IMG/VR virus record: IMGVR_UViG_3300028840_006907
Coordinates: 288,001 to 352,000 of that record
Length of the DNA: 64,000 nt
DNA from: a virus
Reading direction: 5' to 3' (one strand)
Shown: positions 1 through 64,000 of the stretch, piece by piece
Position numbering within the stretch: position 1 is the first letter of the stretch
How the letters are laid out: every line of letters starts with the position of its first letter
Notes under the pieces: generated by a model
What the model was told of the DNA's origin: nothing
Databases searched by the model: none
The model's input: only the letters and a program-made list of their open reading frames with translations
Position numbers and translations under genes: made by a program

Positions 1-1
1 T

Positions 2-706
2 ATGAATTCGGTCGGAAAAAGAATTTGGATTGGGGCTGATGATCCTAAAAATTTGACCTTAAGAGTAGTAGACGAAAATTTAGACTATGCTTTTGAGATA
101 GGTATGTCTGATATGAAAGATACAGCACATTTATTAAATGCTCAAGAAATCGAAGTTTTCCGAAATAGCAAAGACCACTGGAGATTGGTGAAGGATGTCA
201 AGATCACTGAGCATCAGAAATATCTAATTAGTCATTCTTATTTCAATGGTATGGCGGATTATTTGAGTAGAATTTACAGTCAAGAGTCGTACTTTAGTGA
301 TTTACGGTTGAATGGTGAGATCAAGATATTAAAAGAAGGCGAATTACCTTTATACGATATTAATCCAGAAAAAGAAACCTATTGTTTTGGTGAGGATGGT
401 GAAGAGTTAATAAAGGTTGGATTTAAAAACAGAGTATATGTCCCTCTTTTTGAGATAGCCCAATGTCCTTTAAAAAAGTATAACTCTGTATGGGATGTAA
501 AGGTAGACGATTTTATTACCAATAATGATTTATTGGAATATGAGAACGATTTTTATGAAAGAATCGTAAAGGAGATAGGGACAAAAGTTAAGATAATTAT
601 CCCTATAAGAACTCCTATAACTGTTTTACCAGTGACTAACTGGGTTAAAGGTGAATTTGGTTTTTCATCTTTTATTATTCTTGGGATCGGAGTATTTAAA
701 CAGTGA
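2..706 (+). CDS. hypothetical protein (5' end may lie outside the window)
   Basis: Long ORF starting at window edge; hydrophobic C-terminal tail; no recognisable motif. Confidence 0.5.
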   Translation: MNSVGKRIWIGADDPKNLTLRVVDENLDYAFEIGMSDMKDTAHLLNAQEIEVFRNSKDHWRLVKDVKITEHQKYLISHSYFNGMADYLSRIYSQESYFSDLRLNGEIKILKEGELPLYDINPEKETYCFGEDGEELIKVGFKNRVYVPLFEIAQCPLKKYNSVWDVKVDDFITNNDLLEYENDFYERIVKEIGTKVKIIIPIRTPITVLPVTNWVKGEFGFSSFIILGIGVFKQ

Positions 707-1434
707 TTGATATTTTTATGACCACATGGTTTCGAGAAGAGTTCACACGTAAGTCTATTGAATTGATTCATGAAAGGACTAAACCTGGCACTTTCCAACT
801 TCATATTTTTGATAATAACAGTGGCCCGAAGATGCGCGAGTATTTAATAGGGCTTTTAAAAAATAAGAAAATAGCATCATTACATCTTGATTCTCGGAAT
901 ACCGGATGTCTTTATAATAAAGGTATTTTTCATATGATGGTGGAGGATTTTTGTAAATATTATATATGTACAGATAATGATGTCTATCCGCCTAAACTCT
1001 CTCCTGATTGGCTATCCCAGATGATTAAAATTATGGATGCTCATCCTGAACTAGCCTTTCTTGTCCCTCAGATACCCCCTCAGTGGCTTCAGGAACCTGA
1101 TCTTGCTAATTTAAAGGATGATATCGTTTATTGTAAAGCTGTTGGAAACACTTTTAAATTAGTTCGTAGAAAAGCGTTTCCTATATCAGAATTCCGTCCT
1201 GTACTAGGAGCATATGGTGATGATGCTCAGGTATGTGAACAGGTAAAATTACGAAATTATAAAGTAGCGTTTTGTCGGAATATTTTTTGTTATCATGCAG
1301 GACAATGTGAAAATTGGGGTTATAAAAAAGAAGAGATAGATTTGGATCCTCGTAAAGATGGTTACGGTAAACCGTTTAGCTATAAATTAATGAATGAAGA
1401 AACCTATGAACCTTTTCCGGAGAACAAAATATGA
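703..1434 (+). CDS. putative GT-A fold glycosyltransferase
   Basis: ORF with GTG 703 / ATG 718 start; HIFDNNSG and TDND acidic motifs reminiscent of GT2 nucleotide-sugar binding; weak. Confidence 0.4.
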   Translation: MIDIFMTTWFREEFTRKSIELIHERTKPGTFQLHIFDNNSGPKMREYLIGLLKNKKIASLHLDSRNTGCLYNKGIFHMMVEDFCKYYICTDNDVYPPKLSPDWLSQMIKIMDAHPELAFLVPQIPPQWLQEPDLANLKDDIVYCKAVGNTFKLVRRKAFPISEFRPVLGAYGDDAQVCEQVKLRNYKVAFCRNIFCYHAGQCENWGYKKEEIDLDPRKDGYGKPFSYKLMNEETYEPFPENKI

Positions 1435-1778
1435 AAAAGGCCACAGTAATAAGTCTGAGTGTAATAGTAGCTATTCTGGCAATAATTATTATAGTTACAA
1501 TAACTCATAACAGTGGAATAAATCTTACCAATCTTCATGTATCTGAAGATAAAAAAATTGAAGTAAATGAATGGGAACCTATAAAAACAGCCGGTGAAGA
1601 TGAACTAGTAAAAGTAGTTTGGGATCAGAAATATGGAGCTACGAAGACTGAGAATTGTAAAGTTGTATTTGAGAATAAGAAAAAGAAATTGTATAAATTA
1701 ATTGCCCCTGGTCTGGAAGTAGTAATAGAGCGTTCAAATATAAATGATATCTCATTTGAGATTATTAAAAAACAATAG
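1431..1778 (+). CDS. hypothetical membrane-anchored protein
   Basis: ATGA start/stop overlap with upstream gene; N-terminal hydrophobic helix (VISLSVIVAILAIIIIVTI). Confidence 0.5.
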   Translation: MKKATVISLSVIVAILAIIIIVTITHNSGINLTNLHVSEDKKIEVNEWEPIKTAGEDELVKVVWDQKYGATKTENCKVVFENKKKKLYKLIAPGLEVVIERSNINDISFEIIKKQ

Positions 1779-1844
1779 TGGTTCGAATAGATAGACCTAT
1801 ATATGGCACTATTCATTTAACTTTGATGTGTAAAGGAGATTGAA

Positions 1845-2657
1845 ATGAGTGAGTATATTCCTCAAATTTGTATTAGTGCTAGTGATCCTGTTAATTCGGT
1901 AAAAAGTCTACAGGGAAGTATTATAGGTATTCTATTTGAAAAAAAGGGTAAAGAAATTAAAAGTTCTATTTATGATAGACTCAAATCAATAGATAATAAA
2001 ATCAAAGAATATGAATCAGTATGTGGTAAGACTGAATCATTTGTGGAAGAGAAAGAGAAAGAACTAAAATCTTTAAAGGAATTTCATCAAACAAAAGAAG
2101 ACGAAAAAAAGGCTCTATTATTGCCTATTAAAAAGGAAATTGAAGAAAAAATAAAAAGAGCCAATGATATTACTTATGAATTTGATCTTAGTGTGTTTAA
2201 TGCAACAAAAGAGAAAGCGATTGAATTTGAAAAAGGTTTTGATGATATTAAAAATAAATTTGATGAGATAGATAATTTACTTATAAAAGATAGAGCTGTT
2301 ATTAAAGGTGCCAGAGGTATTCAGGGTTCAACAGGTCTTATGGGAGAAACGGGGATTCAGGGAGAACCTGTTCACGGTATAGGTTATGGAAGTGATGGTA
2401 ATATAGGAATAGGTACTGATAACCCTGATTCTATTCTTCATATGGGGACTGATCCAGGAGATAAAGCATATAGTAGATTAAATACACTTAATAATCTTTT
2501 AAAAAAATATATCAATAAACTGGAATCATTAAAAGAAGGTATTAATAGATTGAAAGAAGAAAAGAGACGTCTTCAATTAACCTATGATAATATTGATGAA
2601 TCCAGGGATTACAAATTAGATCTTAATATGTTGTCTGCTTTCGGTTTCGAAAAATAA
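1845..2657 (+). CDS. coiled-coil protein with short collagen-like Gly-X-Y tract and fibre-type GIGT motif
   Basis: RBS GGAGA upstream; seven consecutive GXY triplets (GARGIQGSTGLMGETGIQGEP) followed by GNIGIGTDNPDSILHMG, the same motif repeated in the giant fibre protein at 59979. Confidence 0.6.
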   Translation: MSEYIPQICISASDPVNSVKSLQGSIIGILFEKKGKEIKSSIYDRLKSIDNKIKEYESVCGKTESFVEEKEKELKSLKEFHQTKEDEKKALLLPIKKEIEEKIKRANDITYEFDLSVFNATKEKAIEFEKGFDDIKNKFDEIDNLLIKDRAVIKGARGIQGSTGLMGETGIQGEPVHGIGYGSDGNIGIGTDNPDSILHMGTDPGDKAYSRLNTLNNLLKKYINKLESLKEGINRLKEEKRRLQLTYDNIDESRDYKLDLNMLSAFGFEK

Positions 2658-2670
2658 CTGGAGGAATGTT

Positions 2671-3144
2671 ATGAAAATTGTAAAAGCAATGAAAAAAATT
2701 GCCCGGTTGAAAGGGGAAGTACGCGAATTAAAGAAACGCATGAGCCGTTGTTTAAATACCCTAGAAGATAATGAAGATTTTGTTGAATCCTATAAGGATT
2801 TAGAGAAAGAATTACTTCATAAAATTACGATGATTATAAATTTGAAAAGTATTATTATGAAAGCAAATATTGATAATAATATGTTTTCTGTTATTGTGAA
2901 TTTGGGTGAACTTAAGAGTTATATGGAATATTTAAAAGAACTTGAACCTAAATCGGGTTTTAATAGTTTAAATGATTATTCAGATAAAAATGCTGAATTT
3001 AAATCACAATTGACTATAAAAGAAAAGAATGATAAAATTTCTGAATGTCAAAAAGCTATTAATGATTTGACAGATCTATTGGACGATTTTAATGCTACAA
3101 CTAATGTAGAATTTACAGAAATAGATTTAAAATTATTTGAATAA
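2671..3144 (+). CDS. hypothetical coiled-coil protein
   Basis: RBS GGAGG 7 nt upstream of ATG; charged helical composition. Confidence 0.5.
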   Translation: MKIVKAMKKIARLKGEVRELKKRMSRCLNTLEDNEDFVESYKDLEKELLHKITMIINLKSIIMKANIDNNMFSVIVNLGELKSYMEYLKELEPKSGFNSLNDYSDKNAEFKSQLTIKEKNDKISECQKAINDLTDLLDDFNATTNVEFTEIDLKLFE

Positions 3145-3361
3145 ATAAAAAGTGTAGTTGTCCGATGAATAGGTTATAATTTAGTTCAGTTCCGATTGAG
3201 CTTTTTTATAATTTATAAAAAATACATGGTATAAAGATATTGATATTTTCTTAATAATCGTCTTAGGTTTTACAAGTTTTTAGTTTTCAGTTGAGTCGAA
3301 TATCATTGTTCTTTTTTAGTTTTAGTTGACAACTACACTTCCTTTATTAGATAGGAATAAT

Positions 3362-3652
3362 ATGGGTAAACTTCATAAAGAACTTTTTAAAGGATTAAAA
3401 TGGGTCCTTATTGCTATACTTATTATAGCGTTTATGGTGGGAGCCTGGGTAGGGTTGGCATGGTCAATAGGTTGGTTTGTAAATAGATTTTTTGATTTAC
3501 AAAATTTCAGCCCTGAGAGTTACATTTCATTCGGATCTATTATGCTGGTCTTTAATCTAATATTACAAATAATAACTGTAATTATCACCGTATGGGCTCT
3601 TCTTGCCTGGGGAAAATCCCGAGGAATGAATAATTTAAAGGGGGTCAAGTGA
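3362..3652 (+). CDS. small membrane protein (two predicted TM helices)
   Basis: ATG 3362 preceded by AGGA; ORF track extends to TTG 3326 which overlaps an inverted repeat; two hydrophobic segments. Confidence 0.5.
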   Translation: MGKLHKELFKGLKWVLIAILIIAFMVGAWVGLAWSIGWFVNRFFDLQNFSPESYISFGSIMLVFNLILQIITVIITVWALLAWGKSRGMNNLKGVK

Positions 3653-4134
3653 ATCGTACAATAGAGATTGATGCTGAATTTTTTGAGCACCTTTTAAATT
3701 GTATGGCAAATCAGAAGTATATCGGATCCCAATTACCTGAAAAAGCTGCCGAGAAACAAAAGATTATTGATGAGGCATGGCGAAAAGGTATGGATATATT
3801 AAATCCTATCGTTAAAACGAAAGATAAAGCAGAGGATGCTTTAAAAAAATTCAATAAGAAACTTCATAAAGATCTCCCCCTTATTACAAAAAAGATAAAA
3901 GATGTAATGGATGACAATAAATATCCAAAGGATTATGTCACTGAATATGCTATGAAGTGGACTTCTGTAAGACAAGATTGTGAGATGTATTGTCTTATAG
4001 CAGAATCGGTAGATAAAGAAGAATTCGAAAAGTTATGTGAAGACAGAAGTTATACCCGGAATATGAGAGATTATATCATAGAGGTTTTAAAACATGTAGG
4101 GTTAGGAGATAATCTTGAACTGGGACATGAATAG
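3649..4134 (+). CDS. hypothetical protein
   Basis: GTG start preceded by AGGGGG RBS; overlaps upstream stop. Confidence 0.5.
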   Translation: MNRTIEIDAEFFEHLLNCMANQKYIGSQLPEKAAEKQKIIDEAWRKGMDILNPIVKTKDKAEDALKKFNKKLHKDLPLITKKIKDVMDDNKYPKDYVTEYAMKWTSVRQDCEMYCLIAESVDKEEFEKLCEDRSYTRNMRDYIIEVLKHVGLGDNLELGHE

Positions 4135-4315
4135 GTTTGAAAGATGGTTTTTAAAACGGCTTTGTAGAAAGATAGTGACACAGGGTGATCATAAGAGGCG
4201 TATTATTGAACATTATAAAATATTAATGGAAGCTGCAAAAGAAGAATTTACAGAAGAAAATAAGTATGGTCTTGATAGTTTCATGCAAGAATGTTTTGAA
4301 AAAGCACTTAAATAG
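4115..4315 (+). CDS. hypothetical small protein
   Basis: Short ORF, TTG start with AGGAG 6 nt upstream; uncertain. Confidence 0.3.
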   Translation: MNWDMNRFERWFLKRLCRKIVTQGDHKRRIIEHYKILMEAAKEEFTEENKYGLDSFMQECFEKALK

Positions 4316-4335
4316 TAAAGGAAGATAATTGAAAT

Positions 4336-7320
4336 ATGGCAGAGCAATTAAAAGTTGGATGGGTCGGATATGGGGGTAATAGTTGGATGGCTGAGGATCT
4401 TCGGCCAGTTATAGAAAAGCTAGGAATGACTTTATTCACGATTCATGAACATGATAACGCAGATATTAAATGGGAAAAGGATAACTGGTTCAATCATTTA
4501 AAAAAAGCTGATATAGTTATAGCTCCAGCTAATTATAAAAAACAACCTGCAAAGAGTGCAAATCGATTAATACAATCAATGTCAATGGGTAAACCTGTCA
4601 TATGTTCTCCTTTACCTGCATATTTAGATGTGGCTAAAAAACATCCTGGTTCATTTCTTCTAGCTGATGTCCCGGAAGAATGGGAGGAATGTTTAAAATT
4701 GCTTAGAGATAATCCTTCTTTTCGTAAACAGATGAGTGAGAAGGCTCTAGAAGCTGTTGAAGATTTTTCGATAAATGTCATAGGAAATAAGTGGCTAGAA
4801 TTATTAGAGAAAGATGTACCAATAAAAAAAGATACTGAATCGAATAAAGTTCTTATTACAGATATAATCATACCTACATATAAAAATCTTCGTGGCTTGA
4901 AGTTATGTATTGAGAGTATTCTGGAGTGTACGTTAGTGCCGTACAATATTATAATTGTAAATAATGGAACTGATGAGGAATTGCATAACTATTGTTCTCA
5001 ATTGGTAAATGTAACTTACATAAAAAAAGACAGACTTAATTTTGCCCAAGCCATGAATGTCGGGATTAAAGCAGGTGATTCTGATTTAGTCGTTCTATTA
5101 AATGATGATGTTATTGTCAGTAAAGGATGGCTTATGAATTTGAAATATGCCTGTACTGAAGATGTGGGTGCAGTAGGACCTTTAAGTAATTGTGATAAAT
5201 CCTGGCTCCATAATCATGATATCAATATTGGTGGAGTAGAATTACTGCCTGGTTCAAATACTTTTGAACAAATTGAGCCTATTATTTCTCAGATATATAA
5301 TTATGAATCTCCTTTTTTAGAAGAACCTGAACGAAAATGGGTTGCATTTTATGCTACTTTAATTCCTCGGTCAGTAATAGAAGAAGTAGGTTTTTTAGAT
5401 GAGTCCTTTACAAATTCGGGAGAGGATGTTGATTATTGTAACAGGATTATGAAGTTAGGGTATAAAATAAAACAGACCTATAAAAGTTTTGTATTTCATT
5501 TCGGAGCTGTAAGTAGGAAATTACTGGAGCAGGAAGATAAGGGCACTTATCAGAAAGCTGATGAGGAGACTCAAGAATATTTAAAGATCAAGTATTCAAA
5601 ACCAACAGTAATAATCTATTCCGGTGCCAGTTGGGAGAGATGGAGTTATAAGTCTCTTGAACAGGGGGGTATTGGTGGTAGTGAAGTTTGGCAGATAAAT
5701 GTTTGTCGTGAGTTAAATAAATTGGGTTATAGAGTAATCAGTTTTAATGATTCCCCGGAAAAGGAAATGTGGGAAGATGGGATTCAATATCTTCATTATG
5801 GAGAATTTTCGAAATGGTGTGATGGTAACTATGCCGATTACGCAATTATAAGTAGAACAACCGATCCTTTACATCATCCTTTAAGAGCTGGAAAAATATT
5901 TATAATGGTTCACGATGTCTGGTTACTTTCTGCTAGAGATCAATTATTCCTTGATAAAGTAGATAAATTTTGTGTACTTAGTAAATGGCATTGGGATTTT
6001 TTTAAAGGTCACCATGGAATCCAAGATGAATCAAAATTGGCGTTGACTTCTAATGGGATAGATTTTAATCGTTATGATAACAAAAATATTGAAAGACATC
6101 CTTATAAAATGTTTTACAGTTCTTCCCCGGATCGAGGTCTTGATACACTCCTTTACCTATTTCCCTTTATTAAGGAAAAAATTCCAGAACTTGAACTCCA
6201 TATTTATTATGGATTTAACAATTGGGAAAAGGCAGTGAAGATGAGAAAAAACCAGATTGAGATAGATAGAATGAATAAAATAAAAAAGGATATGGAACAA
6301 CCTGGGGTATTTTATCATGGCCGAGTTGGTCAGAAGGAGCTAGCTGAAGCGCAATTAGAATGTTCTCTTTGGGCCTATCCGACGGATTTTGAAGAAGTTT
6401 TTTGCATCACTGCTATTGAGGCTCAAAGAGCCAGAATCCCTGTATTAGCAACGAATTACGCTGCTTTACAGACAACAGTAGGTGACTCAGGAATTCTAAT
6501 AGGAAATGGCATGAAAGGAGAATCTTATACACGAGATTATCGATTAAAATTTGTAGATGAGTGTATAAAAGTTTTAACAGATAAAGAATATAGAGAACAC
6601 TGGATTGAGAAAGGTTTAAAAAATACGGAGAAATATTCTTGGGAACAAGTGGCTAAAAATTGGAAGAAATTGTTTGAAAAAAGTGATCAAAAAGTAGAAG
6701 CAAAAATTATAGATGAAAAAGAATACAAGAAAGATCGAGTGCTAGTTCATGAAATGAAAATAAGTTCTAATTATATGCCAGATCCTCACAGCCATTTAAA
6801 TAATGAGAGAGATCGTTTTCATTATTATAAAACACTTAATGCTTTCGTTTCATCAAATTCATGTAGTGCATTGGATGTGGGTTGTTTTGATGGGTGGATT
6901 GATTTTCTTCTTATAGAACAAGGATTTAAATTAACTGGAGTTGAGTTGATGGAACCTCTTGTTCAAGCTGCTCGAAAATATGCAGAAGTTAAACAACTTG
7001 ATTATACAATTTATCAGGGTTTTTTTGAAGAGATTGAGATAGACCAGAAATTTGATTTAGTGATATGTTTGGAGACTTTGGAACATATTGATTTAAAACT
7101 TGTCCCTGAGTATATACAAAAAATGAAAAGTCTTGCTACAAAGGGTCTTTTCATATCACTCCCGGATCAGAAACATGAAGATAATACCCAGCATTTATGG
7201 ACACCTACTGAAAATTTAATAAGAAAAATGTGGGGTAATAAAAAGAATTTTTCATTGGAATACCATACTTATCAGGATTCAAATTTACCCGCTAATTGGT
7301 TAATTTATTTCGAAGTGTAG
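4336..7320 (+). CDS. multidomain glycosyltransferase (GT-B C-terminal-like / GT2 / GT4-like / C-terminal class I SAM methyltransferase)
   Basis: 994 aa; GT2-type region (IIIPTYKNL...IIIVNNGTDEE), GT4-like region (EVFCITAIEAQRARIPVLATNYAALQ), methyltransferase region (LDVGCFDGW ... LVICLETLEHI). Confidence 0.8.
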   Translation: MAEQLKVGWVGYGGNSWMAEDLRPVIEKLGMTLFTIHEHDNADIKWEKDNWFNHLKKADIVIAPANYKKQPAKSANRLIQSMSMGKPVICSPLPAYLDVAKKHPGSFLLADVPEEWEECLKLLRDNPSFRKQMSEKALEAVEDFSINVIGNKWLELLEKDVPIKKDTESNKVLITDIIIPTYKNLRGLKLCIESILECTLVPYNIIIVNNGTDEELHNYCSQLVNVTYIKKDRLNFAQAMNVGIKAGDSDLVVLLNDDVIVSKGWLMNLKYACTEDVGAVGPLSNCDKSWLHNHDINIGGVELLPGSNTFEQIEPIISQIYNYESPFLEEPERKWVAFYATLIPRSVIEEVGFLDESFTNSGEDVDYCNRIMKLGYKIKQTYKSFVFHFGAVSRKLLEQEDKGTYQKADEETQEYLKIKYSKPTVIIYSGASWERWSYKSLEQGGIGGSEVWQINVCRELNKLGYRVISFNDSPEKEMWEDGIQYLHYGEFSKWCDGNYADYAIISRTTDPLHHPLRAGKIFIMVHDVWLLSARDQLFLDKVDKFCVLSKWHWDFFKGHHGIQDESKLALTSNGIDFNRYDNKNIERHPYKMFYSSSPDRGLDTLLYLFPFIKEKIPELELHIYYGFNNWEKAVKMRKNQIEIDRMNKIKKDMEQPGVFYHGRVGQKELAEAQLECSLWAYPTDFEEVFCITAIEAQRARIPVLATNYAALQTTVGDSGILIGNGMKGESYTRDYRLKFVDECIKVLTDKEYREHWIEKGLKNTEKYSWEQVAKNWKKLFEKSDQKVEAKIIDEKEYKKDRVLVHEMKISSNYMPDPHSHLNNERDRFHYYKTLNAFVSSNSCSALDVGCFDGWIDFLLIEQGFKLTGVELMEPLVQAARKYAEVKQLDYTIYQGFFEEIEIDQKFDLVICLETLEHIDLKLVPEYIQKMKSLATKGLFISLPDQKHEDNTQHLWTPTENLIRKMWGNKKNFSLEYHTYQDSNLPANWLIYFEV

Positions 7321-7322
7321 TT

Positions 7323-7610
7323 ATGAATAGGTATGACATTATTTTGGGTAACAATAGTCGGTTAGCGATGATGGAAAAATGGTCCCCTAAAGATTATAGA
7401 CAGGAATATTTAGGGGAATTCGTAAAACCAACATGTTCAGTTTCTGATGGTCATAATAATTATTGCCCATCAAAACCAGAACATTTTTTTGAGTATCATG
7501 GTAAAGAAGTGGGTTTATGTAAAGACTGCTATTTACATTATTTAAATGGACATTTTGATAAAAGATTTCAGAAAAAGAATTATGGTTATACCATCTATCA
7601 AATCGATTAA
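7323..7610 (+). CDS. hypothetical Cys-rich small protein
   Basis: ATG immediately after upstream stop; several Cys (CSVSDGHNNYC...CKDCYLHY) suggest metal binding. Confidence 0.35.
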   Translation: MNRYDIILGNNSRLAMMEKWSPKDYRQEYLGEFVKPTCSVSDGHNNYCPSKPEHFFEYHGKEVGLCKDCYLHYLNGHFDKRFQKKNYGYTIYQID

Positions 7611-7611
7611 A

Positions 7612-8247
7612 ATGAAAAAAGGGCTATTTTTTACTTTTGAAGGTATTGATGGTTGTGGCAAAAGTACTCAATTAAGATTATCTACAGAATATCTTAAAAC
7701 TAAAAATATCCCTCATATAGTGACCCGAGAACCGGGAGGTACACCACTAGCAGAGAAAGTCAGAGAAATAATATTATCCCCACAGAATGATATTAAAGAT
7801 CGAGCTGAAGTTTTATTATACCTTGCTTCTAGAGCACAACATGTGGAAGAAAAGATAATCCCGGCAATGGAGCAAGGTAAAATTGTGCTTTGTGATCGTT
7901 TTCAGGAAGCTACATTTGCTTATCAAGGATTTGGTCGTGGTTTTTTAAGAGAGACTTTAGAAGTTTTAAATAATTTCTCTACTGATGGGTTGCAGCCAAC
8001 AAGGACCTTTATTTTTGATGTGAGTCTTAAATGTGCTAGTGAGAGATTAAAGAAGACCGGTAAAGCTCCGGATCGGCTTGAGCAAAATTCTCTTGAATTT
8101 TTTAGTAAAGTACGACAGGGTTTTTTTTCTCTAGCTGAAATTCATTCTGATCGAATACATCTTATTAATAGTGAGAAACCTATAGATGAAATTTTTGAAA
8201 TTGTTAAAAAAGATATAAACAAATATATAGATTATGGAAGCATATAA
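7612..8247 (+). CDS. tmk: thymidylate (dTMP) kinase
   Basis: P-loop FEGIDGCGKSTQ near N-terminus, DR motif (LCDRF), LID-like region; ORF track start 7546 is a non-ATG upstream extension. Confidence 0.8.
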   Translation: MKKGLFFTFEGIDGCGKSTQLRLSTEYLKTKNIPHIVTREPGGTPLAEKVREIILSPQNDIKDRAEVLLYLASRAQHVEEKIIPAMEQGKIVLCDRFQEATFAYQGFGRGFLRETLEVLNNFSTDGLQPTRTFIFDVSLKCASERLKKTGKAPDRLEQNSLEFFSKVRQGFFSLAEIHSDRIHLINSEKPIDEIFEIVKKDINKYIDYGSI

Positions 8248-8401
8248 ACTTTGTCCTCGATGTGGGGAATTGGTACCATTCAATACATATTTTGGTGGGT
8301 ATTTTTGTAAGTGTGGTTGGAAAGATGATACTTTTGATAAAGAGCGTATTGCTGCTATGAGAAAATGGAAACTACCAAAATCTTCAGATGGAATTATTTA
8401 A
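8234..8401 (+). CDS. small zinc-ribbon protein (not in ORF track)
   Basis: 56-codon ORF MEAYKLCPRCGELVPFNTYFGGYFCKCGW...; two CxxC-type pairs; overlaps tmk 3' end. Confidence 0.3.
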   Translation: MEAYKLCPRCGELVPFNTYFGGYFCKCGWKDDTFDKERIAAMRKWKLPKSSDGII

Positions 8402-8691
8402 GTTCATACCATTCTGGCATTGCTTCTTTTTTTGAAAGTTTTCGTTGTACCTTTATAGATGTTTTAGGTTCATTTTTAACATATACTTTGTTATATCCCA
8501 GGGATTCCTGGGGATTTAATTCCATATCATTTGTTATTTCAAAAGAGATACCAGAAAAATCACTCTCTATTCTAACTCTTCTTTTATTATTCTCCTTCGA
8601 TTTTTTAACTGCTCTAAGAAGTTCTCTTAATGTTTTTTCGGTAAGATGTATCGTACTTTTATCGATATTTATATGAGGCATATTCCCACCC
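8394..8691 (-). CDS. hypothetical protein, possibly DNA-binding
   Basis: Minus-strand ORF with ATG (MPHINID...) and protein-like charged composition; the overlapping plus-strand ORF 8365-8676 is low-complexity hydrophobic. Confidence 0.4.
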
Positions 8692-8930
8692 AATAAATTT
8701 TATAGCCGATCAAAAATTAAAGATAATATAATGCATTTCTAAATTTCAAATTTCCTTTAATTCAAAGGGTATTTCAGTGTCTCTTTGTGGCTCTTCAGTT
8801 TAATAATCATTTAATATTAGCTTCTAATTAGGTAGAGTTATACAAGAAATATTTATGAATAAATTCGATTATCTATTAATAGTTAACCGTTTTAAAAGCA
8901 TAGAAAATCTTAGGAATAAAAAGAGGCTGT

Positions 8931-10280
8931 ATGGAACAAAAATTATCGGTTATAGGATTAGGTAAATTGGGCTGTACAATGATGGTATGTTTTGCTCATA
9001 AAGGATGGGAAGTTATAGGGGTTGATGTTAATGAATTAACTATTGAAACTATTCTACGAGGTCGGAGTCCTATCGATGAACCTTTTGTAGAAGAGATGAT
9101 AAGTGATAATGCAGAAAGGATAAGAGTAACATCTGATTGTGAAAATGCTGTTTTAAATAGTGATGTAAGTTTTGTAATAGTTCCTACTCCCAGTAAGGAA
9201 GATGGGTCTTTTTCGACAGAATATGTTGAAAATGCTACAATGGAAGTTGCGAAAGCTTTGACAAAAAAGAACTCTTATCATTTAATTGTAATTACTTCTA
9301 CTGTTCTTCCTGGAGACAGTCTTCGAATTTCTTATGAGATTGCTCGGGAGTCAGGGAAAGAACTAGGAAAGGATTTCGGTGTTGTTTATAATCCTGATTT
9401 CATAGCACTCGGTAAAATTGTCAGCGATTTTTTAAACCCTGACATGATCCTTATCGGTGAGTACGATGAGAAGTCAGGAGATATCATTCAAGACATACAC
9501 CTGAAACTTATAGATAGTAATCCTACTTTTCATAGGATGAATTTCTTTAATGCTGAACTGGCGAAAATTTCTCTTAATGCCTACTGTACTTTGAAAATTA
9601 CTTTTGCGAACATAATCGCGGAGATATGTGAGAATTTACCTGGCGGTGATTCTAATAAAGTCTTAAGTGCTGTAGGAGCTGATAGTCGGGTGGGTCAAAA
9701 ATATCTCAAAGGTGGTTTGGGGTACAGCGGACCATGTTTTCCGCGTGATAATCGAGCCCTCGCCCATTCTGCAAGGTTCTTTGGCACTACAAATTATTTC
9801 TGTGAGATGACAGATGCAATAAACAACTATCATAAAACAGAAAGAATATGCAATCTTTTATTGGGGTACATGGAAGAAAAGAACACAAAAGAATTAGCTA
9901 TACTTGGTTTATCCTATAAGGAAGATACTCCTGTGATTGAAGAATCTGTATCTATTTCAGTTATAAAAACTCTTTGGGAAAAAGGAATGAATATAAAAGT
10001 TTTTGATCCGGTTGCTATGGAAAATGCAAAAAGAGAATTAGAAGGTTATGATAATATTTATTATGCCTCTTCTGAATATGATTGTATAGATGGTACTTCC
10101 GTTTGTTTTATAGCTACTCCTTGGAAACAGTTCTTTAGTTTGAATCATCAAGAAGTAATAAAAAGAATGAAAAAGAGTTCTATTATTCTTGACTCATGGG
10201 GAGTATTACCTTATGACAGAGCAACTAATAGAGGCAAAAAAGTAGAGGTAAAACAACTAGGGAAAAATTATCAATCGTAA
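8931..10280 (+). CDS. nucleotide-sugar 6-dehydrogenase (UDP-glucose/GDP-mannose dehydrogenase family)
   Basis: N-terminal Rossmann VIGLGKLGC, catalytic-Cys motif GYSGPCFPRD, RBS AAGAGG upstream. Confidence 0.85.
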   Translation: MEQKLSVIGLGKLGCTMMVCFAHKGWEVIGVDVNELTIETILRGRSPIDEPFVEEMISDNAERIRVTSDCENAVLNSDVSFVIVPTPSKEDGSFSTEYVENATMEVAKALTKKNSYHLIVITSTVLPGDSLRISYEIARESGKELGKDFGVVYNPDFIALGKIVSDFLNPDMILIGEYDEKSGDIIQDIHLKLIDSNPTFHRMNFFNAELAKISLNAYCTLKITFANIIAEICENLPGGDSNKVLSAVGADSRVGQKYLKGGLGYSGPCFPRDNRALAHSARFFGTTNYFCEMTDAINNYHKTERICNLLLGYMEEKNTKELAILGLSYKEDTPVIEESVSISVIKTLWEKGMNIKVFDPVAMENAKRELEGYDNIYYASSEYDCIDGTSVCFIATPWKQFFSLNHQEVIKRMKKSSIILDSWGVLPYDRATNRGKKVEVKQLGKNYQS

Positions 10281-10342
10281 AAATTAGATATAAGAAGTCT
10301 CATTGAGACTATTCAATAAAATAATAAATAGGAATAAAAAAG

Positions 10343-11146
10343 ATGCCGAGATTAAGCTTTATTGTCACTGGACGAAATGACAATTATGACCAAAATTTTA
10401 ATGAACGTTTAACCATCGCTTTAAGAAGAAATATAAAATCCCTTCCAGACGCTGAATTCATTTTTGTAGAATGGAATCCTTATTTAGACCGCCCATTAAC
10501 ATGTTCAAAATTAAAAAGGACTTTTGGAGATCGAGTTAAATATTATGTAGTTCATCCTAAATATCATAAATATTATTGTAACATTGATGGTTTTCTTGAA
10601 TACCCTCCAAAAAATATCGGAATACGTAAGGCTACAGGTGAATTTATTATTTGTACAAATTCAGATGTAATTTTTTGTCCAGATCTAGTTCATTGTATGA
10701 ATATGCATTTGGAAAAAAATGTCCTTTATCGTGCTACTCGAATTGATATCCGACCAGATTATCTTAATGTAAGTTTCCCCCTTCATCCAAAATTTAAGCT
10801 TGAAACAAATCAAGGTCCTATGAATGCAGCGGGTGATTTTCTTTTAATGCATCGGGATCTATGGTATAAAACTACTGGTTATTGCGAGGAATACCCGTGG
10901 CAGAGATTACATAAAGATGCTCAGATAGTTTATTTGCTTTCTAATAAAAGAGGGTATGAAGTTCGAAACATAGGATCTATGACACATTGGAGACATCCTA
11001 GCTCCTGGTCTAATGGAAAATGTCGAGCTAGAGTAGGTGATGTGAATTGGGATTTTCAAAAATGTAATTACAAAATGAATAAAAAAACATGGGGTCTCAC
11101 GTTTACAGATGAGGTCGAAAAAGACGGCATAATTTGGCTAATTTAA
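10343..11146 (+). CDS. putative GT-A fold glycosyltransferase
   Basis: SFIVTGRNDNYD and TGEFIICTNSDVIF resemble GT2/GT7-type motifs. Confidence 0.45.
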   Translation: MPRLSFIVTGRNDNYDQNFNERLTIALRRNIKSLPDAEFIFVEWNPYLDRPLTCSKLKRTFGDRVKYYVVHPKYHKYYCNIDGFLEYPPKNIGIRKATGEFIICTNSDVIFCPDLVHCMNMHLEKNVLYRATRIDIRPDYLNVSFPLHPKFKLETNQGPMNAAGDFLLMHRDLWYKTTGYCEEYPWQRLHKDAQIVYLLSNKRGYEVRNIGSMTHWRHPSSWSNGKCRARVGDVNWDFQKCNYKMNKKTWGLTFTDEVEKDGIIWLI

Positions 11147-11176
11147 ATTTACATATAGATATTGAAAGGAGATTGT

Positions 11177-12151
11177 ATGAAACGTATATTGGTTACTGGA
11201 GCAGGCGGTTTTATTGGAGGCCATTTAGTCACTCGATTGAAAGAGGAGGGCTATTGGGTTCGTGGAGTTGATATTAAAGAGCATGAATATAAGAAGACTG
11301 ATGCAGATGAATTTTATCTTAAAGATTTGAGAATAATGCAAAATTGTCTTACTTCATGCGCTGATATTGATGAATGTTATACATTAGCTGCTGACATGGG
11401 TGGTGCAGGATTTGTTTTTACTGGTGAGAATGATGCTGATATCATGCATAATTCTGCGAAGATAAATTTAAATATGGCTGAAGCTTGCCGAATACAAGGA
11501 GTAAAGAAGATATTTTATTCCTCTTCAGCGTGCATGTATCCTGCTCATAATCAAACCGATCCGGATAATCCTTTACTTTCTGAGGATTCTGCTTATCCTG
11601 CAGCTCCCGATAGTGAATACGGGTGGGAAAAACTTTTCTCAGAACATCTTTATTTAGCTTATAACAAAAATTATGGACTGGATGTTCGTGTGGCAAGATT
11701 TCATAATATTTTTGGAGTTTTGGGAACATGGCAAGGTGGAAGAGAAAAAGCTCCTGCTGCATTGAATCGTAAAGTAGCTATGGCTAAAGATGGTGATGTA
11801 ATCGAAGTGTGGGGACCTGGTACTCAAACACGTTCTTTCCTTTATATAGAGGAATGTATTGAAGCAGTACGTCGTTTCATGGAATCAGATTTTTTAGGCC
11901 CTGTAAATATAGGTTCTGAAGAAATGATTTCAATAAACGATCTTGCGAAAATGGCCATAGATATTAGTGGTAAAAAACTTACTATCAAAAATGTGGAAGG
12001 TCCTGTAGGAGTTATGGGCCGTAATTCAGATAATAATTTATATGAAGAAAAGGTTGGATGGAGACCTTCAAAACCTTTACATTATGGTATGGAAAAGACT
12101 TATGCTTGGATAAGTGATCAAATTAAACAAATTTATCCCTTTAGAAAATAG
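11177..12151 (+). CDS. NAD-dependent sugar epimerase/dehydratase (SDR family; GDP-mannose 3,5-epimerase-like)
   Basis: RBS AAGGAG then ATG 11177; VTGAGGFIGGHL Rossmann motif; SSSACMYP...AYPAAPDSEYGWEKL resembles GME-type active-site region. Confidence 0.8.
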   Translation: MKRILVTGAGGFIGGHLVTRLKEEGYWVRGVDIKEHEYKKTDADEFYLKDLRIMQNCLTSCADIDECYTLAADMGGAGFVFTGENDADIMHNSAKINLNMAEACRIQGVKKIFYSSSACMYPAHNQTDPDNPLLSEDSAYPAAPDSEYGWEKLFSEHLYLAYNKNYGLDVRVARFHNIFGVLGTWQGGREKAPAALNRKVAMAKDGDVIEVWGPGTQTRSFLYIEECIEAVRRFMESDFLGPVNIGSEEMISINDLAKMAIDISGKKLTIKNVEGPVGVMGRNSDNNLYEEKVGWRPSKPLHYGMEKTYAWISDQIKQIYPFRK

Positions 12152-12154
12152 CTT

Positions 12155-12856
12155 ATGGAATTAATAACAAAAGCAGTTATAATGGCTGGTGGAGAGGGTA
12201 CTCGGTTAAGACCTTATACAGAAATGACTCCTAAAGCAATGTTAGAGGTTAACGGTATTCCTCTCTTACGTTTAATGATAGAGAGACTTCATAGTTTTGG
12301 TATAACTCATTTCTATTTAAGTGTAAATTATCTCTCGAAAGTAATCTGTGATTATTTCGGTGATGGATCTAAATTTGGGATTAATATCACTTATATAAAA
12401 GAACCTTATTCGATGGGGACCGCAGGTTCAATTAGTATGGTTGATATTGAAGAACCTTTTTTGGTTATAAATGGAGATGTTTATACCAGTCTTGATTTTA
12501 GAGATCTCTTTGTAGAATTTAGAAGATCTAAATCAGATCTATTAATATGTTGTAGGGAGCAATTATTAAAAACAGATTATGGTGTTATTGTAAAAGAAGA
12601 TGACAGGATAACTTCCTGGGTTGAAAAACCTGAGTTTACTCATTACATAAGTTGTGGTATCTATGTATTCAAACCAGAGATTGTAAAATATATACCTAAA
12701 GAACATTTTTTTAATATGAATCATTTAGCTGAAGCGGTTATTGAAAAGAATAAAAAAGCTGGATTTTATTTAATGGATGATCTAGATATCTGGATTGATA
12801 TAGGAACTATTGAAGAATATAATAAGGTCAAGGAATTGTTAACAGTAAAAAAATAA
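12155..12856 (+). CDS. sugar-phosphate nucleotidyltransferase
   Basis: N-terminal AVIMAGGEGTRLRPYT signature of NDP-sugar pyrophosphorylases. Confidence 0.8.
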   Translation: MELITKAVIMAGGEGTRLRPYTEMTPKAMLEVNGIPLLRLMIERLHSFGITHFYLSVNYLSKVICDYFGDGSKFGINITYIKEPYSMGTAGSISMVDIEEPFLVINGDVYTSLDFRDLFVEFRRSKSDLLICCREQLLKTDYGVIVKEDDRITSWVEKPEFTHYISCGIYVFKPEIVKYIPKEHFFNMNHLAEAVIEKNKKAGFYLMDDLDIWIDIGTIEEYNKVKELLTVKK

Positions 12857-12865
12857 GAGGATAAA

Positions 12866-13759
12866 GTGAGAGTTGTATTTATTGGTTGCGTCAATTTCAG
12901 TAAAGCAATGTTGGAATATGCTTTAGAAATAGAGTGCCTTGAAATAGTGGGTATCGTGACAAAATCAGAATCCAATTTTAATACAGATTTCTGTTCTTTG
13001 GCCCCTTTAGCCCAGGAACATAATATTTCTTATCTTTTATACGATCAATTAAAATCGGAAAGTGGACTCAATAGTTGGGTTGAATTAAAATTTCCTGATG
13101 TGATCTTTTGTTTTGGTTGGTCCCATTTATTAAAAGCTGAACTTATAGAAATTCCTAAAATAGGAGTCATAGGACATCATCCTACAATGCTTCCTAAGAA
13201 TAGAGGGCGACATCCAGTAATATGGGCGTTAGCTTTAGGATTGGAGTATACTGCTTCAACTTTTTTCTTTATAGATCCTGGGGTGGATTCTGGGGATATT
13301 CTAGATCAAATCCCTGTAAATATAAATTTTGATGATGATGCTAGTATTCTCTATCAGAAGATCACAGTGACTGCAGGAAAGCAATTAAAAACATTTTCTC
13401 CTCTTTTGGAGAAAGGAGAATATATAGTTGTTAAACAAGATATGAGTAAAGCTACATGGTGGAGAAAAAGGTCAAAAGCTGATGGATATATTGATTGGCG
13501 TATGAGTTGTTTTTCCATTCATAATTTAGTCCGGGCTTTGACTTGTCCTTATGTAGGGGCTCATTGTGAATTTAACAATAGGGATATAAAGATCTGGAAA
13601 GTTAGAATAATGTATAAAGGATTAGATGATATTGAACCAGGTAAAATAATCGATTTAAATAGAAATAAAAATGAAATCTATATAAAGTGCGGGGATGGAG
13701 TTATGTGTATCTATGATCATGAATTTGATCCTCTGCCTGAGATCGGAACTTATTTATGA
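12866..13759 (+). CDS. formyltransferase family protein (probable sugar N-formyltransferase)
   Basis: GTG start with AAGAGGA RBS; HHPTMLPKNRGRHPVIWAL matches the formyl-transferase catalytic loop. Confidence 0.7.
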   Translation: MRVVFIGCVNFSKAMLEYALEIECLEIVGIVTKSESNFNTDFCSLAPLAQEHNISYLLYDQLKSESGLNSWVELKFPDVIFCFGWSHLLKAELIEIPKIGVIGHHPTMLPKNRGRHPVIWALALGLEYTASTFFFIDPGVDSGDILDQIPVNINFDDDASILYQKITVTAGKQLKTFSPLLEKGEYIVVKQDMSKATWWRKRSKADGYIDWRMSCFSIHNLVRALTCPYVGAHCEFNNRDIKIWKVRIMYKGLDDIEPGKIIDLNRNKNEIYIKCGDGVMCIYDHEFDPLPEIGTYL

Positions 13760-14415
13760 AAATTATTGCCATTGCACCTCATCCTGATGATGAGACTCTG
13801 GGATGTGGTGGTACACTCTTGAAGCATCGGGATGCCTCAGATGATATTTATTTGGTTCTTGTTACTACAGCAGGTTCTGAATACAGTGAAGAGCATATCA
13901 ATAATAAATACAAAGAAATAGATAATGCCAACGAGATTTTTGAATTTAAGACTATCTTCGATTTGGGTTTCCCTGTTACTCATATTGGTTCTATAGATAT
14001 ATCAGAAATAATTGGTAAACTAATGGACACATTTAAATTAGTGGGTCCCGATATTATTTATGTTCCTTTCCCGTATGATATTCATACTGATCATCAAGTT
14101 GTTTTTGATGCGGTTTCTTCGTGTACAAAATGGTTCAGAATACCTACTTTGAAAAGAATACTAGCCTATGAAACTATATCTGAAACAGATTTTATTATTA
14201 GACCCGGTCCTTCTTTTATCCCTAATGTTTTTGTCAATATTGAAGATCACATTGATAAAAAGATAGAGGCTATGAAATGCTATGCTAGTGAAATTGCTAT
14301 GCCTCCTTTTCCTCGTAGTGAGGAGAATATCAGAGCCCTGGCAACATTAAGAGGTTCAACATCTGGTTTCAAAGCTGCGGAAGCTTTCATGTTGTTAAAG
14401 GAGATAGATGAATGA
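13756..14415 (+). CDS. PIG-L/LmbE family N-acetyl-sugar deacetylase
   Basis: IAIAPHPDDETLGCGGTL signature; start overlaps upstream stop. Confidence 0.75.
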   Translation: MKIIAIAPHPDDETLGCGGTLLKHRDASDDIYLVLVTTAGSEYSEEHINNKYKEIDNANEIFEFKTIFDLGFPVTHIGSIDISEIIGKLMDTFKLVGPDIIYVPFPYDIHTDHQVVFDAVSSCTKWFRIPTLKRILAYETISETDFIIRPGPSFIPNVFVNIEDHIDKKIEAMKCYASEIAMPPFPRSEENIRALATLRGSTSGFKAAEAFMLLKEIDE

Positions 14416-15380
14416 GTAAAAAAGTTTTAGTTACTGGTGCAGGAGGATTTATAGGATCTCATTTAGTAAAACGGCTCATGGAATATGGGTATGATGTTAC
14501 AGCACTGGTAAAATATAATGCAAATGGTTCTTGGGGCTGGTTAGACACATTTCATCGTTCTGTAATCAAAGATATTAGAGTAGAGTTGGGTGATGTTCGG
14601 GATCCGGAACAAATGATGAGATATAAAAACATGGATATTATTTTCCATTTAGCTGCTTTGATAGGTATCCCTTATTCCTATGTAGCTCCTCGTTCATATG
14701 TCGATACCAATATAAACGGTACTTTAAACATGCTTCAGGTTTGTCGGGAAAATGGAGCTACTTATATTCATACATCAACTTCTGAGGTATATGGTACAGC
14801 CCTTTATGAACCTATTGATGAAAAACATCCTATCCAAACACAGAGTCCATATTCAGCTACAAAAAGTGCTGGAGATAGTTTAGCAAAGAGTTATTATCTT
14901 TCCTTCGATTTGCCCGTTATTATAGTAAGACCATTCAATACTTTTGGAACACGTCAATCTTTAAGAGCTGTTATTCCCACTATTATCAGTCAGGCATGTA
15001 AAGATGATGTTATAAAACTTGGAGATCCAAGTACCATGAGAGATTTCATTTTTGTGGATGATACTGTAGAAGGCTTTATAAAGGCCGCTGAGAGGGGAAA
15101 ATCTGGAGAGACTTATAATATAGGTTATGGCAAAAAAAGGTCAATAAGAAGTATTGTGGATGACGTAGGCAATATATTAGGTAAAGTTTTAAAAATTGAA
15201 TCGGAACCAGAGAGAATGCGACCTCCGAAGAGTGAGGTAAGAGTTCTTGTTTGTAATAATGAAAAAGCAAAAAAAGAATTGGGATGGGATATTAAATGGC
15301 CTTTTAAAAAAGGGTTGGAATATTTGATCTACGATTGGCAACGAGAAAACAAAGAAAGTAAAGATTTTTATCATGTCTAG
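14412..15380 (+). CDS. NAD-dependent nucleotide-sugar 4,6-dehydratase/epimerase (SDR)
   Basis: VTGAGGFIGSHL Rossmann motif; catalytic YSATK (YxxxK). Confidence 0.8.
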   Translation: MSKKVLVTGAGGFIGSHLVKRLMEYGYDVTALVKYNANGSWGWLDTFHRSVIKDIRVELGDVRDPEQMMRYKNMDIIFHLAALIGIPYSYVAPRSYVDTNINGTLNMLQVCRENGATYIHTSTSEVYGTALYEPIDEKHPIQTQSPYSATKSAGDSLAKSYYLSFDLPVIIVRPFNTFGTRQSLRAVIPTIISQACKDDVIKLGDPSTMRDFIFVDDTVEGFIKAAERGKSGETYNIGYGKKRSIRSIVDDVGNILGKVLKIESEPERMRPPKSEVRVLVCNNEKAKKELGWDIKWPFKKGLEYLIYDWQRENKESKDFYHV

Positions 15381-16449
15381 TATATTTTTACACATACCTC
15401 ATATAGGGGAAGAGGAAAAGGCAGAAGTAAATAAGGCTCTTAATACTGGAGAATTGACCTGTGGAAATTATTTAAATCAATTTGAAAAAGAATTAAGTGA
15501 AAGGATAAATTCTCCTGTTGTTTTATGCTCTTCTGGAACAGCAGCTTTGCAATTAGGTCTACATGCTATGGGTATAGGTCCAGGAGATGAAGTAATTGTT
15601 CCTAATATGTCTTTTGTTTCGACTATAAATTCTGTTTTATATATGGGTGCTACCCCAGTTTTGTGCGATGTAGGTGATCCTGAATACGAGCTTTCCATTG
15701 ATCCTGAAGAAATAATCGATCTCATAACTCCTCGAACTAAAGCTATAATGGTATCTCATCTTTGTGGGGGATACGGTGACATTGAAAAGATATTAGATAT
15801 AGCTAGTGCGTATAAAGTTGATGTCATTGAAGATGCTGCTCAGGCAGTAGGTTGTACTATGAATGGCAAAGCTTTGGGAACATTTGGAAAGTTTGGTGTC
15901 TATTCATTTAATGGGAATAAAATTATCACCACAGGTGGTGGAGGCACTCTTTTAACTTCAGATCGTGGAATGAGTCAGAGAGTACGAAATCTTCTTAATC
16001 AAGCGAAAGACATTTTAAATCCTTTTTCTCATATAGAGATGGGGTATAATTATAGAATCAGTAATATCCATGCTGCGATAGGTTGTGCTCAATTAAAAAA
16101 ATTAGACTCTTTTATTGATAAGAAAAAATTTATTCATGAGACCTATAAAAAGAAGTTAGACATAATAACTTATAAGGAAAAATCCAATTATTGGTTGAAT
16201 GTTTATAAAGTAAAAAAATTTAATCCTTATGAAGCTGTTTGGAATCTGGATTACAAAAGCATAGAGACTCGTCCTATTTATACCCCTTTTCATATGATGG
16301 ATTTTCTTAAAAAATATGGTGAGGATGAATACCCGGTTTCAGAGAAATTATATAACAGTCTTTTTTGTTTGCCATCTTATTTATCTCTTGATGAAGAGAT
16401 AATCGATAAAGTAGTGGATGAAATAAATAATTTGGAGAATAGTGAATGA
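15373..16449 (+). CDS. DegT/DnrJ/EryC1-family PLP-dependent sugar aminotransferase
   Basis: Family-typical layout, FNGNKIITTGGGG motif around the PLP lysine. Confidence 0.85.
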   Translation: MSSIFLHIPHIGEEEKAEVNKALNTGELTCGNYLNQFEKELSERINSPVVLCSSGTAALQLGLHAMGIGPGDEVIVPNMSFVSTINSVLYMGATPVLCDVGDPEYELSIDPEEIIDLITPRTKAIMVSHLCGGYGDIEKILDIASAYKVDVIEDAAQAVGCTMNGKALGTFGKFGVYSFNGNKIITTGGGGTLLTSDRGMSQRVRNLLNQAKDILNPFSHIEMGYNYRISNIHAAIGCAQLKKLDSFIDKKKFIHETYKKKLDIITYKEKSNYWLNVYKVKKFNPYEAVWNLDYKSIETRPIYTPFHMMDFLKKYGEDEYPVSEKLYNSLFCLPSYLSLDEEIIDKVVDEINNLENSE

Positions 16450-17141
16450 AAAAACATATCCTTTTGATGTTTAATATGGGAAATAGTGGTGGGAAGTATT
16501 TCGAAGATATTTGTAATACTCACGAAGATGTTCAGATATGGCAAGAAGCAAATCACCTTTTAAAAGTAGATCATCTTGAGACACCAGTTCAGTTCGACAG
16601 GGTATATGCTTTTTTCATGAAACAGTATGAAGAAAATAAGAAAAAAACCATCGGATTAATAAAAGCTTTTGATCATCGGTTAATAGGATTGGCTGAAAGA
16701 ACTGGTGGGTCTATCATGCAGATGTTCAGACATCCTGTAGGTGTGGTGGGTTTTAAGACAGGCCATAAAATGGCTGAGTGTGAACAGAGAGGTTTGTTTG
16801 ACAAACTAGACACACCTGAAAAGATTTTTGAAGCTCATGTGGATTTTTATGCCTCAATATATAATTCCTATACGAAGAATGCTCATAAGTGGCCTGTTGT
16901 TAAATTAGAGGATTTAAAAAAGTCTTTACGGGAAAGAACTCCGTATTTTGAAGATGTAATGAAAAAAGCGCTGAAAGTTGACTGGCAACCGAAACATACA
17001 AAAAAAGTTATTAATATGGGAGGGCTTGAAGAGAATAGAGATCATTTTGATATTTGGAAATCATGGGAAGATTGGAAGAAAGATATTTTTCTGAAGTATT
17101 TCCAGGAAATAATGAAATTGTATATGTATGAATGGGAATGA
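16446..17141 (+). CDS. sulfotransferase-like protein (paralogue of 20367-21158)
   Basis: MGNSGGKYF (5'-PSB-like) and FRHPVGVV (3'-PB-like RNP motif); clear paralogy with 20367 ORF at N- and C-termini. Confidence 0.4.
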   Translation: MKKHILLMFNMGNSGGKYFEDICNTHEDVQIWQEANHLLKVDHLETPVQFDRVYAFFMKQYEENKKKTIGLIKAFDHRLIGLAERTGGSIMQMFRHPVGVVGFKTGHKMAECEQRGLFDKLDTPEKIFEAHVDFYASIYNSYTKNAHKWPVVKLEDLKKSLRERTPYFEDVMKKALKVDWQPKHTKKVINMGGLEENRDHFDIWKSWEDWKKDIFLKYFQEIMKLYMYEWE

Positions 17142-17155
17142 TAGGAGGACGAAGT

Positions 17156-18151
17156 ATGAAAAATTTGGAAATCATAGCTGAGTTCGGAACTAATCATGTC
17201 GATCCTAATGGTAAAGTTCTTGAAAATATTGAGGATTTGATACATACACTAGCAGACAAAGGAGCGACTGCAGTTAAATTTCAGCTTTTTAAAGCTGATA
17301 ATTTAGTAGAAAAGAATACTGAAGTACATGGCCTTATAAAAAATTTGGAAATTGCTCTTGAAGAGCATGTCAGATTAAAAAAGATCTGCGAAGAAATAGG
17401 TTTGCGGTATCTTTGCACTCCTTTTTGCGTTGAGTCTTTGGATGCTCTTCTTAGTATAGGAGTAAAGGAAATAAAAATAGCCAGTTGTGATTGTGGTAAT
17501 TTACAATTGATGTCAGATATTGTACAACGTCATAACAAAATTCATCGAGTTATAATGGCTACAGGTATGTCAACATTGAATGAAATTGGTGTTTCCATTG
17601 ACATCCTTATTGATGGAGGATTTAATATTGATCTTTTACATTGTACAAGTGTTTACCCTACACCGATATACCGAGCTTCTCTAGACATGATAAGAGTCTT
17701 AAAAAAGAAGTGGGGTTTATTTAATATAGGATATTCGGATCATACATTGGGGACTGAAGTGGTGGGTATAGCCCGAGCTATGGGTTGTACCATTTTTGAA
17801 AAGCATGTAACTCCTGATAGAACAATGCCCGGTTTTGATCATGCTTATTCTTTTCCTATTGATGAATTTGATAAATATGTCGATGCTATCAAGAATGTCG
17901 ATCAGATAATAGGAGAAGAAAGAAAATACGTAGATAAAAAAGAAGCAGTATCTCGTGATGCCATGAAAAGAGGCATATGGTTTAAAAAAGAAGTGTTTAA
18001 AGGGCAGAAAATAACCAGAGATGATATCATTGTACGAAGACCGTTGAAAGGGGCCGTTAACCAGACTTACTATTTTTCTGTTCTTGGTAAAAAAGTAAAG
18101 AAGAATTTTAATGAGGATGATCCCGTTTTAACGGAGAATTTATATGAGTAA
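17156..18151 (+). CDS. N-acetylneuraminate/pseudaminate/legionaminate synthase family (NeuB-like)
   Basis: RBS AGGAGG then ATG 17156; IIAEFGTNHVD signature; nonulosonic-acid synthase length. Confidence 0.85.
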   Translation: MKNLEIIAEFGTNHVDPNGKVLENIEDLIHTLADKGATAVKFQLFKADNLVEKNTEVHGLIKNLEIALEEHVRLKKICEEIGLRYLCTPFCVESLDALLSIGVKEIKIASCDCGNLQLMSDIVQRHNKIHRVIMATGMSTLNEIGVSIDILIDGGFNIDLLHCTSVYPTPIYRASLDMIRVLKKKWGLFNIGYSDHTLGTEVVGIARAMGCTIFEKHVTPDRTMPGFDHAYSFPIDEFDKYVDAIKNVDQIIGEERKYVDKKEAVSRDAMKRGIWFKKEVFKGQKITRDDIIVRRPLKGAVNQTYYFSVLGKKVKKNFNEDDPVLTENLYE

Positions 18152-19052
18152 AATAGGAATTCGATGTGATTGTGGACCGGTAATGGGCATGGGTCATATA
18201 TCTAGGCAGAAACTTATTTATGAAGAACTCATGAAATTGGACCACGAAGTTTCTTTTTTTGTAAAAAGAGAACGGAACATAGTTAAATCAATGGGACTTC
18301 CACTTTCAAATAAGATTTTAATGGATACAATGGATACTTTGATAATTGATTTAGTGGAAGGTTTTGAGGATTATGATTTTCCTCGAACTAAAATAGTTTT
18401 TTATGATGGTCCGGAAATGATACATTGTGATGCTGATATCATTTTTGCTTTAAATTATAAACAACAGAAATCCTGGTATAGAGGAACGGGTTATTATGTT
18501 GGGCTAGATTATATCCCGATGGATCCCAGCATTTCTAAAATAGAGAAAGAATTTGGTAATTTAGAAAAAATATTAATTATGACAAGTGGAATCGATCCTT
18601 GGGATATGCCAGGACAAATAGTTAGAGTTATTAAGGATCTGGGTTATGACATCACAGTTAAATTATCTAATGCTTATCCAAAAGATTGGATCAGTAAACT
18701 TGAGAAACATGCTGAGATAATTTTAAATGTGGATAGTGTTGCTTCATTATATGAAGAATATGATTTAATGATATGTACTGCAGGAAATGTGTTGTTCGAG
18801 GCTGCTGTAGCTGGTTTACCCTGTATAAGTTTTTCGACGGGTAAAGTTCAGGAGGGCCATGGGGCGTTTATGAGTGACAAAGGTTTTTCAGTTCATCTTG
18901 GAGGCTTTTGGAATAATACTGCTGAAGTTGGTTATTTGTCTGATGCTATAAAATTTTTAGCTGATAGATCGGATAGAGAACAAAGATCTGAGATAGGTCG
19001 TTCTATTTGTGATGGTAAAGGATTAGAAAGGATAATAAATATTATAGGGTAA
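18144..19052 (+). CDS. putative PseG-like UDP-sugar hydrolase (GT-B-like)
   Basis: N-terminal IGIRCDCGPVMGMGHISR resembles PseG/SpsG motif; position between synthase and cytidylyltransferase. Confidence 0.4.
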   Translation: MSKIGIRCDCGPVMGMGHISRQKLIYEELMKLDHEVSFFVKRERNIVKSMGLPLSNKILMDTMDTLIIDLVEGFEDYDFPRTKIVFYDGPEMIHCDADIIFALNYKQQKSWYRGTGYYVGLDYIPMDPSISKIEKEFGNLEKILIMTSGIDPWDMPGQIVRVIKDLGYDITVKLSNAYPKDWISKLEKHAEIILNVDSVASLYEEYDLMICTAGNVLFEAAVAGLPCISFSTGKVQEGHGAFMSDKGFSVHLGGFWNNTAEVGYLSDAIKFLADRSDREQRSEIGRSICDGKGLERIINIIG

Positions 19053-19055
19053 AAT

Positions 19056-19718
19056 ATGAAAACTATCGCATTTACATTGCCAGTAAGAAAGAACAGTCAA
19101 AGAGTAAAAAATAAAATGTTAAGACCTTTTGCAGGGAGAAGTTTATTTGAGATCTATTTGGATAAAATCGAATGTTTCAAACATTTGGTTTATGTTGTTG
19201 CCTATGAAGAAGAATTTATTAACATAGCTAAAAAAAGGGGATTTAAATATCTTCATAGAAGTGAAGAGTCTGCTAATGGGGAAACTTCTCCAGTTATCCA
19301 TAGTTATTTAAATGAGATGAAAGAAGATTTCATTTTTATGGCAACTGCGTGTTGTCCTTTGATGAAGACAGAGACTTTGAAAAATATCATGGTAGAGCTA
19401 TGTTCAAAACTCCATGATCCTAATTATCACGGTTTAATAACTGTAAAAAGATGTGGTAATGCTATTTGGAATTCAGAGAAGAAAGTAATGAATGATGATG
19501 TTCGAACTTTCAATACTAAGTTAAGAAAACCTTTTTACATCGAGACTAGTTCCGTTTTTGTTTTTAGACGTGAAAGATTTCTTAAACTAGGTGCATATTG
19601 GGATTTTGGTGATAAAGATCCCGATCTTTATGAAATTAATTCAATTGAAGCTACTGATATTGATACAATGGATGATTTCGAAGTAGCTGAAATACTTTAC
19701 AAAAGAAGGTTGTCATGA
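19056..19718 (+). CDS. acylneuraminate cytidylyltransferase family (CMP-nonulosonic acid synthetase)
   Basis: N-terminal FTLPVRKNSQRVKNK matches the CMP-NeuAc synthetase family motif. Confidence 0.7.
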   Translation: MKTIAFTLPVRKNSQRVKNKMLRPFAGRSLFEIYLDKIECFKHLVYVVAYEEEFINIAKKRGFKYLHRSEESANGETSPVIHSYLNEMKEDFIFMATACCPLMKTETLKNIMVELCSKLHDPNYHGLITVKRCGNAIWNSEKKVMNDDVRTFNTKLRKPFYIETSSVFVFRRERFLKLGAYWDFGDKDPDLYEINSIEATDIDTMDDFEVAEILYKRRLS

Positions 19719-20374
19719 AAAATTATGGCTATGCTGATATGAGTGAAAAAGAAAAATTATCTAAAGAACAAGTATTAGAATTTTGGAAAAATCCTATAAA
19801 CGATAATACTAATAAAAATGAGAACAATGATCCTGAGCATTATTTGAGTGGGGAAAAACGTAGCCGATATCTCGTTGAATTAATTAAAAGGCATTTACAT
19901 AAAGAAGCAAAAATATTAGAGATTGGTTGTAATGTCGGGAGGAATTTGCATTATCTATATGAAACAGGTTATAACAATTTAAATGGGATAGAAATTAATG
20001 ATAATGCTGTTCAAGTGATGCATAAAAATTATCCCGAATTATATGGAAGTGTAGGAATTTATAATTGTCCGGTTGAATCTATTATTACATCTTTTTCCGA
20101 TGAAGCCTATGACTTGGTCTTTACAATGGCTGTTTTAGAGCACATTCATTATGAGAGTGATTTCATTTTCTCTGAGATAGCTCGGGTAGCCAAAAGATGT
20201 ATAATTACAATTGAAGATGAAAAAACTACCTGGAGTAACAGACATTTTCCTCGTAATTATAAGGAGGTGTTTGAGAAGATCGGGAATTGGGTACAGATTT
20301 ATGATATGAATTGTGGTGGGATTAATATACTTGATGATCGATTTTGGGTAAGGGTATTTAAAAAGAATGTCTAA
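19715..20374 (+). CDS. class I SAM-dependent methyltransferase
   Basis: Motif I ILEIGCNVGRN, motif post-I/II region; overlapping start. Confidence 0.6.
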   Translation: MKNYGYADMSEKEKLSKEQVLEFWKNPINDNTNKNENNDPEHYLSGEKRSRYLVELIKRHLHKEAKILEIGCNVGRNLHYLYETGYNNLNGIEINDNAVQVMHKNYPELYGSVGIYNCPVESIITSFSDEAYDLVFTMAVLEHIHYESDFIFSEIARVAKRCIITIEDEKTTWSNRHFPRNYKEVFEKIGNWVQIYDMNCGGINILDDRFWVRVFKKNV

Positions 20375-21158
20375 ACGAATAGTGTTAGTCAGAAATATGG
20401 GAAACAGTGGCGGTGCCTGGTTAATGAAGGTATTTAATATGCATGAAAACATATTAATGTTTCAGGAATTAAACCAGATACTGAGGTTAAGATATGATTA
20501 TTCGGATATAAATAAGAAGAATCTAAATTACCCTCATGTTGACTATGATGTAAAAATAGCTCAACGGAGTCGTGATCTTAAAGGATTTTTATTTAATAGT
20601 AGAACTCAGTGTCATATAGCAACTAGTTTTCTTTTATATCAATATGATATTAGAAAAGAAGATGCGATTGGGTTAATAAAATGTTTTGATCATGAATCTA
20701 TAAGAGAATGTAGAGTAAAATGTCCTTCTGTTAAAGTTGTACAAGTTTTAAGAAATCCTATTGGTATAATAGATTTTTATATGAGTCAGGAAAATTTAAG
20801 GCAAATAGCCCATCATGATCCATATGAAATATCTTTTAAAAAACATGTGGATTTCTTTCATAATAAATTTATAGATTTTTGGGAAAATAATGAAAAAAAA
20901 GGTGAGAAAATTATACGACTAGAAGATTTGAATATATCATTGAAAGATGGAAATCCTTTCTTAAAAGACACTATGGAAGATTTATTTGAAGTTAATTTCT
21001 CAAATGAATTTATTGAAAAAATCAAACAAAATTTAGGTTATGGGAATGAAGGTAACCAGAATAAAGAGATATGGCAAAACTGGGAAGGATGGAAAAAAGA
21101 ATATTTCAAGAAATATTTCGAAAATCTAATGATGAATCTTGGCTATGAATTGAGGTGA
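20367..21158 (+). CDS. sulfotransferase-like protein (paralogue of 16446-17141)
   Basis: MGNSGGAWL and VLRNPIGIIDFY (resembles SULT 3'-PB RNPKD region); shared C-terminal W..W.GWKK.YF motif with paralogue. Confidence 0.4.
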   Translation: MSKRIVLVRNMGNSGGAWLMKVFNMHENILMFQELNQILRLRYDYSDINKKNLNYPHVDYDVKIAQRSRDLKGFLFNSRTQCHIATSFLLYQYDIRKEDAIGLIKCFDHESIRECRVKCPSVKVVQVLRNPIGIIDFYMSQENLRQIAHHDPYEISFKKHVDFFHNKFIDFWENNEKKGEKIIRLEDLNISLKDGNPFLKDTMEDLFEVNFSNEFIEKIKQNLGYGNEGNQNKEIWQNWEGWKKEYFKKYFENLMMNLGYELR

Positions 21159-21161
21159 TAA

Positions 21162-21737
21162 ATGAATTTATTTGAATCTGCGTACTATACTGAAGAGGAT
21201 CTGAGAAAAGGCGGTTTTAAAAGTGTCGGTAAAAATGTTCAGATTGATAAAAGTTGCACGATAATAGGCTTAGATAAAATCACTCTAGGAGATAATGTTC
21301 GAATCGATGGTTACTGTTGTATTATTGCCACAAAAGAGGAAGTGATTTTCGGTTCTTATATTCATATAGGTTCGTTTTGTCATCTCTGTGGAACTGCAGG
21401 TCTTATAATGAAAGATTTTTCAGGTTTGTCACAAGGAGTTCGAATTTACTCCTCTTCTGATGATTATTCAGGAAAGTTTTTAACTAATCCAACTGTTCCC
21501 GATAAATACACAGGTATAATAAGAGAACCAGTTATTATAGGTAAACATGTTATAATCGGGGCTAATACTGTTATTCTTCCAGGAGTTGTTATAGGTGATG
21601 GGTCAGCTATTGGTGCCATGTCCCTTGTAACAAAAGACGTAGATAAAAATAGTGTCTATGCAGGTTGTCCAGCGAAATTTATAAAAACACGTTCAAAAAG
21701 AATATTTGATTTAGAGAAGAGGTTATTAAATGAATAA
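21162..21737 (+). CDS. hexapeptide-repeat (LbH) acetyltransferase
   Basis: Left-handed beta-helix repeats IGANTVILPGVVIGDGSAIGAMSLV. Confidence 0.75.
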   Translation: MNLFESAYYTEEDLRKGGFKSVGKNVQIDKSCTIIGLDKITLGDNVRIDGYCCIIATKEEVIFGSYIHIGSFCHLCGTAGLIMKDFSGLSQGVRIYSSSDDYSGKFLTNPTVPDKYTGIIREPVIIGKHVIIGANTVILPGVVIGDGSAIGAMSLVTKDVDKNSVYAGCPAKFIKTRSKRIFDLEKRLLNE

Positions 21738-22443
21738 ATCAATTTTCATATGTTCAGGAGGTCGATGTGGTACACATTGGGTTCGGCCTATTCTTGCTCA
21801 GCTTTTAGATTTACAAACTGGGTTTGATTGGAAAGGATATAATCCAAATAAAATTCCCTTTAAAACAGAACCTGGAGCTATTTGGAAAATAAAGATGGTA
21901 GAAAAGAGAGAGCCAGGAGGAAGGATTTATTCAGGGCATATGCCAATTACAGAACTTCTACCTATTATCAGTTTAGTAAATATAATAATTCTTATAAGAG
22001 ATCCTAGAGATATGTGTGTTTCGGCTGCATATTATACTCCAGAAAGAAGAGTATTAACTCAAGAAGAATTTGAATCTAAATTTAATAATTTATTAATACA
22101 AGGAAGCCCGAATCCTGATTTTCATGAATCTTATATAGAAAGTAAGAATAAAATACCTCATTTTTTATTAAAATATGAAGATATGATTCATGATGATTAT
22201 GGCTCAATAGTTAAATTTTTAAATAATTCAGGTTATAAATTTGAAGAAGAAAAATTAAAATATGTACTTGATAAAAACTCATTCAAGAATTTATCAGGTG
22301 GACGAGAAGCCGGTGAGGAGGATAATACCGCTTTTTATAGAAAAGGTATTGTGGGTGATTGGGTAAATTATCTCTCTAATGGTTTACTTGAACAATATAC
22401 CGATAGGCATAAAACTTTGTTGGAAGAATGGGGGTATATGTAA
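21730..22443 (+). CDS. sulfotransferase
   Basis: 5'-PSB-like SGGRCGTHW, 3'-PB RDPRD, and C-terminal RKGIVGDWVN matching RKGxxGDWKN. Confidence 0.75.
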   Translation: MNKSIFICSGGRCGTHWVRPILAQLLDLQTGFDWKGYNPNKIPFKTEPGAIWKIKMVEKREPGGRIYSGHMPITELLPIISLVNIIILIRDPRDMCVSAAYYTPERRVLTQEEFESKFNNLLIQGSPNPDFHESYIESKNKIPHFLLKYEDMIHDDYGSIVKFLNNSGYKFEEEKLKYVLDKNSFKNLSGGREAGEEDNTAFYRKGIVGDWVNYLSNGLLEQYTDRHKTLLEEWGYM

Positions 22444-22444
22444 T

Positions 22445-23116
22445 ATGGAAGATTATTTTGAACAAATGGTAACAGTTTTTAAAAAGTACTTTAAAGAGTA
22501 TTATCGTAATGTATTCACAAATCAATCAGTGGAAACCTGTACAGGTATTTATAATCTTTGTAAAAAAGAAAATCCAGATCAAGTAGTGGAAATGGGAACC
22601 AATCATGGGGCTTCTACTCTTTCTATAGTAAAAGCACTGACTGATTTAGGGAAAGATTTGTCTATTATTACTTCAATTGATTTAGACCACGAGAAATGGA
22701 AGGCAACATTTAATATACAAAAAGAATTGATTAAAAAGTATGATTTAAATTTAGGAAAAGTAAAATTAATAACTCAAGATTTTAATTCAGTAGATCCTGT
22801 AGAAATAATTGACCCTGAAAAGAAAGTATTTATTTTTTATGATATGCATGATCATCGAGGCCCATGGTCACAGAGACTACTTGATTTATGGGTACCTTTA
22901 GTTAAGAATGGTGTCTTCTCTATTCATGATGTAACTCCTGTAAGTGAATCCTTTGAAATAGTTCAGGATAAAATTTCCCCTCGAACAAAGATACAGTATA
23001 AGAGTGGGCAGTATTTTGCAGGTTTCAATGAATGTTTTCGAATAATAAAATGGGCAAATACAAATAACATAAATATAGAGATATTTCCAGGAGGAGTATA
23101 TTTCAGAAATGGCTAA
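22445..23116 (+). CDS. putative class I methyltransferase (CmcI/TylF-like)
   Basis: ATG right after upstream stop; VVEMGTNHGAST resembles CmcI-type SAM-binding; weak. Confidence 0.35.
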   Translation: MEDYFEQMVTVFKKYFKEYYRNVFTNQSVETCTGIYNLCKKENPDQVVEMGTNHGASTLSIVKALTDLGKDLSIITSIDLDHEKWKATFNIQKELIKKYDLNLGKVKLITQDFNSVDPVEIIDPEKKVFIFYDMHDHRGPWSQRLLDLWVPLVKNGVFSIHDVTPVSESFEIVQDKISPRTKIQYKSGQYFAGFNECFRIIKWANTNNINIEIFPGGVYFRNG

Positions 23117-23795
23117 CATTTTTATTGGAAAAAATATGTCAAATATAAAAAATATTCCTGGTTTAAATAAAATAACAAAGATACATGATGTGGCTGATTA
23201 TGTGAGATTAGCTGATTTTGTCTATAAAACAATTTCCCATTCTATGGATAGTGGGATTGATTTAGATTATTCTGTTAATCAATTGTATTGGCAATTTGTG
23301 AATAAAAAGAGATTTGGATGGTGCTATATGCATGCTCTGTATTATCATCTTATAGTACAAGAATATGGTCGTGAATCTTTTGTTTATGATTATGGCTTAC
23401 CAGCGCCACAATTAACTCATAGTGTTGTTGTAGTAACTTTACGTGATGATAAGTATTTAATTGATCCTTATTTTAATCGTTATTATGTAACAGAAAAAGG
23501 GAATCCGTATACATTTCCTGACTTATTGGCTATGATAAAAACTGATCCAACAAAAATTTATAGTAAATATGGACCTGGTTTGAAAGAAGTTAAACAGGGA
23601 GATAAATATATAGAAACTTCTCCTGAACAATTTGAAAAAGGAGTATTGGAATCGTGGCGAGTAAATCAGAATTATGATAAAATAATGATGGAAAAATTTA
23701 ATAGCACAAATGCATTATTATTAATGCATTGTAAAGTACAAAAAGCTAAAGTATGTAAAAAAATAGATGGGACAAAGTATTTTGACTTTTTCTAA
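23109..23795 (+). CDS. hypothetical protein
   Basis: ORF in operon context; no motif recognised. Confidence 0.5.
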   Translation: MANIFIGKNMSNIKNIPGLNKITKIHDVADYVRLADFVYKTISHSMDSGIDLDYSVNQLYWQFVNKKRFGWCYMHALYYHLIVQEYGRESFVYDYGLPAPQLTHSVVVVTLRDDKYLIDPYFNRYYVTEKGNPYTFPDLLAMIKTDPTKIYSKYGPGLKEVKQGDKYIETSPEQFEKGVLESWRVNQNYDKIMMEKFNSTNALLLMHCKVQKAKVCKKIDGTKYFDFF

Positions 23796-24570
23796 TGTTA
23801 TATCCTTTATCAGTGCATTTAAAAAGTTTAAACCTCCTTATGGTATGATACAGCATTCTGCTATGTATTCATGGAATGCTAATAATATTGAAGTATTTGT
23901 TCCAGATAATGAGGTTGGAGTTAAAGATGCTTGTCAGAGTTATCCTAATATTAAATTAATCCCCGATGTTAAACGGGCTCGGGAAATGGGCTTTTCAAAT
24001 CAGTCTCCTATGGTAAAAGATCTGATTGCAAAAGCTCTACCTTTAATCAATACTCCGATGGTAGCTTTAATTAATTCAGACATTATAATTCAACCTGATT
24101 TTATAGAAAGAATAGAAAAAATACTGAAAGAATACGGTTTTGATATTTATATGGTGGGAACTCGATTTGATATTAAATTGGATATTCATATAAGTTCGGA
24201 AGAGACATATAAACAGGTATTGAGTTCAGAACGAAAAAGTTATGATGGCAGTACTTCTTCAGATATATTTATAGCTTCTAAATTTACCTGGAGGAAGATA
24301 GTTCATGAAATGCCTGATTTTATTCTAGGTCGGTATGGGTGGGATAATTGGTTACATATGATTGCAGAACTTAAAGGATATCGTAAATTTAATTGTACAG
24401 ATGCTTTGACTATTCTTCATTGTGAGCATGATCATAAGCATATAGTTCTTCAGGAAAAGGCTGAAAAACAAAGTGCTCCAAGTTCACAGCATAATTTAAA
24501 GTTATGGAATGAAGTAAAAAATGTTTATGGGACGACCAGGATAAATGCATGGCCAAAAATTGAAATATAA
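23767..24570 (+). CDS. hypothetical protein
   Basis: ORF in operon context; start uncertain. Confidence 0.5.
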   Translation: MGQSILTFSNVISFISAFKKFKPPYGMIQHSAMYSWNANNIEVFVPDNEVGVKDACQSYPNIKLIPDVKRAREMGFSNQSPMVKDLIAKALPLINTPMVALINSDIIIQPDFIERIEKILKEYGFDIYMVGTRFDIKLDIHISSEETYKQVLSSERKSYDGSTSSDIFIASKFTWRKIVHEMPDFILGRYGWDNWLHMIAELKGYRKFNCTDALTILHCEHDHKHIVLQEKAEKQSAPSSQHNLKLWNEVKNVYGTTRINAWPKIEI

Positions 24571-24661
24571 TAGGGGTAAAGAAGTTTCTCTACCCCTACA
24601 TGCACATTTTAACCACAATCCCATCTTATGGCTAAAAATATAATAAAAGGATGATACAAGA

Positions 24662-25480
24662 ATGAACCTTCTTCAGAGAGTAAAAAAATATTGGGATGAT
24701 AGACCCTGTAATATACGCCATTCAAAGGAACCCGTTGGAACCAGAAATTATTTCAATGAGGTTGAATATAAAAAATATAAAGTTGAACCGCATATATCAG
24801 GTTTCGCTGATTTTAATAAATGGAAGGATAAAAAGGTCCTTGAGATAGGCTGTGGGCTGGGCACTGAGACTATAAATTTTGCTAGAGCTGGTGCTAGGGT
24901 TGTCGCTGTGGATATGTCTGAGAAATCTTTGGAGCTGGCTAAGAAACGAGCGGAAGTTTTTGGCTTGTCCGATAAGATTACATTTTATCAGGGAAATGCT
25001 GAAGAACTTGATAAATTTATCCCAGCTCAGAAATTTGATCTTATCTGGTCTTTTGGTGTTATTCATCATACCCCGAATCCTGAGAACGTTATTGAATGTA
25101 TCAAGAAGTACCTGTCTCCAAGCAGTGAATTACGAATGATGGTTTATAATAAATTTAGTTGGAAAGTATTCTGGATCCTTTTTAAGTACGGGAAGTTTAA
25201 GTTTTGGGATATTGATAAATTCATAGCTCAAAATTCAGAAGCTCAGACCGGGTGCCCAATCACCTACACTTATACAAATAAATCAGTTCAAAAATTACTA
25301 AAAGGGTTTGTAATCGATAATATTAAAATTGAGCATATTTTTCCTTATAAAATTCGTGAATATAAGGAGAATAAATTCAAATTTATCTGGTATTTTAGAT
25401 ACCTGCCCAAATGGTTTTTTCATTGGTTAGAAAAGAGAATCGGTTGGCATATGTGCATAATCGCCAGATGGAGAATTTAG
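24662..25480 (+). CDS. class I SAM-dependent methyltransferase
   Basis: VLEIGCGLGTETINFARAGARVVAVDMSE motif I/II; RBS AAGGA upstream. Confidence 0.8.
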   Translation: MNLLQRVKKYWDDRPCNIRHSKEPVGTRNYFNEVEYKKYKVEPHISGFADFNKWKDKKVLEIGCGLGTETINFARAGARVVAVDMSEKSLELAKKRAEVFGLSDKITFYQGNAEELDKFIPAQKFDLIWSFGVIHHTPNPENVIECIKKYLSPSSELRMMVYNKFSWKVFWILFKYGKFKFWDIDKFIAQNSEAQTGCPITYTYTNKSVQKLLKGFVIDNIKIEHIFPYKIREYKENKFKFIWYFRYLPKWFFHWLEKRIGWHMCIIARWRI

Positions 25481-25487
25481 GGGTGGC

Positions 25488-25565
25488 CAGCCCCGCGTAG
25501 GCGGGGAAAAGGGATACGATAAGAAAAAATCTGCTCTGTGGAACAGCCCCACGAAAGTGGGGAAT
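25488..25565 (-). repeat. two reverse-orientation copies of the CRISPR-like hairpin repeat (mini-array) in a convergent intergenic region
   Basis: Minus-strand reading gives ATTCCCCACTTTCGTGGGGCTG and TTTCCCCGCCTACGCGGGGCTG about 56 bp apart, matching the 51417-52310 unit consensus; bracketed by GGGTGGC/GCCACCC. Confidence 0.5.
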
Positions 25566-25631
25566 AATGCCACCCATTTTAAAAGATAGTATTGGGTGGT
25601 CTTTTAAATCAACTCTAAATTTTCCAGGAGT

Positions 25632-26096
25632 TTACAACCAGTCATCTTCTTTTCGGATAGATATTTTAGATAAAGTATCATTGTTAAGAAAAAGAGTTAC
25701 AATATAACGAACCCATTGATCATCATAATACCCAAATTCTTGTATTTCACTATTATCTGGAAATGAATCTACTATAACACTAGGTCCATAAACTTTCAGG
25801 ATTTTTCTTTTTGACATTCCAATCTTTAAATTTTGAAATTTACCTTCTTTAATTTCGATGTTATATAATCGGTGAGCAAAGATGTAACAAACCATATTCG
25901 GATAGTGCATATAAAGATCACTTTTAATAGTATCAATTTTTATAGGTTCTCCGAATTTTTCTATAACATCTTTAACAGTAAGGTCTTTTCGAAGATCGAA
26001 ATCAGGTCCGAATGGGAAGACACCGCAACTGTCGATTGAACGACTGAAGCATAAACTTACAAAAAGTATGATTGATATTAAAGTTTTCATATTCAC
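25632..26096 (-). CDS. secreted hypothetical protein
   Basis: N-terminal signal-peptide-like segment MNMKTLISIILFVSLCFS. Confidence 0.55.
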   Translation of the reverse strand: MNMKTLISIILFVSLCFSRSIDSCGVFPFGPDFDLRKDLTVKDVIEKFGEPIKIDTIKSDLYMHYPNMVCYIFAHRLYNIEIKEGKFQNLKIGMSKRKILKVYGPSVIVDSFPDNSEIQEFGYYDDQWVRYIVTLFLNNDTLSKISIRKEDDWL

Positions 26097-26195
26097 TCCT
26101 CTCTATATATTATACCAGTCAAATAGCCATTTTATACCAAAAAAAATTGTAATAATCTTTTAATTGCGATGTAACGTAATGAAAAGGGGTAAATT

Positions 26196-26963
26196 ATGAT
26201 AGATGCGAAAAGAGTCGTTTTTTCATACTTAAATTTAAAAGTTGCCAAAGATATGACACCAGAAGAGGCAAAGAAAATAGTGGATAAAATGCCTCCAGGA
26301 AGATTTGATAAAATTAAAAAATTGTTACAGCCTTTTGCTAGATTGTTTAAAAAATCTTTTAATGTAAGAGATGCTGGTGTCCTTGATACTTTAGGAAAAT
26401 TAAGTAGGGCTAAGGGAATTCCTCTTGTTGAATTGTTAGCAGTAGCTTCTATCATGTTTGGTGCTACTGTTCCGTCTTATGCTGACACTGCTAAAGAAAA
26501 AGCTCCAATAGTTCAAGTAAAAGAGAAAAGGCCCATTTCTGAGGTAAGAGCGGATCTAGAAAAAGTTTTTGAATTACCAAAAGGTTTAATGACTCTTGTA
26601 AAAGTTACTCCTCAATTAGCAATAAATTTAAAAGGTATAGATGGATTTGTAGAGACCGTGGGTAAAAATCTCGATAAGAGTATAACTCCTGAAGTTTCAG
26701 TATTGTTAAATCAAGTCCCAGATAATCAATGGCCTGAATTATTGTCTGGTTTAGTAATGCAGAAAATTCAAGAAGATGATAAAGTTGATAAGAAATTTAA
26801 AAAGTTTATTAAACACCATAAAACTAGCCCTCAAAATATGAAAAAAGAGATAGCAAAAGTTGTCTCACAAGAGAAATCTGGCATTCAAAAATTTGTTGAT
26901 AAAGGCATGGCTGAGAAGGGCCTAGCTAAAAAAGCCCATGAAAGAGGCTATTTAATTTCATAA
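26196..26963 (+). CDS. hypothetical protein
   Basis: RBS-like GGGG upstream; Lys-rich protein-like composition; preferred over overlapping antisense ORF 26132-26455. Confidence 0.5.
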   Translation: MIDAKRVVFSYLNLKVAKDMTPEEAKKIVDKMPPGRFDKIKKLLQPFARLFKKSFNVRDAGVLDTLGKLSRAKGIPLVELLAVASIMFGATVPSYADTAKEKAPIVQVKEKRPISEVRADLEKVFELPKGLMTLVKVTPQLAINLKGIDGFVETVGKNLDKSITPEVSVLLNQVPDNQWPELLSGLVMQKIQEDDKVDKKFKKFIKHHKTSPQNMKKEIAKVVSQEKSGIQKFVDKGMAEKGLAKKAHERGYLIS

Positions 26964-27496
26964 ATAGCTGTCTTTGTAGTTTTCATACCGAAAAGTTTAA
27001 ATGGATATTTCCCTAAAAACAATTCTATTGCATCTTGGTATACGTATTCTACAGGATTTTGAAGAATTATAATTCCTCCTTTTCTCACTTTTGGAACAGC
27101 CTCTTTGATACAAGAAGATCTTGATCTACCATTTATGAAAATGATATCAAAAGAATGATCAGCAAAGTTATTTATATAATTTACATAGTCTCTAAAATTC
27201 TTATATAAATAAGCCGGTACAGTACTTCCGAAGCTCTCATGGCTGTAAGGAAAGGGTTTAGGGTCATCGATAGGTTCTATTAATTCATAAGTAAAATTTC
27301 CTTTATTAGGTCCTATCTGTTTTTTTAATGTCTCATATGTTTCTCTGTCATGTTCCACTGATACTACAGCTTTAACAGTTCTTCTGAAATAAATAGTAGA
27401 ATCTCCTGATCCATATTCAAAAGTGATCATGTCATATTCAATGAAACTTTTTAACCAGTCTATAGCTTCAGGTTCAATTGGGGGGTAAACTTCCAT
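26948..27496 (-). CDS. putative class I methyltransferase-like protein
   Basis: EYGSGDSTIYF (motif I-like) and FDIIFINGRS; weak. Confidence 0.4.
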   Translation of the reverse strand: MEVYPPIEPEAIDWLKSFIEYDMITFEYGSGDSTIYFRRTVKAVVSVEHDRETYETLKKQIGPNKGNFTYELIEPIDDPKPFPYSHESFGSTVPAYLYKNFRDYVNYINNFADHSFDIIFINGRSRSSCIKEAVPKVRKGGIIILQNPVEYVYQDAIELFLGKYPFKLFGMKTTKTAIYEIK

Positions 27497-27856
27497 TTAT
27501 TCTTCCTCTATTCTTTTTAGTCCAATATTTCCAAGTTCTTCATCATTAAGTTTTTCTAATTTTATATGTTCATTCATGATAATTACATAAAATGGAATAT
27601 CAATAGATGATTGAAAGATGTCAATTAAATCTTGTGCTTGTGCCTCGGTAACAGGCATTTTAGGTCTTATAATGACAAGATCATCTTCTTTCAATTGTAA
27701 CTTTTCTAATTGGTAATTTATAACGATGTTTTCTACATATTGTTCAGCTACCTCTTTTGGATTGTGGCTCAAAGTATATCCGCATTTGTCACATTTGCCT
27801 GTATAAAAATCGATAGCTTCATCTCTACATTCAGGGCATTCTATTTTTTTATCCAT
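27497..27856 (-). CDS. zinc-ribbon hypothetical protein
   Basis: CPECRDEAIDFYTGKCDKCG Cys4 cluster. Confidence 0.5.
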   Translation of the reverse strand: MDKKIECPECRDEAIDFYTGKCDKCGYTLSHNPKEVAEQYVENIVINYQLEKLQLKEDDLVIIRPKMPVTEAQAQDLIDIFQSSIDIPFYVIIMNEHIKLEKLNDEELGNIGLKRIEEE

Positions 27857-27858
27857 TT

Positions 27859-28485
27859 CTAAAATTTCCTTTCTACAGTATCTTTGAATTTAATCATTTT
27901 CCCAGTTCCGGTTCCTATGTGAGGAAAAGGAGTTTCAAATTCATATTTAATGACACATTTTGGCCAAGTCATGGTTGATTTTCCTCTTCTTTGTACTTTT
28001 GTTGTTGTCACACTTCTATTGTTATCTTCTATAATGAATGTGCAAGGTAAATCCCAACCATCTACATAACGAACAGCTTCATAAAAATGTCCTTCATCTT
28101 CAGCTCCATCTCCAATAAAACACCATACTTTATTTTTGCTTTTCTCCATTTTTAAAGATAAGGCTATTCCGGTAGCTATAGAAGCGGTTCCTGCTAGTAT
28201 AGAAGATGACAGGAAATTTAATTTTTTATCGAAGACATGCATTGAATCCCCGTTTAATAATATCTTTTCAAGATCTTTTTCATTTCCTCCTGCTAGTAAA
28301 TAATGGTAGTGGGATCGATGGGTAGAAAGAATATAATCTCCTTCATTAACTTTTTTGAATATTTCAATAATTTGATCTTCATTTCCTCCATTTAAATATA
28401 TCAAATAAGGAAGAAGCCCTTCTTCAAAGAGTTCAATTACTCTCTTTTCAAAAGAGATAAGTTCATTTTTTGTTTTATTAAACAT
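27859..28485 (-). CDS. thiamine-diphosphate-dependent enzyme, transketolase N-terminal / E1-alpha-like subunit
   Basis: TPP-binding motif GDGAEDEGHFYEA and upstream STHRSH; short split subunit. Confidence 0.55.
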   Translation of the reverse strand: MFNKTKNELISFEKRVIELFEEGLLPYLIYLNGGNEDQIIEIFKKVNEGDYILSTHRSHYHYLLAGGNEKDLEKILLNGDSMHVFDKKLNFLSSSILAGTASIATGIALSLKMEKSKNKVWCFIGDGAEDEGHFYEAVRYVDGWDLPCTFIIEDNNRSVTTTKVQRRGKSTMTWPKCVIKYEFETPFPHIGTGTGKMIKFKDTVERKF

Positions 28486-29545
28486 AGTTATCTCCGTAAC
28501 ATTCTATTATTTGATGTATTATCTTATTTTTTGCCTCATTAGCACATTGATGTGTACAAGATATGTCAGGTCTAAAATTTTGAAAGAAATTTTCTGTATC
28601 TCGTGAGAACCAGGTTTCACTGAATTTTTTATTTTTAATGGATCCTACCAATCCTTTTGGAGAATAAGCCATATTGTGACAAGTATAGATATTGAGATCA
28701 GCTCCAATTACAGGTACTATTAACGAGAAGAAACATTTTTTGTATTCTCTTTTATTTACCATAGGAGATATATTGTAACTGTCAAAAACATCAATACCTT
28801 CAATTTGACTAGCATATATAGTATCCAATTGTTCTCTTACTTGATATTTAATGGTATTGTGATAGTTATAAAAATCAGGAACCCACACCGGGGAGAATCG
28901 TATATTATCTACACCCATTTTATGTACAAGTTGAAAAGCTTCTATTAAGAATTCACAATTTTCTTTTGTTATGATATAGTTGACCCCGAGATTACAGGAA
29001 CTTTCTTTTTTTGAAAAGTTAAGAACATTTTCTACTATTTGATGAAACATTTTAGGGGATGCTTTTCTCGATTCGATAAAACTTTTTTCATCCCAGTAAT
29101 CGATAGAAACTCTAATCCATTTAGCATGAGTCATAATATCAGCTATGTTTCCACTGAGGAATTGACCATTTGTTAATATGGAAAGATCTATTTTACACTC
29201 AAGAGTTTTTTCAAGTATTTTCTCAATACCTTTATGAATTAATGGCTCTCCTCCACCAGAATAGGTAATAGCTTTAACACCAATGTCTTGAAGATCCTCT
29301 AATATTTCCATCATCTTTTCTGTGGGAATTTCATCCACTCTTTTCATATCGTCATGCATTTTAGAAAAGGAATAGTTGTACACACAGAAGTAACAATTAT
29401 GACAACATCTATTGGTAGGTTTTATTCTGACATAGATAGGAGAAGTTACAACATCATTTCGAAACGATTTCAATTTATCAGGAAACCACACTATTTTATA
29501 GTTGTTGTATTTATTATTCATTGTCATAGAAACCTCGTGTTTCAA
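28478..29545 (-). CDS. radical SAM enzyme
   Basis: CxxxCxxC cluster in CCHNCYFC near N-terminus; glycine-rich SAM region YSGGGEP. Confidence 0.85.
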   Translation of the reverse strand: MKHEVSMTMNNKYNNYKIVWFPDKLKSFRNDVVTSPIYVRIKPTNRCCHNCYFCVYNYSFSKMHDDMKRVDEIPTEKMMEILEDLQDIGVKAITYSGGGEPLIHKGIEKILEKTLECKIDLSILTNGQFLSGNIADIMTHAKWIRVSIDYWDEKSFIESRKASPKMFHQIVENVLNFSKKESSCNLGVNYIITKENCEFLIEAFQLVHKMGVDNIRFSPVWVPDFYNYHNTIKYQVREQLDTIYASQIEGIDVFDSYNISPMVNKREYKKCFFSLIVPVIGADLNIYTCHNMAYSPKGLVGSIKNKKFSETWFSRDTENFFQNFRPDISCTHQCANEAKNKIIHQIIECYGDNYV

Positions 29546-30038
29546 TTAGCATCATAGAGGTTTCCCATTTTGCTGCCTCTTTATAATGGTATAAAATTTC
29601 TTCTGAGTTATTTAATCTGATAACAGGAAAATCTACCATTTTCGATACAGCTTCAGTATGGTCCTGGACATGAGTTATGCAACTATATAAAGGTTTTTCT
29701 TTTTTCCCAATGACAACTCTTATAATCACTTTAGGATCGTAATCACCGTTTGACATAACTTTTATTTTGTCTAAATGATTTACTATTGAATCTAGTGCAT
29801 TTAAAACAAAATCAAATCGTTCAAAATAAACAATTGGTTTGTATCCTCTGATGCTCATTCCTATGGCCATTCCTGCCATTAAGTTCTCGGCTACAGGTGT
29901 TTCGATTAATTGAGATTCCGGAACATCAATTAAGGTATTAGCTGCTCTAGTGTATTTTGTATTATATCCTATAAATACTGTTTTTTCTTGTTTAGCCAAT
30001 TCATTCATCGAGTATTTAAGAGCATCTATATATCGCAT
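29514..30038 (-). CDS. transketolase C-terminal / E1-beta-like subunit
   Basis: ETPVAENLMAGMAIGMSIRGYKPIVYFERFDF resembles pyrimidine-binding domain of split transketolases. Confidence 0.5.
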   Translation of the reverse strand: MRYIDALKYSMNELAKQEKTVFIGYNTKYTRAANTLIDVPESQLIETPVAENLMAGMAIGMSIRGYKPIVYFERFDFVLNALDSIVNHLDKIKVMSNGDYDPKVIIRVVIGKKEKPLYSCITHVQDHTEAVSKMVDFPVIRLNNSEEILYHYKEAAKWETSMMLIETRGFYDNE

Positions 30039-30656
30039 CTATTTAACCTTTTCTTTTGGTGTAATAATCAGATAACCTTGGTCTCGGTAATCTTTTGTGA
30101 CATCGTGTGTCTCTTTAAACATTTCAACAATGTAATTAGTACCATTTAAACCGTATTTAGGTCTGAAGTATCTGTAACGTGCTATTAAATTACCTGTTTC
30201 AAATGGCCCATCTTCATGATGATTTAGATCATCAATAATCATGACGTCTTTACCTTTTCGATATTTTTTTATCATTTCGAGTTCTAAGTTTAAAGGAAAT
30301 TTCAATCTTTTTGGAAGATCTTCATCATAGTGATGTCCATCTATCTGAAAGTCAGCTCCGGGAAAATGAGCATCTAAAAAGAAAAGAACTACATCAGTTT
30401 CTTTAACTTCATTTTTAAATAGTGATTCGAGTCCTACTGGAGATTCACAATTCAAAAAATTAATTCGTGGGTCTACAATATTTTTTGAGGTTTCATTGAA
30501 AAGTTTTTCGATAATTTCAATAGAGTGTATTTTTTCAAAAGGAAATCCTAATGCATATGTTACTCCTTCTCCTTTTCCCGTACCTGTCTCTATCATAATA
30601 TTGCATCCGTAATCTCTGATATACTCATCAAGTTTATGCTTGTTTAGAGTTCCCAT
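30039..30656 (-). CDS. putative methyltransferase-like protein (paralogue of 32001-32615)
   Basis: IETGTGKGEG and FFLDAHFPGADF shared with paralogue. Confidence 0.4.
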   Translation of the reverse strand: MGTLNKHKLDEYIRDYGCNIMIETGTGKGEGVTYALGFPFEKIHSIEIIEKLFNETSKNIVDPRINFLNCESPVGLESLFKNEVKETDVVLFFLDAHFPGADFQIDGHHYDEDLPKRLKFPLNLELEMIKKYRKGKDVMIIDDLNHHEDGPFETGNLIARYRYFRPKYGLNGTNYIVEMFKETHDVTKDYRDQGYLIITPKEKVK

Positions 30657-31513
30657 TATATTTCCCTTTGGTTAAAGTTTGGTGTATAAAATTGTTGAAT
30701 CGCTTTATAATCATGTGGTAAAAAGTATTTCTTTATCCATGTATATGTAGGCATTCTATTGTAGATATTTTGATCATGAGTTTTTATGAATAATTTATGA
30801 GGAGGAAGTACTTTACAACATAAAATAGCACAGAAAGAATCGCACCCAACATAATAACCTGCGTATTTTGACAGGGCTATTATTGAAGTTAAAGGAATGT
30901 CTTTTGGGGCTATGAAATGATTTAAAGTAGGTGCAACAGGTGTGTCTGAAATAATGAGAACCTTTAAGCCAGTCTTTATTGACAGGTTATTTATAAATTC
31001 CCAATCATCATTATTGATAACCGCTATATCACTTCGTGGTCTTGAAGAGGTTGGATAGTGCATTAAGATATATTTAAAAGGTTCTATTTTTAATCCATTC
31101 CAATCAATATCATCAACACTAGCGCTCATTAAAAATGATGACCCTTGAAAAGTTCTATTGGTATCCATTATCATTGGTACCATGTCTACGGGACGTACAT
31201 CATCTTCAGGTTTTATATTAAGTAATTCTTTTCCTATTGTGTAATCAGGTTCGATGTCAGATCTAAAATGCCAGAAGGTATCTTTTATCGGGCTAGATTG
31301 AAAGGTCCTTCTCATATTTTTTCTACCTACTTCTTCATCTATGAAGTGATGCTTTTTTACTCTGTAATAGATATTATGATCAATTATAGGAGCTATGCAT
31401 TTCCCAAATCTGCATGGCCAGTATATTTCAGTTATAGATTCTCTTTCTTTTTGAGTCATTAAAGCATCGATACACATCATATCTCCGATGCCGACAGAGA
31501 AGTAAATTTTCAT
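30656..31513 (-). CDS. hypothetical protein (possible GT-B-type glycosyltransferase)
   Basis: N-terminal GIGD motif as in 32624 ORF; weak. Confidence 0.45.
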   Translation of the reverse strand: MKIYFSVGIGDMMCIDALMTQKERESITEIYWPCRFGKCIAPIIDHNIYYRVKKHHFIDEEVGRKNMRRTFQSSPIKDTFWHFRSDIEPDYTIGKELLNIKPEDDVRPVDMVPMIMDTNRTFQGSSFLMSASVDDIDWNGLKIEPFKYILMHYPTSSRPRSDIAVINNDDWEFINNLSIKTGLKVLIISDTPVAPTLNHFIAPKDIPLTSIIALSKYAGYYVGCDSFCAILCCKVLPPHKLFIKTHDQNIYNRMPTYTWIKKYFLPHDYKAIQQFYTPNFNQREI

Positions 31514-32001
31514 TATTTTTCTCCAAAAATCATAAATGAGTGAAATAGGTCCCTTTCGGAAGCATAAATATTTTTATAGCCTTTGTTTTTCATGTAATCT
31601 TGGATAATTTTAGGTGTAAAGATATGCCTATGTTTTCTATTGTTCCATGGCCTCCAATATTCTTGTTCATAATGAGGAAGGTATAAGAACAATATCCCTC
31701 CTTCTTTTAAAATTTCATACCAATAATCCATGGCATCTATCCAGTTTTCGATATGTTCTAAGCAATGACTTGAGAAGACATAATCGACATCTTTCTTTGG
31801 TAAATTTAAAGCATGATACCCATCATCGAAGATTAGGTCAATAGGAATAGCTCCAGGTAAAGCCCAGGATCCTTTTCTGCATCCTATGTCATAACCTGTA
31901 CCTTTACATAATTGTTGGGCATAAGGTATAGCGAATTTGGCTGCATAACCTTCTGCTTGAAAATGGGGGTAAAATTTATTATTGAATTCTATTAATTCCA
32001 T
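31513..32001 (-). CDS. class I SAM-dependent methyltransferase
   Basis: GYDIGCRKG motif I and VFSSHCLEHI ... LKEGGILFL. Confidence 0.65.
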   Translation of the reverse strand: MELIEFNNKFYPHFQAEGYAAKFAIPYAQQLCKGTGYDIGCRKGSWALPGAIPIDLIFDDGYHALNLPKKDVDYVFSSHCLEHIENWIDAMDYWYEILKEGGILFLYLPHYEQEYWRPWNNRKHRHIFTPKIIQDYMKNKGYKNIYASERDLFHSFMIFGEK

Positions 32002-32615
32002 TATTCCTCTCGTTTTGGTGTTATTATCATATATCCTTGTGATTGGAAATCTCTAGTAAGAGAATGTGTCTTTCCGAATGCATCAAAAAGGAATTTTGAT
32101 CCGGAGGTAGGAGATATTTCATGGGCTAAAGTATTCGGTCCATCTGTAAAGGGGCCACTCTCATAAAGGCGTAAATCATCAGTTATAATTATATCATTTG
32201 TGACATCTTTTAAAGATGTGATTACTTCTACTTCTTTCTCACATGGGAGTCTCGTATTATAATCAGGTTCACTATTATAATAGGTATAATGGAAGTCAGC
32301 TCCTGGGAAATGAGCATCTAAAAAGAACAGTGTGTTGCCTTTCAAGTCCTTTATGATTTCGGGCAGAATTTTAAATGAGTTACCGTGATAAATTTTACAA
32401 TTTTTCCCTTTTTCTTTTGATAGAGCATCAAATTTTTTTACTGCTTTTTTATATATCTGATCATAAATCTCTATTGAATAAAAATTTTCAAAGGAATAAT
32501 TTAATGCATATTCCAAGCAATCACCTTCACCGGTACCAGTTTCAACATAATTTTTGAGGTTAAACGATTTAATCCATTTTTCCATTTCTGTAATAACTTG
32601 ATTTATGTGTCCCAT
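32001..32615 (-). CDS. putative methyltransferase-like protein (paralogue of 30039-30656)
   Basis: VETGTGEGDC and FFLDAHFPGADF. Confidence 0.4.
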   Translation of the reverse strand: MGHINQVITEMEKWIKSFNLKNYVETGTGEGDCLEYALNYSFENFYSIEIYDQIYKKAVKKFDALSKEKGKNCKIYHGNSFKILPEIIKDLKGNTLFFLDAHFPGADFHYTYYNSEPDYNTRLPCEKEVEVITSLKDVTNDIIITDDLRLYESGPFTDGPNTLAHEISPTSGSKFLFDAFGKTHSLTRDFQSQGYMIITPKREE

Positions 32616-32623
32616 TTAATTCC

Positions 32624-33286
32624 TTATCTATAATTGTAATTGACTTTGAATAAGTCTTTGAGGTGGTAATAGTTCTTTGGTCCCCATCTTGAAAAGAGAT
32701 CAATCTTTTTTGCCTTTAAAGTAAGCTTTTCCATTATGTAATTAAACACTGTATCGATTAATTGAATCTCTTCAGCATTTTCAATTACTTTGGACCAATC
32801 AATTACATTAAAACCTTCATAAAGAGTATTATCTATTATTCTTAAATTAGTGGTAATTGGTATGGGAAAACATTTACTATGAGGAGGAGTACCATAATGA
32901 ATATTTCTAAAGACATATCTCTCATTATCTTTTAAACCTAGTATTTTATAATAAAGTTCATTTTCTTTCTTAGGGAATCTTTTAAAATTAAAGTAATTGG
33001 TCCAATCCCTGTGATCCAGTCCTACTAATTTATACTTTCCTTCCATGATAGGACCTGGAATTATTTGATCCGCATTTTGTAGATCTACATAGAGGTCTAT
33101 ATTATCGGGTTGGCCAAGAGGTACGAATTCGACTCCTGGGCTTATGAGGTAATCATTATACCATAAAAATTCTTTTCTGACGGGCCATTTTACTTGATAG
33201 CCTTGGTGCACAAAGTGCTGACCAATTTTTTGACAGAAAAAGACATCTCCAATGCCAGCCGGTTGATTTATTACGCATAGTTTCAT
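32624..33286 (-). CDS. hypothetical protein
   Basis: ORF in operon; N-terminal PAGIGDVFF motif. Confidence 0.45.
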   Translation of the reverse strand: MKLCVINQPAGIGDVFFCQKIGQHFVHQGYQVKWPVRKEFLWYNDYLISPGVEFVPLGQPDNIDLYVDLQNADQIIPGPIMEGKYKLVGLDHRDWTNYFNFKRFPKKENELYYKILGLKDNERYVFRNIHYGTPPHSKCFPIPITTNLRIIDNTLYEGFNVIDWSKVIENAEEIQLIDTVFNYIMEKLTLKAKKIDLFSRWGPKNYYHLKDLFKVNYNYR

Positions 33287-34090
33287 TTATCCAATAATAT
33301 CCTTTAAGTATTTGTCGTATAAGATATCTTCAATTATGTCATACTGTAAGGCAATTTTGAAATTATTCTCAATATATTCCATCAAGGAATAATACAATTC
33401 AGGGGATAAATCCGATACATCAAAGTCATCTTTTAATGTTATGATACCACGACTATCAAAAAACTCTCCTACATCGGGACTCCCATGATATACTGGAACT
33501 GTACCAGTAGTAAAACAGTCCAATATTTTTTCAGTCCAGTAAGTTTCATATTGTGAATTTTCAATTGTAACGGAGAACATGTAATCTACCAGAGCAATTT
33601 CTTTTTTCTCTATTTCATTAAACCCTCTGCCGTAAAGATCTAATTTATCTCTTAATTTATTTACCCATGCTAGTCTGAAATTATGGCCAGCACACATCCT
33701 TTTAGCAGAACTCATCATTGAGGCTAATTTAGTCTTCTTATAAATTTTAGGTTCCTTTATCCAGTACCCGTGAGAGGTGATGTAATGGAAATTATCTGCA
33801 AGGCTGTAGATTCTTTTGTCATGGGTAAATAGGAGAGGATAGGATTCTGAAATTTCTTTTGCATGGGCTATTATGTTGTCTATTACATTAGGAATAATTG
33901 AACTGGATTCTACTACCCAGGCAATTTTATTCGTTTTATTATTTATGTTCGGAACTATTTGTTCATCTACGAAAAAAGTCAGATCTTCTTGTTTACCTTT
34001 AGACCAATCAAAGTACGTAGGTTTTTTCCATAGTGTAGAAGAATAAGCATGTTGGAACCAACCACCTATAAGTCCTATTTTCTTTTTCAT
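33287..34090 (-). CDS. putative fucosyltransferase-like glycosyltransferase (GT10-like)
   Basis: YMFSVTIENSQYETYWTEKILDCFTTGTVPVYHG resembles the GT10 alpha-1,3-fucosyltransferase motif (FENS...YxTEK...G.VPVV). Confidence 0.5.
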   Translation of the reverse strand: MKKKIGLIGGWFQHAYSSTLWKKPTYFDWSKGKQEDLTFFVDEQIVPNINNKTNKIAWVVESSSIIPNVIDNIIAHAKEISESYPLLFTHDKRIYSLADNFHYITSHGYWIKEPKIYKKTKLASMMSSAKRMCAGHNFRLAWVNKLRDKLDLYGRGFNEIEKKEIALVDYMFSVTIENSQYETYWTEKILDCFTTGTVPVYHGSPDVGEFFDSRGIITLKDDFDVSDLSPELYYSLMEYIENNFKIALQYDIIEDILYDKYLKDIIG

Positions 34091-34710
34091 TACAGACCGC
34101 CCTTGATATAGAATGCATCACCCCATGTCCCTCCATCCCATGTGGTCTCAGCTCTTTCAAAACCGTATTTTGAAAGGAAAGAATCCAACTCAGTTACCAT
34201 GCAACAATTTTCATAGACTTGATCACGATTTACTTCAGCAATGATATAGTCAATCTTTCTTAATGTCTCTGTGCCCCCTTTAAAAACTTCCAGCTCAAAT
34301 CCCTGGACATCAATATTAATGAGGTTGCTAAAATCAGAAAAATAAAAGTTGTCTAATTTTTCTACTCTTATCTCATCCGATTCTTCAAACTTAATATGTG
34401 GGTACTGTCTTAAATGTATCAGTGGTTTTAATAAGGAGCTAGATTCTCCTTGATTGGATGATTTATAGAAAGTCTTAAAACATTCTTCCGGACCTAAAGC
34501 AATGTTATAAATTCTTACTCTAGAGTCGTCTTTGATATTCTCGTATAGTACTTTAAAGGAATCTGGATCGGGTTCGAAAAAGTTCATCTCTTTTATTGAA
34601 TCATATTTTATATAAATTTTATATTCTTCCCCATAATGGGCTCCTATATGAATGATCCCAGTAACATTCATGTCGTATTTGTTTATTAATCTATCGAAAT
34701 CAAGTAGCAT
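34090..34710 (-). CDS. FkbM-family methyltransferase-like protein
   Basis: GIIHIGAHYGEE resembles FkbM motif; weak. Confidence 0.45.
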   Translation of the reverse strand: MLLDFDRLINKYDMNVTGIIHIGAHYGEEYKIYIKYDSIKEMNFFEPDPDSFKVLYENIKDDSRVRIYNIALGPEECFKTFYKSSNQGESSSLLKPLIHLRQYPHIKFEESDEIRVEKLDNFYFSDFSNLINIDVQGFELEVFKGGTETLRKIDYIIAEVNRDQVYENCCMVTELDSFLSKYGFERAETTWDGGTWGDAFYIKGGL

Positions 34711-36765
34711 TTAATCCTCCCACTTAAGTTCAATCTCTTGATGTGGGGAAATATTTTTTACCCCTTTAATATTTCTGATAGATAGTTTACGGCCTTCCAA
34801 ATATTTCTGATTAAATTCTCCTGCTGAAATATTACCATGTCTGTTAGGGTAAGCTCCAACAAGATTTACAGGTATATTAACAATTTTAGATTCGTCATAA
34901 CAGAGCATCATAGGTCTTTCTGGAATCTGTTTCATAAGAGCATCTTCGAAAGTATTAGGATTGTTATAGGTACCGTTTTTTATTGCACTCATTAAATCAG
35001 GTGTACGATAGATATTTCCATCAACACTCATGGGATACCCCCAATCCCCGGCATAATTTTTCCATTCCCATTTATTTTCTGAAGAAAGATCGGGAGGCGG
35101 AGATGGTATGTTTTGGGGATAACAGAAATTGATCCTAGAGCATAATCTCAAAGAGATGCTTAAGATCTCATCTGGATTTAATTTGTCAAAGTCATTTCTT
35201 AATTTGTACGGTTCTTTGAATACAATGTCATCAACTAAAAACATTGTATATTCTTTTTCGGTATTTACAGCATTTATAACTGAATCTTTAAAATCATTAG
35301 TTTGTTTATAAAAGTAGAATCCTGGATGATCTGAGATAACTTTATCATAACCAGCTTTAAAATCATCGTTACTGTATGTCCATATAATAGTTATTTTGAA
35401 TTCGTACCAGTTTTCCCAAAGTTCCTTTATACTTCTTAATAATAAATCTAGTTGACATGCCCGATCTTTACTGAAAATAACAACATTCATATTTTTTAGT
35501 CTTTTATAGGGAGGTCTTTGGAAGATCCCATGAGCACAGTCCCTCTGTGTAGACCCTCTTTTATGGTCATTGACATCACTTTCAGTATTATAGATGTAGT
35601 TAAATGAAGTTAATAATTTAGCGTGTGAAGGACCTGCCATTTCGAGCATGGGTATCATGAATGACAAATCTCCTGCCATATGCCAGAAAGTGTCACCAGA
35701 GATAAAATCTCTTTTATCTATTTTTCTAAACAGCCATGTTTTAAAGGTCCTTAAATGAGTGGCTCTCCAGTCGGTGGTTTTTCTGAGAAGGTCCCAATTG
35801 GGCATTTTTGCCCATCCATCTCGTTCACCTCTTCCATTATATTCTCTAAATTGTCCGAATGAGATCCAGGTATCCGGGTCTTTATAAGCTTCAAGGACTC
35901 TTTCAAAAACCTTATTGTCATCTGGTAGCCAGTCATCTCCATCAATATTTATACAAATATCTTGATTATTAATTTCGGGTCTATGTAAAGTATGATAATA
36001 ATTTCCGCTGACATATCTTTTTTCGGTATTATTTATAATAACAAATCGATCATCTCCGTAAGTATGCCTTTCAATAAAATCAAGACTGTTATCTGTAGAT
36101 AGGTCATTACAGATATAACATTTCCAGTTTCTTACTGATTGGTTTTTTATACTGTTGATACATCGGATAATGTATTTACCTGCATTCCAACATGGAGTGA
36201 CAATTCGTAATGTATTTTTTTCTTCTTGATATTCTTGTAACACTTTGACTTCAGGTTTGGTCTCTTCTTTTTGGATACTCTTTTTTCGAACAACAATTTC
36301 GAAGGACCATTCTCCGTACATTTTTAAGTCGTAACGTTCATGATGGATAAGTTCTACACCACCTATTTTTTGAAGAATTTCCCAGAGATCTTCCCAGCCA
36401 AAATGATGGATATGTTTTTTGTTACATCTTGGATCATCTAATGGATGATAATATTCTTTGTCTACTTGGTAGAGGACTAGATATCCATCATCTTTGAGTA
36501 TTCTGAGCCACTCTCTGAGGGTTGCTTCGGTATCATATATTTCTTCCAATAAATGACTGGAATAGACATAATCAAAATGTTTATCAGGGTAGCAGGGCAT
36601 GAGACGGGCGTCTATGGGCATGTCTGCGAAAGGACTTAAAAGATCTATCCCTATAGCATCAATTTTTATTTTTGTATTACCACAGCCTAAGTCAACTCCT
36701 TGACCTTGACAGTATTTGAGTAATCTATTTCTGCAATTATCTGTTTCTCCTTTATGTCTTTCCAT
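34711..36765 (-). CDS. multidomain methyltransferase-glycosyltransferase (class I MT / GT2 / C-terminal GT-A-like)
   Basis: N-terminal GVDLGCGN ... LKDDGYLVLY; central GT2 RIVTPCWNAGKYI...CNDLSTDNS; C-terminal region with FLVDDIVF. Confidence 0.8.
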   Translation of the reverse strand: MERHKGETDNCRNRLLKYCQGQGVDLGCGNTKIKIDAIGIDLLSPFADMPIDARLMPCYPDKHFDYVYSSHLLEEIYDTEATLREWLRILKDDGYLVLYQVDKEYYHPLDDPRCNKKHIHHFGWEDLWEILQKIGGVELIHHERYDLKMYGEWSFEIVVRKKSIQKEETKPEVKVLQEYQEEKNTLRIVTPCWNAGKYIIRCINSIKNQSVRNWKCYICNDLSTDNSLDFIERHTYGDDRFVIINNTEKRYVSGNYYHTLHRPEINNQDICINIDGDDWLPDDNKVFERVLEAYKDPDTWISFGQFREYNGRGERDGWAKMPNWDLLRKTTDWRATHLRTFKTWLFRKIDKRDFISGDTFWHMAGDLSFMIPMLEMAGPSHAKLLTSFNYIYNTESDVNDHKRGSTQRDCAHGIFQRPPYKRLKNMNVVIFSKDRACQLDLLLRSIKELWENWYEFKITIIWTYSNDDFKAGYDKVISDHPGFYFYKQTNDFKDSVINAVNTEKEYTMFLVDDIVFKEPYKLRNDFDKLNPDEILSISLRLCSRINFCYPQNIPSPPPDLSSENKWEWKNYAGDWGYPMSVDGNIYRTPDLMSAIKNGTYNNPNTFEDALMKQIPERPMMLCYDESKIVNIPVNLVGAYPNRHGNISAGEFNQKYLEGRKLSIRNIKGVKNISPHQEIELKWED

Positions 36766-36788
36766 TTTATTCCTCTAATTTAAATATG

Positions 36789-37337
36789 TTATCTGTTATC
36801 TTTTACAATCTGTTCTAATTGAGCTATACGATTTTTTAACTCAGTATTTTCAGTTTTTAATTTTTCTAATTCTTTCTCTTCTTCAATTTCGGTGTCTTTT
36901 ATCATAATGGAAAGAATTTCAATTTCAGCAGGTTTAATAATTTCTGGAAAATGTTCGAAATTAATTAAATAGAAATCTATTTCGATTTCTTCCTCCAGAA
37001 TTGAGTTGATTTCAGTAAAGAGTTTTTCATATTTATTTTTTAAATCAATAAGTTCAATTTTGAATTGAGGATTTTCTGCAACACCTTTAAATTCTTCGTT
37101 CTCGATGATGGGGGCATTATTTTCGTCTCTATCCACATATTTGGCACAAAGGTTTAGTCTCTTTTCTTCAAATTCATTTAAATCTTTTTGAAGGTTATCT
37201 AATATTTCGAGTTCTTCTTTTATCTTGTTTTTATTTTTTAATAAACCTAGTCCAAACCATTTGGATGCATCTATAATACTAACTCTTTGTATTGATTCGT
37301 TAATTTTTTTGATTTCTCCTCTTTTTATTTTAGCCAT
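36789..37337 (-). CDS. hypothetical coiled-coil protein
   Basis: Glu/Lys-rich heptad-like sequence. Confidence 0.5.
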   Translation of the reverse strand: MAKIKRGEIKKINESIQRVSIIDASKWFGLGLLKNKNKIKEELEILDNLQKDLNEFEEKRLNLCAKYVDRDENNAPIIENEEFKGVAENPQFKIELIDLKNKYEKLFTEINSILEEEIEIDFYLINFEHFPEIIKPAEIEILSIMIKDTEIEEEKELEKLKTENTELKNRIAQLEQIVKDNR

Positions 37338-37344
37338 TTTTTTC

Positions 37345-37842
37345 TCACTCTGTCCTTGTTATGTTGTAAACTTCAGTTTTTATCTTATCTAATTTTTTAA
37401 GAGTATCTTTTAAATTTTTCTCTATATCAAAGATTTCTTTCACAAATACTTCACTAGCGTTATATTGACCTTTTTTTATTTGCATTATAGCTATTTGTCT
37501 ATGTTCCGGTTCTGAAAGTACAAGAACGGTATTATCAGGAATTTTTCTTGAAATTATAACAGTAGCTCCCCACATATAACCCATAATACCATTTCTTATA
37601 GATTCTTTTCTTGTCTCCATATCAATTGAATCTTTACAAAATTTTCTAATATCAACATAAGATCTAGAATTCATTAAAACTTCATTTACTCTATTTTCAT
37701 GTTTTTCTATTTCTGCAAATCCATCAGCTAAAATATCGGGTATAAAATTAGGAATAGGGCTTTTAATAATTTTCCTAATATTTAATGACTTGATGAATTC
37801 TTCATATTCTATGTCTTTTAATTCTTTCGATAGGTATGCCAC
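37345..37842 (-). CDS. hypothetical protein
   Basis: ORF in operon. Confidence 0.5.
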   Translation of the reverse strand: MAYLSKELKDIEYEEFIKSLNIRKIIKSPIPNFIPDILADGFAEIEKHENRVNEVLMNSRSYVDIRKFCKDSIDMETRKESIRNGIMGYMWGATVIISRKIPDNTVLVLSEPEHRQIAIMQIKKGQYNASEVFVKEIFDIEKNLKDTLKKLDKIKTEVYNITRTE

Positions 37843-38393
37843 TATTCATCCCCTTTAAAGATAGTATCTAAAAGTGAACCTTTATTATCCGATAATATGC
37901 AATTTTCGAAATAGGTTTTGAAAGATAAAGCATTTATTAATCGTTGAAAATCGACTCTTATTATTTTAAAGAAATAGTCATAAGCACAAGATGGGCATAT
38001 ATGATATATTTCAGGTTTTCCAGAGTTTTCTGAAACAATATCATATTTAATACATGTACTCTTAGCAGGGATATTACATCCTTTGATAGAACATTTTTGA
38101 GCCCATTCAATTATCTCTATGAATACTCTTCCTTTTTCACCATTATAGAAATTTGTGTAGAAAGGATTTATTTTCATATAAGTAATAGGGAATATATTAT
38201 ATACAGTAAGAACCGTATGGGGCTCTTTCATTGTTGCATCGATATCTTCTGAATTTCGTGAAATATATAATTCAGAGTCACATTGCATAATTTCTTTAGC
38301 CTTATTTTTATCACTAGTGGCTATTACTACTCTGTATGAGAAATTCAAAAGATTATCAAAATATTTATCAGTTGTAAATACTTCTAAATTCAT
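37842..38393 (-). CDS. hypothetical Cys-containing protein
   Basis: ORF in operon; several Cys (CSIKGCNIPAKSTC ... CPSCAYDY). Confidence 0.5.
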   Translation of the reverse strand: MNLEVFTTDKYFDNLLNFSYRVVIATSDKNKAKEIMQCDSELYISRNSEDIDATMKEPHTVLTVYNIFPITYMKINPFYTNFYNGEKGRVFIEIIEWAQKCSIKGCNIPAKSTCIKYDIVSENSGKPEIYHICPSCAYDYFFKIIRVDFQRLINALSFKTYFENCILSDNKGSLLDTIFKGDE

Positions 38394-38731
38394 TATAATC
38401 CTAATCTTTTAATAGTATGAGCTATATTTGGGAAATCCTCTTTTAATATATTAAATTGATTTTTACTATATGCTTTGATTTCGGTTGCTTCAGGAGCTAT
38501 CCAAATTTGAGCACCCCATATTTTTGCACAACATCCTTTTTCAAAACGTTCCTTATTTTTTTCAAAATCAAAAAAATTGTATACTTCTCTTGCGTAAAAC
38601 CAGTCTTGTGGGCCTATAATTATATGATCAACTTCTTCTTTAGCGCTTCGTATTTTTGAAAATATCTGTCCAAAATATCCGATTATATCTTCTTCATTCA
38701 TTTTTTTTAAAATTGACATGTCTACTCCCAT
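38393..38731 (-). CDS. hypothetical protein (paralogue of 38722-39081)
   Basis: Shared C-terminal motif W..P..L..EATE.K.Y....F....DFPN. Confidence 0.5.
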   Translation of the reverse strand: MGVDMSILKKMNEEDIIGYFGQIFSKIRSAKEEVDHIIIGPQDWFYAREVYNFFDFEKNKERFEKGCCAKIWGAQIWIAPEATEIKAYSKNQFNILKEDFPNIAHTIKRLGL

Positions 38732-39081
38732 CGTACTTTTTGTAATAATAGATTGTTAGGGAAGTCTTTTTTCATATCACTGAAATTTCCTTCGTGGTAA
38801 ACTTTGACTTCAGTTGCTTCTTCAATTAATAATACAGGGGTTTTCCATAGGAAACCCACTAGTCCATCTTGAGAGTGTTCATGTTTTTCGATAGAGTCGG
38901 TGTCTAAATATTCTCTGATACCTGATAAGGATGTGAGATAATCCCAATCAATTCGATTTATTATCATATAGCGTGGTTTTTTCTCTTGTCTGATAAAGAG
39001 CAAAGAGATGTGATTAATTACTTTATTCTTTTTAGTATTTTTATTACCGGTTTTTCCAGCGATTTCTTTTAAGCTTGGCAT
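38722..39081 (-). CDS. hypothetical protein (paralogue of 38393-38731)
   Basis: See paralogue. Confidence 0.5.
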   Translation of the reverse strand: MPSLKEIAGKTGNKNTKKNKVINHISLLFIRQEKKPRYMIINRIDWDYLTSLSGIREYLDTDSIEKHEHSQDGLVGFLWKTPVLLIEEATEVKVYHEGNFSDMKKDFPNNLLLQKVRWE

Positions 39082-39084
39082 TTA

Positions 39085-39759
39085 CTATTCCCGGTAAAAA
39101 GGTGGAAAGGAAACCCAATCTTTCATTCCTTTTAGAACGAGTCCATCTACATCTACCTGCATTCCTCCTACTATTTGGATCATGGGTTTGAACTTTTCAC
39201 AAATTCTTTTTATAAATCGGAAATCATGTTCAGGTTCATGTCTCCAAGGTTCTTCGATGGCCCATTCTCTTTTTACTATATAACAAGGAGTACCTACGTG
39301 GCATATGATAGGAAACATATGAATATCAATTTCAGGAACAAGAACAATTGTCTCGGGATCTCCATCTTTATACATCCGGGATTGCTGACATGACATCTGT
39401 ACTATACCAATCATGTTGTCACGGCAATTTGAGATGAGTGTTTCGAGATAAGTATCTTTGTAACGATCATCATCATCACAAAATACTAGGTATTGTCCCC
39501 GAGAAATTTTTATACCGTGATTTCGTGGTTTCGTTCCTGGAGAGATATCCATATTACCGTAATCTTTTTCGATATTACAGAATTGTGTCCAGGGTCCAGC
39601 AGTTTTCATTAAGTTAATGACATCTACAGGAGGTGGTCCATCATATACTATTATATGTTCAAAATTTTTAAAAGTTTGGTTTTTGAAATCGTTAAGTAAA
39701 TTTGATAGTTCTCTTACACCGCGAGAAGCAGGGGTAATAACACTGATAGTTGGTCCCAT
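39085..39759 (-). CDS. glycosyltransferase family 2-like
   Basis: ISVITPASRGV...NQTFKNFEHIIVYDG and VFCDDDD (DxD). Confidence 0.6.
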   Translation of the reverse strand: MGPTISVITPASRGVRELSNLLNDFKNQTFKNFEHIIVYDGPPPVDVINLMKTAGPWTQFCNIEKDYGNMDISPGTKPRNHGIKISRGQYLVFCDDDDRYKDTYLETLISNCRDNMIGIVQMSCQQSRMYKDGDPETIVLVPEIDIHMFPIICHVGTPCYIVKREWAIEEPWRHEPEHDFRFIKRICEKFKPMIQIVGGMQVDVDGLVLKGMKDWVSFPPFYRE

Positions 39760-40011
39760 TTTGTCTCCAAGCCAATTTTAAAAAAGATAAATAAAAATTA
39801 GGTCTCATCATAGTAAAAAATATTAAAAGAATATTAAAATACCCTTTACATGCCATATAAATACTTTTTTCTTTTAGAAGTCCTTATAGTCCAGTAGGTT
39901 ATATATCAATTTAATTATCTTTTAATACAAAATTCCTTTGTATAGATCTAAATTTTCTTTAAAATAGAGATATTAAATTCAAATCTAAATCAAATAGTGA
40001 AAGGATTCCTA

Positions 40012-41475
40012 ATGGTAACAGAGTTTACAAAAGGCAAAAATCAAAAATTTGTAGCAACTATATCCTTCAGTCTTAATTGGGATGATAGAGATATTAAATC
40101 TATTAAGATAAAAGAGGGTCAGGAACTTTTCTATGATGGTGAAGTAGCTACTGTAGAAAATGGTGCTGGACAAGTAAAAGGTCGGTGTATGGGGTTAAAA
40201 TCAGCCATTAATGTTATGAATTGGTTGGTTCCTGTGGAAAATGGGGGGTCTTCAAAAACTCCTGAAGTACCAAAAATAGTTAGTGATAGTTTATTTGAGA
40301 ATGATGATTATAAACCAGGAATAGGTGGAAATCTTGACACTTATATCGAACGAACTAATGAAATTGGTGGGAAACGAGAAATTATCAAGGAAGAAGATTT
40401 GATTGTTAAAACTGTCTCACCTATTAATAAGAGAGAAGAGCAACCTAAGAAAGGAAAATTGGAAATAGCAGGAGATCAAGTTGAAGTCCCTAAAGACCGC
40501 CTTTTAGTAAGTAGTACCACTATAAGAACAAAGTCGAGTAAAAGAGATGTCACAATAACCAGAGCTGATGAAATGGGAGCTGATTCGGTACAACCTCTTA
40601 AAAAGGTTAAAGGAACAACTGCTAAAAAAGAAAAGAAAAAAAGTTTTACAGTTGATGATACTACTCCAAGACAAATTCATGAAGATATGAAATTGGATGA
40701 GATCCATCGTATCACTAAAGTTGTAAATGCTGATGAGTCTCAAGATGCTAAAGTTGTAAAGAAAATCGATAGATCTAAAGTAGAAGTCAAAGAAATTGAG
40801 GGAGTTACATTAAAGAGAACCGATTCTCCAAAAGATGTTAAGTTTAATAAAACAACTTCTCCTACTGAAGTTTCTATAAAAACTACTGTTGGTTCTGGAA
40901 GTAATTATTCCGCAGGAGATCAAGGTGGTGTGGTTGTAGGTAGATCTAAAGTTGCTAAAACTGGAGTTGAGAAAAAAGGTCAAGATTTAATTGATGATAT
41001 TTTTGAGGAAGCTCCAGTAATTACTGAAGAGGAAAAACAAAAACAAGCTAAAAAATTAGCTGAGAGAACAAAAAAAGCCCAAGAACGAGCGGCCAGCAGG
41101 AAAAAAAGTTCTAAAGAAACACAGAAAATGATGGAAAAGGAGAAAGAAGTTCAGAATGTAGAAGTTGAAATCCCTGCTGATAAGGCACCTGATCTTATTG
41201 AAGAAGTAAAAGCAGATGATTTAACAAAAATTACATCAGTGGAAATAGATGGTGATTTAACTGAAATAACTTCTGTAAAAGAAGATACTGTTGATTATCT
41301 ATTAATGTTGCCCGATAATTGGAACAAACTACATTGGGTAAAGAAGGAAAAATTTATAAAAGAAGTAACAGATGCTTCCTTTATAAGGTTTATTCTTTCT
41401 ATGGAAATAACCAAAGCAGTCAGAAATGCTTGTTTAGAAAGGTTAGAAGAACTTGGACAGAAAGAGTCAGGCTAA
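40012..41475 (+). CDS. Lys/Glu-rich low-complexity protein
   Basis: RBS GAAAGGA 6 nt before ATG 40012 (ORF track starts at GTG 39997); long charged low-complexity stretches. Confidence 0.55.
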   Translation: MVTEFTKGKNQKFVATISFSLNWDDRDIKSIKIKEGQELFYDGEVATVENGAGQVKGRCMGLKSAINVMNWLVPVENGGSSKTPEVPKIVSDSLFENDDYKPGIGGNLDTYIERTNEIGGKREIIKEEDLIVKTVSPINKREEQPKKGKLEIAGDQVEVPKDRLLVSSTTIRTKSSKRDVTITRADEMGADSVQPLKKVKGTTAKKEKKKSFTVDDTTPRQIHEDMKLDEIHRITKVVNADESQDAKVVKKIDRSKVEVKEIEGVTLKRTDSPKDVKFNKTTSPTEVSIKTTVGSGSNYSAGDQGGVVVGRSKVAKTGVEKKGQDLIDDIFEEAPVITEEEKQKQAKKLAERTKKAQERAASRKKSSKETQKMMEKEKEVQNVEVEIPADKAPDLIEEVKADDLTKITSVEIDGDLTEITSVKEDTVDYLLMLPDNWNKLHWVKKEKFIKEVTDASFIRFILSMEITKAVRNACLERLEELGQKESG

Positions 41476-41506
41476 ACGAATACTTGCGAATGTTGTCGAT
41501 TTTGAT

Positions 41507-43231
41507 ATGCATAACCTTTTTCCTCCACGAACCTTTATGGAGAATCTGGAAGATGCATCATCAGGAGAGTTTACATCTCAGCCTCAAAAAACTCTTAGGG
41601 AACGCCCTTATGGTACTCAACCATTAATGGTAACCCCTAAGTATGAGGGTGATTTCCTGAAAAAGTTACGGAAACCCGAACTAGAAGGCAAACCTGTAAT
41701 GCCTTTGGAAAATGTCGTGAATGTTTATGCTGCAAATCCAAATAATTTATGGGATTTCAGTATGCCTTCTGAATGGTTAAAACATCAGGAACGGCCTTTT
41801 CCCCGTAACCTCGTGGATCTCTATTATGAAACAAATAGGCCAGGTGAGGGTGTTGGAGAAAAAACTCTTGATGAATACCATGATCGGGGTTGGGATGCAG
41901 ATGATGCTCCTGAAATGTCAGAAGACAAACCTATTCGTAGAGGACCTTTTCCTGGGAAACCTTTAAAAGTTCCTTTTCATTCGGCATCAAAAAGAGTGGT
42001 GGCGTCATATTTATCTGAGTTTACGGAAAAAGATGAATGTTGTGGACCGAATGTAGGGATAGTTGTAGCATCATATTTAATGAATTGTGTTCCTTCTGAA
42101 TTTATTGTTAATTTTGAAAATATTAAAACCGCTATGTTATTAGAGGGGTTAGAAGAAAGTCGGATTGATAGTAAAACAAAAGGACTTCATAAATTAGAGA
42201 CTGGGGATGTGGTTGTAAGACCTTATAGAAATAGCCCTAAACAGGGTAAATGGATTTTTAAAACATTCTCAGGTCCAAGACCACCTGCAGCAATAGAGTG
42301 GCCTTATACTACAACTTTTGAGTTTATACCACATGGAAGAGAAAAACGAGTAAATAAACTTCATGTAAGAACGAGTTGCACTTGTCCTTCCTGGCTTTTT
42401 TGGGGTGCTCAATATAATGCTACTATGCAGGATTATAGGTATGGTCCTATAAGACCTAAGTTTGCTCCTCCTGACAAAAGAGATAAAAGGCGTAAGTTTT
42501 TAGCCTGTAAACATATCATAGCTTGTATTCCATATTTAGTTGGAACAGGACAACGTGGTAAATTTACCGATGAAGGTTTTTCTCTTCATATGATTGATGT
42601 TCCTGTAGAAAAGAGAAAACGGATCATAAAAGCTCCTAAATTTCAAATAATGAAAAAGGCTCCGATAGAAGAGTTAAGAATACCCCAGGAATTAATGAAA
42701 GCAGGTAAGAAGCCTGAAGTAAGATCTATTGTTTCTGAGTGGAAAACTGCTACTCCGCGTTTAAGAAAATCCATGTTGAAAAAGTTGGATGATGTTCAGG
42801 ATGTCTCTTACATAGCTCATAGGTTTCCTGAATCAGCTACTCATTTAGTTGCTGAGAGATTGAAGGAAATTGGTGATAAGACAAAACAGATGGATGTCAA
42901 GAAAGATGCGGTGGAGGAAATAAAAGTAATAGAGAAGATTGAGGATAAAGTTGAAAAAGCTCTTCCAGAAGTTCCGGCTGAATTGAGTCATTTTGAAGAT
43001 GATGAGAAGATCCAAAATTTATTAAAGGACATTAAAGAAACTCCTGGTTGGGAAAGAAAAAGTACACTTTTGAAGGAACAGGATGATGCTGATGCTCTTG
43101 CATATATGGCAATAGCTTTATATCGAGAGGATTTTGATGAAAGTGTTAATATTATCCTTGAAAAATTAAGTGATATGGTTAAGGAAAAGGGTGATCCAAA
43201 AGCCAAGAAATGGTCGGAGTATATTTATTAA
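41507..43231 (+). CDS. hypothetical protein with Cys/His cluster (possible zinc finger)
   Basis: First ATG 41507 (track start 41453 is TTG, overlapping upstream gene); CTCPSW ... CKHIIAC arrangement is SWIM-like but with a longer spacer. Confidence 0.5.
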   Translation: MHNLFPPRTFMENLEDASSGEFTSQPQKTLRERPYGTQPLMVTPKYEGDFLKKLRKPELEGKPVMPLENVVNVYAANPNNLWDFSMPSEWLKHQERPFPRNLVDLYYETNRPGEGVGEKTLDEYHDRGWDADDAPEMSEDKPIRRGPFPGKPLKVPFHSASKRVVASYLSEFTEKDECCGPNVGIVVASYLMNCVPSEFIVNFENIKTAMLLEGLEESRIDSKTKGLHKLETGDVVVRPYRNSPKQGKWIFKTFSGPRPPAAIEWPYTTTFEFIPHGREKRVNKLHVRTSCTCPSWLFWGAQYNATMQDYRYGPIRPKFAPPDKRDKRRKFLACKHIIACIPYLVGTGQRGKFTDEGFSLHMIDVPVEKRKRIIKAPKFQIMKKAPIEELRIPQELMKAGKKPEVRSIVSEWKTATPRLRKSMLKKLDDVQDVSYIAHRFPESATHLVAERLKEIGDKTKQMDVKKDAVEEIKVIEKIEDKVEKALPEVPAELSHFEDDEKIQNLLKDIKETPGWERKSTLLKEQDDADALAYMAIALYREDFDESVNIILEKLSDMVKEKGDPKAKKWSEYIY

Positions 43232-43578
43232 TGAAAATCGTTCCAGACATAATTTATTCAAAATGTAAAACTAGCTTGTATTGTAAAGGAGGAGAGACTC
43301 TAAATGATTCTTTGAATTACGGTTTCGCCTATATAGAACAACAGGATCATATCGTTGAATACATTGTGGCAAACAATCGTGTGATGAAAAGGATTTTGGG
43401 AGAAATCGGTGATTCAAAATTGAAACCTGAAAAACAATTTATTGGAGAACTCTGGACAGCAAAATTATTATTGTCGAATAAATTGCATGATTCACAAATA
43501 CTTTTTTCTAACAGTGTTTTTTCAATAGTTATAAATCTAAATCTAAATCCAAAGGAAGTTGACAATGCCTACATATGA
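43231..43578 (+). CDS. hypothetical protein
   Basis: ATG overlapping upstream stop (TAATG). Confidence 0.45.
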   Translation: MKIVPDIIYSKCKTSLYCKGGETLNDSLNYGFAYIEQQDHIVEYIVANNRVMKRILGEIGDSKLKPEKQFIGELWTAKLLLSNKLHDSQILFSNSVFSIVINLNLNPKEVDNAYI

Positions 43579-43954
43579 CTATTCCTGTTCTTCTTGTAAG
43601 GTAGTAGAAGAGCATATACACCCAATAAATGATGAACCAAAATATAAATGCCCTAAATGCGGTAAAGTAATGAAAAAAATAATTTCAGGTAGTTTCGGAG
43701 GATTTATAATGAAGGGTGGAACACCTGCTATTCATTATAGAGAGAAACAGCAACGCTTAAAAAATAGTGAAAAAATGGAGAAAAAACAGAGGCAAACATG
43801 GGGAGACTCTGGGCCTAAGATAGCCCCCAATATAGCGGGTGTGAGAACTGATTCTTGGTCAGATGCTCAGAAGATGGCTAAAGAGGCAGGAATGAATCAT
43901 GAGAGTTATACACCATATGTAGAGAAGGAAAAGAAGAAAAAAATCATCATTTAA
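43559..43954 (+). CDS. FmdB-family zinc-ribbon protein
   Basis: MPTYDYSCSSCKVVEEHIH...KCPKCGK typical FmdB N-terminal zinc ribbon; RBS AAGGAAG. Confidence 0.6.
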   Translation: MTMPTYDYSCSSCKVVEEHIHPINDEPKYKCPKCGKVMKKIISGSFGGFIMKGGTPAIHYREKQQRLKNSEKMEKKQRQTWGDSGPKIAPNIAGVRTDSWSDAQKMAKEAGMNHESYTPYVEKEKKKKIII

Positions 43955-44005
43955 GTCTTAATAATCTTTTGATATCGGTTTTATATTAAAATAAGGAATT
44001 TATCT

Positions 44006-44647
44006 ATGAATAGTTTTATTGAACCTCTTTATAAAGCAGTCGATTTGATCAAATTTGGTTGGAGTCGAGAAGCTGGTGCAGTCTCATATAATATGTATGT
44101 AGGACAGACTTCAGGGTCTTTATCACAACTTTACACAGATATACCTGATGTAGCAAGCAAACAACCCGTTGGACTAGGGAAAGTTATCCGTGATGCAACG
44201 ATAGAAGATGTAAGATCGACTTTAAGTCTAGCAAGTACAGTTAATTTTGGTAATAGGACGTTGTATTTTGCCATCACTTATGTAGACTCAGTAGGAGCAG
44301 AAAGTGCCCTAGCTGATTCCAGAATAGTAGAAGTACCCCCAGTTGGCATAACTCCAAAAACTATGAAAGATGATCCAACAATCAGAAGACAGGGATTTGT
44401 CTATAGTGAGGATTTATTAAAATGGGTAAAAATGGCTGGTTCCGCAAGTGGTGCTTTAATTACAAGTGAATCGAGTTTTTATTCAGATAATATTACAACT
44501 GAATATACTTATGACGGAACAAATCTATCGACTGAGAAGTCTTATTTAAGTGATGCCACGACTGCAGGGTCACCGGCAAAATTAAAGACATATACTTATT
44601 CTGGGAGTGATTTAATTAAGGTTGTAGTAACGGACAGCACCGTTTAA
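44006..44647 (+). CDS. hypothetical protein
   Basis: RBS AAGGAA; Ser/Thr-rich. Confidence 0.5.
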   Translation: MNSFIEPLYKAVDLIKFGWSREAGAVSYNMYVGQTSGSLSQLYTDIPDVASKQPVGLGKVIRDATIEDVRSTLSLASTVNFGNRTLYFAITYVDSVGAESALADSRIVEVPPVGITPKTMKDDPTIRRQGFVYSEDLLKWVKMAGSASGALITSESSFYSDNITTEYTYDGTNLSTEKSYLSDATTAGSPAKLKTYTYSGSDLIKVVVTDSTV

Positions 44648-44723
44648 TAATCTATTGATACGGAAAAAATAGTATATCTCAGGATTATAATGACAATTTA
44701 TTAATAGCTAAGGAGGAAATACC

Positions 44724-44990
44724 ATGGCAATTCCTACAGTAATAGTCAACTATGATGGTACTGATTACGGCAGAGTTTATCTAGGTGATGTTGGTCGAAG
44801 ACATCAGCTCGGAGGTGCGAAGGGCCTTTATTCTTTAGGTCAAGATCGTTATCTCAGTAGTGGTCAAGATGCAACATTTATCGCTACAAGTGATGTAATC
44901 ATGAGTGCCACATATGCCGGAGCAGATAGAACCGGTCAGATTAAGAACATGGAAGACAGGGGTGCCTTTACAGTTACTGACACCTTTTAA
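44724..44990 (+). CDS. small protein, probably highly expressed
   Basis: Strong RBS AAGGAGG; followed within 40 nt by a strong intrinsic terminator. Confidence 0.6.
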   Translation: MAIPTVIVNYDGTDYGRVYLGDVGRRHQLGGAKGLYSLGQDRYLSSGQDATFIATSDVIMSATYAGADRTGQIKNMEDRGAFTVTDTF

Positions 44991-45031
44991 ACGGTCATAA
45001 AGATGTAATGTATTAGAAATCAGCCCTTAAG

Positions 45032-45067
45032 AAGGCCACCGTTATTTTTAAGGGTGGCCTTTTTTTA
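45032..45067 (+). terminator. rho-independent terminator
   Basis: Stem AAGGCCACC / GGTGGCCTT followed by T7-8 run. Confidence 0.7.
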
Positions 45068-45113
45068 TAAGATATTAGATAACAGATTTAAATATTAGAT
45101 AAGAGAGTTTTTT

Positions 45114-45410
45114 ATGGACGAAAATGAAATTATTACTGATGACAGTTTTGATGCTTCATCTGGCTATCAAACATGTGATTTATATTTGGCAGCTTTTTTT
45201 CTTTCTGCTGGATGTGAAATGATGAAATCAGTACGGAATAAGAGAACAAAAAGAGTTTATTTTCTTTTTGAAAAGAATCCAACACTGAAAGATTTAAAAT
45301 TAGATTACTTTAGCCGTAAAGCTAAAATTGATGCTTTAACATTTGCTGATAATGTGAAATCTCTTAAAAGTCTATGCCATAATATATCGACTATGAGGGA
45401 TATGAGTTAA
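45114..45410 (+). CDS. hypothetical protein
   Basis: ORF after terminator; weak RBS. Confidence 0.45.
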   Translation: MDENEIITDDSFDASSGYQTCDLYLAAFFLSAGCEMMKSVRNKRTKRVYFLFEKNPTLKDLKLDYFSRKAKIDALTFADNVKSLKSLCHNISTMRDMS

Positions 45411-45428
45411 ATCTAAAAGGGGGCATAA

Positions 45429-45599
45429 ATGGCTACCACTATTGTAAATCAAGAAAGAGAAAAGGTGATTTCTCCTACTCTAGGAGATAAAATGTCTTCA
45501 TCAGAGCCTAGTGTTTATTATGTTACACATAAATGGGTTCTTGATTCTACGAGCAATGTGCCTGTTGGTACTCAAGTCGAAATAAGTTTTCCTTCTTAA
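45429..45599 (+). CDS. small hypothetical protein (not in ORF track)
   Basis: 56-codon ORF MATTIVNQEREK... with strong RBS AAAGGGGG upstream. Confidence 0.35.
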   Translation: MATTIVNQEREKVISPTLGDKMSSSEPSVYYVTHKWVLDSTSNVPVGTQVEISFPS

Positions 45600-45613
45600 A
45601 AGGTTTATAATAT

Positions 45614-46051
45614 ATGTTGCTAAATGATTTTGTTCGAGTTGTCAATGCAGCGAAAAAATTCAAAATAAAAGATAAATTTGAATTTATTTCGTTTGATGAT
45701 ATTACTCATGAAACAGGTGGATTGAAAGATGATCCCGAAAGTATTGAAATTTGGGCTGCTGTAAAAATCTTTTATGAAGGCGAACTCCCCGATAGTTATA
45801 AAGCACTCAATCTTATTATCGGGGATTGGGTAGAAAAGAATAAAAGTGAATTAACAAAAGTCCTTCATTCTGAATTGAAATATCACTTTAAAGAAAAATA
45901 TAAAGACAGTGATTCGGAAGAACTGGATAAACTTGATGATTCAGCTATATGGGCGGATCAACTAGATTATATGCCTGCTACAGTTGAAGGTGAAAAAGCA
46001 TTAATGATTGAAATTGAACTTGTTCTTCACGCTGAACCTATCGAGGAATAA
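45614..46051 (+). CDS. hypothetical acidic protein
   Basis: ORF; acidic C-terminus. Confidence 0.5.
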   Translation: MLLNDFVRVVNAAKKFKIKDKFEFISFDDITHETGGLKDDPESIEIWAAVKIFYEGELPDSYKALNLIIGDWVEKNKSELTKVLHSELKYHFKEKYKDSDSEELDKLDDSAIWADQLDYMPATVEGEKALMIEIELVLHAEPIEE

Positions 46052-46053
46052 TT

Positions 46054-46431
46054 ATGAGGAAATCTAATGAATCTACTGATAGAGCATGTAATGCTGTTGT
46101 TGACTATATAGATGAAGGATCATTATACTCTGCCGGTAGATTGGTTATTTATCGGCAAGATTCTAGTGTCATGTCAATTCATAGCCTTTCTGATCCAGCA
46201 TGTATAGACTCAACTGATGGGACCGCAGTATTTAATACTATCTATGATGCTACAGCTATGCTAGACGGTACAGCAACAACATTCGATGTATTAAATAAAG
46301 ATGCAAGTAATGTCTTTGATGGAAGCGTATCCTTAACAAATGGCTCAGGTGATCTGAAATTACCTGCTACAACCATATATCAGGATTCCACCATTAATAT
46401 CTCATATGCCTTTTACTCTGTCCCACGGTAA
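46054..46431 (+). CDS. hypothetical protein
   Basis: ORF tightly packed after upstream gene; Ser/Thr/Asp-rich. Confidence 0.5.
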   Translation: MRKSNESTDRACNAVVDYIDEGSLYSAGRLVIYRQDSSVMSIHSLSDPACIDSTDGTAVFNTIYDATAMLDGTATTFDVLNKDASNVFDGSVSLTNGSGDLKLPATTIYQDSTINISYAFYSVPR

Positions 46432-46437
46432 GGTCCT

Positions 46438-47013
46438 ATGGATATTTATGACGGAAAACTATCCCTTGTTGATAGTACCCATATTAGTGAATTTATAGGG
46501 AGTATTACTCTTACTAGTTCTCTTCGACTTGTTGATACCACTCATACCGTTTCCCTTACTGGGTATGTCTTAAATGACTCAACTTATCTCCCTGGTGATG
46601 CTACCTTTGCTCAAGGCAGTGAGCTAACTTCTGCTGATATGACGGTTGTCTTTGCTGACTGGACATATGCTCACGGTGTTCCGAATATTGATGGTACCCT
46701 TGTAGATGGGACTTTAGGTTATAGATGGTTTGATCCATATAGAATTCATTACAGTATTTATTATATGGATTATGATACCTCTGATTTTAATCTTATCGGA
46801 TATAGGTATCGAGAACCAGGTCGTCAAAATGTAGGTTTATATTTTGCCCCTATGATAGTAGGGCAACCTGGTCATTACGAAAATAGATGGGTATATCAAA
46901 GAGAAGTATTGGGCTATTCTCAAGAAATAAGACAAAAATTTACTTCTATGTCCAGTGGCCTGGACGCTATGAGAGATTACCCAGTGGATTCCACTAGTGG
47001 TGACAGTACGTAA
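46438..47013 (+). CDS. hypothetical protein
   Basis: ORF; Thr/Tyr/Asp-rich. Confidence 0.5.
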   Translation: MDIYDGKLSLVDSTHISEFIGSITLTSSLRLVDTTHTVSLTGYVLNDSTYLPGDATFAQGSELTSADMTVVFADWTYAHGVPNIDGTLVDGTLGYRWFDPYRIHYSIYYMDYDTSDFNLIGYRYREPGRQNVGLYFAPMIVGQPGHYENRWVYQREVLGYSQEIRQKFTSMSSGLDAMRDYPVDSTSGDST

Positions 47014-47027
47014 ATGGAGGATTTAAA

Positions 47028-47807
47028 ATGAAAATATCGAATTTAACTTTAGAACTTGATAAAATAGCGGATGAAATCCAGGTCCAGGATCCTACTATAG
47101 CCCTTGCTATTGATAAAATATCTGATGCTTTGGAGAATCCTAAAAAGAAAATCGATCCTTCAACTTTAACAGATGAACAAATTAAAAAGATGAAAGTTCA
47201 TCTTAGAGTCAGAACTGCTCGATATGTTATTAGTAGTGAAACTTTGCATATGTTAAAGGAAGCAGGTCTTAAGGAAGATTTTGATAAAATATTCAGTAAA
47301 GGTAAAGCCACATGGTTTAATTTATGGAATAAAATTAAAGATAAAACTCTTATGGCTGAAATAAAAGCTTTAAATTCTGTCCATGCTATCAAAGAATTCC
47401 TTAAAAAAAATCCTGCAATGAAATGGACTGTATTAAGTGCTATTGCCTTAGGTCTCATATCTTTGCCTTTGGCAGCGAATGTCGATATCATATCTCCAAG
47501 TAATTTAATTGATCTTGTCACTAGTATCGATATTGATATAGTGATGGATCCATCTGGATTCCCTTCTCTTGAAATCACTATTGATGATTCATGGATACAG
47601 GAAGTAGCTCAAGAAAGTATGATGGATGCAAAATCTAAAGAGCAGTTAAAATCCAATCTTAAAGATAGTCTTATGGAGATTTTAACTGAAAAGTATGAAA
47701 GAAGTCCTTTGAAAAAAGTTATTAAAAAAGAACAGATAATTCCACATCTCCAACGAATTATTAAAGAGCAATTATGGCCAAAAATTTTAAAATATTTAGT
47801 TATATAA
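47028..47807 (+). CDS. hypothetical protein with central hydrophobic segment
   Basis: RBS GGAGG; TM-like WTVLSAIALGLISLPLAA. Confidence 0.5.
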   Translation: MKISNLTLELDKIADEIQVQDPTIALAIDKISDALENPKKKIDPSTLTDEQIKKMKVHLRVRTARYVISSETLHMLKEAGLKEDFDKIFSKGKATWFNLWNKIKDKTLMAEIKALNSVHAIKEFLKKNPAMKWTVLSAIALGLISLPLAANVDIISPSNLIDLVTSIDIDIVMDPSGFPSLEITIDDSWIQEVAQESMMDAKSKEQLKSNLKDSLMEILTEKYERSPLKKVIKKEQIIPHLQRIIKEQLWPKILKYLVI

Positions 47808-47822
47808 TAAAGGAGATATAAG

Positions 47823-47966
47823 ATGCCTACTAGAAAAGTTTATGGTGGTAAAAATTATGATTGGAATTATGGTAGAACCAGAGATGATTTAAAAGCTGAA
47901 GCAAAATGGAAAGAATCAAAAGACCGGAAAGAACGTCAAGAACAAGACAAAAGAAATAAGAAATAA
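47823..47966 (+). CDS. small basic protein (not in ORF track)
   Basis: 47-codon ORF with RBS AAAGGAG; next gene starts on the following nucleotide. Confidence 0.35.
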   Translation: MPTRKVYGGKNYDWNYGRTRDDLKAEAKWKESKDRKERQEQDKRNKK

Positions 47967-48536
47967 ATGTTTTATAGAAGAGAATTAATTGATCTAAATT
48001 CTAGTGAAGGAAAGACTCTAATGGAATGTATGTTGCCAGGTTGTCAGGGCAATGAGTTTAAAGAGACTGTTGCCAATAGATTAAGAAAAGTCTCACGGAT
48101 ACTTAAGGCTCAATTCTATGACATCGATCCTGAAATGCTCCTGAGACTATATCAGGATTATCTCGAAGAAATGCCTGATAATTGGAATTATATCCTTCCA
48201 CCTGAACTTAATGAAATTATAAAAAGTGGTCAGGCTAGTAATTATTTTCTACTTGATATTCGGAAACCTGAAGATTTTCAGGAAGTTCGTATACCAGGTA
48301 CAGTAAATATCTATTGGCAAGATGTATTGAAAAAAGAAAATTTAAATAAATTGCCTATTGATAAAGAAATAATAATTATTTGTTATCTTGGTCATACAAG
48401 TTCTCAGATCTTGGTTATTTTGTCCACATTAGGTTACCGTTGTAGATCTCTGAAGTTCGGGATGGGTAAAAGTCCCGATGTAAAAGTACTTATAAAGGGT
48501 TGGTTGGATTATAATTTCCCAGTGATAAAACAATAG
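47967..48536 (+). CDS. rhodanese-like domain protein
   Basis: FLLDIRKPEDFQEVRIPGTVNI and IIICYLGHTSS resemble rhodanese fold with active-site Cys loop. Confidence 0.45.
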   Translation: MFYRRELIDLNSSEGKTLMECMLPGCQGNEFKETVANRLRKVSRILKAQFYDIDPEMLLRLYQDYLEEMPDNWNYILPPELNEIIKSGQASNYFLLDIRKPEDFQEVRIPGTVNIYWQDVLKKENLNKLPIDKEIIIICYLGHTSSQILVILSTLGYRCRSLKFGMGKSPDVKVLIKGWLDYNFPVIKQ

Positions 48537-48543
48537 ATTTATT

Positions 48544-49032
48544 ATGAATAAGCAATCGTTTAATAAAGAAAATGTTACAGAACTTCTTAGTCAATTGAAA
48601 AAAGTAGTTAATCGGGATTTGGGTGATGAATATAATCAGGAATTAATAGAATTAAGTAGGAAAATAGACCGAAATTTTAAAAAGAGAAAATTAGTAATGC
48701 GGGTGGCTTCTAATTTTTTAAAAACTATTCTTGCTACAATGGCATATAGTACTCATGGTAAATGGTCACCTTCAAAAGAGATTTATAAAACTGAAAAAGA
48801 ACGTGGTAATAAAGTTGATAAACTTCTTTTACAAGAAAATTATGACGCTATTTGGGTATGCCCTAAACCAGAAGATTGTGTAAGATATAATAGAAGTAGT
48901 GATGAAGAAGATGATCCTGTAACACAGGAAGAAATTGATGAACTCGTCAAAGTCAATTTGAGTGGAGCTACACACGTAAAATCTATGGATGATGGTGATG
49001 GCGGGGAATTATGGATTAGAAAGGCAAAGTAG
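48544..49032 (+). CDS. hypothetical protein
   Basis: ORF in operon. Confidence 0.5.
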   Translation: MNKQSFNKENVTELLSQLKKVVNRDLGDEYNQELIELSRKIDRNFKKRKLVMRVASNFLKTILATMAYSTHGKWSPSKEIYKTEKERGNKVDKLLLQENYDAIWVCPKPEDCVRYNRSSDEEDDPVTQEEIDELVKVNLSGATHVKSMDDGDGGELWIRKAK

Positions 49033-49610
49033 TGATTTGTTCTGATGAATATCAATTCATATTTTATGCAGTCCCTAAAACCGGTTCTCGATCCATGCAA
49101 AATTTTCTTCAACGTTACGGTCGTCGCTCTGTAACTGGCTGGTCACCTAATCATAATAATTATGAAGAAGTAAAAAGTGATGTAGGTATAGAAAAAAGTA
49201 ATAAATATTTTAAGTTTGCTTTTTTCAGAAATCCATGGGCTATGCTTGTATCCATGTATTTCTATAATATGCATATATGGGGACTAAATGCCAAAAAAGA
49301 TTCTGTTGTAAATTGGCTTAATACATATAAAGGCGGGGATCCTTATATTCCTTATATTTTTGATAATGAAGGAAATGCCATTTTGGATTTTATGGGTAAG
49401 TTAGAAAATTCCAGAGAAGATTTAAAAACTGTCTGTAAAATGTTAAAGATCCCGATCTCAGGAGAATTGTCCCATATAGGAAAACAACATGTAAAAGGAA
49501 GATTGGATTATAGAGCGTATTATGAAAGTCCAGTACTAGTGGAAAAAATAAGAAAGATATTTTCAAAAAGTCTTAGTGTGTTAAATTATGACTTTAATGA
49601 AGGGGTTTAA
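49032..49610 (+). CDS. sulfotransferase-like protein
   Basis: N-terminal FYAVPKTGSRSMQ resembles PAPS 5'-PSB motif; GTG start. Confidence 0.5.
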   Translation: MICSDEYQFIFYAVPKTGSRSMQNFLQRYGRRSVTGWSPNHNNYEEVKSDVGIEKSNKYFKFAFFRNPWAMLVSMYFYNMHIWGLNAKKDSVVNWLNTYKGGDPYIPYIFDNEGNAILDFMGKLENSREDLKTVCKMLKIPISGELSHIGKQHVKGRLDYRAYYESPVLVEKIRKIFSKSLSVLNYDFNEGV

Positions 49611-49673
49611 CTTAAATATAAAGCTAGGGTCTTATAAGTTGTGATGGGCTTATATATGACTAAAGTGTGGTAA

Positions 49674-49715
49674 GTGGTCAAGGTTCTTAGAGAGGTCCCT
49701 TGACCACTTTTATTT
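49674..49715 (+). terminator. rho-independent terminator
   Basis: 10-bp stem GTGGTCAAGG / CCTTGACCAC followed by TTTTATTT. Confidence 0.6.
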
Positions 49716-49764
49716 AATTTAAGTATATTAATTTCCCAGAGAGCATAACTAATGCAAAGAAGTT

Positions 49765-49807
49765 TAGGTTGTGGGACCAAGGTCAGGGTTCTGCAACCTA
49801 TTTTTTT
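49765..49807 (+). terminator. rho-independent terminator (second of a tandem pair)
   Basis: Stem TAGGTTG / CAACCTA followed by T7. Confidence 0.6.
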
Positions 49808-49949
49808 ATCCTATAATACCTCCCATAATTTATGCCCATTAAAGAGGCCAGTAAAAATTTATTTTCTGGCATTTTTTGTAATAAACTTCTAATATCTGTA
49901 ACCTCCGATAAAGGGAAAGCGACTATTACCCTAAAAAGGAGGTCCGTTT

Positions 49950-50816
49950 ATGGACAAAAAATATGAAGACCGAATGCTTGTCGTTTTTATCTTAGTGGGT
50001 CTAGTTGGTGGGTCACTGTTCTATTTCCTTAAAGATGGTCAGCCTCTCAGCTCAATTTTCATGACTTTCGCTCTATCAAGTATCCTCTATCGATTCCTGG
50101 GTGGAATTGGCCAAGGCACAAAATTCAGTGTCGGAGCATTTCGGTTAGGTGGTAGTGCAGCCTTCATGATCGGCTGTATCTTTTTTATCAACGAGTACAT
50201 TTTCCCAAAACCAGAAATCAACACCATTGTTTTAAGTACTCCCCAGGATCGATGGGTTCCTGTTAAATACCCTACAGGTGAGTATGTGAATGTTAAGGTA
50301 TTAACTCCTTCTGGAGATACTATTATTCATGGTATAAGTAGTGTAGAAATGGATGCTTTAAAAAAAAGGGAATACTGCATCACAAAAGAAGGGGAGAATT
50401 TTTATATCTGTTCTAATGCTGATTCAACGGTAATAGGCCATCTTAAGTTTGAAGATGTTTTTAAAGCTATTGAAAATGATATCCATATCACAGTCCAAGA
50501 TTTTCGGGTTTTTAAATTATACCCTAATCCTATAAATGACCCAAAAGATCAAGAAAAGAAATATAAAACTACTGATTCACTTGATGCTGTAAGTCAGACT
50601 TTTCCCATAGTAATCGAAGTCGATAAAACTAATATGAATATAAAGACAAAGGATGACAGTTTATTAACATCAGATGTACCTCGTAGTGAAAAATTCTATT
50701 TAGTTGATATTGAAAATGAGTATTTTATAGTTACAATATTACATGCTAATTTAGAAACATCAGAAAGTAAATGGTATTCTGAGTTTCTTGTTGGAAAAGT
50801 ATCTATTAATCGATAG
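49950..50816 (+). CDS. membrane protein
   Basis: Strong RBS AAGGAGG; three N-terminal hydrophobic helices. Confidence 0.55.
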   Translation: MDKKYEDRMLVVFILVGLVGGSLFYFLKDGQPLSSIFMTFALSSILYRFLGGIGQGTKFSVGAFRLGGSAAFMIGCIFFINEYIFPKPEINTIVLSTPQDRWVPVKYPTGEYVNVKVLTPSGDTIIHGISSVEMDALKKREYCITKEGENFYICSNADSTVIGHLKFEDVFKAIENDIHITVQDFRVFKLYPNPINDPKDQEKKYKTTDSLDAVSQTFPIVIEVDKTNMNIKTKDDSLLTSDVPRSEKFYLVDIENEYFIVTILHANLETSESKWYSEFLVGKVSINR

Positions 50817-50823
50817 AGGTAAT

Positions 50824-51252
50824 ATGAGCAATATGAAAATTGCAATAGCTTCTTATATGCGTTATACAGTTGTTTTAGCCAACTTGAAAGAGCATTTCAA
50901 AAGAGAACTCGATCTAGCTGGCCTATTTGATAAAGACTCCGATTATAATGGAATGATAGGTAACGCTGTTATGGACCTGTGTAAAGTCTTCTCTGATCAG
51001 GGCCATAGCGGGTTCTCCGCGAACTGGGTTCTGAAATTGTTCGATACTCTTGGTCACTATAAAACGTTGACTCCTATTACAGATAATCCGAAAGAGTGGA
51101 TGAAGGTTACAGATGGCCTCGGTAGAGATGAACCGGTCTGGCAGAGTAATCGAAATCCTTCCCTTTTTTCTAATAATGGTGGAAAGAGTTATTATGATGT
51201 AGACGATAAGAAGCGTAAGAAGATCCGCTCTAAAAAGTTTAAAAAGAAATAA
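50824..51252 (+). CDS. hypothetical protein with basic C-terminus
   Basis: ATG 50824 with AGAGG RBS (track start 50788 is an overlapping extension); KKRKKIRSKKFKKK tail. Confidence 0.45.
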   Translation: MSNMKIAIASYMRYTVVLANLKEHFKRELDLAGLFDKDSDYNGMIGNAVMDLCKVFSDQGHSGFSANWVLKLFDTLGHYKTLTPITDNPKEWMKVTDGLGRDEPVWQSNRNPSLFSNNGGKSYYDVDDKKRKKIRSKKFKKK

Positions 51253-51387
51253 TTTTTCTGAATAAATCAGGTTTTTTTCTTATTCTTTCGATAATTTCTC
51301 TTCTCTTTTTTCTCATAATTTATTATAATTATATATAGTATCTATAGCTCTTTGAAATTGGTAGAAATTTACTGAATCCGTAAGCCC

Positions 51388-51416
51388 TTGATCTTATGAT
51401 ATTTATGTTTTAGTAT
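51388..51416 (+). promoter_or_regulatory. candidate sigma70-like promoter / leader end upstream of the repeat array
   Basis: TTGATC - 17 nt - TAGTAT immediately before the first repeat, inside an AT-rich leader-like region 51253-51416. Confidence 0.2.
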
Positions 51417-52310
51417 ATTCCCCGCGTATGCGGGGCTGGGCCGATAAATCTTAAAATGGGTAAGATAAAAACCTGAATATTCCCCGCCCATGCGGGGCTG
51501 ATGCGTAATATAAATAATTTTTGATCAATTATAGGACATATTCCCCGCCCCTGCGGGGATTCCCCGAAAATATTGATGTTTTTTTGTATATATCAAAAAT
51601 ATTCCCCGCCCCTGCGGGGTTGATGCGAATACCGAACAAGTGCAGGGCCTGCAGATTATATATTCCCCGCGTATGCGGGGCTGGCGCGTAGGAGGTAAAA
51701 ATGAAATCGAAACATATTCCCCGCGTATGCGGGGCTGGTTCTAGAATTGAATGAAGCGCTGAATTTTCCCCGCCCATGCGGGGCTGAACCGACCGGGAAA
51801 TCATATCTATCCATAAATCTTGCATATTCCCCGCGTATGCGGGGCTGAACCGATACTAGATTGGGACATGTGTTTACCCAGAACATATTCCCCGCCCATG
51901 CGGGGCTGAACCGATTTCAAAAAACACGACCAGATAAAGATGAATATTCCCCGCGTATGCGGGGCTGTGTCAGGGTGAGAGGCTCGTGACGAATAATTTT
52001 TCATATTCCCCGACTCTTCGGGGTTGCCCCTCAGGAAGCTATTGAATTGCAAAAAACTGTATTCCCCGTCTATGCGGGGCTGTCTCTCCACATGCAAATG
52101 TAAGTAGTAAATACTGAATATTCCCCGGCATTCCGGGGCTGATCCCGTCTGGTAAAAACATAAAATGGTTCATCATAAGTATTCCCCGCCCATGCGAGGT
52201 TGGGCCATCCAGTACTGCTACTGCTAGGACCGTATTCCCCGCCCATGCGGGGCTGATCCTACGACTGGGACAGAAGTATTCATTGGTTTCACCCCGGCCT
52301 TTCCGGGGTC
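51417..52310 (+). CRISPR. degenerate type I-E-like CRISPR-style repeat array, 15-16 units, no cas genes in window
   Basis: Units start at 51417, 51479, 51540, 51601, 51662, 51716, 51765, 51826, 51887, 51946, 52005, 52061, 52120, 52181, 52234 (degenerate 52291); core ATTCCCCGC-N4-GCGGGGCTG; best units end CTGAACCGA; period mostly 59-62 bp; intervening sequences unique. Confidence 0.55.
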
Positions 52311-52409
52311 TAAAATAAGGATCTGAGATTTTTTTCTTAGATCCTTATATTTTTAATAATGTATTTATATTATTCCTTTAAATAATATCAAAATAAAAAA
52401 GGAAAAAGT

Positions 52410-53315
52410 ATGGCAATTGCGTTTATGAGAGGAAGCACCACTAATCAGAATGATTTGACCATAACGGTACGTGATACATCCAATAATTTGATCGACCCGT
52501 ATTCGTTGGAGTATGCTGTCTTCGATTACACTAGTGGCACTGAGGTCCTCATCGGATCCCCTGTTAATACTCCGCTCAAGTTGTCAACAGGAGAATATTG
52601 GGCGGAGGTTGTAATAGCAGCCGATGCCAATATAGGTCTCTGGCGCATCCGTTGGACAATTCAAGAAACAGCAGTCAGTCCTGTTTATCAATCGGTTCAG
52701 GAATTTCAAGTAGTAGGTTCCAGTGTTGTGACGAGTGTAACCGGAGATGCAAATTTTGATGCATTGGTCCATTCTTTACGAGTGATACTCCGAGACAACA
52801 ATCCGGACCGCAACTACAGATTTCGTCCCCCAGCTTCCGAGAAATTTATCCAAGGTCAGACCCAAGTCTTTGGATTCATTTGGGAAGATGAAGAGCTTGT
52901 AGAGTATATATACATGGCTATTGACGACTTCAATTCACGCCCCCCGACTACAGGTATAGATGTGGCCAATCTTTGGGGAACTGAGAGACGGTGGAGAACT
53001 ACAATTATTTTAAGAGCAGCAGCTTTTGCATGTTTCGCTATAACAATGAATTGGATCGCTGACGAATTTTCTTATTCAATTTCTGGAGTATCTCTTGACA
53101 TTGAGAAATCTTCGAAGTATCAATCTATGAAAGAGAATTATATCAATGAATATGACAAGCTTGTCGAGGCCAATAAGAGATCCATAAAAATTATAAAAGG
53201 TCTTAGGCAATATCGGTACGGGGTGGGCATCACGAGCGCCCTGGGACCCATGAACAGACCTGGAGTTCAAAGTAGAAGAAACCTTATAAGTCCAAGTTAT
53301 GGCCCTTATTTCTAA
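52410..53315 (+). CDS. hypothetical protein
   Basis: RBS AAGGAAAAAG; 301-aa ORF directly downstream of the array. Confidence 0.55.
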   Translation: MAIAFMRGSTTNQNDLTITVRDTSNNLIDPYSLEYAVFDYTSGTEVLIGSPVNTPLKLSTGEYWAEVVIAADANIGLWRIRWTIQETAVSPVYQSVQEFQVVGSSVVTSVTGDANFDALVHSLRVILRDNNPDRNYRFRPPASEKFIQGQTQVFGFIWEDEELVEYIYMAIDDFNSRPPTTGIDVANLWGTERRWRTTIILRAAAFACFAITMNWIADEFSYSISGVSLDIEKSSKYQSMKENYINEYDKLVEANKRSIKIIKGLRQYRYGVGITSALGPMNRPGVQSRRNLISPSYGPYF

Positions 53316-53408
53316 TGAGTTATGGAGATGATAGCTTTTTCTGTAAATCTAAATTATTCTATATGATTTTATAAAGAATATTTGTAGACTTGGACCTAGG
53401 GCAGTACC

Positions 53409-55859
53409 TTATATTTTATTATTTTTTCTAAGGAGAGCTATCTGACGTTTAATCCATCGAGGAGTTTCTTCAAGAGTTTCAGCCATTTGATTTCTTGTCA
53501 TCTTTCCACGATTATCTATTATGAATTGGAGCTTTTCTTCAGTCTTTCTATCTTTGGTACAACCAATAGGGTTTTTTGTAGATAATGTACCTTTTTTTTG
53601 TAAGAATTTTATTTGAGATTTAACCCATCGCTCTGTTTCATTGAGAGCTTTAGATAATTCTTTTTTAGTTTTATTTTTATAATTAGTGATTATATACTGC
53701 GTTTTTTCAGGGGTTCTTCTACATTTTGTTGAGAATTTAGAAATCTCTTTTAAATAGGTAAATTTCTCAGTGGGTTGTTTAATATTTATATCTTCAATAC
53801 ATTTTGAATTATATATTTCTTTTTCTCTTTTAGGATAAGGTTTAGTAACATAATTTTTTAATTTGTTAATTTTTTTCTTATCTCTTTTATTTTCACCTAT
53901 TAATAAGACATATTTATGTTTTCTTTCAGTAATAAATTTTTGAGCTTCAGATAATATATTTTTATTCCAATTATTCCATTGAACTTTAATTCCTTCTGGT
54001 ATGGTACTCATATTTTTAAAACCATTTTCTTTAAACCATTCCTTTTGAGAAATAATCCCTTGATTTTTACACCATTTTTTAAATGCTGATGTACGTTTTA
54101 GAGATTGAGCTGAAAAAGTCCTATTATTTTTAATGGAAGGATGTTTATATAAGTATGAACTTCCAAAGTTATTTCCTAGATAATCAAATCCACAAGCTTG
54201 GTAAATAGTCCCTATTTCAAGAGCTTTAGGATCAGCATAACCTATGAAAGCTCTTTTAGAAGTGTTATTAGCCATCCAATTACAAGCAAACCTTATAAGA
54301 CGGCTACCCAGGTTTTTCGGGGTCCATGAGGCAGTGGCACCTCTTTGAATTAAAGCTTCATATTTGGGAGTATCTTTACCTAGAATTTTGGAATATGCTG
54401 TGGGTTCATTTATAAATAATACTCCTGCGAGAATATTATTGTATCTGGCTGTGAAGCACCATTTTGGTATTACTCCAATTGTTCCTAACCATTCATATTT
54501 TTTTATAAATTGGACCATTTCATTATTAAATTTTTCTTCAGATAATGTAAAAGAAGTAGCTTTTAAAGAAGAGTGATTGAAATCGATATTTTTTTTATCT
54601 TCATCAATCCATTGAAGTTTCTTTTTATATTGGTGGCATATAAAAGTGGTCTTGTTTTTACTGTTAATTTTATTTTTTATTAAATCAATGATAATACCTT
54701 TTCGGATAGCTTCTTTTACATCATCAGACCAAAATCTAATCAAATTGGGTATATTTTTATTTTGGATTTCATCATTCTTAATATTTTCTTTTATTTTTAA
54801 TGCCCTTGGAGACGTATCATTTTCTCTTATTTCTTTACCATGCCAATAATTACCATCATATTGTACCCATAAGTTATAGCGAGGCATATAGAAATCAATT
54901 ACATGTTTAATAATTGGGTGCATAACTTGATGTTCTACAAAAGGATCAAATACAATAAGATAATTAAAAAAGTTATTTTCTTCATCTGAGGATGAGAAGG
55001 AATTATTTAGTTTAACTGTTTTATATGTTTTTTCTTTTATTTCAACATTCTGTTGGGGATTTTCAACGCCATATCTTTCAATATTAGTTTCAGTGATTTT
55101 TTTCTTAATCTCTGGAGATTGGAATACATTGTCAACCCCGTATCTTGATTGTACTGTTACTTTAACTTTTCTTTTTACTTCTTTAGATTGAGAGGGGTAT
55201 TCTACTCCTCGTTTTTCAATATTAGATTGACGGGATTTTTCTTTCATTGAGTTTAGTTGAGTAGAATATTCTACGCCATAACGTTTTTTAATAGTTTCGT
55301 TATTATGTTTAACTATATCTTCATTTATTTTATCTCGATTCCTTCTTAATCCTAGTTTAATAGCTCTTTCTCGGATGGCTTTCCAGGTCCTGTTTTCAAA
55401 GTAGAGCATAATAAATTCCATAGAATTCTTTTCATATACTTCTTTTAAAAGATCATCTTCTTTGGGTGACCAGAAGTCTTCCCTAGCAGGAGCGCTTTTA
55501 CCACCATCAATCATTTCTTGTTTAATTATTTCAGGATTTCTTTGAAGGTTTAATTTTTGAGCATTACTTCGGATGCTTTGCCATGATCGATTCTTGAATT
55601 TAGAAAGGATAAATTCTTTTGAATTATTTTCATATATATTTTTAAGAATATTTATCTCTTCGGTTGTCCAGGAATCTTTTCTTGGTCCTCTTTTTTTACG
55701 GTCTTCATTTATAAGGTCAGGATTACGGTGAAGATTTAGCTTACGTGCTTTTCTACAGATGGTTGTCCAAGATTTATTTAATTTGGAGATAATAAATTCT
55801 TTTGAATTATTTTTATATATTTCTTTTAATAAATTTTCTTCTTCTATTTTCCAACGCAT
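53409..55859 (-). CDS. large multidomain DNA-binding / nuclease-like protein
   Basis: Start at MRWKIEE (RBS AGAGG; track start 55916 is a non-ATG extension); three tandem ~60-aa HTH-like repeats (W..EE..L...Y...S.EFI..F.NR.W..IR..A.KL.L.RN), tandem RYGVEN repeats, Vsr/DUF559-like motif FYMPRYNLWVQYDGNYWHG, two C-terminal ET.RW.K.QI.LL.K repeats. Confidence 0.6.
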   Translation of the reverse strand: MRWKIEEENLLKEIYKNNSKEFIISKLNKSWTTICRKARKLNLHRNPDLINEDRKKRGPRKDSWTTEEINILKNIYENNSKEFILSKFKNRSWQSIRSNAQKLNLQRNPEIIKQEMIDGGKSAPAREDFWSPKEDDLLKEVYEKNSMEFIMLYFENRTWKAIRERAIKLGLRRNRDKINEDIVKHNNETIKKRYGVEYSTQLNSMKEKSRQSNIEKRGVEYPSQSKEVKRKVKVTVQSRYGVDNVFQSPEIKKKITETNIERYGVENPQQNVEIKEKTYKTVKLNNSFSSSDEENNFFNYLIVFDPFVEHQVMHPIIKHVIDFYMPRYNLWVQYDGNYWHGKEIRENDTSPRALKIKENIKNDEIQNKNIPNLIRFWSDDVKEAIRKGIIIDLIKNKINSKNKTTFICHQYKKKLQWIDEDKKNIDFNHSSLKATSFTLSEEKFNNEMVQFIKKYEWLGTIGVIPKWCFTARYNNILAGVLFINEPTAYSKILGKDTPKYEALIQRGATASWTPKNLGSRLIRFACNWMANNTSKRAFIGYADPKALEIGTIYQACGFDYLGNNFGSSYLYKHPSIKNNRTFSAQSLKRTSAFKKWCKNQGIISQKEWFKENGFKNMSTIPEGIKVQWNNWNKNILSEAQKFITERKHKYVLLIGENKRDKKKINKLKNYVTKPYPKREKEIYNSKCIEDINIKQPTEKFTYLKEISKFSTKCRRTPEKTQYIITNYKNKTKKELSKALNETERWVKSQIKFLQKKGTLSTKNPIGCTKDRKTEEKLQFIIDNRGKMTRNQMAETLEETPRWIKRQIALLRKNNKI

Positions 55860-55962
55860 ATGAGTACCTCTTTTTAGTATATTACTTATTATAACAGGTA
55901 TTAGAGTTATTGTCAATATTTCATTTAATAAATATGGAATTCATTAATTTATAGGGAAAAAG

Positions 55963-56316
55963 ATGGAAATTGAAATTTATGGAAAAGAATTTGTTTCTTG
56001 TAATATTTTAAGGGCTGAAGTAGGTACAAATTGCCCACAGGGGGGAGATACAGGACATGGTGGTCGAACTATTTTAAGATTGATTGATGAAGCAGCTACT
56101 GATATAAGTATAAAAGTAGATGGTCAGCCTTTAGGTAGTATAAAAACTTTGGAAATATTATTAGGTGGCGATACTGAGTGCGACACTTTTATGAATGCTC
56201 TTAATTTTGCCTTGAATGTATTAAAAGATCATAATCCAAATTATGAAATGGATCCACATATAAGAGGTTCTGGGAAGGGATTGATACAAAAAGATTATAA
56301 AATAGAAACATTATGA
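55963..56316 (+). CDS. hypothetical protein (first gene of ATPase mini-operon)
   Basis: ORF whose stop overlaps next start (ATGA). Confidence 0.5.
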   Translation: MEIEIYGKEFVSCNILRAEVGTNCPQGGDTGHGGRTILRLIDEAATDISIKVDGQPLGSIKTLEILLGGDTECDTFMNALNFALNVLKDHNPNYEMDPHIRGSGKGLIQKDYKIETL

Positions 56317-56861
56317 TTACAAAGATAGAATTATTAGAAAAATACAGAACTTTAAAACCGTTTGTTATGGAGCCTAATCTAGGAGTCAATCTTATTGTTG
56401 GTGAGAATGGTTCGGGTAAATCCTCATTGTTAAATATTATAAAGGAAAATGCTCCTGAGGTAAGATTAGAAATTGAAGGTACTATAAATTATTACCATTT
56501 TGATACGGAAAAGGACAATCCTCGAACTCAAGGCACTCTTCCATTTAATGCTCCTGGTGATGTTTATGCCTATCATCTGACGTCACATTTCCAGAGTCAT
56601 GGTGAAGTACTATTTCCTATTTTAAATCTTATGAGAACTTTTGAGAACAGGATTTTATTCTATGATGAACCGGAGAGTGGGGTCTCGATTAATAATCAGT
56701 TAAAGGCATGTACTGCGATAAGAAAAGCGGTAAGGAATGGTTGTCAACTTTTTATTGCGACTCATTCTTATATATTTATAAAAAAATTTAAAAAAGTCTT
56801 TGATTTAAAGACATATCAATTTGTAAAATCAGAGGATTGGTTATCTCAATTTAGGATATAA
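56313..56861 (+). CDS. minimal ABC-type P-loop ATPase
   Basis: Walker A GENGSGKSS, Walker B ILFYDEPESG, H-loop-like IATHS in only 182 aa. Confidence 0.6.
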   Translation: MITKIELLEKYRTLKPFVMEPNLGVNLIVGENGSGKSSLLNIIKENAPEVRLEIEGTINYYHFDTEKDNPRTQGTLPFNAPGDVYAYHLTSHFQSHGEVLFPILNLMRTFENRILFYDEPESGVSINNQLKACTAIRKAVRNGCQLFIATHSYIFIKKFKKVFDLKTYQFVKSEDWLSQFRI

Positions 56862-56862
56862 C

Positions 56863-57000
56863 ATGATACCAGAATGGGTTTATAGATTAATGGTTGAAGA
56901 TCGAGAACGATGTATGATAAATCATTTAGAAAAAAGGAATTATATTGACGAGGAAGAGATAAAAGAGAATACTCTTTCTGATATCTCTGAAAAGGATTAA
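56863..57000 (+). CDS. small acidic peptide (not in ORF track)
   Basis: 45-codon ORF starting 1 nt after ATPase stop; weak. Confidence 0.25.
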   Translation: MIPEWVYRLMVEDRERCMINHLEKRNYIDEEEIKENTLSDISEKD

Positions 57001-57073
57001 AATATGACTCTCATGGATTTACATAAATAAATTTTATTTCACATATTTTTTAACTTTACATAAGGAGACATAC

Positions 57074-57913
57074 ATGCACAAAATAATAGTCTTATTATTA
57101 GTTTTGTTAGTGAATGTTTTTTCTGTAACGCCTGAATATTTGTGGGTAGGTTCCTACACTATTGAGCATTACAATAATGGTGTTTATTTGGCTTATAGTC
57201 ATAAGCAAGCTTCTGCTTTTACTTCTCTAATGAGTTGGCTTATTAATTGGAAAAATCTTGATATTGATTATAAGTGGAATCATAACTATAAGGATGCTGC
57301 TGTTAATGAGACAGTATTCGAAGGACAGGATTTTAATATTAATGAATTTCTCATTTTTGTTAGTCATGGTTATCGGGGAGGAATGGTCATTAATAAATAT
57401 AATACTTCGACTACTTATGCAATGGATATCTCTAATCAATATCCTAATACCAGATCATGGGATTTTGGTAATTCTTATACCAAATGGATTATCATGGGTT
57501 CTTGTCATACAATCCTGGATGAGCATGTGACTGTGTGGGGGACCACTTTTTATTTTTACGATCAGATTTTTGATGGTGTGCATAGTATTATGGGCTATAA
57601 ATCTGATGGTAGAAACGTTTATGATGGTGGTCCGATAGGAAGATTCCCATTAGAGTGGGTTCATAATCGACGTTCTATTTGGAATGCATGGCGTGTGTCG
57701 GTCCGGGAAGAAGTATATGAAGGTTGCAACCAAGATGTGACACCTTCCATGGTAGGTGTTTGGGGAACTGTGAATGGGCAAGATTGGGATGCAGATACTG
57801 AATTGTTTTATGCTGTGTATGATGCCTTAACACCTCATAATGAAACTTTGGGGGCTTGGATAGGTTATGGTATGATGTATCGTCATGTTGAATATGGCGA
57901 TCCGGAATATTAA
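57074..57913 (+). CDS. secreted protein with caspase-like His/Cys dyad (putative CHF-fold peptidase)
   Basis: Signal peptide MHKIIVLLLVLLVNVFS; strand-His-Gly (LIFVSHGYRGG) and strand-Cys (WIIMGSCHT) about 48 residues apart as in caspase/gingipain-type peptidases; ORF call firm, function tentative. Confidence 0.55.
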   Translation: MHKIIVLLLVLLVNVFSVTPEYLWVGSYTIEHYNNGVYLAYSHKQASAFTSLMSWLINWKNLDIDYKWNHNYKDAAVNETVFEGQDFNINEFLIFVSHGYRGGMVINKYNTSTTYAMDISNQYPNTRSWDFGNSYTKWIIMGSCHTILDEHVTVWGTTFYFYDQIFDGVHSIMGYKSDGRNVYDGGPIGRFPLEWVHNRRSIWNAWRVSVREEVYEGCNQDVTPSMVGVWGTVNGQDWDADTELFYAVYDALTPHNETLGAWIGYGMMYRHVEYGDPEY

Positions 57914-57930
57914 AAAAGGGAGATAAAGAG

Positions 57931-58848
57931 ATGAAAAAAGTATTTATTATAATAGTATTGTTTTGTGCTTATGGATTTTCAGAAATATCTGTGTCAGATA
58001 TTGTTAAATCATTTGTGGATAATCCAAAGACTTTCAGATCTAGATTGTTGAAATATGAAGTTATTCCAGACCATGTTGATTTACCAATAGAATTTGTCGA
58101 TGATGAAGATGAAAGTTTATGGAAAACTAAGAAAAAGGTTAATTATATAATAGATTATTCAAAGATGTCGAAATGTGCTGATAAATTTAGAGATCTTTTT
58201 GCATATGAAGGATTGACTGAATATCAGTATATGGATCAGTCAAACCTTTTGGTATTTAATCATCCTAATGGTGGCCGTGAAGTATCCGCACAGATTGTCA
58301 GGGATTTGATTAATACTAGAACAGAGGCAGAATTAAAAAATATAGGATTGACTTTAGGTGAAAAGCTCTTTGCCATTTTTAAGAATAAAATAGAATTTCA
58401 ATGTACGGAAATAGAGTATACAAGGGGTCATACGAATTTAAACCAAATAAGTAAATACTCTATTCGATATAGGCGTATTTTTAATGATGGTATTGTCTTA
58501 CAGAATATTTCCTATATAATGTTAACTCTGGAAGGACTTGGTGATTTGATTGAAGTCGAGATTAAATGGCCTAAATTTAAAAAATGTGAAAATATAAAGA
58601 ATGGCATTTTAATTAAGGACGCTTTAATATTAGCTAAACAAGAGTATAATGAAATCGCTTCTCGAAAAGTTGATGAATTCTTAAATATTGAAGCTATCGA
58701 TAGACTTTCTATAACTGGATCTTGTTTTGGATGGACTCATGAGATCATTGATGGTGTTAATTTATTAAAACCTAGTTATGGGTTTGTGGGAATAGCTGAA
58801 ACAAAGAATGGTAAAAAAGAACATCATTATATAAATATCGATAAATGA
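57931..58848 (+). CDS. secreted hypothetical protein
   Basis: RBS GGGAG; signal peptide MKKVFIIIVLFCAYGFS. Confidence 0.55.
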   Translation: MKKVFIIIVLFCAYGFSEISVSDIVKSFVDNPKTFRSRLLKYEVIPDHVDLPIEFVDDEDESLWKTKKKVNYIIDYSKMSKCADKFRDLFAYEGLTEYQYMDQSNLLVFNHPNGGREVSAQIVRDLINTRTEAELKNIGLTLGEKLFAIFKNKIEFQCTEIEYTRGHTNLNQISKYSIRYRRIFNDGIVLQNISYIMLTLEGLGDLIEVEIKWPKFKKCENIKNGILIKDALILAKQEYNEIASRKVDEFLNIEAIDRLSITGSCFGWTHEIIDGVNLLKPSYGFVGIAETKNGKKEHHYINIDK

Positions 58849-58888
58849 TCTATTTTTTTGATACAGTTTTGTAGAAATGGGCTAAATC

Positions 58889-59614
58889 TTGCAACAACAA
58901 ATTTTCGGGTGTTTAAAAGATACTCTTTCGATTCTGATTGTTTTAAAAGATCCTACAGTTGTTAAAAAGATTATAAGGTTTATTCAGCCTACTTATATTT
59001 ATAATATCACAATAGTTAATTCGGTTAAAGGAGCACAGGAAGTTCTTGACAAAGAAAGAGTTCATCTCTGTCTTCTGGGTTCTGAATTTAAAGAATTTGC
59101 TATTATAAATAAATATTTATATACTTCGTTTATAATATTTGTAATTGATGATATAAATTATCATGAGATTTTTAATTATGTGAAATTAGGAGTTAAGACT
59201 CTAATTGACAAAGGTAGTATTAACTTCTCTTTGATAAAAATAATTAATCATTTTTCTCTTAGGAATGTTATTAATCCATTCTATAGAAGAGGTTTCGAAG
59301 ATATTTTATCTGTTTCCACTGAAAAATTAATTGAAAGAAATCCTAGTGGAGTAACTGACTGGGCTTCTGATTGTGGTATATCAGAAAGACAATTAAGATG
59401 GATATGGAATATAAGATTTAAAGTAAAAACTAGAATCGTATTATTTATTTATAAAATTTATAAAACTGCTTTTGATGTTAAAAACCCTTTAGACAAAAAG
59501 ACCTTCGAACAATTAACTTTTTTCTTTATTTCCCATAAAAATGAAATAATAGATTATATCAATTACTTACAATTAAAAGATGTTCCTGTCTACAAAATGT
59601 TCTTTCAATCGTAA
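58889..59614 (+). CDS. hypothetical protein
   Basis: ORF; no motif recognised. Confidence 0.45.
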   Translation: MQQQIFGCLKDTLSILIVLKDPTVVKKIIRFIQPTYIYNITIVNSVKGAQEVLDKERVHLCLLGSEFKEFAIINKYLYTSFIIFVIDDINYHEIFNYVKLGVKTLIDKGSINFSLIKIINHFSLRNVINPFYRRGFEDILSVSTEKLIERNPSGVTDWASDCGISERQLRWIWNIRFKVKTRIVLFIYKIYKTAFDVKNPLDKKTFEQLTFFFISHKNEIIDYINYLQLKDVPVYKMFFQS

Positions 59615-59695
59615 TAAACTTCTAATACTCTATTCAATGTAATAATCAATTGATATTTAGCTCTGTTTTAAAGACTATCTGATAAGGAGCAAAAA

Positions 59696-59941
59696 ATGGC
59701 TTTTGAAGTTGAATATTTTGAATTGTCACCGAGCGATGCAACAAATGAGTATGTCTCATTAGGGGGTGTTCCAGTGGTTGCTGATAATGTTGCAATAGAT
59801 CTTGTGGGAGGTACAGCCCAAGCATTAACGAATGATTTTGCCGTTGATGGAACAAGAATTGTATGGGATAGTACATCCTATAATTTAAATGGACTGCTTG
59901 CTACTGGTGACAAAATGAGAGCTATCTACGATAGATCCTAA
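59696..59941 (+). CDS. small hypothetical protein upstream of fibre gene
   Basis: RBS AAGGAG; 81 aa. Confidence 0.5.
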   Translation: MAFEVEYFELSPSDATNEYVSLGGVPVVADNVAIDLVGGTAQALTNDFAVDGTRIVWDSTSYNLNGLLATGDKMRAIYDRS

Positions 59942-59978
59942 CACCTATAACTAATCGATTTTAAAGGAGTTAGAGCAA

Positions 59979-62900
59979 ATGGCTCAAGTAGAAAGAAAAT
60001 GGATCCAGGACCAAGCAATTTCCAATGAAAAAGTAGATCCCACTGATATTTATACCATTACAGGTTTAAGAGTTGATGAAACCAATGCCATTGGGAGAGT
60101 AGGAATAGGTTTATCTAGCCCTTTGGATGCTCTTCATATTCAACGAACTGATTCTTCTTCTGGAATGATGCTGGATCTTAGTGATGGTACAAATGGTAAA
60201 CTTTATAAGATATATTCAGGAGCTAATGGTTTACTGAATTTTACTGATGCTACAGATGGGGGCATATTCACCTATGGTGAATCAGGTTCGATAGGTCGAG
60301 TTGGTATCAATACCGCATCTATCCAAGATCACCTTCATGTAAGTTCCCCTTTAACAGATGCTGCGTTAAGACTTGATTTAGATGATGGACTCAATGGTCG
60401 AGCTTATCGTCTTGTCTCAGATACAGATGGAGCTTTTAGGATAATTGATGTTGATGCGGGTAATGTAAATAGACTTCAGATTGCTAATACAGGAACTTTA
60501 ACTGTCTCAGGTGATGCAACTTTTGATAGTAATTTTCAAATTAATGGTACTGTTACAGTTATTAATACTGAAATTGTCATTGCAGATCAATTAGAAATAA
60601 ATCAAACTGACAATCAGGCAGCATTGATAGTAAGTCAAGATACAGGTGGTGCTACAGCCACTGTAATGAGAATTGAAAATGCTGGCACAGGCCATGCTTT
60701 AACCGTAGATTCTGGTAATGTAGGTATTGGTACTTTAACTCCGGCTGCTCCTCTTCATGTTCAAGGTGATATAATTACTGCCAATGGGTATAATATCGGA
60801 GACACCACTCATAGAATTGGTACTCTTTGGATGGCTTCTACTGTAGATTATTTGACTGACCTTAATTTTAGTTCAGGTGGAACAAATGTTACTTTTGCAA
60901 CCGGTGGAAATGTCGGGATAGGTTCTGGTACTCCTACCCAGGCCCTGGATGTGGTTGGAACTATAGAAAATACAGGTGATATCATAACAACTGGTTCTTA
61001 TCCTTCCGGTTTAATAAGAGGAGCTTATTTAACGATAACTACTGGAAATTCGACTTTCCAAGGAAGAGTGGGAATTGGTGTTACAAGTCCGTCTTATCCT
61101 CTTCATGTTGGTGGAGACATTTATTCCAATACAGGTAATATTGTAGCCACTGCTGGAACTGTGACAGGTGGATCTGGTTTAATAGCTACTACAGGTGGTG
61201 TTATAGCCTCTGCTGGAAATATAACAGCGACCTTGGGTGATCTCATCGCTTCTGCGGGTTCTGTAACTGCTAATACAAATGTAACTGCTACGAATGGAAA
61301 TATAGTTGCTTCTAATGGAAATATTTCTGCTACGAATGGTACAGTAACAGGAGGCACCGGTTTAATAGCTACCACAGGGGGTGTGACCGCTACGAATGGA
61401 AATATAGTTGCTTCTAATGGAAATATTTCTGCTACGAATGGTACAGTAACAGGAGGCACCGGTTTAATAGCTACCACAGGGGGTGTGACCGCTTTAGCTG
61501 GTAATATCTCTGCTTCGGCTGGTTCTGTAACTGCTAATACTAATATAACAGCCACGAATGGTAATATTGTTGCTTCTAATGGAAATATTTCTGCTACAAA
61601 TGGTACGGTAACAGGAGGCACCGGTTTAATAGCGACTACAGGTGGTGTAACCGCTACGGCTGGAAATATCACTGCTTCAAATGGTAGTTTTGTCGCTCCA
61701 AATGGAATTGTAAGTGTAGGTTTTGGCGTTATAGCAGCAGGGGGTGATATATTTGCCCAAACGGGTAAAGTAGGAATTTCAACCAGTTCTATTGCAGGAG
61801 GTTATGTATTACATGTTCAAGGAAACGCTTATTGTTCAGGTCAAGTAGATACAAATACTTTGGATGTAGGTAGTGGCAGTTTTACTGTAAGTGCAATTGG
61901 TGCAACAAATATCGGACCAGGCTGGTTAACTTTCGGTCAACATATGTCTGGTGGAGGACAGATTGGATCTGCTTCTACCGTAAATATTGTTTCAACCAGT
62001 GGTGCAACTATGTCAGGAGGTTCAGGCGCTGTCTCAATTACTACTAATAACAGTGGTACGCCAAGTGCGATTAATGTGACCTCTGGAAATAACACCGGAT
62101 CAGGAGTTGGTGGAGCACTCAATCTGAATGCAGGTGATTCGGGAGGAGCTGGTACAGGTGGTGCAGTAACTATTACTGGAGGAACGGCTTCAGGTGGTGG
62201 ATCTACAGGAGGAGACATTTTGCTGCTTCCTGGAAGTGCTGTCTCAAATGGGCGCGTTGAGGTAGGCACAGGTGCCTCTTCGAAAAATTTATGGGTTTCA
62301 GGTAGTGTAACTATAGAAGGAGCTAATTCTGCTTTTGCTCTTTCGATTAATAATACGAATTATGTAGGAGCTTATTGTGCAATAGCAGGAGCATCAACGG
62401 TAGCTGGCTGGTTTGAAAATAGTGGTTCAGATTCAACATCTATGTTTGTGCAACAATTAAATACTGGTAAAGGGCTTTTCGCTACTGGATTAGGATTAAA
62501 TTCTTTTGCAGGATTTTTCCAAAGTACGGGCTATACAACTCTTAGGTCAGAAGTGAGTGGTACTGGAGGTGGTGATTATGCTGTACATGCAATATGTACA
62601 AATGCTGGATCGAGTGCCACTTCAGCAGCAGTTTTTGCTCAAAATTGGGGAGGTGGAAAAGCTATTCAGGCAACCGCAGGAACTGGAACTACTATTCAAG
62701 GGTCAAACACTAATGGTACTGCTATTTATGGGTCTCAAGCAGGAACCTCTGGTAGAGCAGGACGTTTTAGGTGTAATGCTGGATCTTATGCATACAATGC
62801 TGTTGAGGTAGAAGTGACTTCAGGTACAGGAGCTTCAAAAGGGATCTTAGTTAATTATACCGGTTCTGGTAATGCTATAGAAGTAAACGGTGGTAGTGGC

Positions 62901-63665
62901 TATGGTATTGAAGCATACCAAAGTGCAGGAACAGTTTATCATGGGACTAATTCAGGAACTACAGGTAGAGCTGCTTTATTCGAAACTTCTAATACCAGTT
63001 TTAATGGTACTATAGTTGAAATAAGTAGTAATACAACATCACTGAATAATAATTGTTTAGTTTGCAATCATTCAGGTAGTGGTACAGGTCTTACTGTTAA
63101 CTCCAATGCAGCGGGTGCTAGTTTTGGTATTAACAGCTTTATGCCGGGTGTCTCTGGAACTGGAAGAGCTATTAATGGCTACTGTGTTTCAGCATCAGGA
63201 TTTGCCGGTTATTTTACTGGGAATGTACATATTGCGGGTACTCTTTCTAAAACTGCGGGTGGTTTTAAAATTGATCATCCAATTGAACCTGAGACAAAGA
63301 ATTTAGTTCATAGTTTTGTTGAAAGCCCTGAGATGAGGAATGTCTATTATGGACGGGCTGTGACTCATGATGGGACAGCATCTATAGGTCTTCCGGATTG
63401 GTGGGTTACATTAAATGGGTCTAATAAGGAAGAGTATAATTATAGTTTAACTACTATTGGTAAATACAGCAGATTATTTATTAGTAAAGAAATAGAGAAC
63501 AATCAATTTGAAGTCTCTTCATTGGATGGAGACTGTACTTTTTCCTGGACTATCTCAGCCATTCGCCATGATACTTATGCTGAGAGCAACAGAATACAAG
63601 TAGAAAAGAACAAAACACAAGAAGAAATAGATGATTATAAAAAAGAGCATGGCATTTCTGTCTAA
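59979..63665 (+). CDS. giant Gly/Thr/Ser-rich fibre protein (tail-fibre or surface-fibre like) with internal tandem repeats
   Basis: 1228 aa; RBS AAAGGAG; at least six G.VGIGT..P...LHV.G motifs, 34-aa tandem repeats, C-terminal FKIDHP...VHSFVESPE...YYG domain. Confidence 0.8.
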   Translation: MAQVERKWIQDQAISNEKVDPTDIYTITGLRVDETNAIGRVGIGLSSPLDALHIQRTDSSSGMMLDLSDGTNGKLYKIYSGANGLLNFTDATDGGIFTYGESGSIGRVGINTASIQDHLHVSSPLTDAALRLDLDDGLNGRAYRLVSDTDGAFRIIDVDAGNVNRLQIANTGTLTVSGDATFDSNFQINGTVTVINTEIVIADQLEINQTDNQAALIVSQDTGGATATVMRIENAGTGHALTVDSGNVGIGTLTPAAPLHVQGDIITANGYNIGDTTHRIGTLWMASTVDYLTDLNFSSGGTNVTFATGGNVGIGSGTPTQALDVVGTIENTGDIITTGSYPSGLIRGAYLTITTGNSTFQGRVGIGVTSPSYPLHVGGDIYSNTGNIVATAGTVTGGSGLIATTGGVIASAGNITATLGDLIASAGSVTANTNVTATNGNIVASNGNISATNGTVTGGTGLIATTGGVTATNGNIVASNGNISATNGTVTGGTGLIATTGGVTALAGNISASAGSVTANTNITATNGNIVASNGNISATNGTVTGGTGLIATTGGVTATAGNITASNGSFVAPNGIVSVGFGVIAAGGDIFAQTGKVGISTSSIAGGYVLHVQGNAYCSGQVDTNTLDVGSGSFTVSAIGATNIGPGWLTFGQHMSGGGQIGSASTVNIVSTSGATMSGGSGAVSITTNNSGTPSAINVTSGNNTGSGVGGALNLNAGDSGGAGTGGAVTITGGTASGGGSTGGDILLLPGSAVSNGRVEVGTGASSKNLWVSGSVTIEGANSAFALSINNTNYVGAYCAIAGASTVAGWFENSGSDSTSMFVQQLNTGKGLFATGLGLNSFAGFFQSTGYTTLRSEVSGTGGGDYAVHAICTNAGSSATSAAVFAQNWGGGKAIQATAGTGTTIQGSNTNGTAIYGSQAGTSGRAGRFRCNAGSYAYNAVEVEVTSGTGASKGILVNYTGSGNAIEVNGGSGYGIEAYQSAGTVYHGTNSGTTGRAALFETSNTSFNGTIVEISSNTTSLNNNCLVCNHSGSGTGLTVNSNAAGASFGINSFMPGVSGTGRAINGYCVSASGFAGYFTGNVHIAGTLSKTAGGFKIDHPIEPETKNLVHSFVESPEMRNVYYGRAVTHDGTASIGLPDWWVTLNGSNKEEYNYSLTTIGKYSRLFISKEIENNQFEVSSLDGDCTFSWTISAIRHDTYAESNRIQVEKNKTQEEIDDYKKEHGISV
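61288..61491 (+). repeat. two perfect 102-bp in-frame tandem repeats inside the fibre gene (third diverged copy near 61552-61653)
   Basis: Identical DNA units encoding TATNGNIVASNGNISATNGTVTGGTGLIATTGGV. Confidence 0.85.
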
Positions 63666-63695
63666 ATTTCTTTTGTAAAAAGGAGTTAAATACTC

Positions 63696-64000
63696 ATGTC
63701 ACAAGTGTTGAGAAAATGGATAGCTGATCAAGCCGTTAATAATGATAAAATAGATCCTACCGATACCTATACAATTACAGGATTGAGAGTCGATGAGACG
63801 AATGCCGTAGGAAGAATAGCAATGGGATTAAGCAGTCCATTAGATGCTATTCATATTAGGAGGACTGATACTTCTGCTGGTATAATAATGGATCTTGATG
63901 ATGGAGGTTCAGGACGATCTTATCAAATAACTTCAGATCAAAGTGGCTTTTTAAATGTAAGAGATAGAGATCTCGATGTTGATCGATTGACTTTATATTC
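63696..64000 (+). CDS. second fibre protein, paralogue of 59979 gene (3' end outside window)
   Basis: RBS AAAGGAG; N-terminus MSQVLRKWIADQAVNNDKIDPTDTYTITGLRVDETNAVGR closely parallels the N-terminus of the 59979 protein. Confidence 0.6.
   Translation, partial: MSQVLRKWIADQAVNNDKIDPTDTYTITGLRVDETNAVGRIAMGLSSPLDAIHIRRTDTSAGIIMDLDDGGSGRSYQITSDQSGFLNVRDRDLDVDRLTLY

Follow-up and report, generated by a model that had tools for sequence, protein, structure and literature searches.

A probable cas-less mini-CRISPR array of type I-E ancestry in the genome of a putative huge phage

Introduction

Two short hairpins lying in the gap between two convergent viral genes, and built like the repeats of a longer array elsewhere in the same 64,000-nt stretch of DNA (hereafter the window), raise the question of what such an isolated pair might do. 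A sequence-only reading of the locus had put forward a virus-encoded mini-array or an RNA anti-CRISPR and, as an equal possibility, a bidirectional terminator. Virus-borne mini-arrays carry one or two spacers, lack cas genes and occupy the same position with different spacers in related viruses (PMC6858448; reviewed in PMC11656645; see also Faure et al., 2019, as cited in PMC6858448). Their spacers are directed at viral relatives but not at the carrier, which has point mutations at the orthologous site (PMC6858448; PMC11656645); the targets lie in adjacent genes or near the array, a proximity that Medvedeva et al. (2019) call unexplained (PMC6858448). Candidate RNA anti-CRISPRs (Racrs) are solitary repeat units: the SRUFinder procedure drops any candidate that has another repeat-like unit no more than 100 bp away and, where the pair satisfies its identity cut-offs, counts it as an array or mini-array (PMC10651486).

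Genomic context

The gap is bounded by a gene for a 272-aa class I SAM-dependent methyltransferase (24662-25480, +; Pfam Methyltransf_31, 3e-23) and by one for a 152-aa protein with no assigned function, which lies upstream of the hairpins on their own strand. The convergent arrangement is as the sequence-only reading had described it, save that the minus-strand gene is better delimited as 25632-26090, with an ATG start, than as 25632-26096. The window is carried by a 388,651-bp contig (Ga0180437_10000019, JGI metagenome 3300017963), and seven contigs, the longest of 469,617 bp, encode identical flanking proteins. Its GC content is about 32%, and Pfam scans revealed long operons of glycosyl-, methyl- and sulfotransferases. 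It also encodes a Mom-like/HNH protein, a homologue of the anti-Thoeris protein Tad3 (50788-51252; 5e-33) that adjoins the larger array, and a 301-aa protein (52410-53315) whose homologues appear on over 100 viral contigs in IMG/VR, many being 100-450 kb long. On the strength of the contig size, Tad3, the Mom-like protein and the spread of the 301-aa family on viral contigs, we treat the source as a huge phage, with a probable genome size of 390-470 kb. Pfam scans of 47 window ORFs detected no Cas families: the adjacent cas genes that are a feature of type I-E loci (cas3, cse1, cse2, cas7, cas5, cas6e, cas1 and cas2) were not found among them. The window also contains no tRNAs, and Rfam searches of its whole length at the gathering threshold, and of both repeat loci at an E-value threshold, gave no meaningful match. 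Likewise, a megablast search with 11.5 kb of the window matched none of the phages in INPHARED.

Organization of the two-unit element

The whole element spans 25483-25567 (-) and reads, in minus-strand order, repeat A, a 27-nt spacer and repeat B. Repeat unit A (TTATTCCCCACTTTCGTGGGGCTGTTCCA; 25539-25567, -) has the core TTCCCCACTTTCGTGGGGCTG (25564-25544, -), in which the arms CCCCAC/GTGGGG (25547-25562) fold into a 6-bp stem with a tetraloop (-10.5 kcal/mol). Repeat unit B (CTTTTCCCCGCCTACGCGGGGCTGGCCAC; 25483-25511, -) has the core TTCCCCGCCTACGCGGGGCTG (25508-25488, -), with the arms CCCCGC/GCGGGG (25491-25506) forming a 6-bp stem and a 4-nt loop (-11.7 kcal/mol). From start to start the hairpin units lie 56 nt apart on the minus strand, which confirms the pair and the spacing of about 56 bp given by the sequence-only reading. 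Its observation of a different loop and a compensatory stem relative to the array also holds: unit B has the stem of the array consensus and another loop, and unit A has an A-T in place of the consensus G-C at stem pair 5, a compensatory change. The repeat reads TTCCCCAC....GTGGGGCTGTTCC in the unit A type and TTCCCCGC....GCGGGGCTGAACCG in the array type, and the two window units are not identical to each other. The 3' handles likewise come in different forms, with CUGUUCCA in unit A, CUGGCCAC in unit B and CUGAACCG in the large array.

The spacer (CAGAGCAGATTTTTTCTTATCGTATCC; 25512-25538, -) can be read in frame as E-Q-I-F-S-Y-R-I. Its length of 27 nt (25538-25512) is counted in the type I-E register with 29-nt repeats; the 34 nt given earlier for the inter-unit sequence is correct as the distance between the two strings then quoted, and does not correspond to the spacer in this register.

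Distribution of the hairpin motif

A frequent occurrence of the motif in intergenic regions would have marked it as a REP-like element with no relation to CRISPR. We found no such scatter within the 64-kb window, even at three mismatches. Where 0.00 would be expected, the window contains 13 matches to the motif TTCCCC-N5-10-GGGGCTG, two at the element and 11 in the plus-strand array. Allowing up to three mismatches brings the count to 17, all of them confined to these two loci, as are the 17 matches to the looser form CCCC-N4-12-GGGG, for which 1.4 would be expected. In both solitary units, as in the array repeats, the stem is flanked 5' by TATT or TTTT and 3' by CTG. Since the likeness reaches beyond the stem, the solitary units are homologous to the array repeats and more than convergent GC hairpins.

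The large array itself comprises 16 I-E-type units with the consensus ATATTCCCCGCGTATGCGGGGCTGAACCG (51415-52316, +), whose loops and handles are non-identical. Its 15 spacers are 20-33 nt long, and the period is mostly 61 nt.

Orthologous elements in related phages

Related phages were collected as contigs encoding homologues of the 152-aa protein and of the methyltransferase. One lineage (L120/L121), with a methyltransferase 75% identical to that of the window, has in the same slot and on the same strand the units TATTTTCCCCTGCCTTAGCGGGGATGACCC and GATTTCCCCCGTTTTTCACGGGGCTGTTCC, separated by 24 nt and spaced 54 nt apart. Another (L125; methyltransferase 74% identical) has ACTCCTGCAATAAGCGGGAATATTCCG and TTTTTCCCGCGTTAGCGGGACTGTCCC, separated by 32 nt and spaced 62 nt apart; this contig ends before the 152-aa gene, and the strand of its element was taken from the methyltransferase. 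The same methyltransferase/152-aa intergenic slot hence holds three different spacers in three lineages: slot, strand and a unit spacing of 54-62 nt are kept, and the spacer content has been replaced at least twice.

Other relatives lack the element. In syntenic L116, L122 and L123 the two genes are separated by only 18-21 nt with no hairpin, and other sequence fills the slot in L117, L118/L119 and L124, with spacer-like gene fragments in the L124 and L118 slots not rising above background. Nor was the hairpin found among methyltransferase relatives of at most 72% identity from IMG/VR and JGI metagenomes (L009-L056), whose genes were later included among the candidate target sites for the spacers. 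When the methyltransferases are placed in a neighbour-joining tree, the three lineages with an array group with L124 in a single clade, a topology that suggests a single origin followed by vertical retention and one replacement, in L124. The element probably goes back to an ancestor shared by at least three of these phage lineages.

To this may be added the covariation seen in a set of 22 units. Pair 1 changes from C-G to T-A in both L125 units; pair 5 from G-C to A-T in unit A; and pair 6 from C-G to A-T, G-C or T-A in array units 11, 13 and 16 and in the second unit of L120. The loops vary freely across the same set. The hairpins are therefore maintained by compensatory substitutions.

Affinity of the repeats to type I-E

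Both window units have a 6-bp stem and a 4-nt loop within a unit of about 29 nt, which fits the GC-rich 6-7-bp stem and tetraloop of the type I-E repeats that serve as Cas6e substrates. Bacterial genomes contain arrays that have the core TTCCCCGC-N4-GCGGGGCTG as their repeat, at a period of 61 nt. In one of these (L098), an array with the same core lies directly downstream of a cse1-cse2-cas7e-cas5-cas6e-cas1-cas2 operon, with matches to Cas7e (CT1975; 7e-98) and Cas6e (PF08798; 4e-40). The conserved 8-nt 3' handle of type I-E has the form AUAAACCG in Escherichia coli. The handle (A/C)TGTTCC, as in unit A, is present in a genuine 61-nt-period array on a viral contig (L220), and the first unit of L125 has the handle AUAUUCCG. 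The canonical I-E arrangement of a 32-nt spacer and a 61-nt period is not kept in the window (27 and 56 nt) or in L120 (24 and 54 nt); among the three elements only that of L125 is canonical, with its 32-nt spacer and 62 nt between units. On form and sequence together, the solitary units belong to the I-E repeat family.

A scan of 185,579 genomes recovered true arrays with ATTCCCCGC-N4-GCGGGGCTG in high-GC bacteria only. Single matches in low-GC genomes (L066, L093, L064, L076, L067 and L088) were considered as pointers to a host and rejected as unrelated structured or non-coding sequences. We note that the repeat-bearing genomes recovered are of high GC, as against the 32% of the phage. Beside one such array, in Corynebacterium mendelii (L090), no cas genes were found on the side examined.

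Origin of the spacers

The best non-self matches of the window spacer fall on one homologous site on the sense strand of the methyltransferase, with 21/27 positions matching in L118/L119/L015 and 20/27 in L029/L030, L035/L024 and L116. None of 2000 shuffled spacers reached 21 in 33 kb of methyltransferase genes, and about 1% of trials did so over all 1.75 Mb compared (P ~0.01). The set searched is enriched for the two flanking gene families, which were fetched for the purpose, and the shuffle tests control for this enrichment. At the protein level, the EQIFSYRI of the spacer falls on the family motif (E/D)HIF(P/S)Y(R/K)I. Two of its codons depart from the commonest form (Q for H and S for P), and variants with EHIFSY(K/R) do occur in the family. 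The methyltransferase of the window itself matches at 19/27 (25329-25355), with seed mismatches at guide positions 1, 2 and 8. The PAM position reads AAG in L118/L119/L015 and ATG in L123; the window methyltransferase has AAA there.

The spacers of the other two lineages point to the same neighbourhood. That of L120 matches the window methyltransferase at 20/24 positions (25214-25237), and all four mismatches are at synonymous third-codon positions; the encoded peptide DKFIAQNS is unique to the window protein among the 120 homologues listed, and the L120 allele itself matches at 15/24. The L125 spacer corresponds to the antisense strand at the FGYYDxxWVRY site of the 152-aa family. It matches L116 at 28/32 positions, L117 and L123 at 27/32 and the window gene (25705-25736) at 24/32, where background matches reach 21/32. 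Its PAM position is ATG in five distinct relatives at six loci (L116, L117, L118, L120 and L123); L122, L124 and the window have ATA instead, a tyrosine codon having changed synonymously from TAC to TAT. Judged by these alignments, each mini-array spacer reproduces, in diverged form, a conserved coding stretch of one or the other flanking gene family. The spacers match relatives better than the carrier's own allele, and the relatives often have a canonical I-E PAM (AAG or ATG) where the carrier has AAA or ATA. These matches are all partial: scans of IMG/VR gave no exact protospacer for the window and L120 spacers, blastn of all spacers concatenated against INPHARED (E up to 1) gave no match, and the best target found for the window spacer is 78% identical, with none at 90% or above.

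The large array offers independent support for an origin from neighbouring genes. Its last spacer (spacer 15, 52261-52286) encodes TTGTEVFI and matches homologues of the adjacent 301-aa gene at 19-20/26 positions in L169, L130, L184, L147, L138 and L136, at codons 41-49 (gene offset 120); none of about 22,000 in-frame control sites reaches 19/26. The window's own allele (TSGTEVLI) matches at 18/26. By its sequence, then, spacer 15 derives from homologues of the gene adjoining the array. Array spacer 1 has 14 nt exactly in common with homologues of the 152-aa gene, a match that was rejected because it did not hold at a homologous site, and a peptide-level scan of the spacers against the six-frame translation of the window proved too noisy to use, except for the L125 spacer.

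RNA fold and transcription signals

The element is bracketed by an inverted repeat whose left arm, GGGTGGC (25481-25487), pairs exactly with the right arm, GCCACCC (25569-25575); on the minus strand, the latter forms the conserved GGGTGG motif just upstream of unit A. The sequence-only reading had proposed that this repeat closes the locus into a structured RNA of about 95 nt. The minimum-free-energy structure predicted for the minus-strand RNA (-42.7 kcal/mol; z = -4.7 against shuffles) does include this helix, though the helix is poorly conserved in L120 and L125: it is weakly echoed in the former, as GGGAUGG/CUGUUCC with three G-U pairs, and absent from the latter. GCCACCC also has an alternative partner in TGGGTGG at 25593-25599, and a motif of the form AAAaTGGG(g)TGG stands upstream of the first unit in the window, L120 and L125. 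The bracketing helix is thus real in the window and not convincingly conserved.

An intrinsic terminator has a U-run directly after a GC-rich hairpin; no U-run follows the hairpin of either unit on either strand. The only terminator-like site in 25000-26200 lies on the minus strand at 25521-25546, where CTGTTCCACAGAGCAG (CTGTTC/GAGCAG) is followed by the T6 stretch ATTTTTTCTT; shuffles would be expected to yield 0.7 such sites, so that it is not significant by itself. It is composed of the handle of unit A and the first 18 nt of the spacer, and its T-run falls on what are Ile-Phe codons in the protospacer. With such a hairpin and U6 inside the guide, transcripts may stop before unit B. A promoter-like TTGATT-N15-TACTAT, read by eye, lies downstream of the stop codon of the 152-aa gene (25586-25612, -) and is a candidate for the mini-array's own promoter. 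In the same slot of L124, we noticed by eye a TTGACT-N15-TATAAT that seems to correspond to this site.

A mini-array directed at related phages

We take the element for a probable virus-borne mini-CRISPR array, without cas genes of its own and of type I-E ancestry, with the order repeat A, spacer, repeat B on the minus strand, and most likely a weapon against competing relatives. By analogy with established type I-E systems, it would be transcribed from the minus strand, either by read-through from the 152-aa gene or from the promoter-like site, and Cas6e, presumably that of the host, would cut at the 3' base of each stem. The resulting crRNA would consist of the handle CUGUUCCA, the 27-nt guide and the hairpin of unit B, and could direct host Cascade and Cas3 against co-infecting relatives with a sensitive allele, in a form of heterotypic superinfection exclusion. 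Targets in adjacent genes would keep the weapon tightly linked to its own escape alleles, and such tight linkage of guide and escape allele would explain why the neighbours are targeted. The window copy may by now be weakened or retired, as the 27-nt guide, the non-canonical handles, the two off-consensus codons, the terminator-like hairpin and U6 within the guide, the lack of cas genes among the window ORFs scanned and the want of a near-perfect target suggest.

Several of these same features have to be weighed under other readings. The hairpins might act as a Racr-like decoy that soaks up host I-E Cas6e or Cascade subunits, with the inter-unit sequence irrelevant or vestigial. Racrs are, like the element, phage-encoded mimics of CRISPR repeats outside a cas locus, and working, experimentally validated I-E examples exist (RacrIE1 and RacrIE2; PMC10651486). 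The degenerate handles and short spacer would suit this role, a stop right after unit A would yield a one-hairpin small RNA, and the phage has other anti-defence genes, as seen in the Tad3 homologue beside the large array. However, a Racr is solitary and has no spacer, and the element consists of two units around a gene-derived spacer, with the second unit well inside the 100-bp exclusion of SRUFinder (PMC10651486). Moreover, a coding-gene origin of the spacer in three lineages, with at least two replacements, points to selection on spacer content, which a decoy would not need. A decoy is for these reasons unlikely, and of the two CRISPR-related proposals in the sequence-only reading it is the mini-array that survives, with its I-E units, gene-derived spacer, orthologous two-unit elements and lack of cas genes in the window. 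A regulatory crRNA-like RNA (Cracr or crlRNA) would act differently again, through a partial pseudo-spacer that lets Cascade bind without cleavage by Cas3, and would thus repress a promoter or gene of a host CRISPR locus, a competitor or the phage. Cracrs resemble the element in their degenerate repeats and shortened pseudo-spacers (21-24 nt in viral I-E examples), and can be stacked like arrays or occur as degenerate-repeat mini-arrays (bioRxiv 10.1101/2024.10.29.618823). Two of the three lineages have comparably short spacers (27 and 24 nt), as does the large array in part (20-30 nt), and every match known is partial. Yet Cracrs match promoters of host cas or toxin genes, with at least 9 bp of PAM-proximal pairing as the criterion, whereas the spacers here match coding regions of phage structural and metabolic genes adjoining the array; self-regulation is improbable given the seed mismatches of the own allele at guide positions 1, 2 and 8; and the canonical length of the L125 spacer, with ATG PAMs in its targets, is interference-like. 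We therefore hold a regulatory role to be very unlikely.

An inactive relic, that is, a decayed mini-array whose stable hairpins merely separate two convergent transcription units, would account for the 27-nt spacer, the non-canonical handles, the two non-consensus guide codons, the terminator-like hairpin inside the guide and the failure to find a perfect target, as well as for the replacement of the element in L124 and its absence from other relatives. This is quite unlikely when both stems are intact, with compensatory changes among lineages that share only 74-78% identity in their flanking protein, when the spacing of the units is conserved at 54-62 nt, and when the spacers have been turned over rather than simply decaying. 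Plain terminator or RNA-stability hairpins serving the convergent genes, or a REP-like element, either of them unrelated to CRISPR, appear extremely unlikely. The placement between convergent genes, the GC-rich stems in a genome of 32% GC and the one minus-strand terminator-like site are what such an explanation has in its favour, and it founders on the missing U-runs, the confinement of the motif to element and array within 64 kb, the likeness to the array past the stem (TATT or TTTT and CTG), the gene-derived inter-hairpin sequence and the syntenic relatives that do with gaps of 18-21 nt and no hairpin. The missing U-runs and these bare gaps also leave the bidirectional terminator without support as a primary role. 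A further reading keeps CRISPR guidance and takes the element for a selfish homing or poison-antidote cassette: guided to the flanking-gene alleles of co-infecting relatives, Cas3 would cause damage beside a slot that is empty or differently armed, and this would be repaired from the array-bearing genome, co-converting the array and the linked immune alleles, in the manner of the intron-less homing of phage endonuclease genes. It would explain why all three mini-array spacers, and the gene-proximal spacer of the large array, target the gene next door although the genome measures about 390 kb, and we regard it as a possibility, though a doubtful one.

Relation to known systems and implications

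The likeness of the element to published virus-borne mini-arrays, on which the mini-array interpretation draws, extends to several features. Here too a viral genome holds, between two of its genes, a single spacer with a repeat on either side, and no cas genes turned up among the 47 window ORFs scanned; the orthologous slot shows spacer turnover; and the targets are adjacent genes. The matches lean in the expected direction, relatives scoring above the carrier (20-21/27 against 19/27 for the window spacer, 20/24 against 15/24 for that of L120), though none found for the window spacer reaches 90%. It differs from them in its carrier, a probable phage of 390-470 kb, in its I-E repeats, which are non-identical, in that two of the three spacers fall short of the canonical length, in that no perfect target was found, and in the presence, in the same genome, of a second array with 15 spacers, which likewise lacks cas genes and has repeats of this family. 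Published mini-arrays have repeats of the host type, and their crRNAs are processed and used by host Cas proteins; the window repeats were compared with the array and the I-E family. Every part of the observed pattern has a published precedent, and the kind of element is one already known (PMC6858448; PMC11656645).

[quoted passage not shown] It also provides a particularly clean natural series, in which three lineages hold three spacers in one slot and both flanking genes are targeted, alongside a long cas-less array in the same genome with the same targeting of a neighbour. Such a series makes the unexplained proximity of targets testable, as linkage of weapon and immunity allele on the one hand or homing-like spread on the other. 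The short spacers and non-identical repeats, in turn, bear on the boundary between interference mini-arrays, regulatory crRNA-like RNAs and RNA decoys.

Mini-arrays with I-E repeats are also found on other IMG/VR contigs (L225, L226 and L228; L003/L004/L006/L007). They too consist of a repeat, a spacer of about 32-35 nt (44 nt in L228) and a non-identical repeat ending in GGGGCTG. Unlike the element, they have spacers of the 32-nt class and lie on contigs of 45-69% GC that are unrelated to the window phage. A terminator-like hairpin with a T-run follows the mini-array in L225 and L226 and not in L228, and in L226 we noticed, by eye, a promoter-like site as well.

The cas-less array and its neighbors

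The cas-less I-E-type array (16 units; window 51415-52316, plus strand) is atypical. Its repeats carry variable loops (GTAT, CCAT, CCCT, CTCT, CTAT and CATT), stem pair 6 is likewise variable among them, and the 8-nt handle differs from one repeat to another. The spacers measure 33, 32, 32, 32, 25, 20, 32, 32, 30, 30, 27, 30, 32, 24 and 26 nt, and the array closes with a degenerate unit and a terminator-like hairpin. Among these 15 spacers an origin could be assigned to spacer 15 only, namely the adjacent 301-aa gene. Spacer 5 (TAGGAGGTAAAAATGAAATCGAAAC; window 51689-51713) contains a perfect Shine-Dalgarno sequence together with an ATG. It was either acquired from a gene start or is itself the start of a 17-codon ORF that runs through repeat 6; a search for a matching gene start within the window found none.

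The gene directly upstream of the array, 163 nt from its start, is homologous to Tad3, which inhibits type I Thoeris (window 50788-51252, plus strand; Pfam PF25185, 5e-33). The Tad3 gene and the array may constitute an anti-defence or conflict locus. The window also encodes an 835-aa multidomain protein (53409-55916, minus strand), which combines DUF7487, a Mom-like DNA-modification domain and HTH motifs, and whose PHROG matches are HNH/homing-endonuclease-like.

The mini-array and its slot in related phages

The mini-array, a pair of I-E-type units, is situated exactly at the point of convergence of two opposed operons that together span about 35 kb (window 4336-39759). These operons are rich in genes for glycosyltransferases, SAM methyltransferases and sulfotransferases, and additionally encode a radical-SAM enzyme and fragments of TPP-dependent enzymes, a glycan-modification repertoire that is unusually large for a phage. 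Beside the mini-array (window 25570-25599, plus strand), two mutually exclusive folds are available to the sequence GCCACCC. Pairing with GGGTGGC (25481-25487) would enclose the hairpins of both repeats, whereas TGGGTGG (25593-25599) as the partner would give a hairpin that lies a short way downstream of the gene for the 152-aa protein.

We found no repeat or spacer-like signal in the equivalent slot of the closest array-less relative, the phage contig L124 (L124 1757-1994, minus strand). What occupies this slot is a stretch of roughly 190 non-coding nucleotides, accompanied by a promoter-like TTGACT-N15-TATAAT and by a terminator-like hairpin that has a T7 run; a different small RNA may here take the place of the mini-array. 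In L120, a related contig with a two-unit element in the same slot, the methyltransferase (L120 1432-2250, minus strand) displays the site NELIATYS, which is atypical with respect to the family pattern D(K/E)(L/F)(I/V)A(Q/R)(H/N)S. The deviation falls exactly at the site that L120's own spacer matches, and the phage could in this way have escaped, at the level of the protein, either self-targeting or reciprocal targeting.

Similar sequences elsewhere and a repeat-bearing ORF

A single repeat unit, GTGTTCCCCACTTACGTGGGGCTGTTCCA, flanked by tRNA-Arg and tRNA-Gly genes, is found at 2936-2965 of L206 (IMG/VR 3300014204_013734), an unrelated huge-phage contig of 381 kb and 52% GC. It is identical to unit A of the mini-array at 25 of the 26 core positions, and ARAGORN called no tRNA in it. 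This may be a solitary repeat unit that imitates the I-E repeat type to which unit A belongs. The Bacteroidota MAG096 has two almost identical copies (L066 4690-4885 and L093 3475-3670) of a non-coding element, about 205 nt long, that had no match in Rfam. The element ends with CCAGCCCCGCCTTAGCGGGGAATAATGCGGG, whose likeness to the unit A flank GGGGAATAATGC is probably due to chance.

Within the window, a large ORF of 1228 aa (59979-63665), for which Pfam returned no match, may encode a fibre or another surface protein. It contains nested tandem repeats (61134-61735) with periods of 102, 81 and 21 nt, the last corresponding to a 7-aa unit around A-T-N-G-N-I.

Follow-up and report, generated by a model that had tools for sequence, protein, structure and literature searches.

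The window, a stretch of 64,000 nucleotides from the IMG/VR virus record IMGVR_UViG_3300028840_006907, contains three overlapping minus-strand genes, whose coordinates, first read from the letters alone, were confirmed by an ORF check. In gene order, they encode an E1-beta-like pyrimidine-binding (Pyr) subunit of a minimal thiamine-diphosphate enzyme (beta, 174 aa, 29514–30038), a radical SAM enzyme (349 aa, 28478–29527), and an E1-alpha-like diphosphate-binding (PP) subunit (alpha, 208 aa, 27859–28485). If begun at a TTG, the radical SAM frame (28478–29545) encodes 355 aa; in the database, the identical protein, P0001, begins at the ATG at 29527, with which the N-termini of the family agree. 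The beta and radical SAM genes overlap by 14 nt from the ATG (32 nt from the TTG), and the radical SAM and alpha genes overlap by 8 nt, ATGTTTAA. No near-identical DNA was found among GenBank phages, and IMG/VR gave no exact match.

The beta subunit matches Pfam Transket_pyr with 28.2 bits (cut-off 27) and the NCBIfam profile for the pyruvate dehydrogenase (PDH) E1-beta subunit, NF006667, with 61 bits (cut-off 321) over profile positions 6–172 of 327. It aligns to residues 5–176 only of human E1-beta and has no E1-beta/transketolase C-terminal domain. Two catalytic residues of beta are invariant: the cofactor-activating Glu of IETPVAEN, opposite IDTPISE in the alignment with human E1-beta, and the active-site His of THxQD, opposite QHSQ. 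The sequence-only reading had described this protein as E1-beta-like and as a transketolase C-terminal domain; the first description holds, whereas the second has to be replaced, because the protein consists of the pyrimidine-binding domain and the C-terminal domain is missing. The alpha subunit matches Pfam E1_dh (PF00676) with 70.7 bits and TIGR03182 with 93 bits (cut-off 393.85; profile positions 16–181 of 315), and aligns to residues 50–216 of human E1-alpha, lacking the C-terminal third. Its thiamine-diphosphate motif reads GDGAEDEGHFYEA...EDNN, i.e. GDGAEDEG...EDNN, in which GDG...NN is invariant. The E1_dh match and this motif bear out the earlier assignment of alpha as a TPP-binding protein; the pair as a whole is E1-like instead of transketolase-like, as it had been called.

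By sequence, alpha and beta together are shown to make up a minimal thiamine-diphosphate enzyme of the E1 type, alpha as the predicted diphosphate-binding half and beta as the predicted pyrimidine-binding half, from which all parts that would be used in 2-oxoacid dehydrogenase complexes are missing. A full-length E1 would comprise an alpha subunit of ~315–370 aa and a beta subunit of ~325 aa with an E2-binding domain, and neither subunit here has this form. Lipoyl, 2-oxoacid_dh, and Pyr_redox domains were absent from the window ORFs of at least 400 aa and from the flanking genes, and no E2/E3 partners were found in the related loci examined. An identity as a genuine PDH or acetoin dehydrogenase E1, which would have spoken against the sequence-only reading, was thus rejected because of the truncation to the catalytic cores, the sub-threshold scores, and the lack of E2/E3 domains. 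With ~380 residues in total, the split enzyme is among the smallest E1-type thiamine enzymes.

The middle gene matches Pfam Radical_SAM (PF04055) with 62.8 bits against a gathering threshold of 29.5 and carries the motif CCHNCYFC, in which the three cysteines of CxxxCxxC (C41, C45, and C48) are invariant, in agreement with the identity first proposed for it. A check for an auxiliary Fe-S cluster, which had been suggested along with that identity, was positive: C265, C283, C324, and C328 near the C-terminus do not vary across the 69 database homologues that were aligned, and among 92 unique viral sequences C265 and C283 are present in all and C324 and C328 in 91. Besides these four, the conserved core contains one further cysteine, C178. 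From CxxxCxxC and the four invariant C-terminal cysteines, the protein is therefore shown to be a radical SAM enzyme of the twitch type, with one predicted four-cysteine auxiliary cluster. It does not have the full seven-cysteine SPASM motif (two auxiliary clusters), with only four conserved C-terminal cysteines, and PF13186 was not matched by the protein in the window, although weak matches were seen in some homologues. CxxxCxxC combined with a C-terminal auxiliary [4Fe-4S] motif is likewise found in BtrN, anSME, DesII, and BlsE, to which the protein is only 13–19% identical; it is also longer than BtrN (349 versus ~250 aa). The C-x17-C spacing of its first two auxiliary cysteines matches that of BtrN. 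The closest folds are DesII, SkfB, and BlsE, which places DesII and BlsE in the top three, with a similarity (TM ~0.65) that is generic for the SPASM/twitch group, as the peptide maturases SkfB and SuiB score equally.

No curated family cut-off was reached by the radical SAM protein; a match to a housekeeping family would have refuted the first reading. The best NCBIfam match was the radical SAM maturase TIGR04317 (89 bits, below cut-off). The MoaA model gave 56 bits (cut-off 325) and viperin NF038283 54 bits (cut-off 180), and a PADLOC match to the prokaryotic viperin pVip spans core residues 38–196 only. A pVip identity was rejected because of the low NF038283 score and the presence of the four-cysteine auxiliary motif, and MoaA, NirJ, viperin, PqqE, and tungsten-cofactor maturase were rejected with all scores far below the cut-offs. 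The best database names, PDH E1 alpha and beta, and the match of the MoaA and viperin models to the radical SAM core would fit the capture by the phage of a housekeeping pyruvate or acetoin dehydrogenase E1 together with a MoaA-, NirJ-, or viperin-type radical SAM enzyme. At the level of sequence, such a capture is already refuted by the membership tests (93 versus 394 and 61 versus 321 bits for the two subunits, 56 versus 325 for MoaA, and 54 versus 180 for viperin), and the truncated subunits, the lack of E2/E3 domains in window ORFs of at least 400 aa, and the near confinement of the family to viral contigs, which is quantified below, also speak against it.

The rank of TIGR04317 as the best NCBIfam match, together with SkfB, SuiB, anSME, and PqqE as close folds, would also be consistent with a maturase whose target is a virion protein or the very thiamine enzyme encoded next to it, hence the gene linkage. 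This is hardly credible to us, given that every score lies far below its cut-off, that neither a precursor-peptide gene nor a RiPP recognition element was seen, that fused thiamine enzymes function without a radical SAM protein in a second class of loci described below, and that the conserved neighbours of the trio are sugar enzymes.

True homologues of the thiamine enzyme, with ~50% identity, were found in phrog_34187, SSM2_198 of cyanophage S-SM2, and AIR93527 of P-TIM68 ('transketolase central region-containing protein'). The alpha subunit matches positions 7–202 of phrog_34187 (the N-terminal half) and the beta subunit positions 237–404 (the C-terminal half); the annotation of this family is function unknown. 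In the two cyanophage proteins, the halves are fused in the order alpha-beta and are partnered with a Zn alcohol dehydrogenase (Zn-ADH) and a heptose-type kinase, whereas in the window they are separate genes, with beta first, alpha last, and the radical SAM gene between them. The window and S-SM2 also have four more families of neighbouring genes in common.

The trio sits in a minus-strand block from 26.9 to 39.8 kb that is, as first described, rich in methyltransferases and glycosyltransferases. Directly upstream of beta, a 205-aa protein (30039–30656, minus strand) with a methyltransferase-like ETGTGxG motif has no Pfam match of its own and is a paralogue (35% identity) of the 204-aa methyltransferase-like protein at 32001–32615 (minus), which shows a weak Methyltransf_4 match and a phmmer match to S-SM2 SSM2_194. 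Between these two lie a 285-aa protein (30656–31513, minus) and a class I SAM methyltransferase of 162 aa (31513–32001, minus; Methyltransf_23, 47 bits). The 285-aa protein, which has no Pfam or NCBIfam match, is 42% identical to SSM2_199, which in S-SM2 is encoded immediately after the fused thiamine enzyme. Next comes a 220-aa protein (32624–33286, minus; 36% identity to SSM2_195) of a family that we named f12, whose members adjoin beta directly upstream in other phages (L003, L007, L014, and L053) and of whose 164 homologues none has a Pfam domain. The block continues with a GT10 (fucosyltransferase-like) glycosyltransferase (33287–34090, minus; Glyco_transf_10, 38 bits), homologous to S-SM2 SSM2_193 with the same domain, an FkbM-family methyltransferase (34090–34710, minus; Methyltransf_21, 64.8 bits), which recurs as a family beside the cassette in L004, L006, L010, and L096, and a 684-aa methyltransferase-GT2 fusion (34711–36765, minus; Methyltransf_11/23 and Glycos_transf_2, 70 bits) with an uncharacterised C-terminal region. 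Directly downstream of alpha, a 119-aa protein (27497–27856, minus) with an N-terminal CxxC...CxxC zinc-ribbon-like motif has no family match; of the compared loci, L009 alone has a counterpart, and since L009 is this phage again in its JGI copy, the protein is placed outside the wider cassette. The last gene of the block encodes a 182-aa methyltransferase-like protein (26948–27496, minus; weak Methyltransf_24, E 0.006). It is followed by a terminator-like hairpin at 26949–26933, in a promoter and terminator scan that overall performed no better than on shuffled sequence. A NeuB-type nonulosonate pathway is also encoded in the window, 10 kb from the trio.

To compare viral loci, we counted those seeded with the radical SAM gene only if at least 1.5 kb was present on both sides (n = 56). 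A split thiamine pair lies within 5 kb in all 56, being E1-like in 50 and transketolase-like in six, two lineages that are ~20% identical to each other; after dereplication at 80% identity, the pair is found in 18 of 18 clusters. The genes of the trio thus co-occur obligatorily, and the arrangement is not due to chance: wherever a related radical SAM locus is intact, with no contig end running through it, the three genes adjoin one another. These results support the earlier view of the thiamine-diphosphate pair and the radical SAM gene as a single unit in a glycan cluster. Among 35 alpha clusters, ~19 are accompanied by the radical SAM gene and ~16 by an adjacent Zn-ADH (the ADH class), and none by both, so that it is the thiamine enzyme that stays the same and its redox partner that changes. 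The ADH class usually adds an RfaE-domain-I-like kinase and a short SDR, with the thiamine enzyme fused, and its Zn-ADH most resembles dehydrogenases of class III and of primary alcohols. In L053 of this class, the order is f12, Zn-ADH, beta, alpha, and in L003 it is f12, beta, radical SAM, alpha; the two nest side by side in a neighbour-joining tree of alpha, drawn without support values, which suggests a putative swap of partners on an otherwise similar locus. One ADH-class locus, L064, does contain a radical SAM gene, which we set aside as a distant SPASM paralogue (19–24% identity) of another family. We also rejected the idea that the thiamine enzyme is dedicated to supplying low-potential electrons to the radical SAM enzyme, since in the ADH class it is present without any radical SAM partner. 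The alpha-like protein was found in at least 547 IMG/VR stretches versus at least four loci in 185,579 species-representative genomes. The trio had been called an unusual capability if the locus is viral, and the reverse is seen: the cassette is typical of phages.

The commonest viral cassette includes a protein with the fold of GT9 heptosyltransferases (unk256), which adjoins the cassette in 8 of the 18 clusters. Its model has a pLDDT of 95, the top 24 Foldseek matches in the PDB are all GT9, and WaaC, WaaF, and TibC are the closest folds; the membership in GT9 is by fold only, with no Pfam match. The window lacks unk256. The 205-aa protein at 30039–30656 was considered as its equivalent and rejected, as hhalign gave no relationship. 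The proteins at 32624–33286 and 30656–31513 gave no PDB match and non-significant hhalign probabilities of 3–10% against GT9/unk256, even with a 36-sequence profile, having in common with them only an N-terminal G[IL]GD motif. Elsewhere, a Methylococcaceae MAG encodes RmlA, RmlB, an RmlC-like protein, and a C-methyltransferase beside the cassette, and C-methyltransferases and SDRs adjoin it in LR756501 and vent phages. The conserved neighbours, namely the GT9-fold transferase, NDP-sugar SDRs, TylC3-like C-methyltransferases, and FkbM methyltransferases, back the involvement in sugar chemistry that was expected from the window.

We propose, tentatively and with a probability of about 0.4, that the trio forms one phage sugar-tailoring module in which the radical SAM enzyme would oxidise a hydroxyl group and the thiamine enzyme would add a two-carbon unit. 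In the first step, the radical SAM enzyme would take a hydrogen atom from a carbinol of a sugar, probably a nucleotide-activated one, and pass the second electron to the auxiliary cluster, turning the alcohol into a ketone or aldehyde. In the second step, the thiamine enzyme would decarboxylate a 2-oxoacid, most simply pyruvate, and add the resulting two-carbon acyl-anion equivalent to the carbonyl to give a C-branched or chain-extended sugar; we infer the branched sugar as the product. Nearby glycosyltransferases would then install the sugar and the many methyltransferases would decorate it, with a virion protein, a host envelope glycan, or the phage DNA as candidate final acceptors. In favor of this module, the catalytic residues are kept while the complex-forming parts are lost, the link is obligatory across two thiamine lineages with genes that are interleaved and overlapping, and DesII and BlsE, two radical SAM enzymes that act on nucleotide sugars, count among the best structural neighbours. 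The oxidation of an alcohol to a carbonyl is the one reaction that both partner families, radical SAM and Zn-ADH, are known for. BtrN, anSME, and DesII have dehydrogenase activity, oxidising an alcohol to a ketone or aldehyde, and the Zn-dependent NeoA and the radical SAM enzyme BtrN carry out the same step in related pathways. Radical SAM dehydrogenases have auxiliary clusters (PMC2996862). On the other hand, the radical SAM enzyme and Zn-ADH may exclude each other because they belong to separate pathways and not because their steps are equivalent, as the kinase, the short SDR, and the fused thiamine enzyme of the ADH class may indicate, and Zn-ADH could equally well reduce the product. Most viral cassettes also lack a nucleotidyltransferase within 8 kb, and an APH-like kinase fused to alpha (P0151) hints that some relatives may act on free sugars instead of NDP-sugars.

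In the opposite order of steps, the thiamine enzyme would add an acetyl branch to an existing keto sugar, for example one that a 4,6-dehydratase has converted to the 4-keto-6-deoxy form, and the radical SAM enzyme would then tailor the product by epimerisation, rearrangement, or oxidative cyclisation of the branch, while in the ADH class Zn-ADH would reduce the acetyl branch to a hydroxyethyl group, as in yersiniose A. SDRs of the NDP-sugar 4,6-dehydratase type, which could supply a keto acceptor, do occur in the window and close to the cassette at several other loci, two enzymes of the ADH class are of reductase type, and in actinomycetes the keto acceptor comes from the standard pathway with no extra oxidase (PMC4802897, PMC5659172). 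We nevertheless regard this order as rather unlikely. It would leave unexplained why the radical SAM enzyme and Zn-ADH do not co-occur and why L053 and L003, which are nearest in the alpha tree, have different partners; neither an SDR nor a dehydratase lies within 8 kb of most minimal viral cassettes; and auxiliary clusters with cysteine as every ligand typically go with net oxidations.

Since 2-oxoacids are substrates of E1-type enzymes, the thiamine enzyme could instead act as a decarboxylase that converts a sugar 2-oxoacid (Kdo-, DAHP-, or nonulosonate-like) into a 2-deoxy-aldose shorter by one carbon, with Zn-ADH or the radical SAM enzyme then processing the aldehyde, like an Ehrlich-type decarboxylase-dehydrogenase pair. 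The affinity of Zn-ADH to class III and primary-alcohol dehydrogenases would fit, as would the NeuB-type pathway in the window and the cyanophage kinase and nucleotidyltransferase genes, which follow the thiamine enzyme and would imply activation after the skeleton is made. With the probes tried on the 18 dereplicated loci, however, no nucleotidyltransferase was found within 8 kb of most viral cassettes and no other sugar-activating gene within 8 kb of the cassette; the 2-oxoacid-sugar synthases NeuB and KdsA, which were outside this probe set, were absent from the Pfam-annotated contexts of the related loci examined. In addition, the radical SAM enzyme would be left without a role, and the transketolase-type pairs in six loci fit ketol or acyl-anion transfer better, which makes decarboxylation improbable.

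A more radical idea, and a highly improbable one, is that the radical SAM protein and the thiamine heterodimer make up a composite enzyme for a natural radical acylation of sugars. The 5'-deoxyadenosyl radical would generate a sugar carbon radical, which would couple with the thiamine-bound enamine (Breslow) intermediate, or exchange electrons via the four-cysteine cluster, so that a C-C bond would form at an unactivated sugar C-H without a keto intermediate. To our knowledge, such radical chemistry is known only from PFOR-type radical intermediates and engineered photoredox thiamine enzymes.

The addition of a two-carbon unit from pyruvate to keto sugars by E1-like pairs is established in paulomycin biosynthesis and was proposed for trioxacarcin (PMC4802897, PMC5659172). 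Like the pair in the window, AviB1/AviB2, Plm8/Plm9, TxnB3/TxnB4, and KstD7/KstD8 are two-subunit E1-type enzymes in a sugar cluster without E2/E3, and their presumed transfer of an acyl anion to a sugar carbonyl is, by analogy, what the viral pair would also perform. Compared by size, the viral subunits (208 and 174 aa) are ~120–170 residues shorter than TxnB3 and TxnB4 (327 and 345 aa; PMC5659172). They differ from the AviB1/AviB2 type in the absence of the beta C-terminal domain and the C-terminal third of alpha, in the obligatory link to a radical SAM enzyme or Zn-ADH, and in being viral, not actinomycete. As cited in PMC4802897, YerE/YerF of yersiniose, a thiamine-dependent flavoenzyme carboligase and a reductase, combine a thiamine-dependent two-carbon branch on a keto sugar with a redox enzyme, as we propose here. 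However, YerE is a single acetolactate-synthase-type polypeptide with an FAD domain, whereas the viral enzyme is split and E1-type, and the pathway outlined there has no radical SAM partner.

An obligatory partnership in which a minimal thiamine carboligase is tied to a twitch radical SAM enzyme seems not to have been described before, and full-text literature searches for radical SAM and thiamine enzymes that work together on sugars brought up nothing of relevance. The radical SAM enzyme and Zn-ADH apparently alternate, which gives a sharp, testable prediction on the role of the former, and the small split enzyme may serve as a carboligase scaffold. If the proposed module is true, it would be a widespread, phage-typical module for C-branched or chain-extended sugars, present in hundreds of viral contigs from huge to small phages, and it would add to the glycan chemistry that viruses are known to encode, be it for virions, host surfaces, or DNA.

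The thiamine enzyme and its partner are encoded by three overlapping minus-strand genes, and we confirmed all three open reading frames at the positions assigned in the sequence-only reading. The first gene (29514–30038, 174 aa) encodes beta, the E1-beta-like subunit, which matched Pfam Transket_pyr and the N-terminal half of the E1-beta subunit of pyruvate dehydrogenase (PDH) (61 bits against NF006667, profile positions 6–172 of 327). It had been labelled "transketolase C-terminal", which is wrong: what the gene encodes is the pyrimidine-binding domain of E1-beta, without any transketolase C-terminal domain. The middle gene (28478–29545) encodes a radical SAM enzyme of 355 aa when read from a TTG start (Radical_SAM, 62.8 bits), which contains the motif CCHNCYFC. 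An identical database protein begins at the ATG at 29527 (349 aa), a start consistent with the N-termini across the family. The third gene (27859–28485, 208 aa) encodes alpha, the E1-alpha-like diphosphate-binding subunit, which matched E1_dh (70.7 bits) and the N-terminal half of PDH E1-alpha (93 bits against TIGR03182, positions 16–181 of 315) and contains GDGAEDEGHFYEA...EDNN. The beta and radical SAM genes overlap by 14 nt, and the radical SAM and alpha genes by 8 nt.

Alignment placed alpha on residues 50–216 only of human E1-alpha and beta on residues 5–176 only of E1-beta. No variation was seen in the thiamine-diphosphate motif, in the cofactor-activating Glu (IETPVAEN) or in the active-site His (THxQD); the missing parts are the beta C-terminal domain and the C-terminal third of alpha, which in E1 enzymes serve E2 binding and lipoyl-domain chemistry. 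A genuine dehydrogenase E1, the identity that the sequence-only reading had set against its own proposal, was ruled out because both subunits are truncated, their NCBIfam scores are far under the cut-offs, and no E2 or E3 domain was found in window ORFs of ≥400 aa. Alpha and beta together are predicted to be a minimal E1-type thiamine enzyme with intact catalytic residues.

Both subunits map onto a single phage protein family of annotated function unknown, phrog_34187 (405 positions), with alpha at positions 7–202 and beta at 237–404. In cyanophages S-SM2 and P-TIM68 the family is represented by a single fused protein, annotated as "transketolase central region-containing protein", whose gene lies in a sugar cluster together with those for a heptose-type kinase, nucleotidyltransferases, an isomerase and epimerases. 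Five gene families are common to the window and the S-SM2 cluster, namely the thiamine enzyme, a GT10-like glycosyltransferase, and the families of 32001–32615, 32624–33286 and 30656–31513, the last being 42% identical to the S-SM2 gene that follows its thiamine enzyme. HMMER, run exhaustively, found 61 representatives at E ≤ 1e-30, and among the matches listed most were split proteins of ~200 aa and several were fused proteins of ~400 aa. Some alpha-like homologues appear to have been invaded by mobile elements: P0209 carries an intein at the GDG cofactor motif, and by eye the N-terminal regions of P0217 and P0197 resemble homing-endonuclease or zinc-finger domains. In another homologue, P0151 (552 aa), the alpha-like domain (residues 354–544) lies behind an N-terminal region of ~350 aa in which an aminoglycoside-phosphotransferase-like kinase motif was seen by eye; this fusion hints that the substrates of some relatives are free sugars, with phosphorylation following later.

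The radical SAM enzyme has more than 1,600 homologues and fits no curated family, nor a housekeeping one: none of its 56 NCBIfam matches came near the cut-off, the top match being a tungsten-cofactor maturase (89 bits against 380). The models for MoaA, NirJ, viperin and BlsE all scored low, and the PADLOC viperin models covered the radical SAM core only. That the enzyme is itself a maturase, as the top match would have it, is very unlikely. The sequence-only reading had raised the question of an auxiliary Fe-S cluster in this protein. Besides C41/C45/C48, four C-terminal cysteines (C265, C283, C324 and C328) are conserved without exception in the 69 aligned database homologues, and C324 and C328 are kept in 91 of 92 unique viral sequences. 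Their spacing, C-x17-C-x40-C-x3-C, is of the twitch type, predicting one fully ligated auxiliary cluster, and is not the seven-cysteine SPASM motif. Such a cluster fits a net two-electron oxidation. In a homologue on a 199-kb viral contig (L012, 7157–9280), an intein of ~355 aa lies immediately after CxxxCxxC.

We then compared loci from searches seeded twice, from alpha and from the radical SAM enzyme. The capability had been thought unusual for a virus, and the opposite was found: alpha relatives are encoded in at least 547 of 599 pattern-matched IMG/VR stretches, versus at least four loci among 185,579 species-representative genomes. The thiamine–radical SAM module is widespread in phages. 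Among the best 80 viral loci plus others, a sample biased towards relatives of the query, two architectures were distinguished. In one, split alpha and beta genes adjoin a radical SAM gene, most commonly in the order X, beta, radical SAM, alpha, where X is an additional gene; in the other, an alpha–beta fusion adjoins a Zn-dependent MDR alcohol dehydrogenase (ADH) without a radical SAM enzyme of the window family. S-SM2 and P-TIM68, both of which can be cultivated, belong to this ADH class. After crude dereplication at 85% identity, ~19 alpha clusters had the radical SAM partner, ~16 the ADH and none both, and the loci with neither were all interrupted by a contig end. The one radical SAM gene in an ADH-class locus, that of L064, was ruled out as a family member, as it is a SPASM paralogue (19–24% identical).

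The radical SAM-seeded search added 75 viral loci. A split thiamine pair lies within 5 kb in all 56 radical SAM loci that have at least 1.5 kb on both sides, the pair being E1-like in 50 and transketolase-type in six, and the link is kept in 18 of 18 clusters dereplicated at 80%. The genetic link between the radical SAM and thiamine enzymes is thus obligatory, in sugar-transfer contexts. The transketolase-type pair (L011, 9001–12053; L097, 10001–13321; also L101 and L122) consists of Transketolase_N (214–242 aa) and Transket_pyr (158–166 aa), likewise without the C-terminal domain, and is ~20% identical to the E1-like alpha; the radical SAM enzymes beside it belong to the same family as that of the window (46–53% identity in L097 and L011). 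In a neighbour-joining tree of alpha without support values, the fused ADH-class proteins form one clade, and the split locus L053 (f12, Zn-ADH, beta, alpha; f12 being the uncharacterised family of 32624–33286) nests among radical-SAM-class sequences beside phage LR756501 (f12, beta, radical SAM, alpha), which suggests that the partner was swapped at least once in an otherwise similar locus. L053 (8429–14386 of a 194-kb viral contig) has two alpha/beta pairs, the first ordered Zn-ADH, beta, alpha and the second deep-branching, in alpha–beta order, with an RXYLT1-like protein and a kinase in between. Elsewhere (L014/L096, 8936–11059; L092; L095), two tandem radical SAM genes, a SPASM-annotated paralogue and a family member, lie between or beside the thiamine subunits, and L096 has an NDP-sugar SDR inserted between the beta and radical SAM genes.

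The neighbours of these cassettes are largely sugar-related. In eight of the 18 radical SAM clusters, X is a ~255-aa protein without a Pfam match, whose model (pLDDT 95) gave GT9 heptosyltransferases (WaaC, WaaF, TibC, 3tov) as all of its top 24 PDB matches; in five others X is a member of f12, whose comparison with GT9 gave no significant match. The GT9-like protein accompanies E1-type and transketolase-type cassettes alike (the latter in L097 and L122). NDP-sugar SDRs, TylC3-like C-methyltransferases, B12-radical SAM enzymes and FkbM or Methyltransf_24 methyltransferases recur, and one Methylococcaceae MAG encodes RmlA, RmlB, an RmlC-like protein and a C-methyltransferase immediately downstream of the cassette. 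Within 8 kb, a nucleotidyltransferase is missing from most viral cassettes, whose activated sugar is therefore probably made by the host. The ADH-class cassette usually has an RfaE-domain-I-like kinase (131 bits) and a short SDR as extras, and often adjoins capsid genes.

The sequence-only reading proposed that the trio builds a branched or C-modified sugar. In the mechanism we favor, at a probability of roughly 40%, the variable partner, radical SAM enzyme or Zn-ADH, would oxidize a sugar alcohol to a carbonyl acceptor, to which the thiamine enzyme, as the constant C–C-bond-forming step, would add an acyl-anion equivalent. Oxidation is assigned to the partner because no other reaction type is known to be shared by Zn-ADHs and auxiliary-cluster radical SAM enzymes. 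The Zn-dependent NeoA and the radical SAM enzyme BtrN perform the same step in related aminoglycoside pathways. BtrN, anSME and AtsB are documented examples among the auxiliary-cluster radical SAM enzymes (PMC2996862), and the addition is proposed by analogy with E1-like pairs that link a two-carbon chain derived from pyruvate to deoxysugars (PMC4802897, PMC5659172). The main rival, in which ligation comes first and is followed by radical SAM tailoring or ADH reduction as in yersiniose, is unlikely. A thiamine enzyme acting solely as a decarboxylase on sugar 2-oxoacids is improbable; this role and that of a maturase are more poorly supported than the reverse order. A composite enzyme performing radical acylation, to which we give a very small chance, is a further reading, based on the interleaving and overlap of the genes, on a link kept in both thiamine lineages and on the electron-relay cluster. 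Possible targets of the glycan are virion proteins, the host envelope and DNA; phage addition of heptose and Kdo to 5hmC DNA has been described (bioRxiv 10.1101/2023.12.21.572611).

The window (GC ~32%) most likely comes from a huge phage. The exact radical SAM protein was found on contigs of up to 469,617 bp, and the closest GenBank relative, the uncultured phage LR756501 (735 kb), has the same three genes in the same order (alpha 62% and radical SAM enzyme 51% identical). Similarities to tail and tail-fibre proteins are weak, and no tRNA gene was found in the 64 kb. Genes run on the plus strand to ~25.5 kb, on the minus strand at 25.6–39.8 kb and then on the plus strand again, and GC and AT skews change sign at ~26000 and ~40000, exactly at these flips. 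The surroundings are rich in methyltransferases and glycosyltransferases, as first noticed: the minus-strand block at 26.9–39.8 kb holds a run of GT2, GT10-like, FkbM, Methyltransf_23 and other such genes. Between its glycosyltransferase genes lie three small paralogues (37345–37842, 38393–38731 and 38722–39081, minus strand) sharing a W-G/K-x-x-[IV] core, of which the 112-aa and 119-aa proteins share 30% identity (E 4e-11) and match the 165-aa protein more weakly. The window also encodes a 994-aa triple fusion of GT2, GT1/GT4 and a class I methyltransferase (4336–7320, plus), a thymidylate kinase (7546–8247, plus), a rhodanese-domain protein (47967–48536, plus) and an 835-aa Mom-like/HNH fusion (53409–55916, minus) with DUF7487, homing/HNH-endonuclease-like regions, a Mom-like DNA-modification domain and C-terminal HTH motifs.

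A plus-strand block (8931–25480) encodes a nonulosonic-acid-type (pseudaminic/legionaminic-like) pathway: UDP-sugar dehydrogenase, SDR epimerase, nucleotidyltransferase, formyltransferase, PIG-L deacetylase, 4,6-dehydratase, DegT aminotransferase, NeuB synthase and CMP-transferase, together with a hexapeptide acetyltransferase, a sulfotransferase and several methyltransferases. If a phage makes a nonulosonate that is formylated or sulfated, this would in itself be of interest.

A full-text literature search returned nothing relevant on a radical SAM–thiamine pairing acting on sugars. The module resembles AviB1/B2-type branching enzymes with a sugar-acting radical SAM enzyme added. Its thiamine enzyme falls outside PDH E1 and outside the full-length branching pairs (AviB/Txn), from which its shorter subunits set it apart.

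Follow-up and report, generated by a model that had tools for sequence, protein, structure and literature searches.

Here we describe a CRISPR-like array on a huge-phage contig that is derived from type I-E, Cas-less over the roughly 74 kb searched, and located in a variable accessory region with at least one anti-defence gene. Its hairpins are nearly constant from unit to unit, whereas most of its crRNA handles have diverged. We tentatively read the array, with less than even confidence, as an RNA anti-CRISPR-like decoy that would present many hairpins to I-E Cas6e/Cascade. Among the four functions between which a preliminary description of the same DNA had hedged, the Cas6e decoy is the one favoured here; a guide array and a decaying remnant are less likely alternatives.

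Overall organization of the array

The window analysed here (the whole 64-kb stretch of DNA) is part of a 389–470 kb phage contig, recovered in assemblies of 388,651, 469,541 and 469,617 bp. The array and its flanks comprise the following features:

51253–51414, plus strand: AT-rich leader-like stretch between the stop of the Tad3 gene and the first repeat
51310–51339, plus strand: candidate sigma-70-like promoter in the leader (TTCTCA-18-TATAGT, 9/12 consensus matches; a consensus match only)
51415–52311, plus strand: type I-E-like array with a 29-nt repeat in 15 units, closed by a degenerate terminal repeat; spacers of 20–33 nt
51763–51913, plus strand: units 7–9, which alone carry the canonical I-E 5′ handle CTGAACCG
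52118–52260, plus strand: units 13–15, of which units 13 and 15 end in CTGATCC
52287–52311, plus strand: degenerate terminal repeat, TTTCA CCCCGG CCTTT CCGGGG TCT
52315–52357, plus strand: intrinsic-terminator-like hairpin of 14 pairs followed by a T-rich run, 3′ of the array and before the core gene

The repeat pattern is ATATT CCCCGC NNNN GCGGGG CTG NNNNN (29 nt). Set in the I-E register, repeat starts lie at 51415, 51477, 51538, 51599, 51660, 51714, 51763 and 51824 (units 1–8) and at 51885, 51944, 52003, 52059, 52118, 52179 and 52232 (units 9–15). The successive periods are 62, 61, 61, 61, 54, 49, 61, 61, 59, 59, 56, 59, 61, 53 and 55 nt; none exceeds 62 nt, and the hairpin is retained in every unit. 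The array of 15–16 units reported in the preliminary description is therefore real, and the irregular periods of 54 and 49 bp that it singled out are both among those measured. Essentially no matches are expected by chance: within the 64-kb window, the CCCCGC-N4-GCGGGG family (at most one mismatch) gave 14 matches against 0.01 expected, and the core with its flanks (TATT...CTG, at most three mismatches) gave 17 against 0.00.

Units 7–9 read through to the full ...GCGGGGCTGAACCG; spacers 7 and 8 are 32 nt long and spacer 9 is 30 nt. The canonical-handle units sit mid-array, away from the leader end, and the terminal repeat has the stem variant of unit 13. The terminator-like hairpin is predicted to close the array transcription unit ahead of the core gene. 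An Rfam search of the array returned no family at the gathering score, with chance matches only at E up to 10, and a search of the locus against GenBank phages gave nothing at 1e-5 and only 20–40 nt chance matches at E up to 10. The fold of the whole array was uninformative because the repeats pair among themselves.

Assignment of the repeat to type I-E

Judged by its sequence, the repeat family is truly type I-E, because the same core and handle are found beside I-E cas genes and the stem does not differ from that of the E. coli K-12 repeat. Over the whole repeat, the best units agree with E. coli at 21/29 positions, all 12 stem positions included. An earlier estimate of about 21 matches over 27 positions thus stands as to the matches, which are here counted over 29 positions. 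The core and handle of the array also occur in bacterial arrays adjoining I-E cas operons, in line with the I-E-style architecture first proposed. Units 7–9 equal genuine I-E repeats at all non-loop positions from the second base on, handle included; their 29-nt repeat, loop excepted, adjoins I-E cas genes in contig L069 and recurs in bacterial arrays. CTGATCC is the handle found in another genuine family of I-E repeats, 28 nt in length, present in Propionibacteriaceae, Corynebacterium and other arrays. Each hallmark of an I-E repeat is found in the phage: a length of 28–29 nt, a G+C stem of 6–7 bp, a tetraloop and homologous flanks.

Contig L069 belongs to an element from peat (L068, L069/L126, L072 and L123–L125) that encodes I-E cas3-cse1-cse2-cas6e-cas7-cas5 and has no cas1 or cas2. 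A search for arrays with this repeat turned up only the phage itself and the peat element. Kinship of the peat element with the window was rejected, as the two have no gene in common, and no similarity was detected between the leader at 51253–51414 and that of the peat I-E array. A 375-kb contig (P0148) proved to be bacterial, with a different repeat.

Hairpin and handle conservation

Among the units, the stems diverge least (3.3%), followed by the 5′ flank (5.3%), CTG (11%), the loop (28%) and, at 41–44%, the handle tail (the last five handle bases); core and tail differ strongly (Fisher P = 1.3e-15). Only 5/15 handles are canonical (three CTGAACCG and two CTGATCC) and 10/15 are non-canonical, in agreement with the 3′ handle divergence noted earlier for most units; the 8-nt 5′ handle that I-E arrays conserve in essentially all units is not conserved here. 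By contrast, tail divergence is 0–10% in the comparators, which are 13 bacterial I-E arrays with more than 90% canonical tails, six multi-unit viral arrays, all regular with conserved tails, and the peat element (7.5%), which has Cascade genes in cis.

All 16 GC-only hairpins persist in a genome of 33% GC. Overall, 98.9% of stem cells are paired, a level reached by 1/500 shuffles. The loop-closing pair changes from C-G to A-U in unit 11, to U-G in unit 12 and to G-C in unit 13, and a single C.A mismatch is present in the stem of unit 14. The compensatory stem changes claimed in the preliminary description are thus real but confined to the loop-closing pair of units 11, 12 and 13.

Because the stems diverge by 3.3% and the tail by 44%, and because the comparators keep the tail, the sequence data support selection on the hairpin rather than on the crRNA handle, as had been suggested. 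The recovered assemblies represent one phage population, so that the argument from conservation compares paralogous units within a single genome. The handle is still under some constraint: a pure decoy model does not explain the C at repeat position 28, which is invariant across units, or the variant tails, which are GC-rich (67%) and recur in pairs.

The flanked-core search also revealed a second locus, absent from the preliminary description:

25488–25566, minus strand: two-unit mini-array of the same repeat family, between convergent open reading frames

Its first unit reads ATTATT CCCCAC TTTC GTGGGG CTG TTCCA and is followed by a 27-nt spacer, for which a target search gave no match; its second unit reads CTTTT CCCCGC CTAC GCGGGG CTG GCCAC. 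Both hairpins are intact and both handles are non-canonical; where stem pair 5 is altered, it is altered on both sides (G-C to A-U). With one spacer, this locus fits the definition of a viral mini-array, whereas the main array, with 15 spacers, does not. The repeat family is limited to these two loci within the 64 kb.

That the family occupies two separate intergenic sites, both at gene-block boundaries, in an AT-rich genome in which GC-rich hairpins frequently follow genes, could mean that TATT-hairpin-CTG is an RNA element of the phage that serves processing, stability or termination at operon boundaries, with a likeness to I-E that is merely historical. We regard this as very improbable: units 7–9 are genuine I-E repeats at non-loop positions from the second base, handle included, the 61-nt period is the I-E period, termination needs no fifteen tandem copies, the plus-strand hairpins have no T runs after them, and only two loci are found in 64 kb.

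Genomic context

The array lies in a slot that is bounded as follows:

50788–51252, plus strand: homologue of Tad3, a type I Thoeris inhibitor (anti-Thoeris; Pfam PF25185, E = 5.1e-33; phrog_14697), directly upstream of the array
52410–53315, plus strand: 301-aa core gene of the huge-phage clade, bounding the insertion site downstream

A gene with a Mom DNA-modification domain lies 1.1 kb downstream of the array; no known acr was identified beside it. GC-rich hairpins are, as a general observation, common after genes in this AT-rich genome. The 301-aa core protein has no sequence match in the PDB, and its AF2 model is weak (pLDDT 69), the best match, also weak, being a phage portal-adaptor protein. 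The core gene was used to find relatives (962 homologues; 45 IMG/VR loci), and relatives of the phage are present in IMG/VR.

The array is identical in four separate assemblies (L059, L060, L071 and L077), and there is thus no spacer turnover among the assemblies recovered. No array is present at the same site in the closest relatives (81–86% core-protein identity), and the content of the slot varies among relatives. The array is lineage-specific. A clean Cas-less I-E mini-array of two repeats is present in one relative from the clade, L115.

Searches of the 64-kb window detected no I-E Cas homologue (best tblastn E 0.35), and none of the PADLOC families hit at E below 4.8e-7 is a cas family. 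The lack of any Cas-like protein in the 64 kb, asserted in the preliminary description, thus holds and extends 10 kb downstream, so that no cas gene is found in about 74 kb of the 389–470 kb genome. Lists of Cas7 and Cas6e homologues contained no match on the 389–470 kb contigs, a weak negative given their limited sensitivity.

Spacers and target searches

Seven of the 15 spacers have the exact I-E length of 32–33 nt and the remaining eight are 20–30 nt long. Length changes are in the direction of shortening only, and four spacers of 20–27 nt have non-canonical handles. The spacers had been described as GC-rich and, on that ground, as foreign. Neither point stands: spacer GC is 0.339 against 0.333 for the genome, which leaves the foreign origin unsupported, and the first three spacers have 12–24% GC. 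The local rise in GC within the array is due to the repeats, not the spacers. The intervening sequences are, as claimed, unique, with no alignment between spacers; the longest run common to any two is 10 nt, and that between spacers and the rest of the window is 15 nt. A structured-spacer idea was rejected, the summed folding energy being ordinary (P = 0.39–0.42).

The preliminary description had proposed comparing the spacers with databases and with the phage's own genome. No protospacer was found in the 64-kb window, among the spacers themselves, in the fetched relatives, in GenBank phages, in IMG/VR (spacers 7–9) or in 877 kb from 45 IMG/VR clade relatives. Targeting of related viruses, by which viral mini-arrays are defined, is therefore not seen in GenBank phages, the 45 relatives or IMG/VR (spacers 7–9).

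These results bear on the possibility that this is a working Cas-less phage array, processed by host I-E or distant phage Cas, with guides directed against competing phages or host genes, a role that has been suggested for huge phages and viral mini-arrays. Such an array would have the I-E architecture, the seven spacers of 32–33 nt, the spacer uniqueness, the leader, the terminator and the five canonical handles observed; spacer GC equals that of AT-rich phage DNA, huge phages often bear arrays with host-like repeats and no cas genes (PMC7162821), and L115 provides a clean example in a relative. It would not be expected, however, to have 10/15 handles outside both canonical families, given that real arrays are more than 90% canonical, or eight off-size spacers. 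Nor does it agree with the outcome of the protospacer searches in GenBank phages, IMG/VR (spacers 7–9), the 877 kb of relatives and the window, with the lack of spacer turnover between assemblies, or with canonical units placed mid-array instead of at the leader end. We consider a working guide array unlikely, although it retains some weight.

The short spacers might instead point to a Cracr-like regulatory array, in which short pseudo-spacers load host Cascade and silence cas or toxin promoters without cleavage, multiplexed against I-E variants. Phage Cracr arrays against I-E exist (bioRxiv 10.1101/2024.10.29.618823), and the four spacers of 20–27 nt and the co-occurrence of two I-E handle families would suit such a role. 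Yet CracrIE1 keeps the typical 8-nt 5′ handle (bioRxiv 10.1101/2024.10.29.618823), which most units here do not have, and known arrays hold 2–3 spacers. This function seems improbable.

The array could also be a decaying remnant: an I-E array acquired from a host or some other element that is being worn down by deletions and substitutions and no longer has a function. Its lineage-specific presence and its absence from close relatives would be accounted for, as would spacers that are only ever shortened, scrambled handles and the failure of the same protospacer searches to find targets; moreover, peat arrays without Cas1 and Cas2 show microhomology deletions at the handle/spacer junction. Neutral decay, however, would strike stems like tails, and the observed divergences are 3.3% and 44% (P about 1e-15). 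Stem changes are compensatory, 16/16 GC-only hairpins have lasted although genomic GC is 33%, tail variants are rich in GC with no drift to AT, the promoter-like and terminator signals are intact, and the second locus retains the same module. We judge a functionless remnant to be unlikely as well and rank it after the guide array.

Proposed decoy mechanism

The decoy reading is favoured because the repeat family is genuinely I-E, because conservation concentrates on the Cas6e module, with compensatory stem changes and no hairpin lost, and because comparator I-E arrays keep the handle. The pattern parallels mutant data on RacrIF1, in which stem-loop mutations abolish inhibition and changes in the 8-nt 5′ handle are tolerated (PMC10651486). 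The array follows the Tad3 gene, near the Mom-domain gene, in a variable slot that holds no array in the closest relatives; it has no cas genes in the window plus 10 kb and no spacer turnover; and it is framed by a promoter-like site and a strong terminator of its own. The second locus, with intact hairpins and non-canonical handles, argues in the same direction. The reading is weakened by the facts that the Racrs described are solitary, so that a 16-repeat decoy is without precedent, and that seven exact-length spacers and five canonical handles point to a former, perhaps partly present, guide array; in addition, the other 310–390 kb or so of the phage genome could carry cas genes.

We infer the following sequence of events. 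Transcription from the leader promoter to the terminator at 52315–52357 would give an RNA of about 1 kb, in which each of the 16 repeats would fold as a 6-bp CCCCGC/GCGGGG hairpin with TATT/CUG flanks that could be recognised by I-E Cas6e. Cas6e would bind every hairpin, cut at the 3′ base of the stem and remain on the product. Owing to the 10/15 non-canonical handles and the 8/15 short spacers, most products would be unable to seed a proper Cascade. Cas6e, and possibly Cas7, would thereby be trapped in dead-end complexes, and less Cascade would be assembled with host crRNA; inhibition by the array would be the outcome. The five canonical-handle units (three CTGAACCG and two CTGATCC) may yield real guides.

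A bolder version, which we hold to be doubtful, is that the locus is a polyvalent Cas6e sponge and the first multi-unit RNA anti-CRISPR: a single transcript with 16 I-E hairpins would titrate Cas6e and poison Cascade assembly in hosts that differ in their I-E variants, with the 25.5 kb mini-locus acting likewise. The handles would then either be non-functional by design or come from two or more families of I-E repeats.

Known RNA anti-CRISPRs are solitary units, and the software used to detect them leaves arrays out, in SRUFinder by design (PMC10651486). If a long array-like locus can be a decoy, many 'orphan' or 'degenerate' arrays of phages and plasmids may be counter-defence RNAs and not dying CRISPR loci. 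The signature of such a decoy would be Cas6 hairpins that stay intact while handles are scrambled and spacers are off-size, and the handle-to-hairpin conservation ratio would offer a simple sequence criterion for screening mobile elements. Because E. coli K-12 has the identical stem, the standard I-E model system allows a direct test of this idea.

Comparison with known systems

The peat element resembles the phage locus in its 33% GC, in a repeat that is the same but for the loop (GTATTCCCCGCACACGCGGGGCTGAACCG), in irregular spacer lengths and in a G-U variant at the same loop-closing pair. Unlike the phage, it has genes for Cascade and Cas3 in cis, its handle is conserved (7.5% divergence) and its arrays differ from contig to contig. 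With genuine I-E arrays (E. coli K-12, GAGTTCCCCGCGCCAGCGGGGATAAACCG; Acidobacteriaceae, GCATTCCCCGCACACGCGGGGCTGAACCG) the array shares the stem, the tetraloop length, the 61-nt period, the orientation and a degenerate terminal repeat, and units 7–9 alone share the CTG/AACCG handle. It differs from them in having no nearby cas operon, in the proportion of canonical handles (3/15 AACCG and 2/15 ATCC against more than 90%), in loops that vary per unit and in the presence of two handle families in one array.

Huge-phage arrays without cas genes are common and have host-like repeats (Al-Shayeb et al. 2020, PMC7162821). Like these loci and like viral mini-arrays (reviewed in PMC11656645), the array lies in a genome of more than 200 kb, has no acquisition or interference genes nearby (cas genes were searched for over about 74 kb) and uses a repeat of bacterial CRISPR type. 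Their repeats, however, are uniform, with a median of six, and their spacers often match related phages; the array described here has heterogeneous handles, off-size spacers and no target found.

Cracr arrays against I-E combine pseudo-spacers of 21–24 nt with degenerate repeats, and units encoded together are directed at distinct variants of a single type (bioRxiv 10.1101/2024.10.29.618823). The present array is likewise a phage-borne multi-unit array related to type I-E, with short pseudo-spacers, degenerate repeats and possible multiplexing. It has 15 spacers and mostly non-canonical handles, whereas known Cracr arrays have 2–3 spacers with matches to cas or toxin promoters.

Racrs are viral solitary repeat units (Camara-Wilpert et al. 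2023, PMC10651486), defined as having no repeat within 100 bp. The array departs from them in its 16 tandem repeats, with two more at the second locus, in its spacer-like inserts, mostly of I-E length, and in its five canonical handles; its neighbour is an anti-Thoeris gene and no known acr. It shares with them the nature of a viral repeat mimic without adjacent cas genes, here on a phage contig with none nearby. It also shares a counter-defence neighbour, with Tad3 directly upstream and the Mom-domain gene 1.1 kb downstream. Racrs lie beside acr genes with a promoter directly upstream, a place where the array has a candidate promoter that is a consensus match only. In Racrs the Cas6-binding stem-loop is conserved and essential and the 5′ handle dispensable, and in terms of conservation (3.3% against 44%) the array presents the same division between hairpin and handle.

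Architecture of the array

Fifteen hairpin units, each with a spacer-like insert, lie in tandem on the plus strand. The array and its flanking elements are as follows.

51415–52311 (+): array of 15 units of the form ATATT-CCCCGC-NNNN-GCGGGG-CTG-NNNNN, each with a spacer-like insert (sequence reading)
52287–52311 (+): degenerate terminal repeat at the end of the array (sequence reading)
51310–51339 (+): sigma-70-like site in the leader (consensus match only)
52315–52357 (+): 14-pair hairpin with a T-rich run, 3′ of the array (consensus match only)
25566–25488 (−): two-unit mini-locus of the same hairpin family (2 of the 17 flanked-core matches)

The hairpin core has 14 matches against 0.01 expected (at most one mismatch), and the core with its TATT and CTG flanks has 17 against 0.00 (at most three mismatches); the array of hairpin units reported in a preliminary description is thus real. 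Its periods are 62, 61, 61, 61, 54, 49, 61, 61, 59, 59, 56, 59, 61, 53 and 55 nt, including the shortened 54 and 49 bp noted previously, and its spacers measure 20–33 nt (32–33 nt in seven). Tandem Repeats Finder did not return the array, as expected when unique inserts separate the repeats. Spacers proved not to be alignable to one another, a check that the preliminary description had proposed: the longest run common to any two is only 10 nt, and the longest shared with the rest of the window is 15 nt. They show no excess of structure over random genomic segments and, contrary to the earlier claim that they are richer in GC than the genome, have a GC content of 0.339 (window, 0.333), with the first three at 12–24%. 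Spacer 5 (51689–51713; TAGGAGGTAAAAATGAAATCGAAAC) contains a strong ribosome-binding site and an ATG, from which a 17-codon ORF continues across repeat 6; this spacer gave chance matches to Bacillus phage gene starts.

The mini-locus lies between convergent ORFs 24662–25480 (+) and 25632–26096 (−). Its first unit (ATTATT-CCCCAC-TTTC-GTGGGG-CTG-TTCCA), which has a double change at stem pair 5 giving a compensatory A-U, is followed by a 27-nt spacer and then by CTTTT-CCCCGC-CTAC-GCGGGG-CTG-GCCAC; both handles (the last 8 nt of the repeat, CTG plus a 5-nt tail) are non-canonical.

Relation to type I-E repeats

A scan for ATTCCCCGC-N4-GCGGGGCTG in one genome per species recovered long arrays of regular build, with units recurring every 61 nt. 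Those ending in CTGAACCG came from Acidobacteriaceae, Acidipila, Alphaproteobacteria and Rhodospirillales, those ending in CTGATCC from Propionibacteriaceae and Corynebacterium, and several lie near I-E Cas7, Cas5, Cas6e or Cse1 genes. With the loop variants of the window, a metagenome scan recovered, besides the phage itself, an element of 33% GC on peat contigs that encodes cas3-cse1-cse2-cas6e-cas7-cas5 (Pfam-confirmed) and has an array of GTATTCCCCGCACACGCGGGGCTGAACCG directly 3′ of these genes in the same orientation. The CCCCGC/GCGGGG stem is that of the Escherichia coli K-12 repeat, and the best window units agree with this repeat in 21 of its 29 positions. The cas-linked arrays, the peat array and the shared stem therefore give good support to the assignment to the I-E repeat family and to the plus-strand orientation, both proposed in the preliminary description. 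An Rfam search of the array gave no match. A hairpin element unrelated to CRISPR is very improbable. The peat element (L068, L069/L126, L072 and L123–L125) has a complete I-E interference module without cas1 or cas2, and its arrays vary by contig through deletions and spacer fusions.

No I-E Cas homologue was found in the window (best tblastn E = 0.35), in agreement with the earlier reading of the 64 kb, or in the next 10 kb past it. PADLOC gave no cas model among the families listed for the window (all matches down to E = 4.8e-7), and lists of Cas7 and Cas6e homologues contained no protein on the large contigs, a weak negative. An array of guides that uses borrowed host Cas proteins is unlikely.

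Conservation of the hairpin and divergence of the handle

Divergence from the consensus is distributed unevenly along the repeat.

5′ flank: 5.3%
Each stem arm: 3.3%
Loop: 28%
CTG: 11%
Last five handle bases: 41% (44% against AACCG)

The core and tail differ strongly (Fisher P = 1.3e-15), in line with the handle divergence noted earlier in most units. Position 28 is C in every unit. Variant tails are 67% GC against 34% in spacers (P = 3e-7) and recur in pairs (GGCCG/GGCCA, ATGCG twice, ATCCC/ATCCT), and two handle families coexist in the array. Pairing is preserved in 98.9% of stem cells, a value reached by 1 of 500 shuffles. The compensatory stem changes described previously hold for the loop-closing pair only, the sole variable one (C-G in 12 units; A-U, G-C and U-G in one each), and a C.A mismatch occurs in one unit. 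No hairpin has been lost, since a loss would stretch a period to about 120 nt, which happens in the peat arrays. A decaying remnant is unlikely, and the uneven conservation speaks against it.

In the peat element, which has Cascade in cis, spacers are equally irregular (18–109 nt), but tail divergence is only 7.5%; in 13 bacterial arrays that share the core, more than 90% of tails are canonical. Among the first 120 IMG/VR matches to TTCCCCGC-N4-GCGGGG, loci of one or two units number 114, and the six arrays with more units are regular and keep their tails. Because all these comparators retain the handle, the window array stands out as an outlier, in which the requirements of Cas6e appear to be retained and those of other Cascade subunits largely lost.

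Genomic context

Genes near the array, and a related locus on another contig, are as follows.

50788–51252 (+): homologue of the type I Thoeris inhibitor Tad3, directly upstream of the array (Pfam E = 5e-33)
53409–55916 (−): 835-aa protein that combines repeated Myb-like segments with DUF7487 and Mom DNA-modification domains, 1.1 kb downstream of the array
L115 12606–12700: mini-array with repeat GTGTTCCCCGCGCGAGCGGGGATGTCCC, 1.8 kb downstream of the L115 core gene

The 301-aa core protein (52410–53315, +, downstream of the array) occurs on large contigs from JGI, ENA, Logan and NCBI sources, of 388,651 bp (JGI 3300017963) up to ~469.6 kb, and every recovered array copy is identical to that of the window. 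It has 962 homologues, some interrupted by inteins; many (P0003, P0004, P0021, P0072–P0079 and others) reach 460–509 aa owing to an inserted intein (PF14890). IMG/VR holds 45 related loci, whose contigs reach 467 kb and have 33–65% GC. In the closest relatives (core protein 81–86% identical) the core gene is preceded by a gap of only 35–158 nt with no array, and the genes ahead of this gap differ (Tad3, sulfotransferase, rhodanese). These short gaps and changing neighbours mark the array as an insertion specific to its lineage, in an accessory slot of variable content. In relatives, Tad3 occupies the same place with other accessory genes beside it, and versions of the Mom-domain protein recur near the core gene. 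L115, an IMG/VR contig of the same huge-phage clade (127.7 kb, 59% GC), carries a clean, Cas-less I-E mini-array of two repeats.

The window encodes a Mom-like gene, homing endonucleases, thymidylate kinase, a PHROG virion protein and a large sugar-biosynthesis block, with no tRNA genes. With neither a terminase nor a capsid gene recognised, we infer the phage assignment: the window is probably part of a huge phage with a low-GC host. The block (8931–25480, +), unusual phage cargo that also covers nonulosonic-acid biosynthesis, includes NeuB, DegT aminotransferase, GDP-mannose dehydratase, UDP-glucose dehydrogenase, glycosyltransferases and many methyltransferases. A 1228-aa ORF (59979–63665) with tandem repeats of 21, 81 and 102 nt at 61277–61686 suggests a repetitive fibre-like structural protein. 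ORF 56313–56861 encodes a small AAA_15/AAA_21-type ATPase like those of defence systems, and in a PADLOC scan of all 79 ORFs of the window prokaryotic viperin (pVip) models matched one (E = 2e-17).

Comparison with known systems

The feature is a real type I-E derivative carried by a huge phage. Tentatively, it is best read as a multi-unit decoy resembling RNA anti-CRISPRs (Racrs), in which up to five units may retain guide function. Inhibition by RacrIF1 is lost with stem-loop mutations and tolerates 5′ handle changes, and its active product is the portion upstream of the Cas6 cut (PMC10651486); the search tool of that study discards arrays (PMC10651486). Known phage arrays of crRNA-like regulatory RNAs (Cracrs) against I-E have two or three units with 21–24-nt pseudo-spacers (bioRxiv 10.1101/2024.10.29.618823), and a regulator of this kind is improbable here. 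The GC-rich variant tails that recur in pairs, invariant position 28 and mixed handle families are left over by these readings. Cas-less arrays of huge phages (PMC7162821) and viral mini-arrays (PMC11656645) have already been described. The window array combines known kinds, Cas-less phage arrays and, if its putative decoy function holds, RNA anti-CRISPRs, in a new form.
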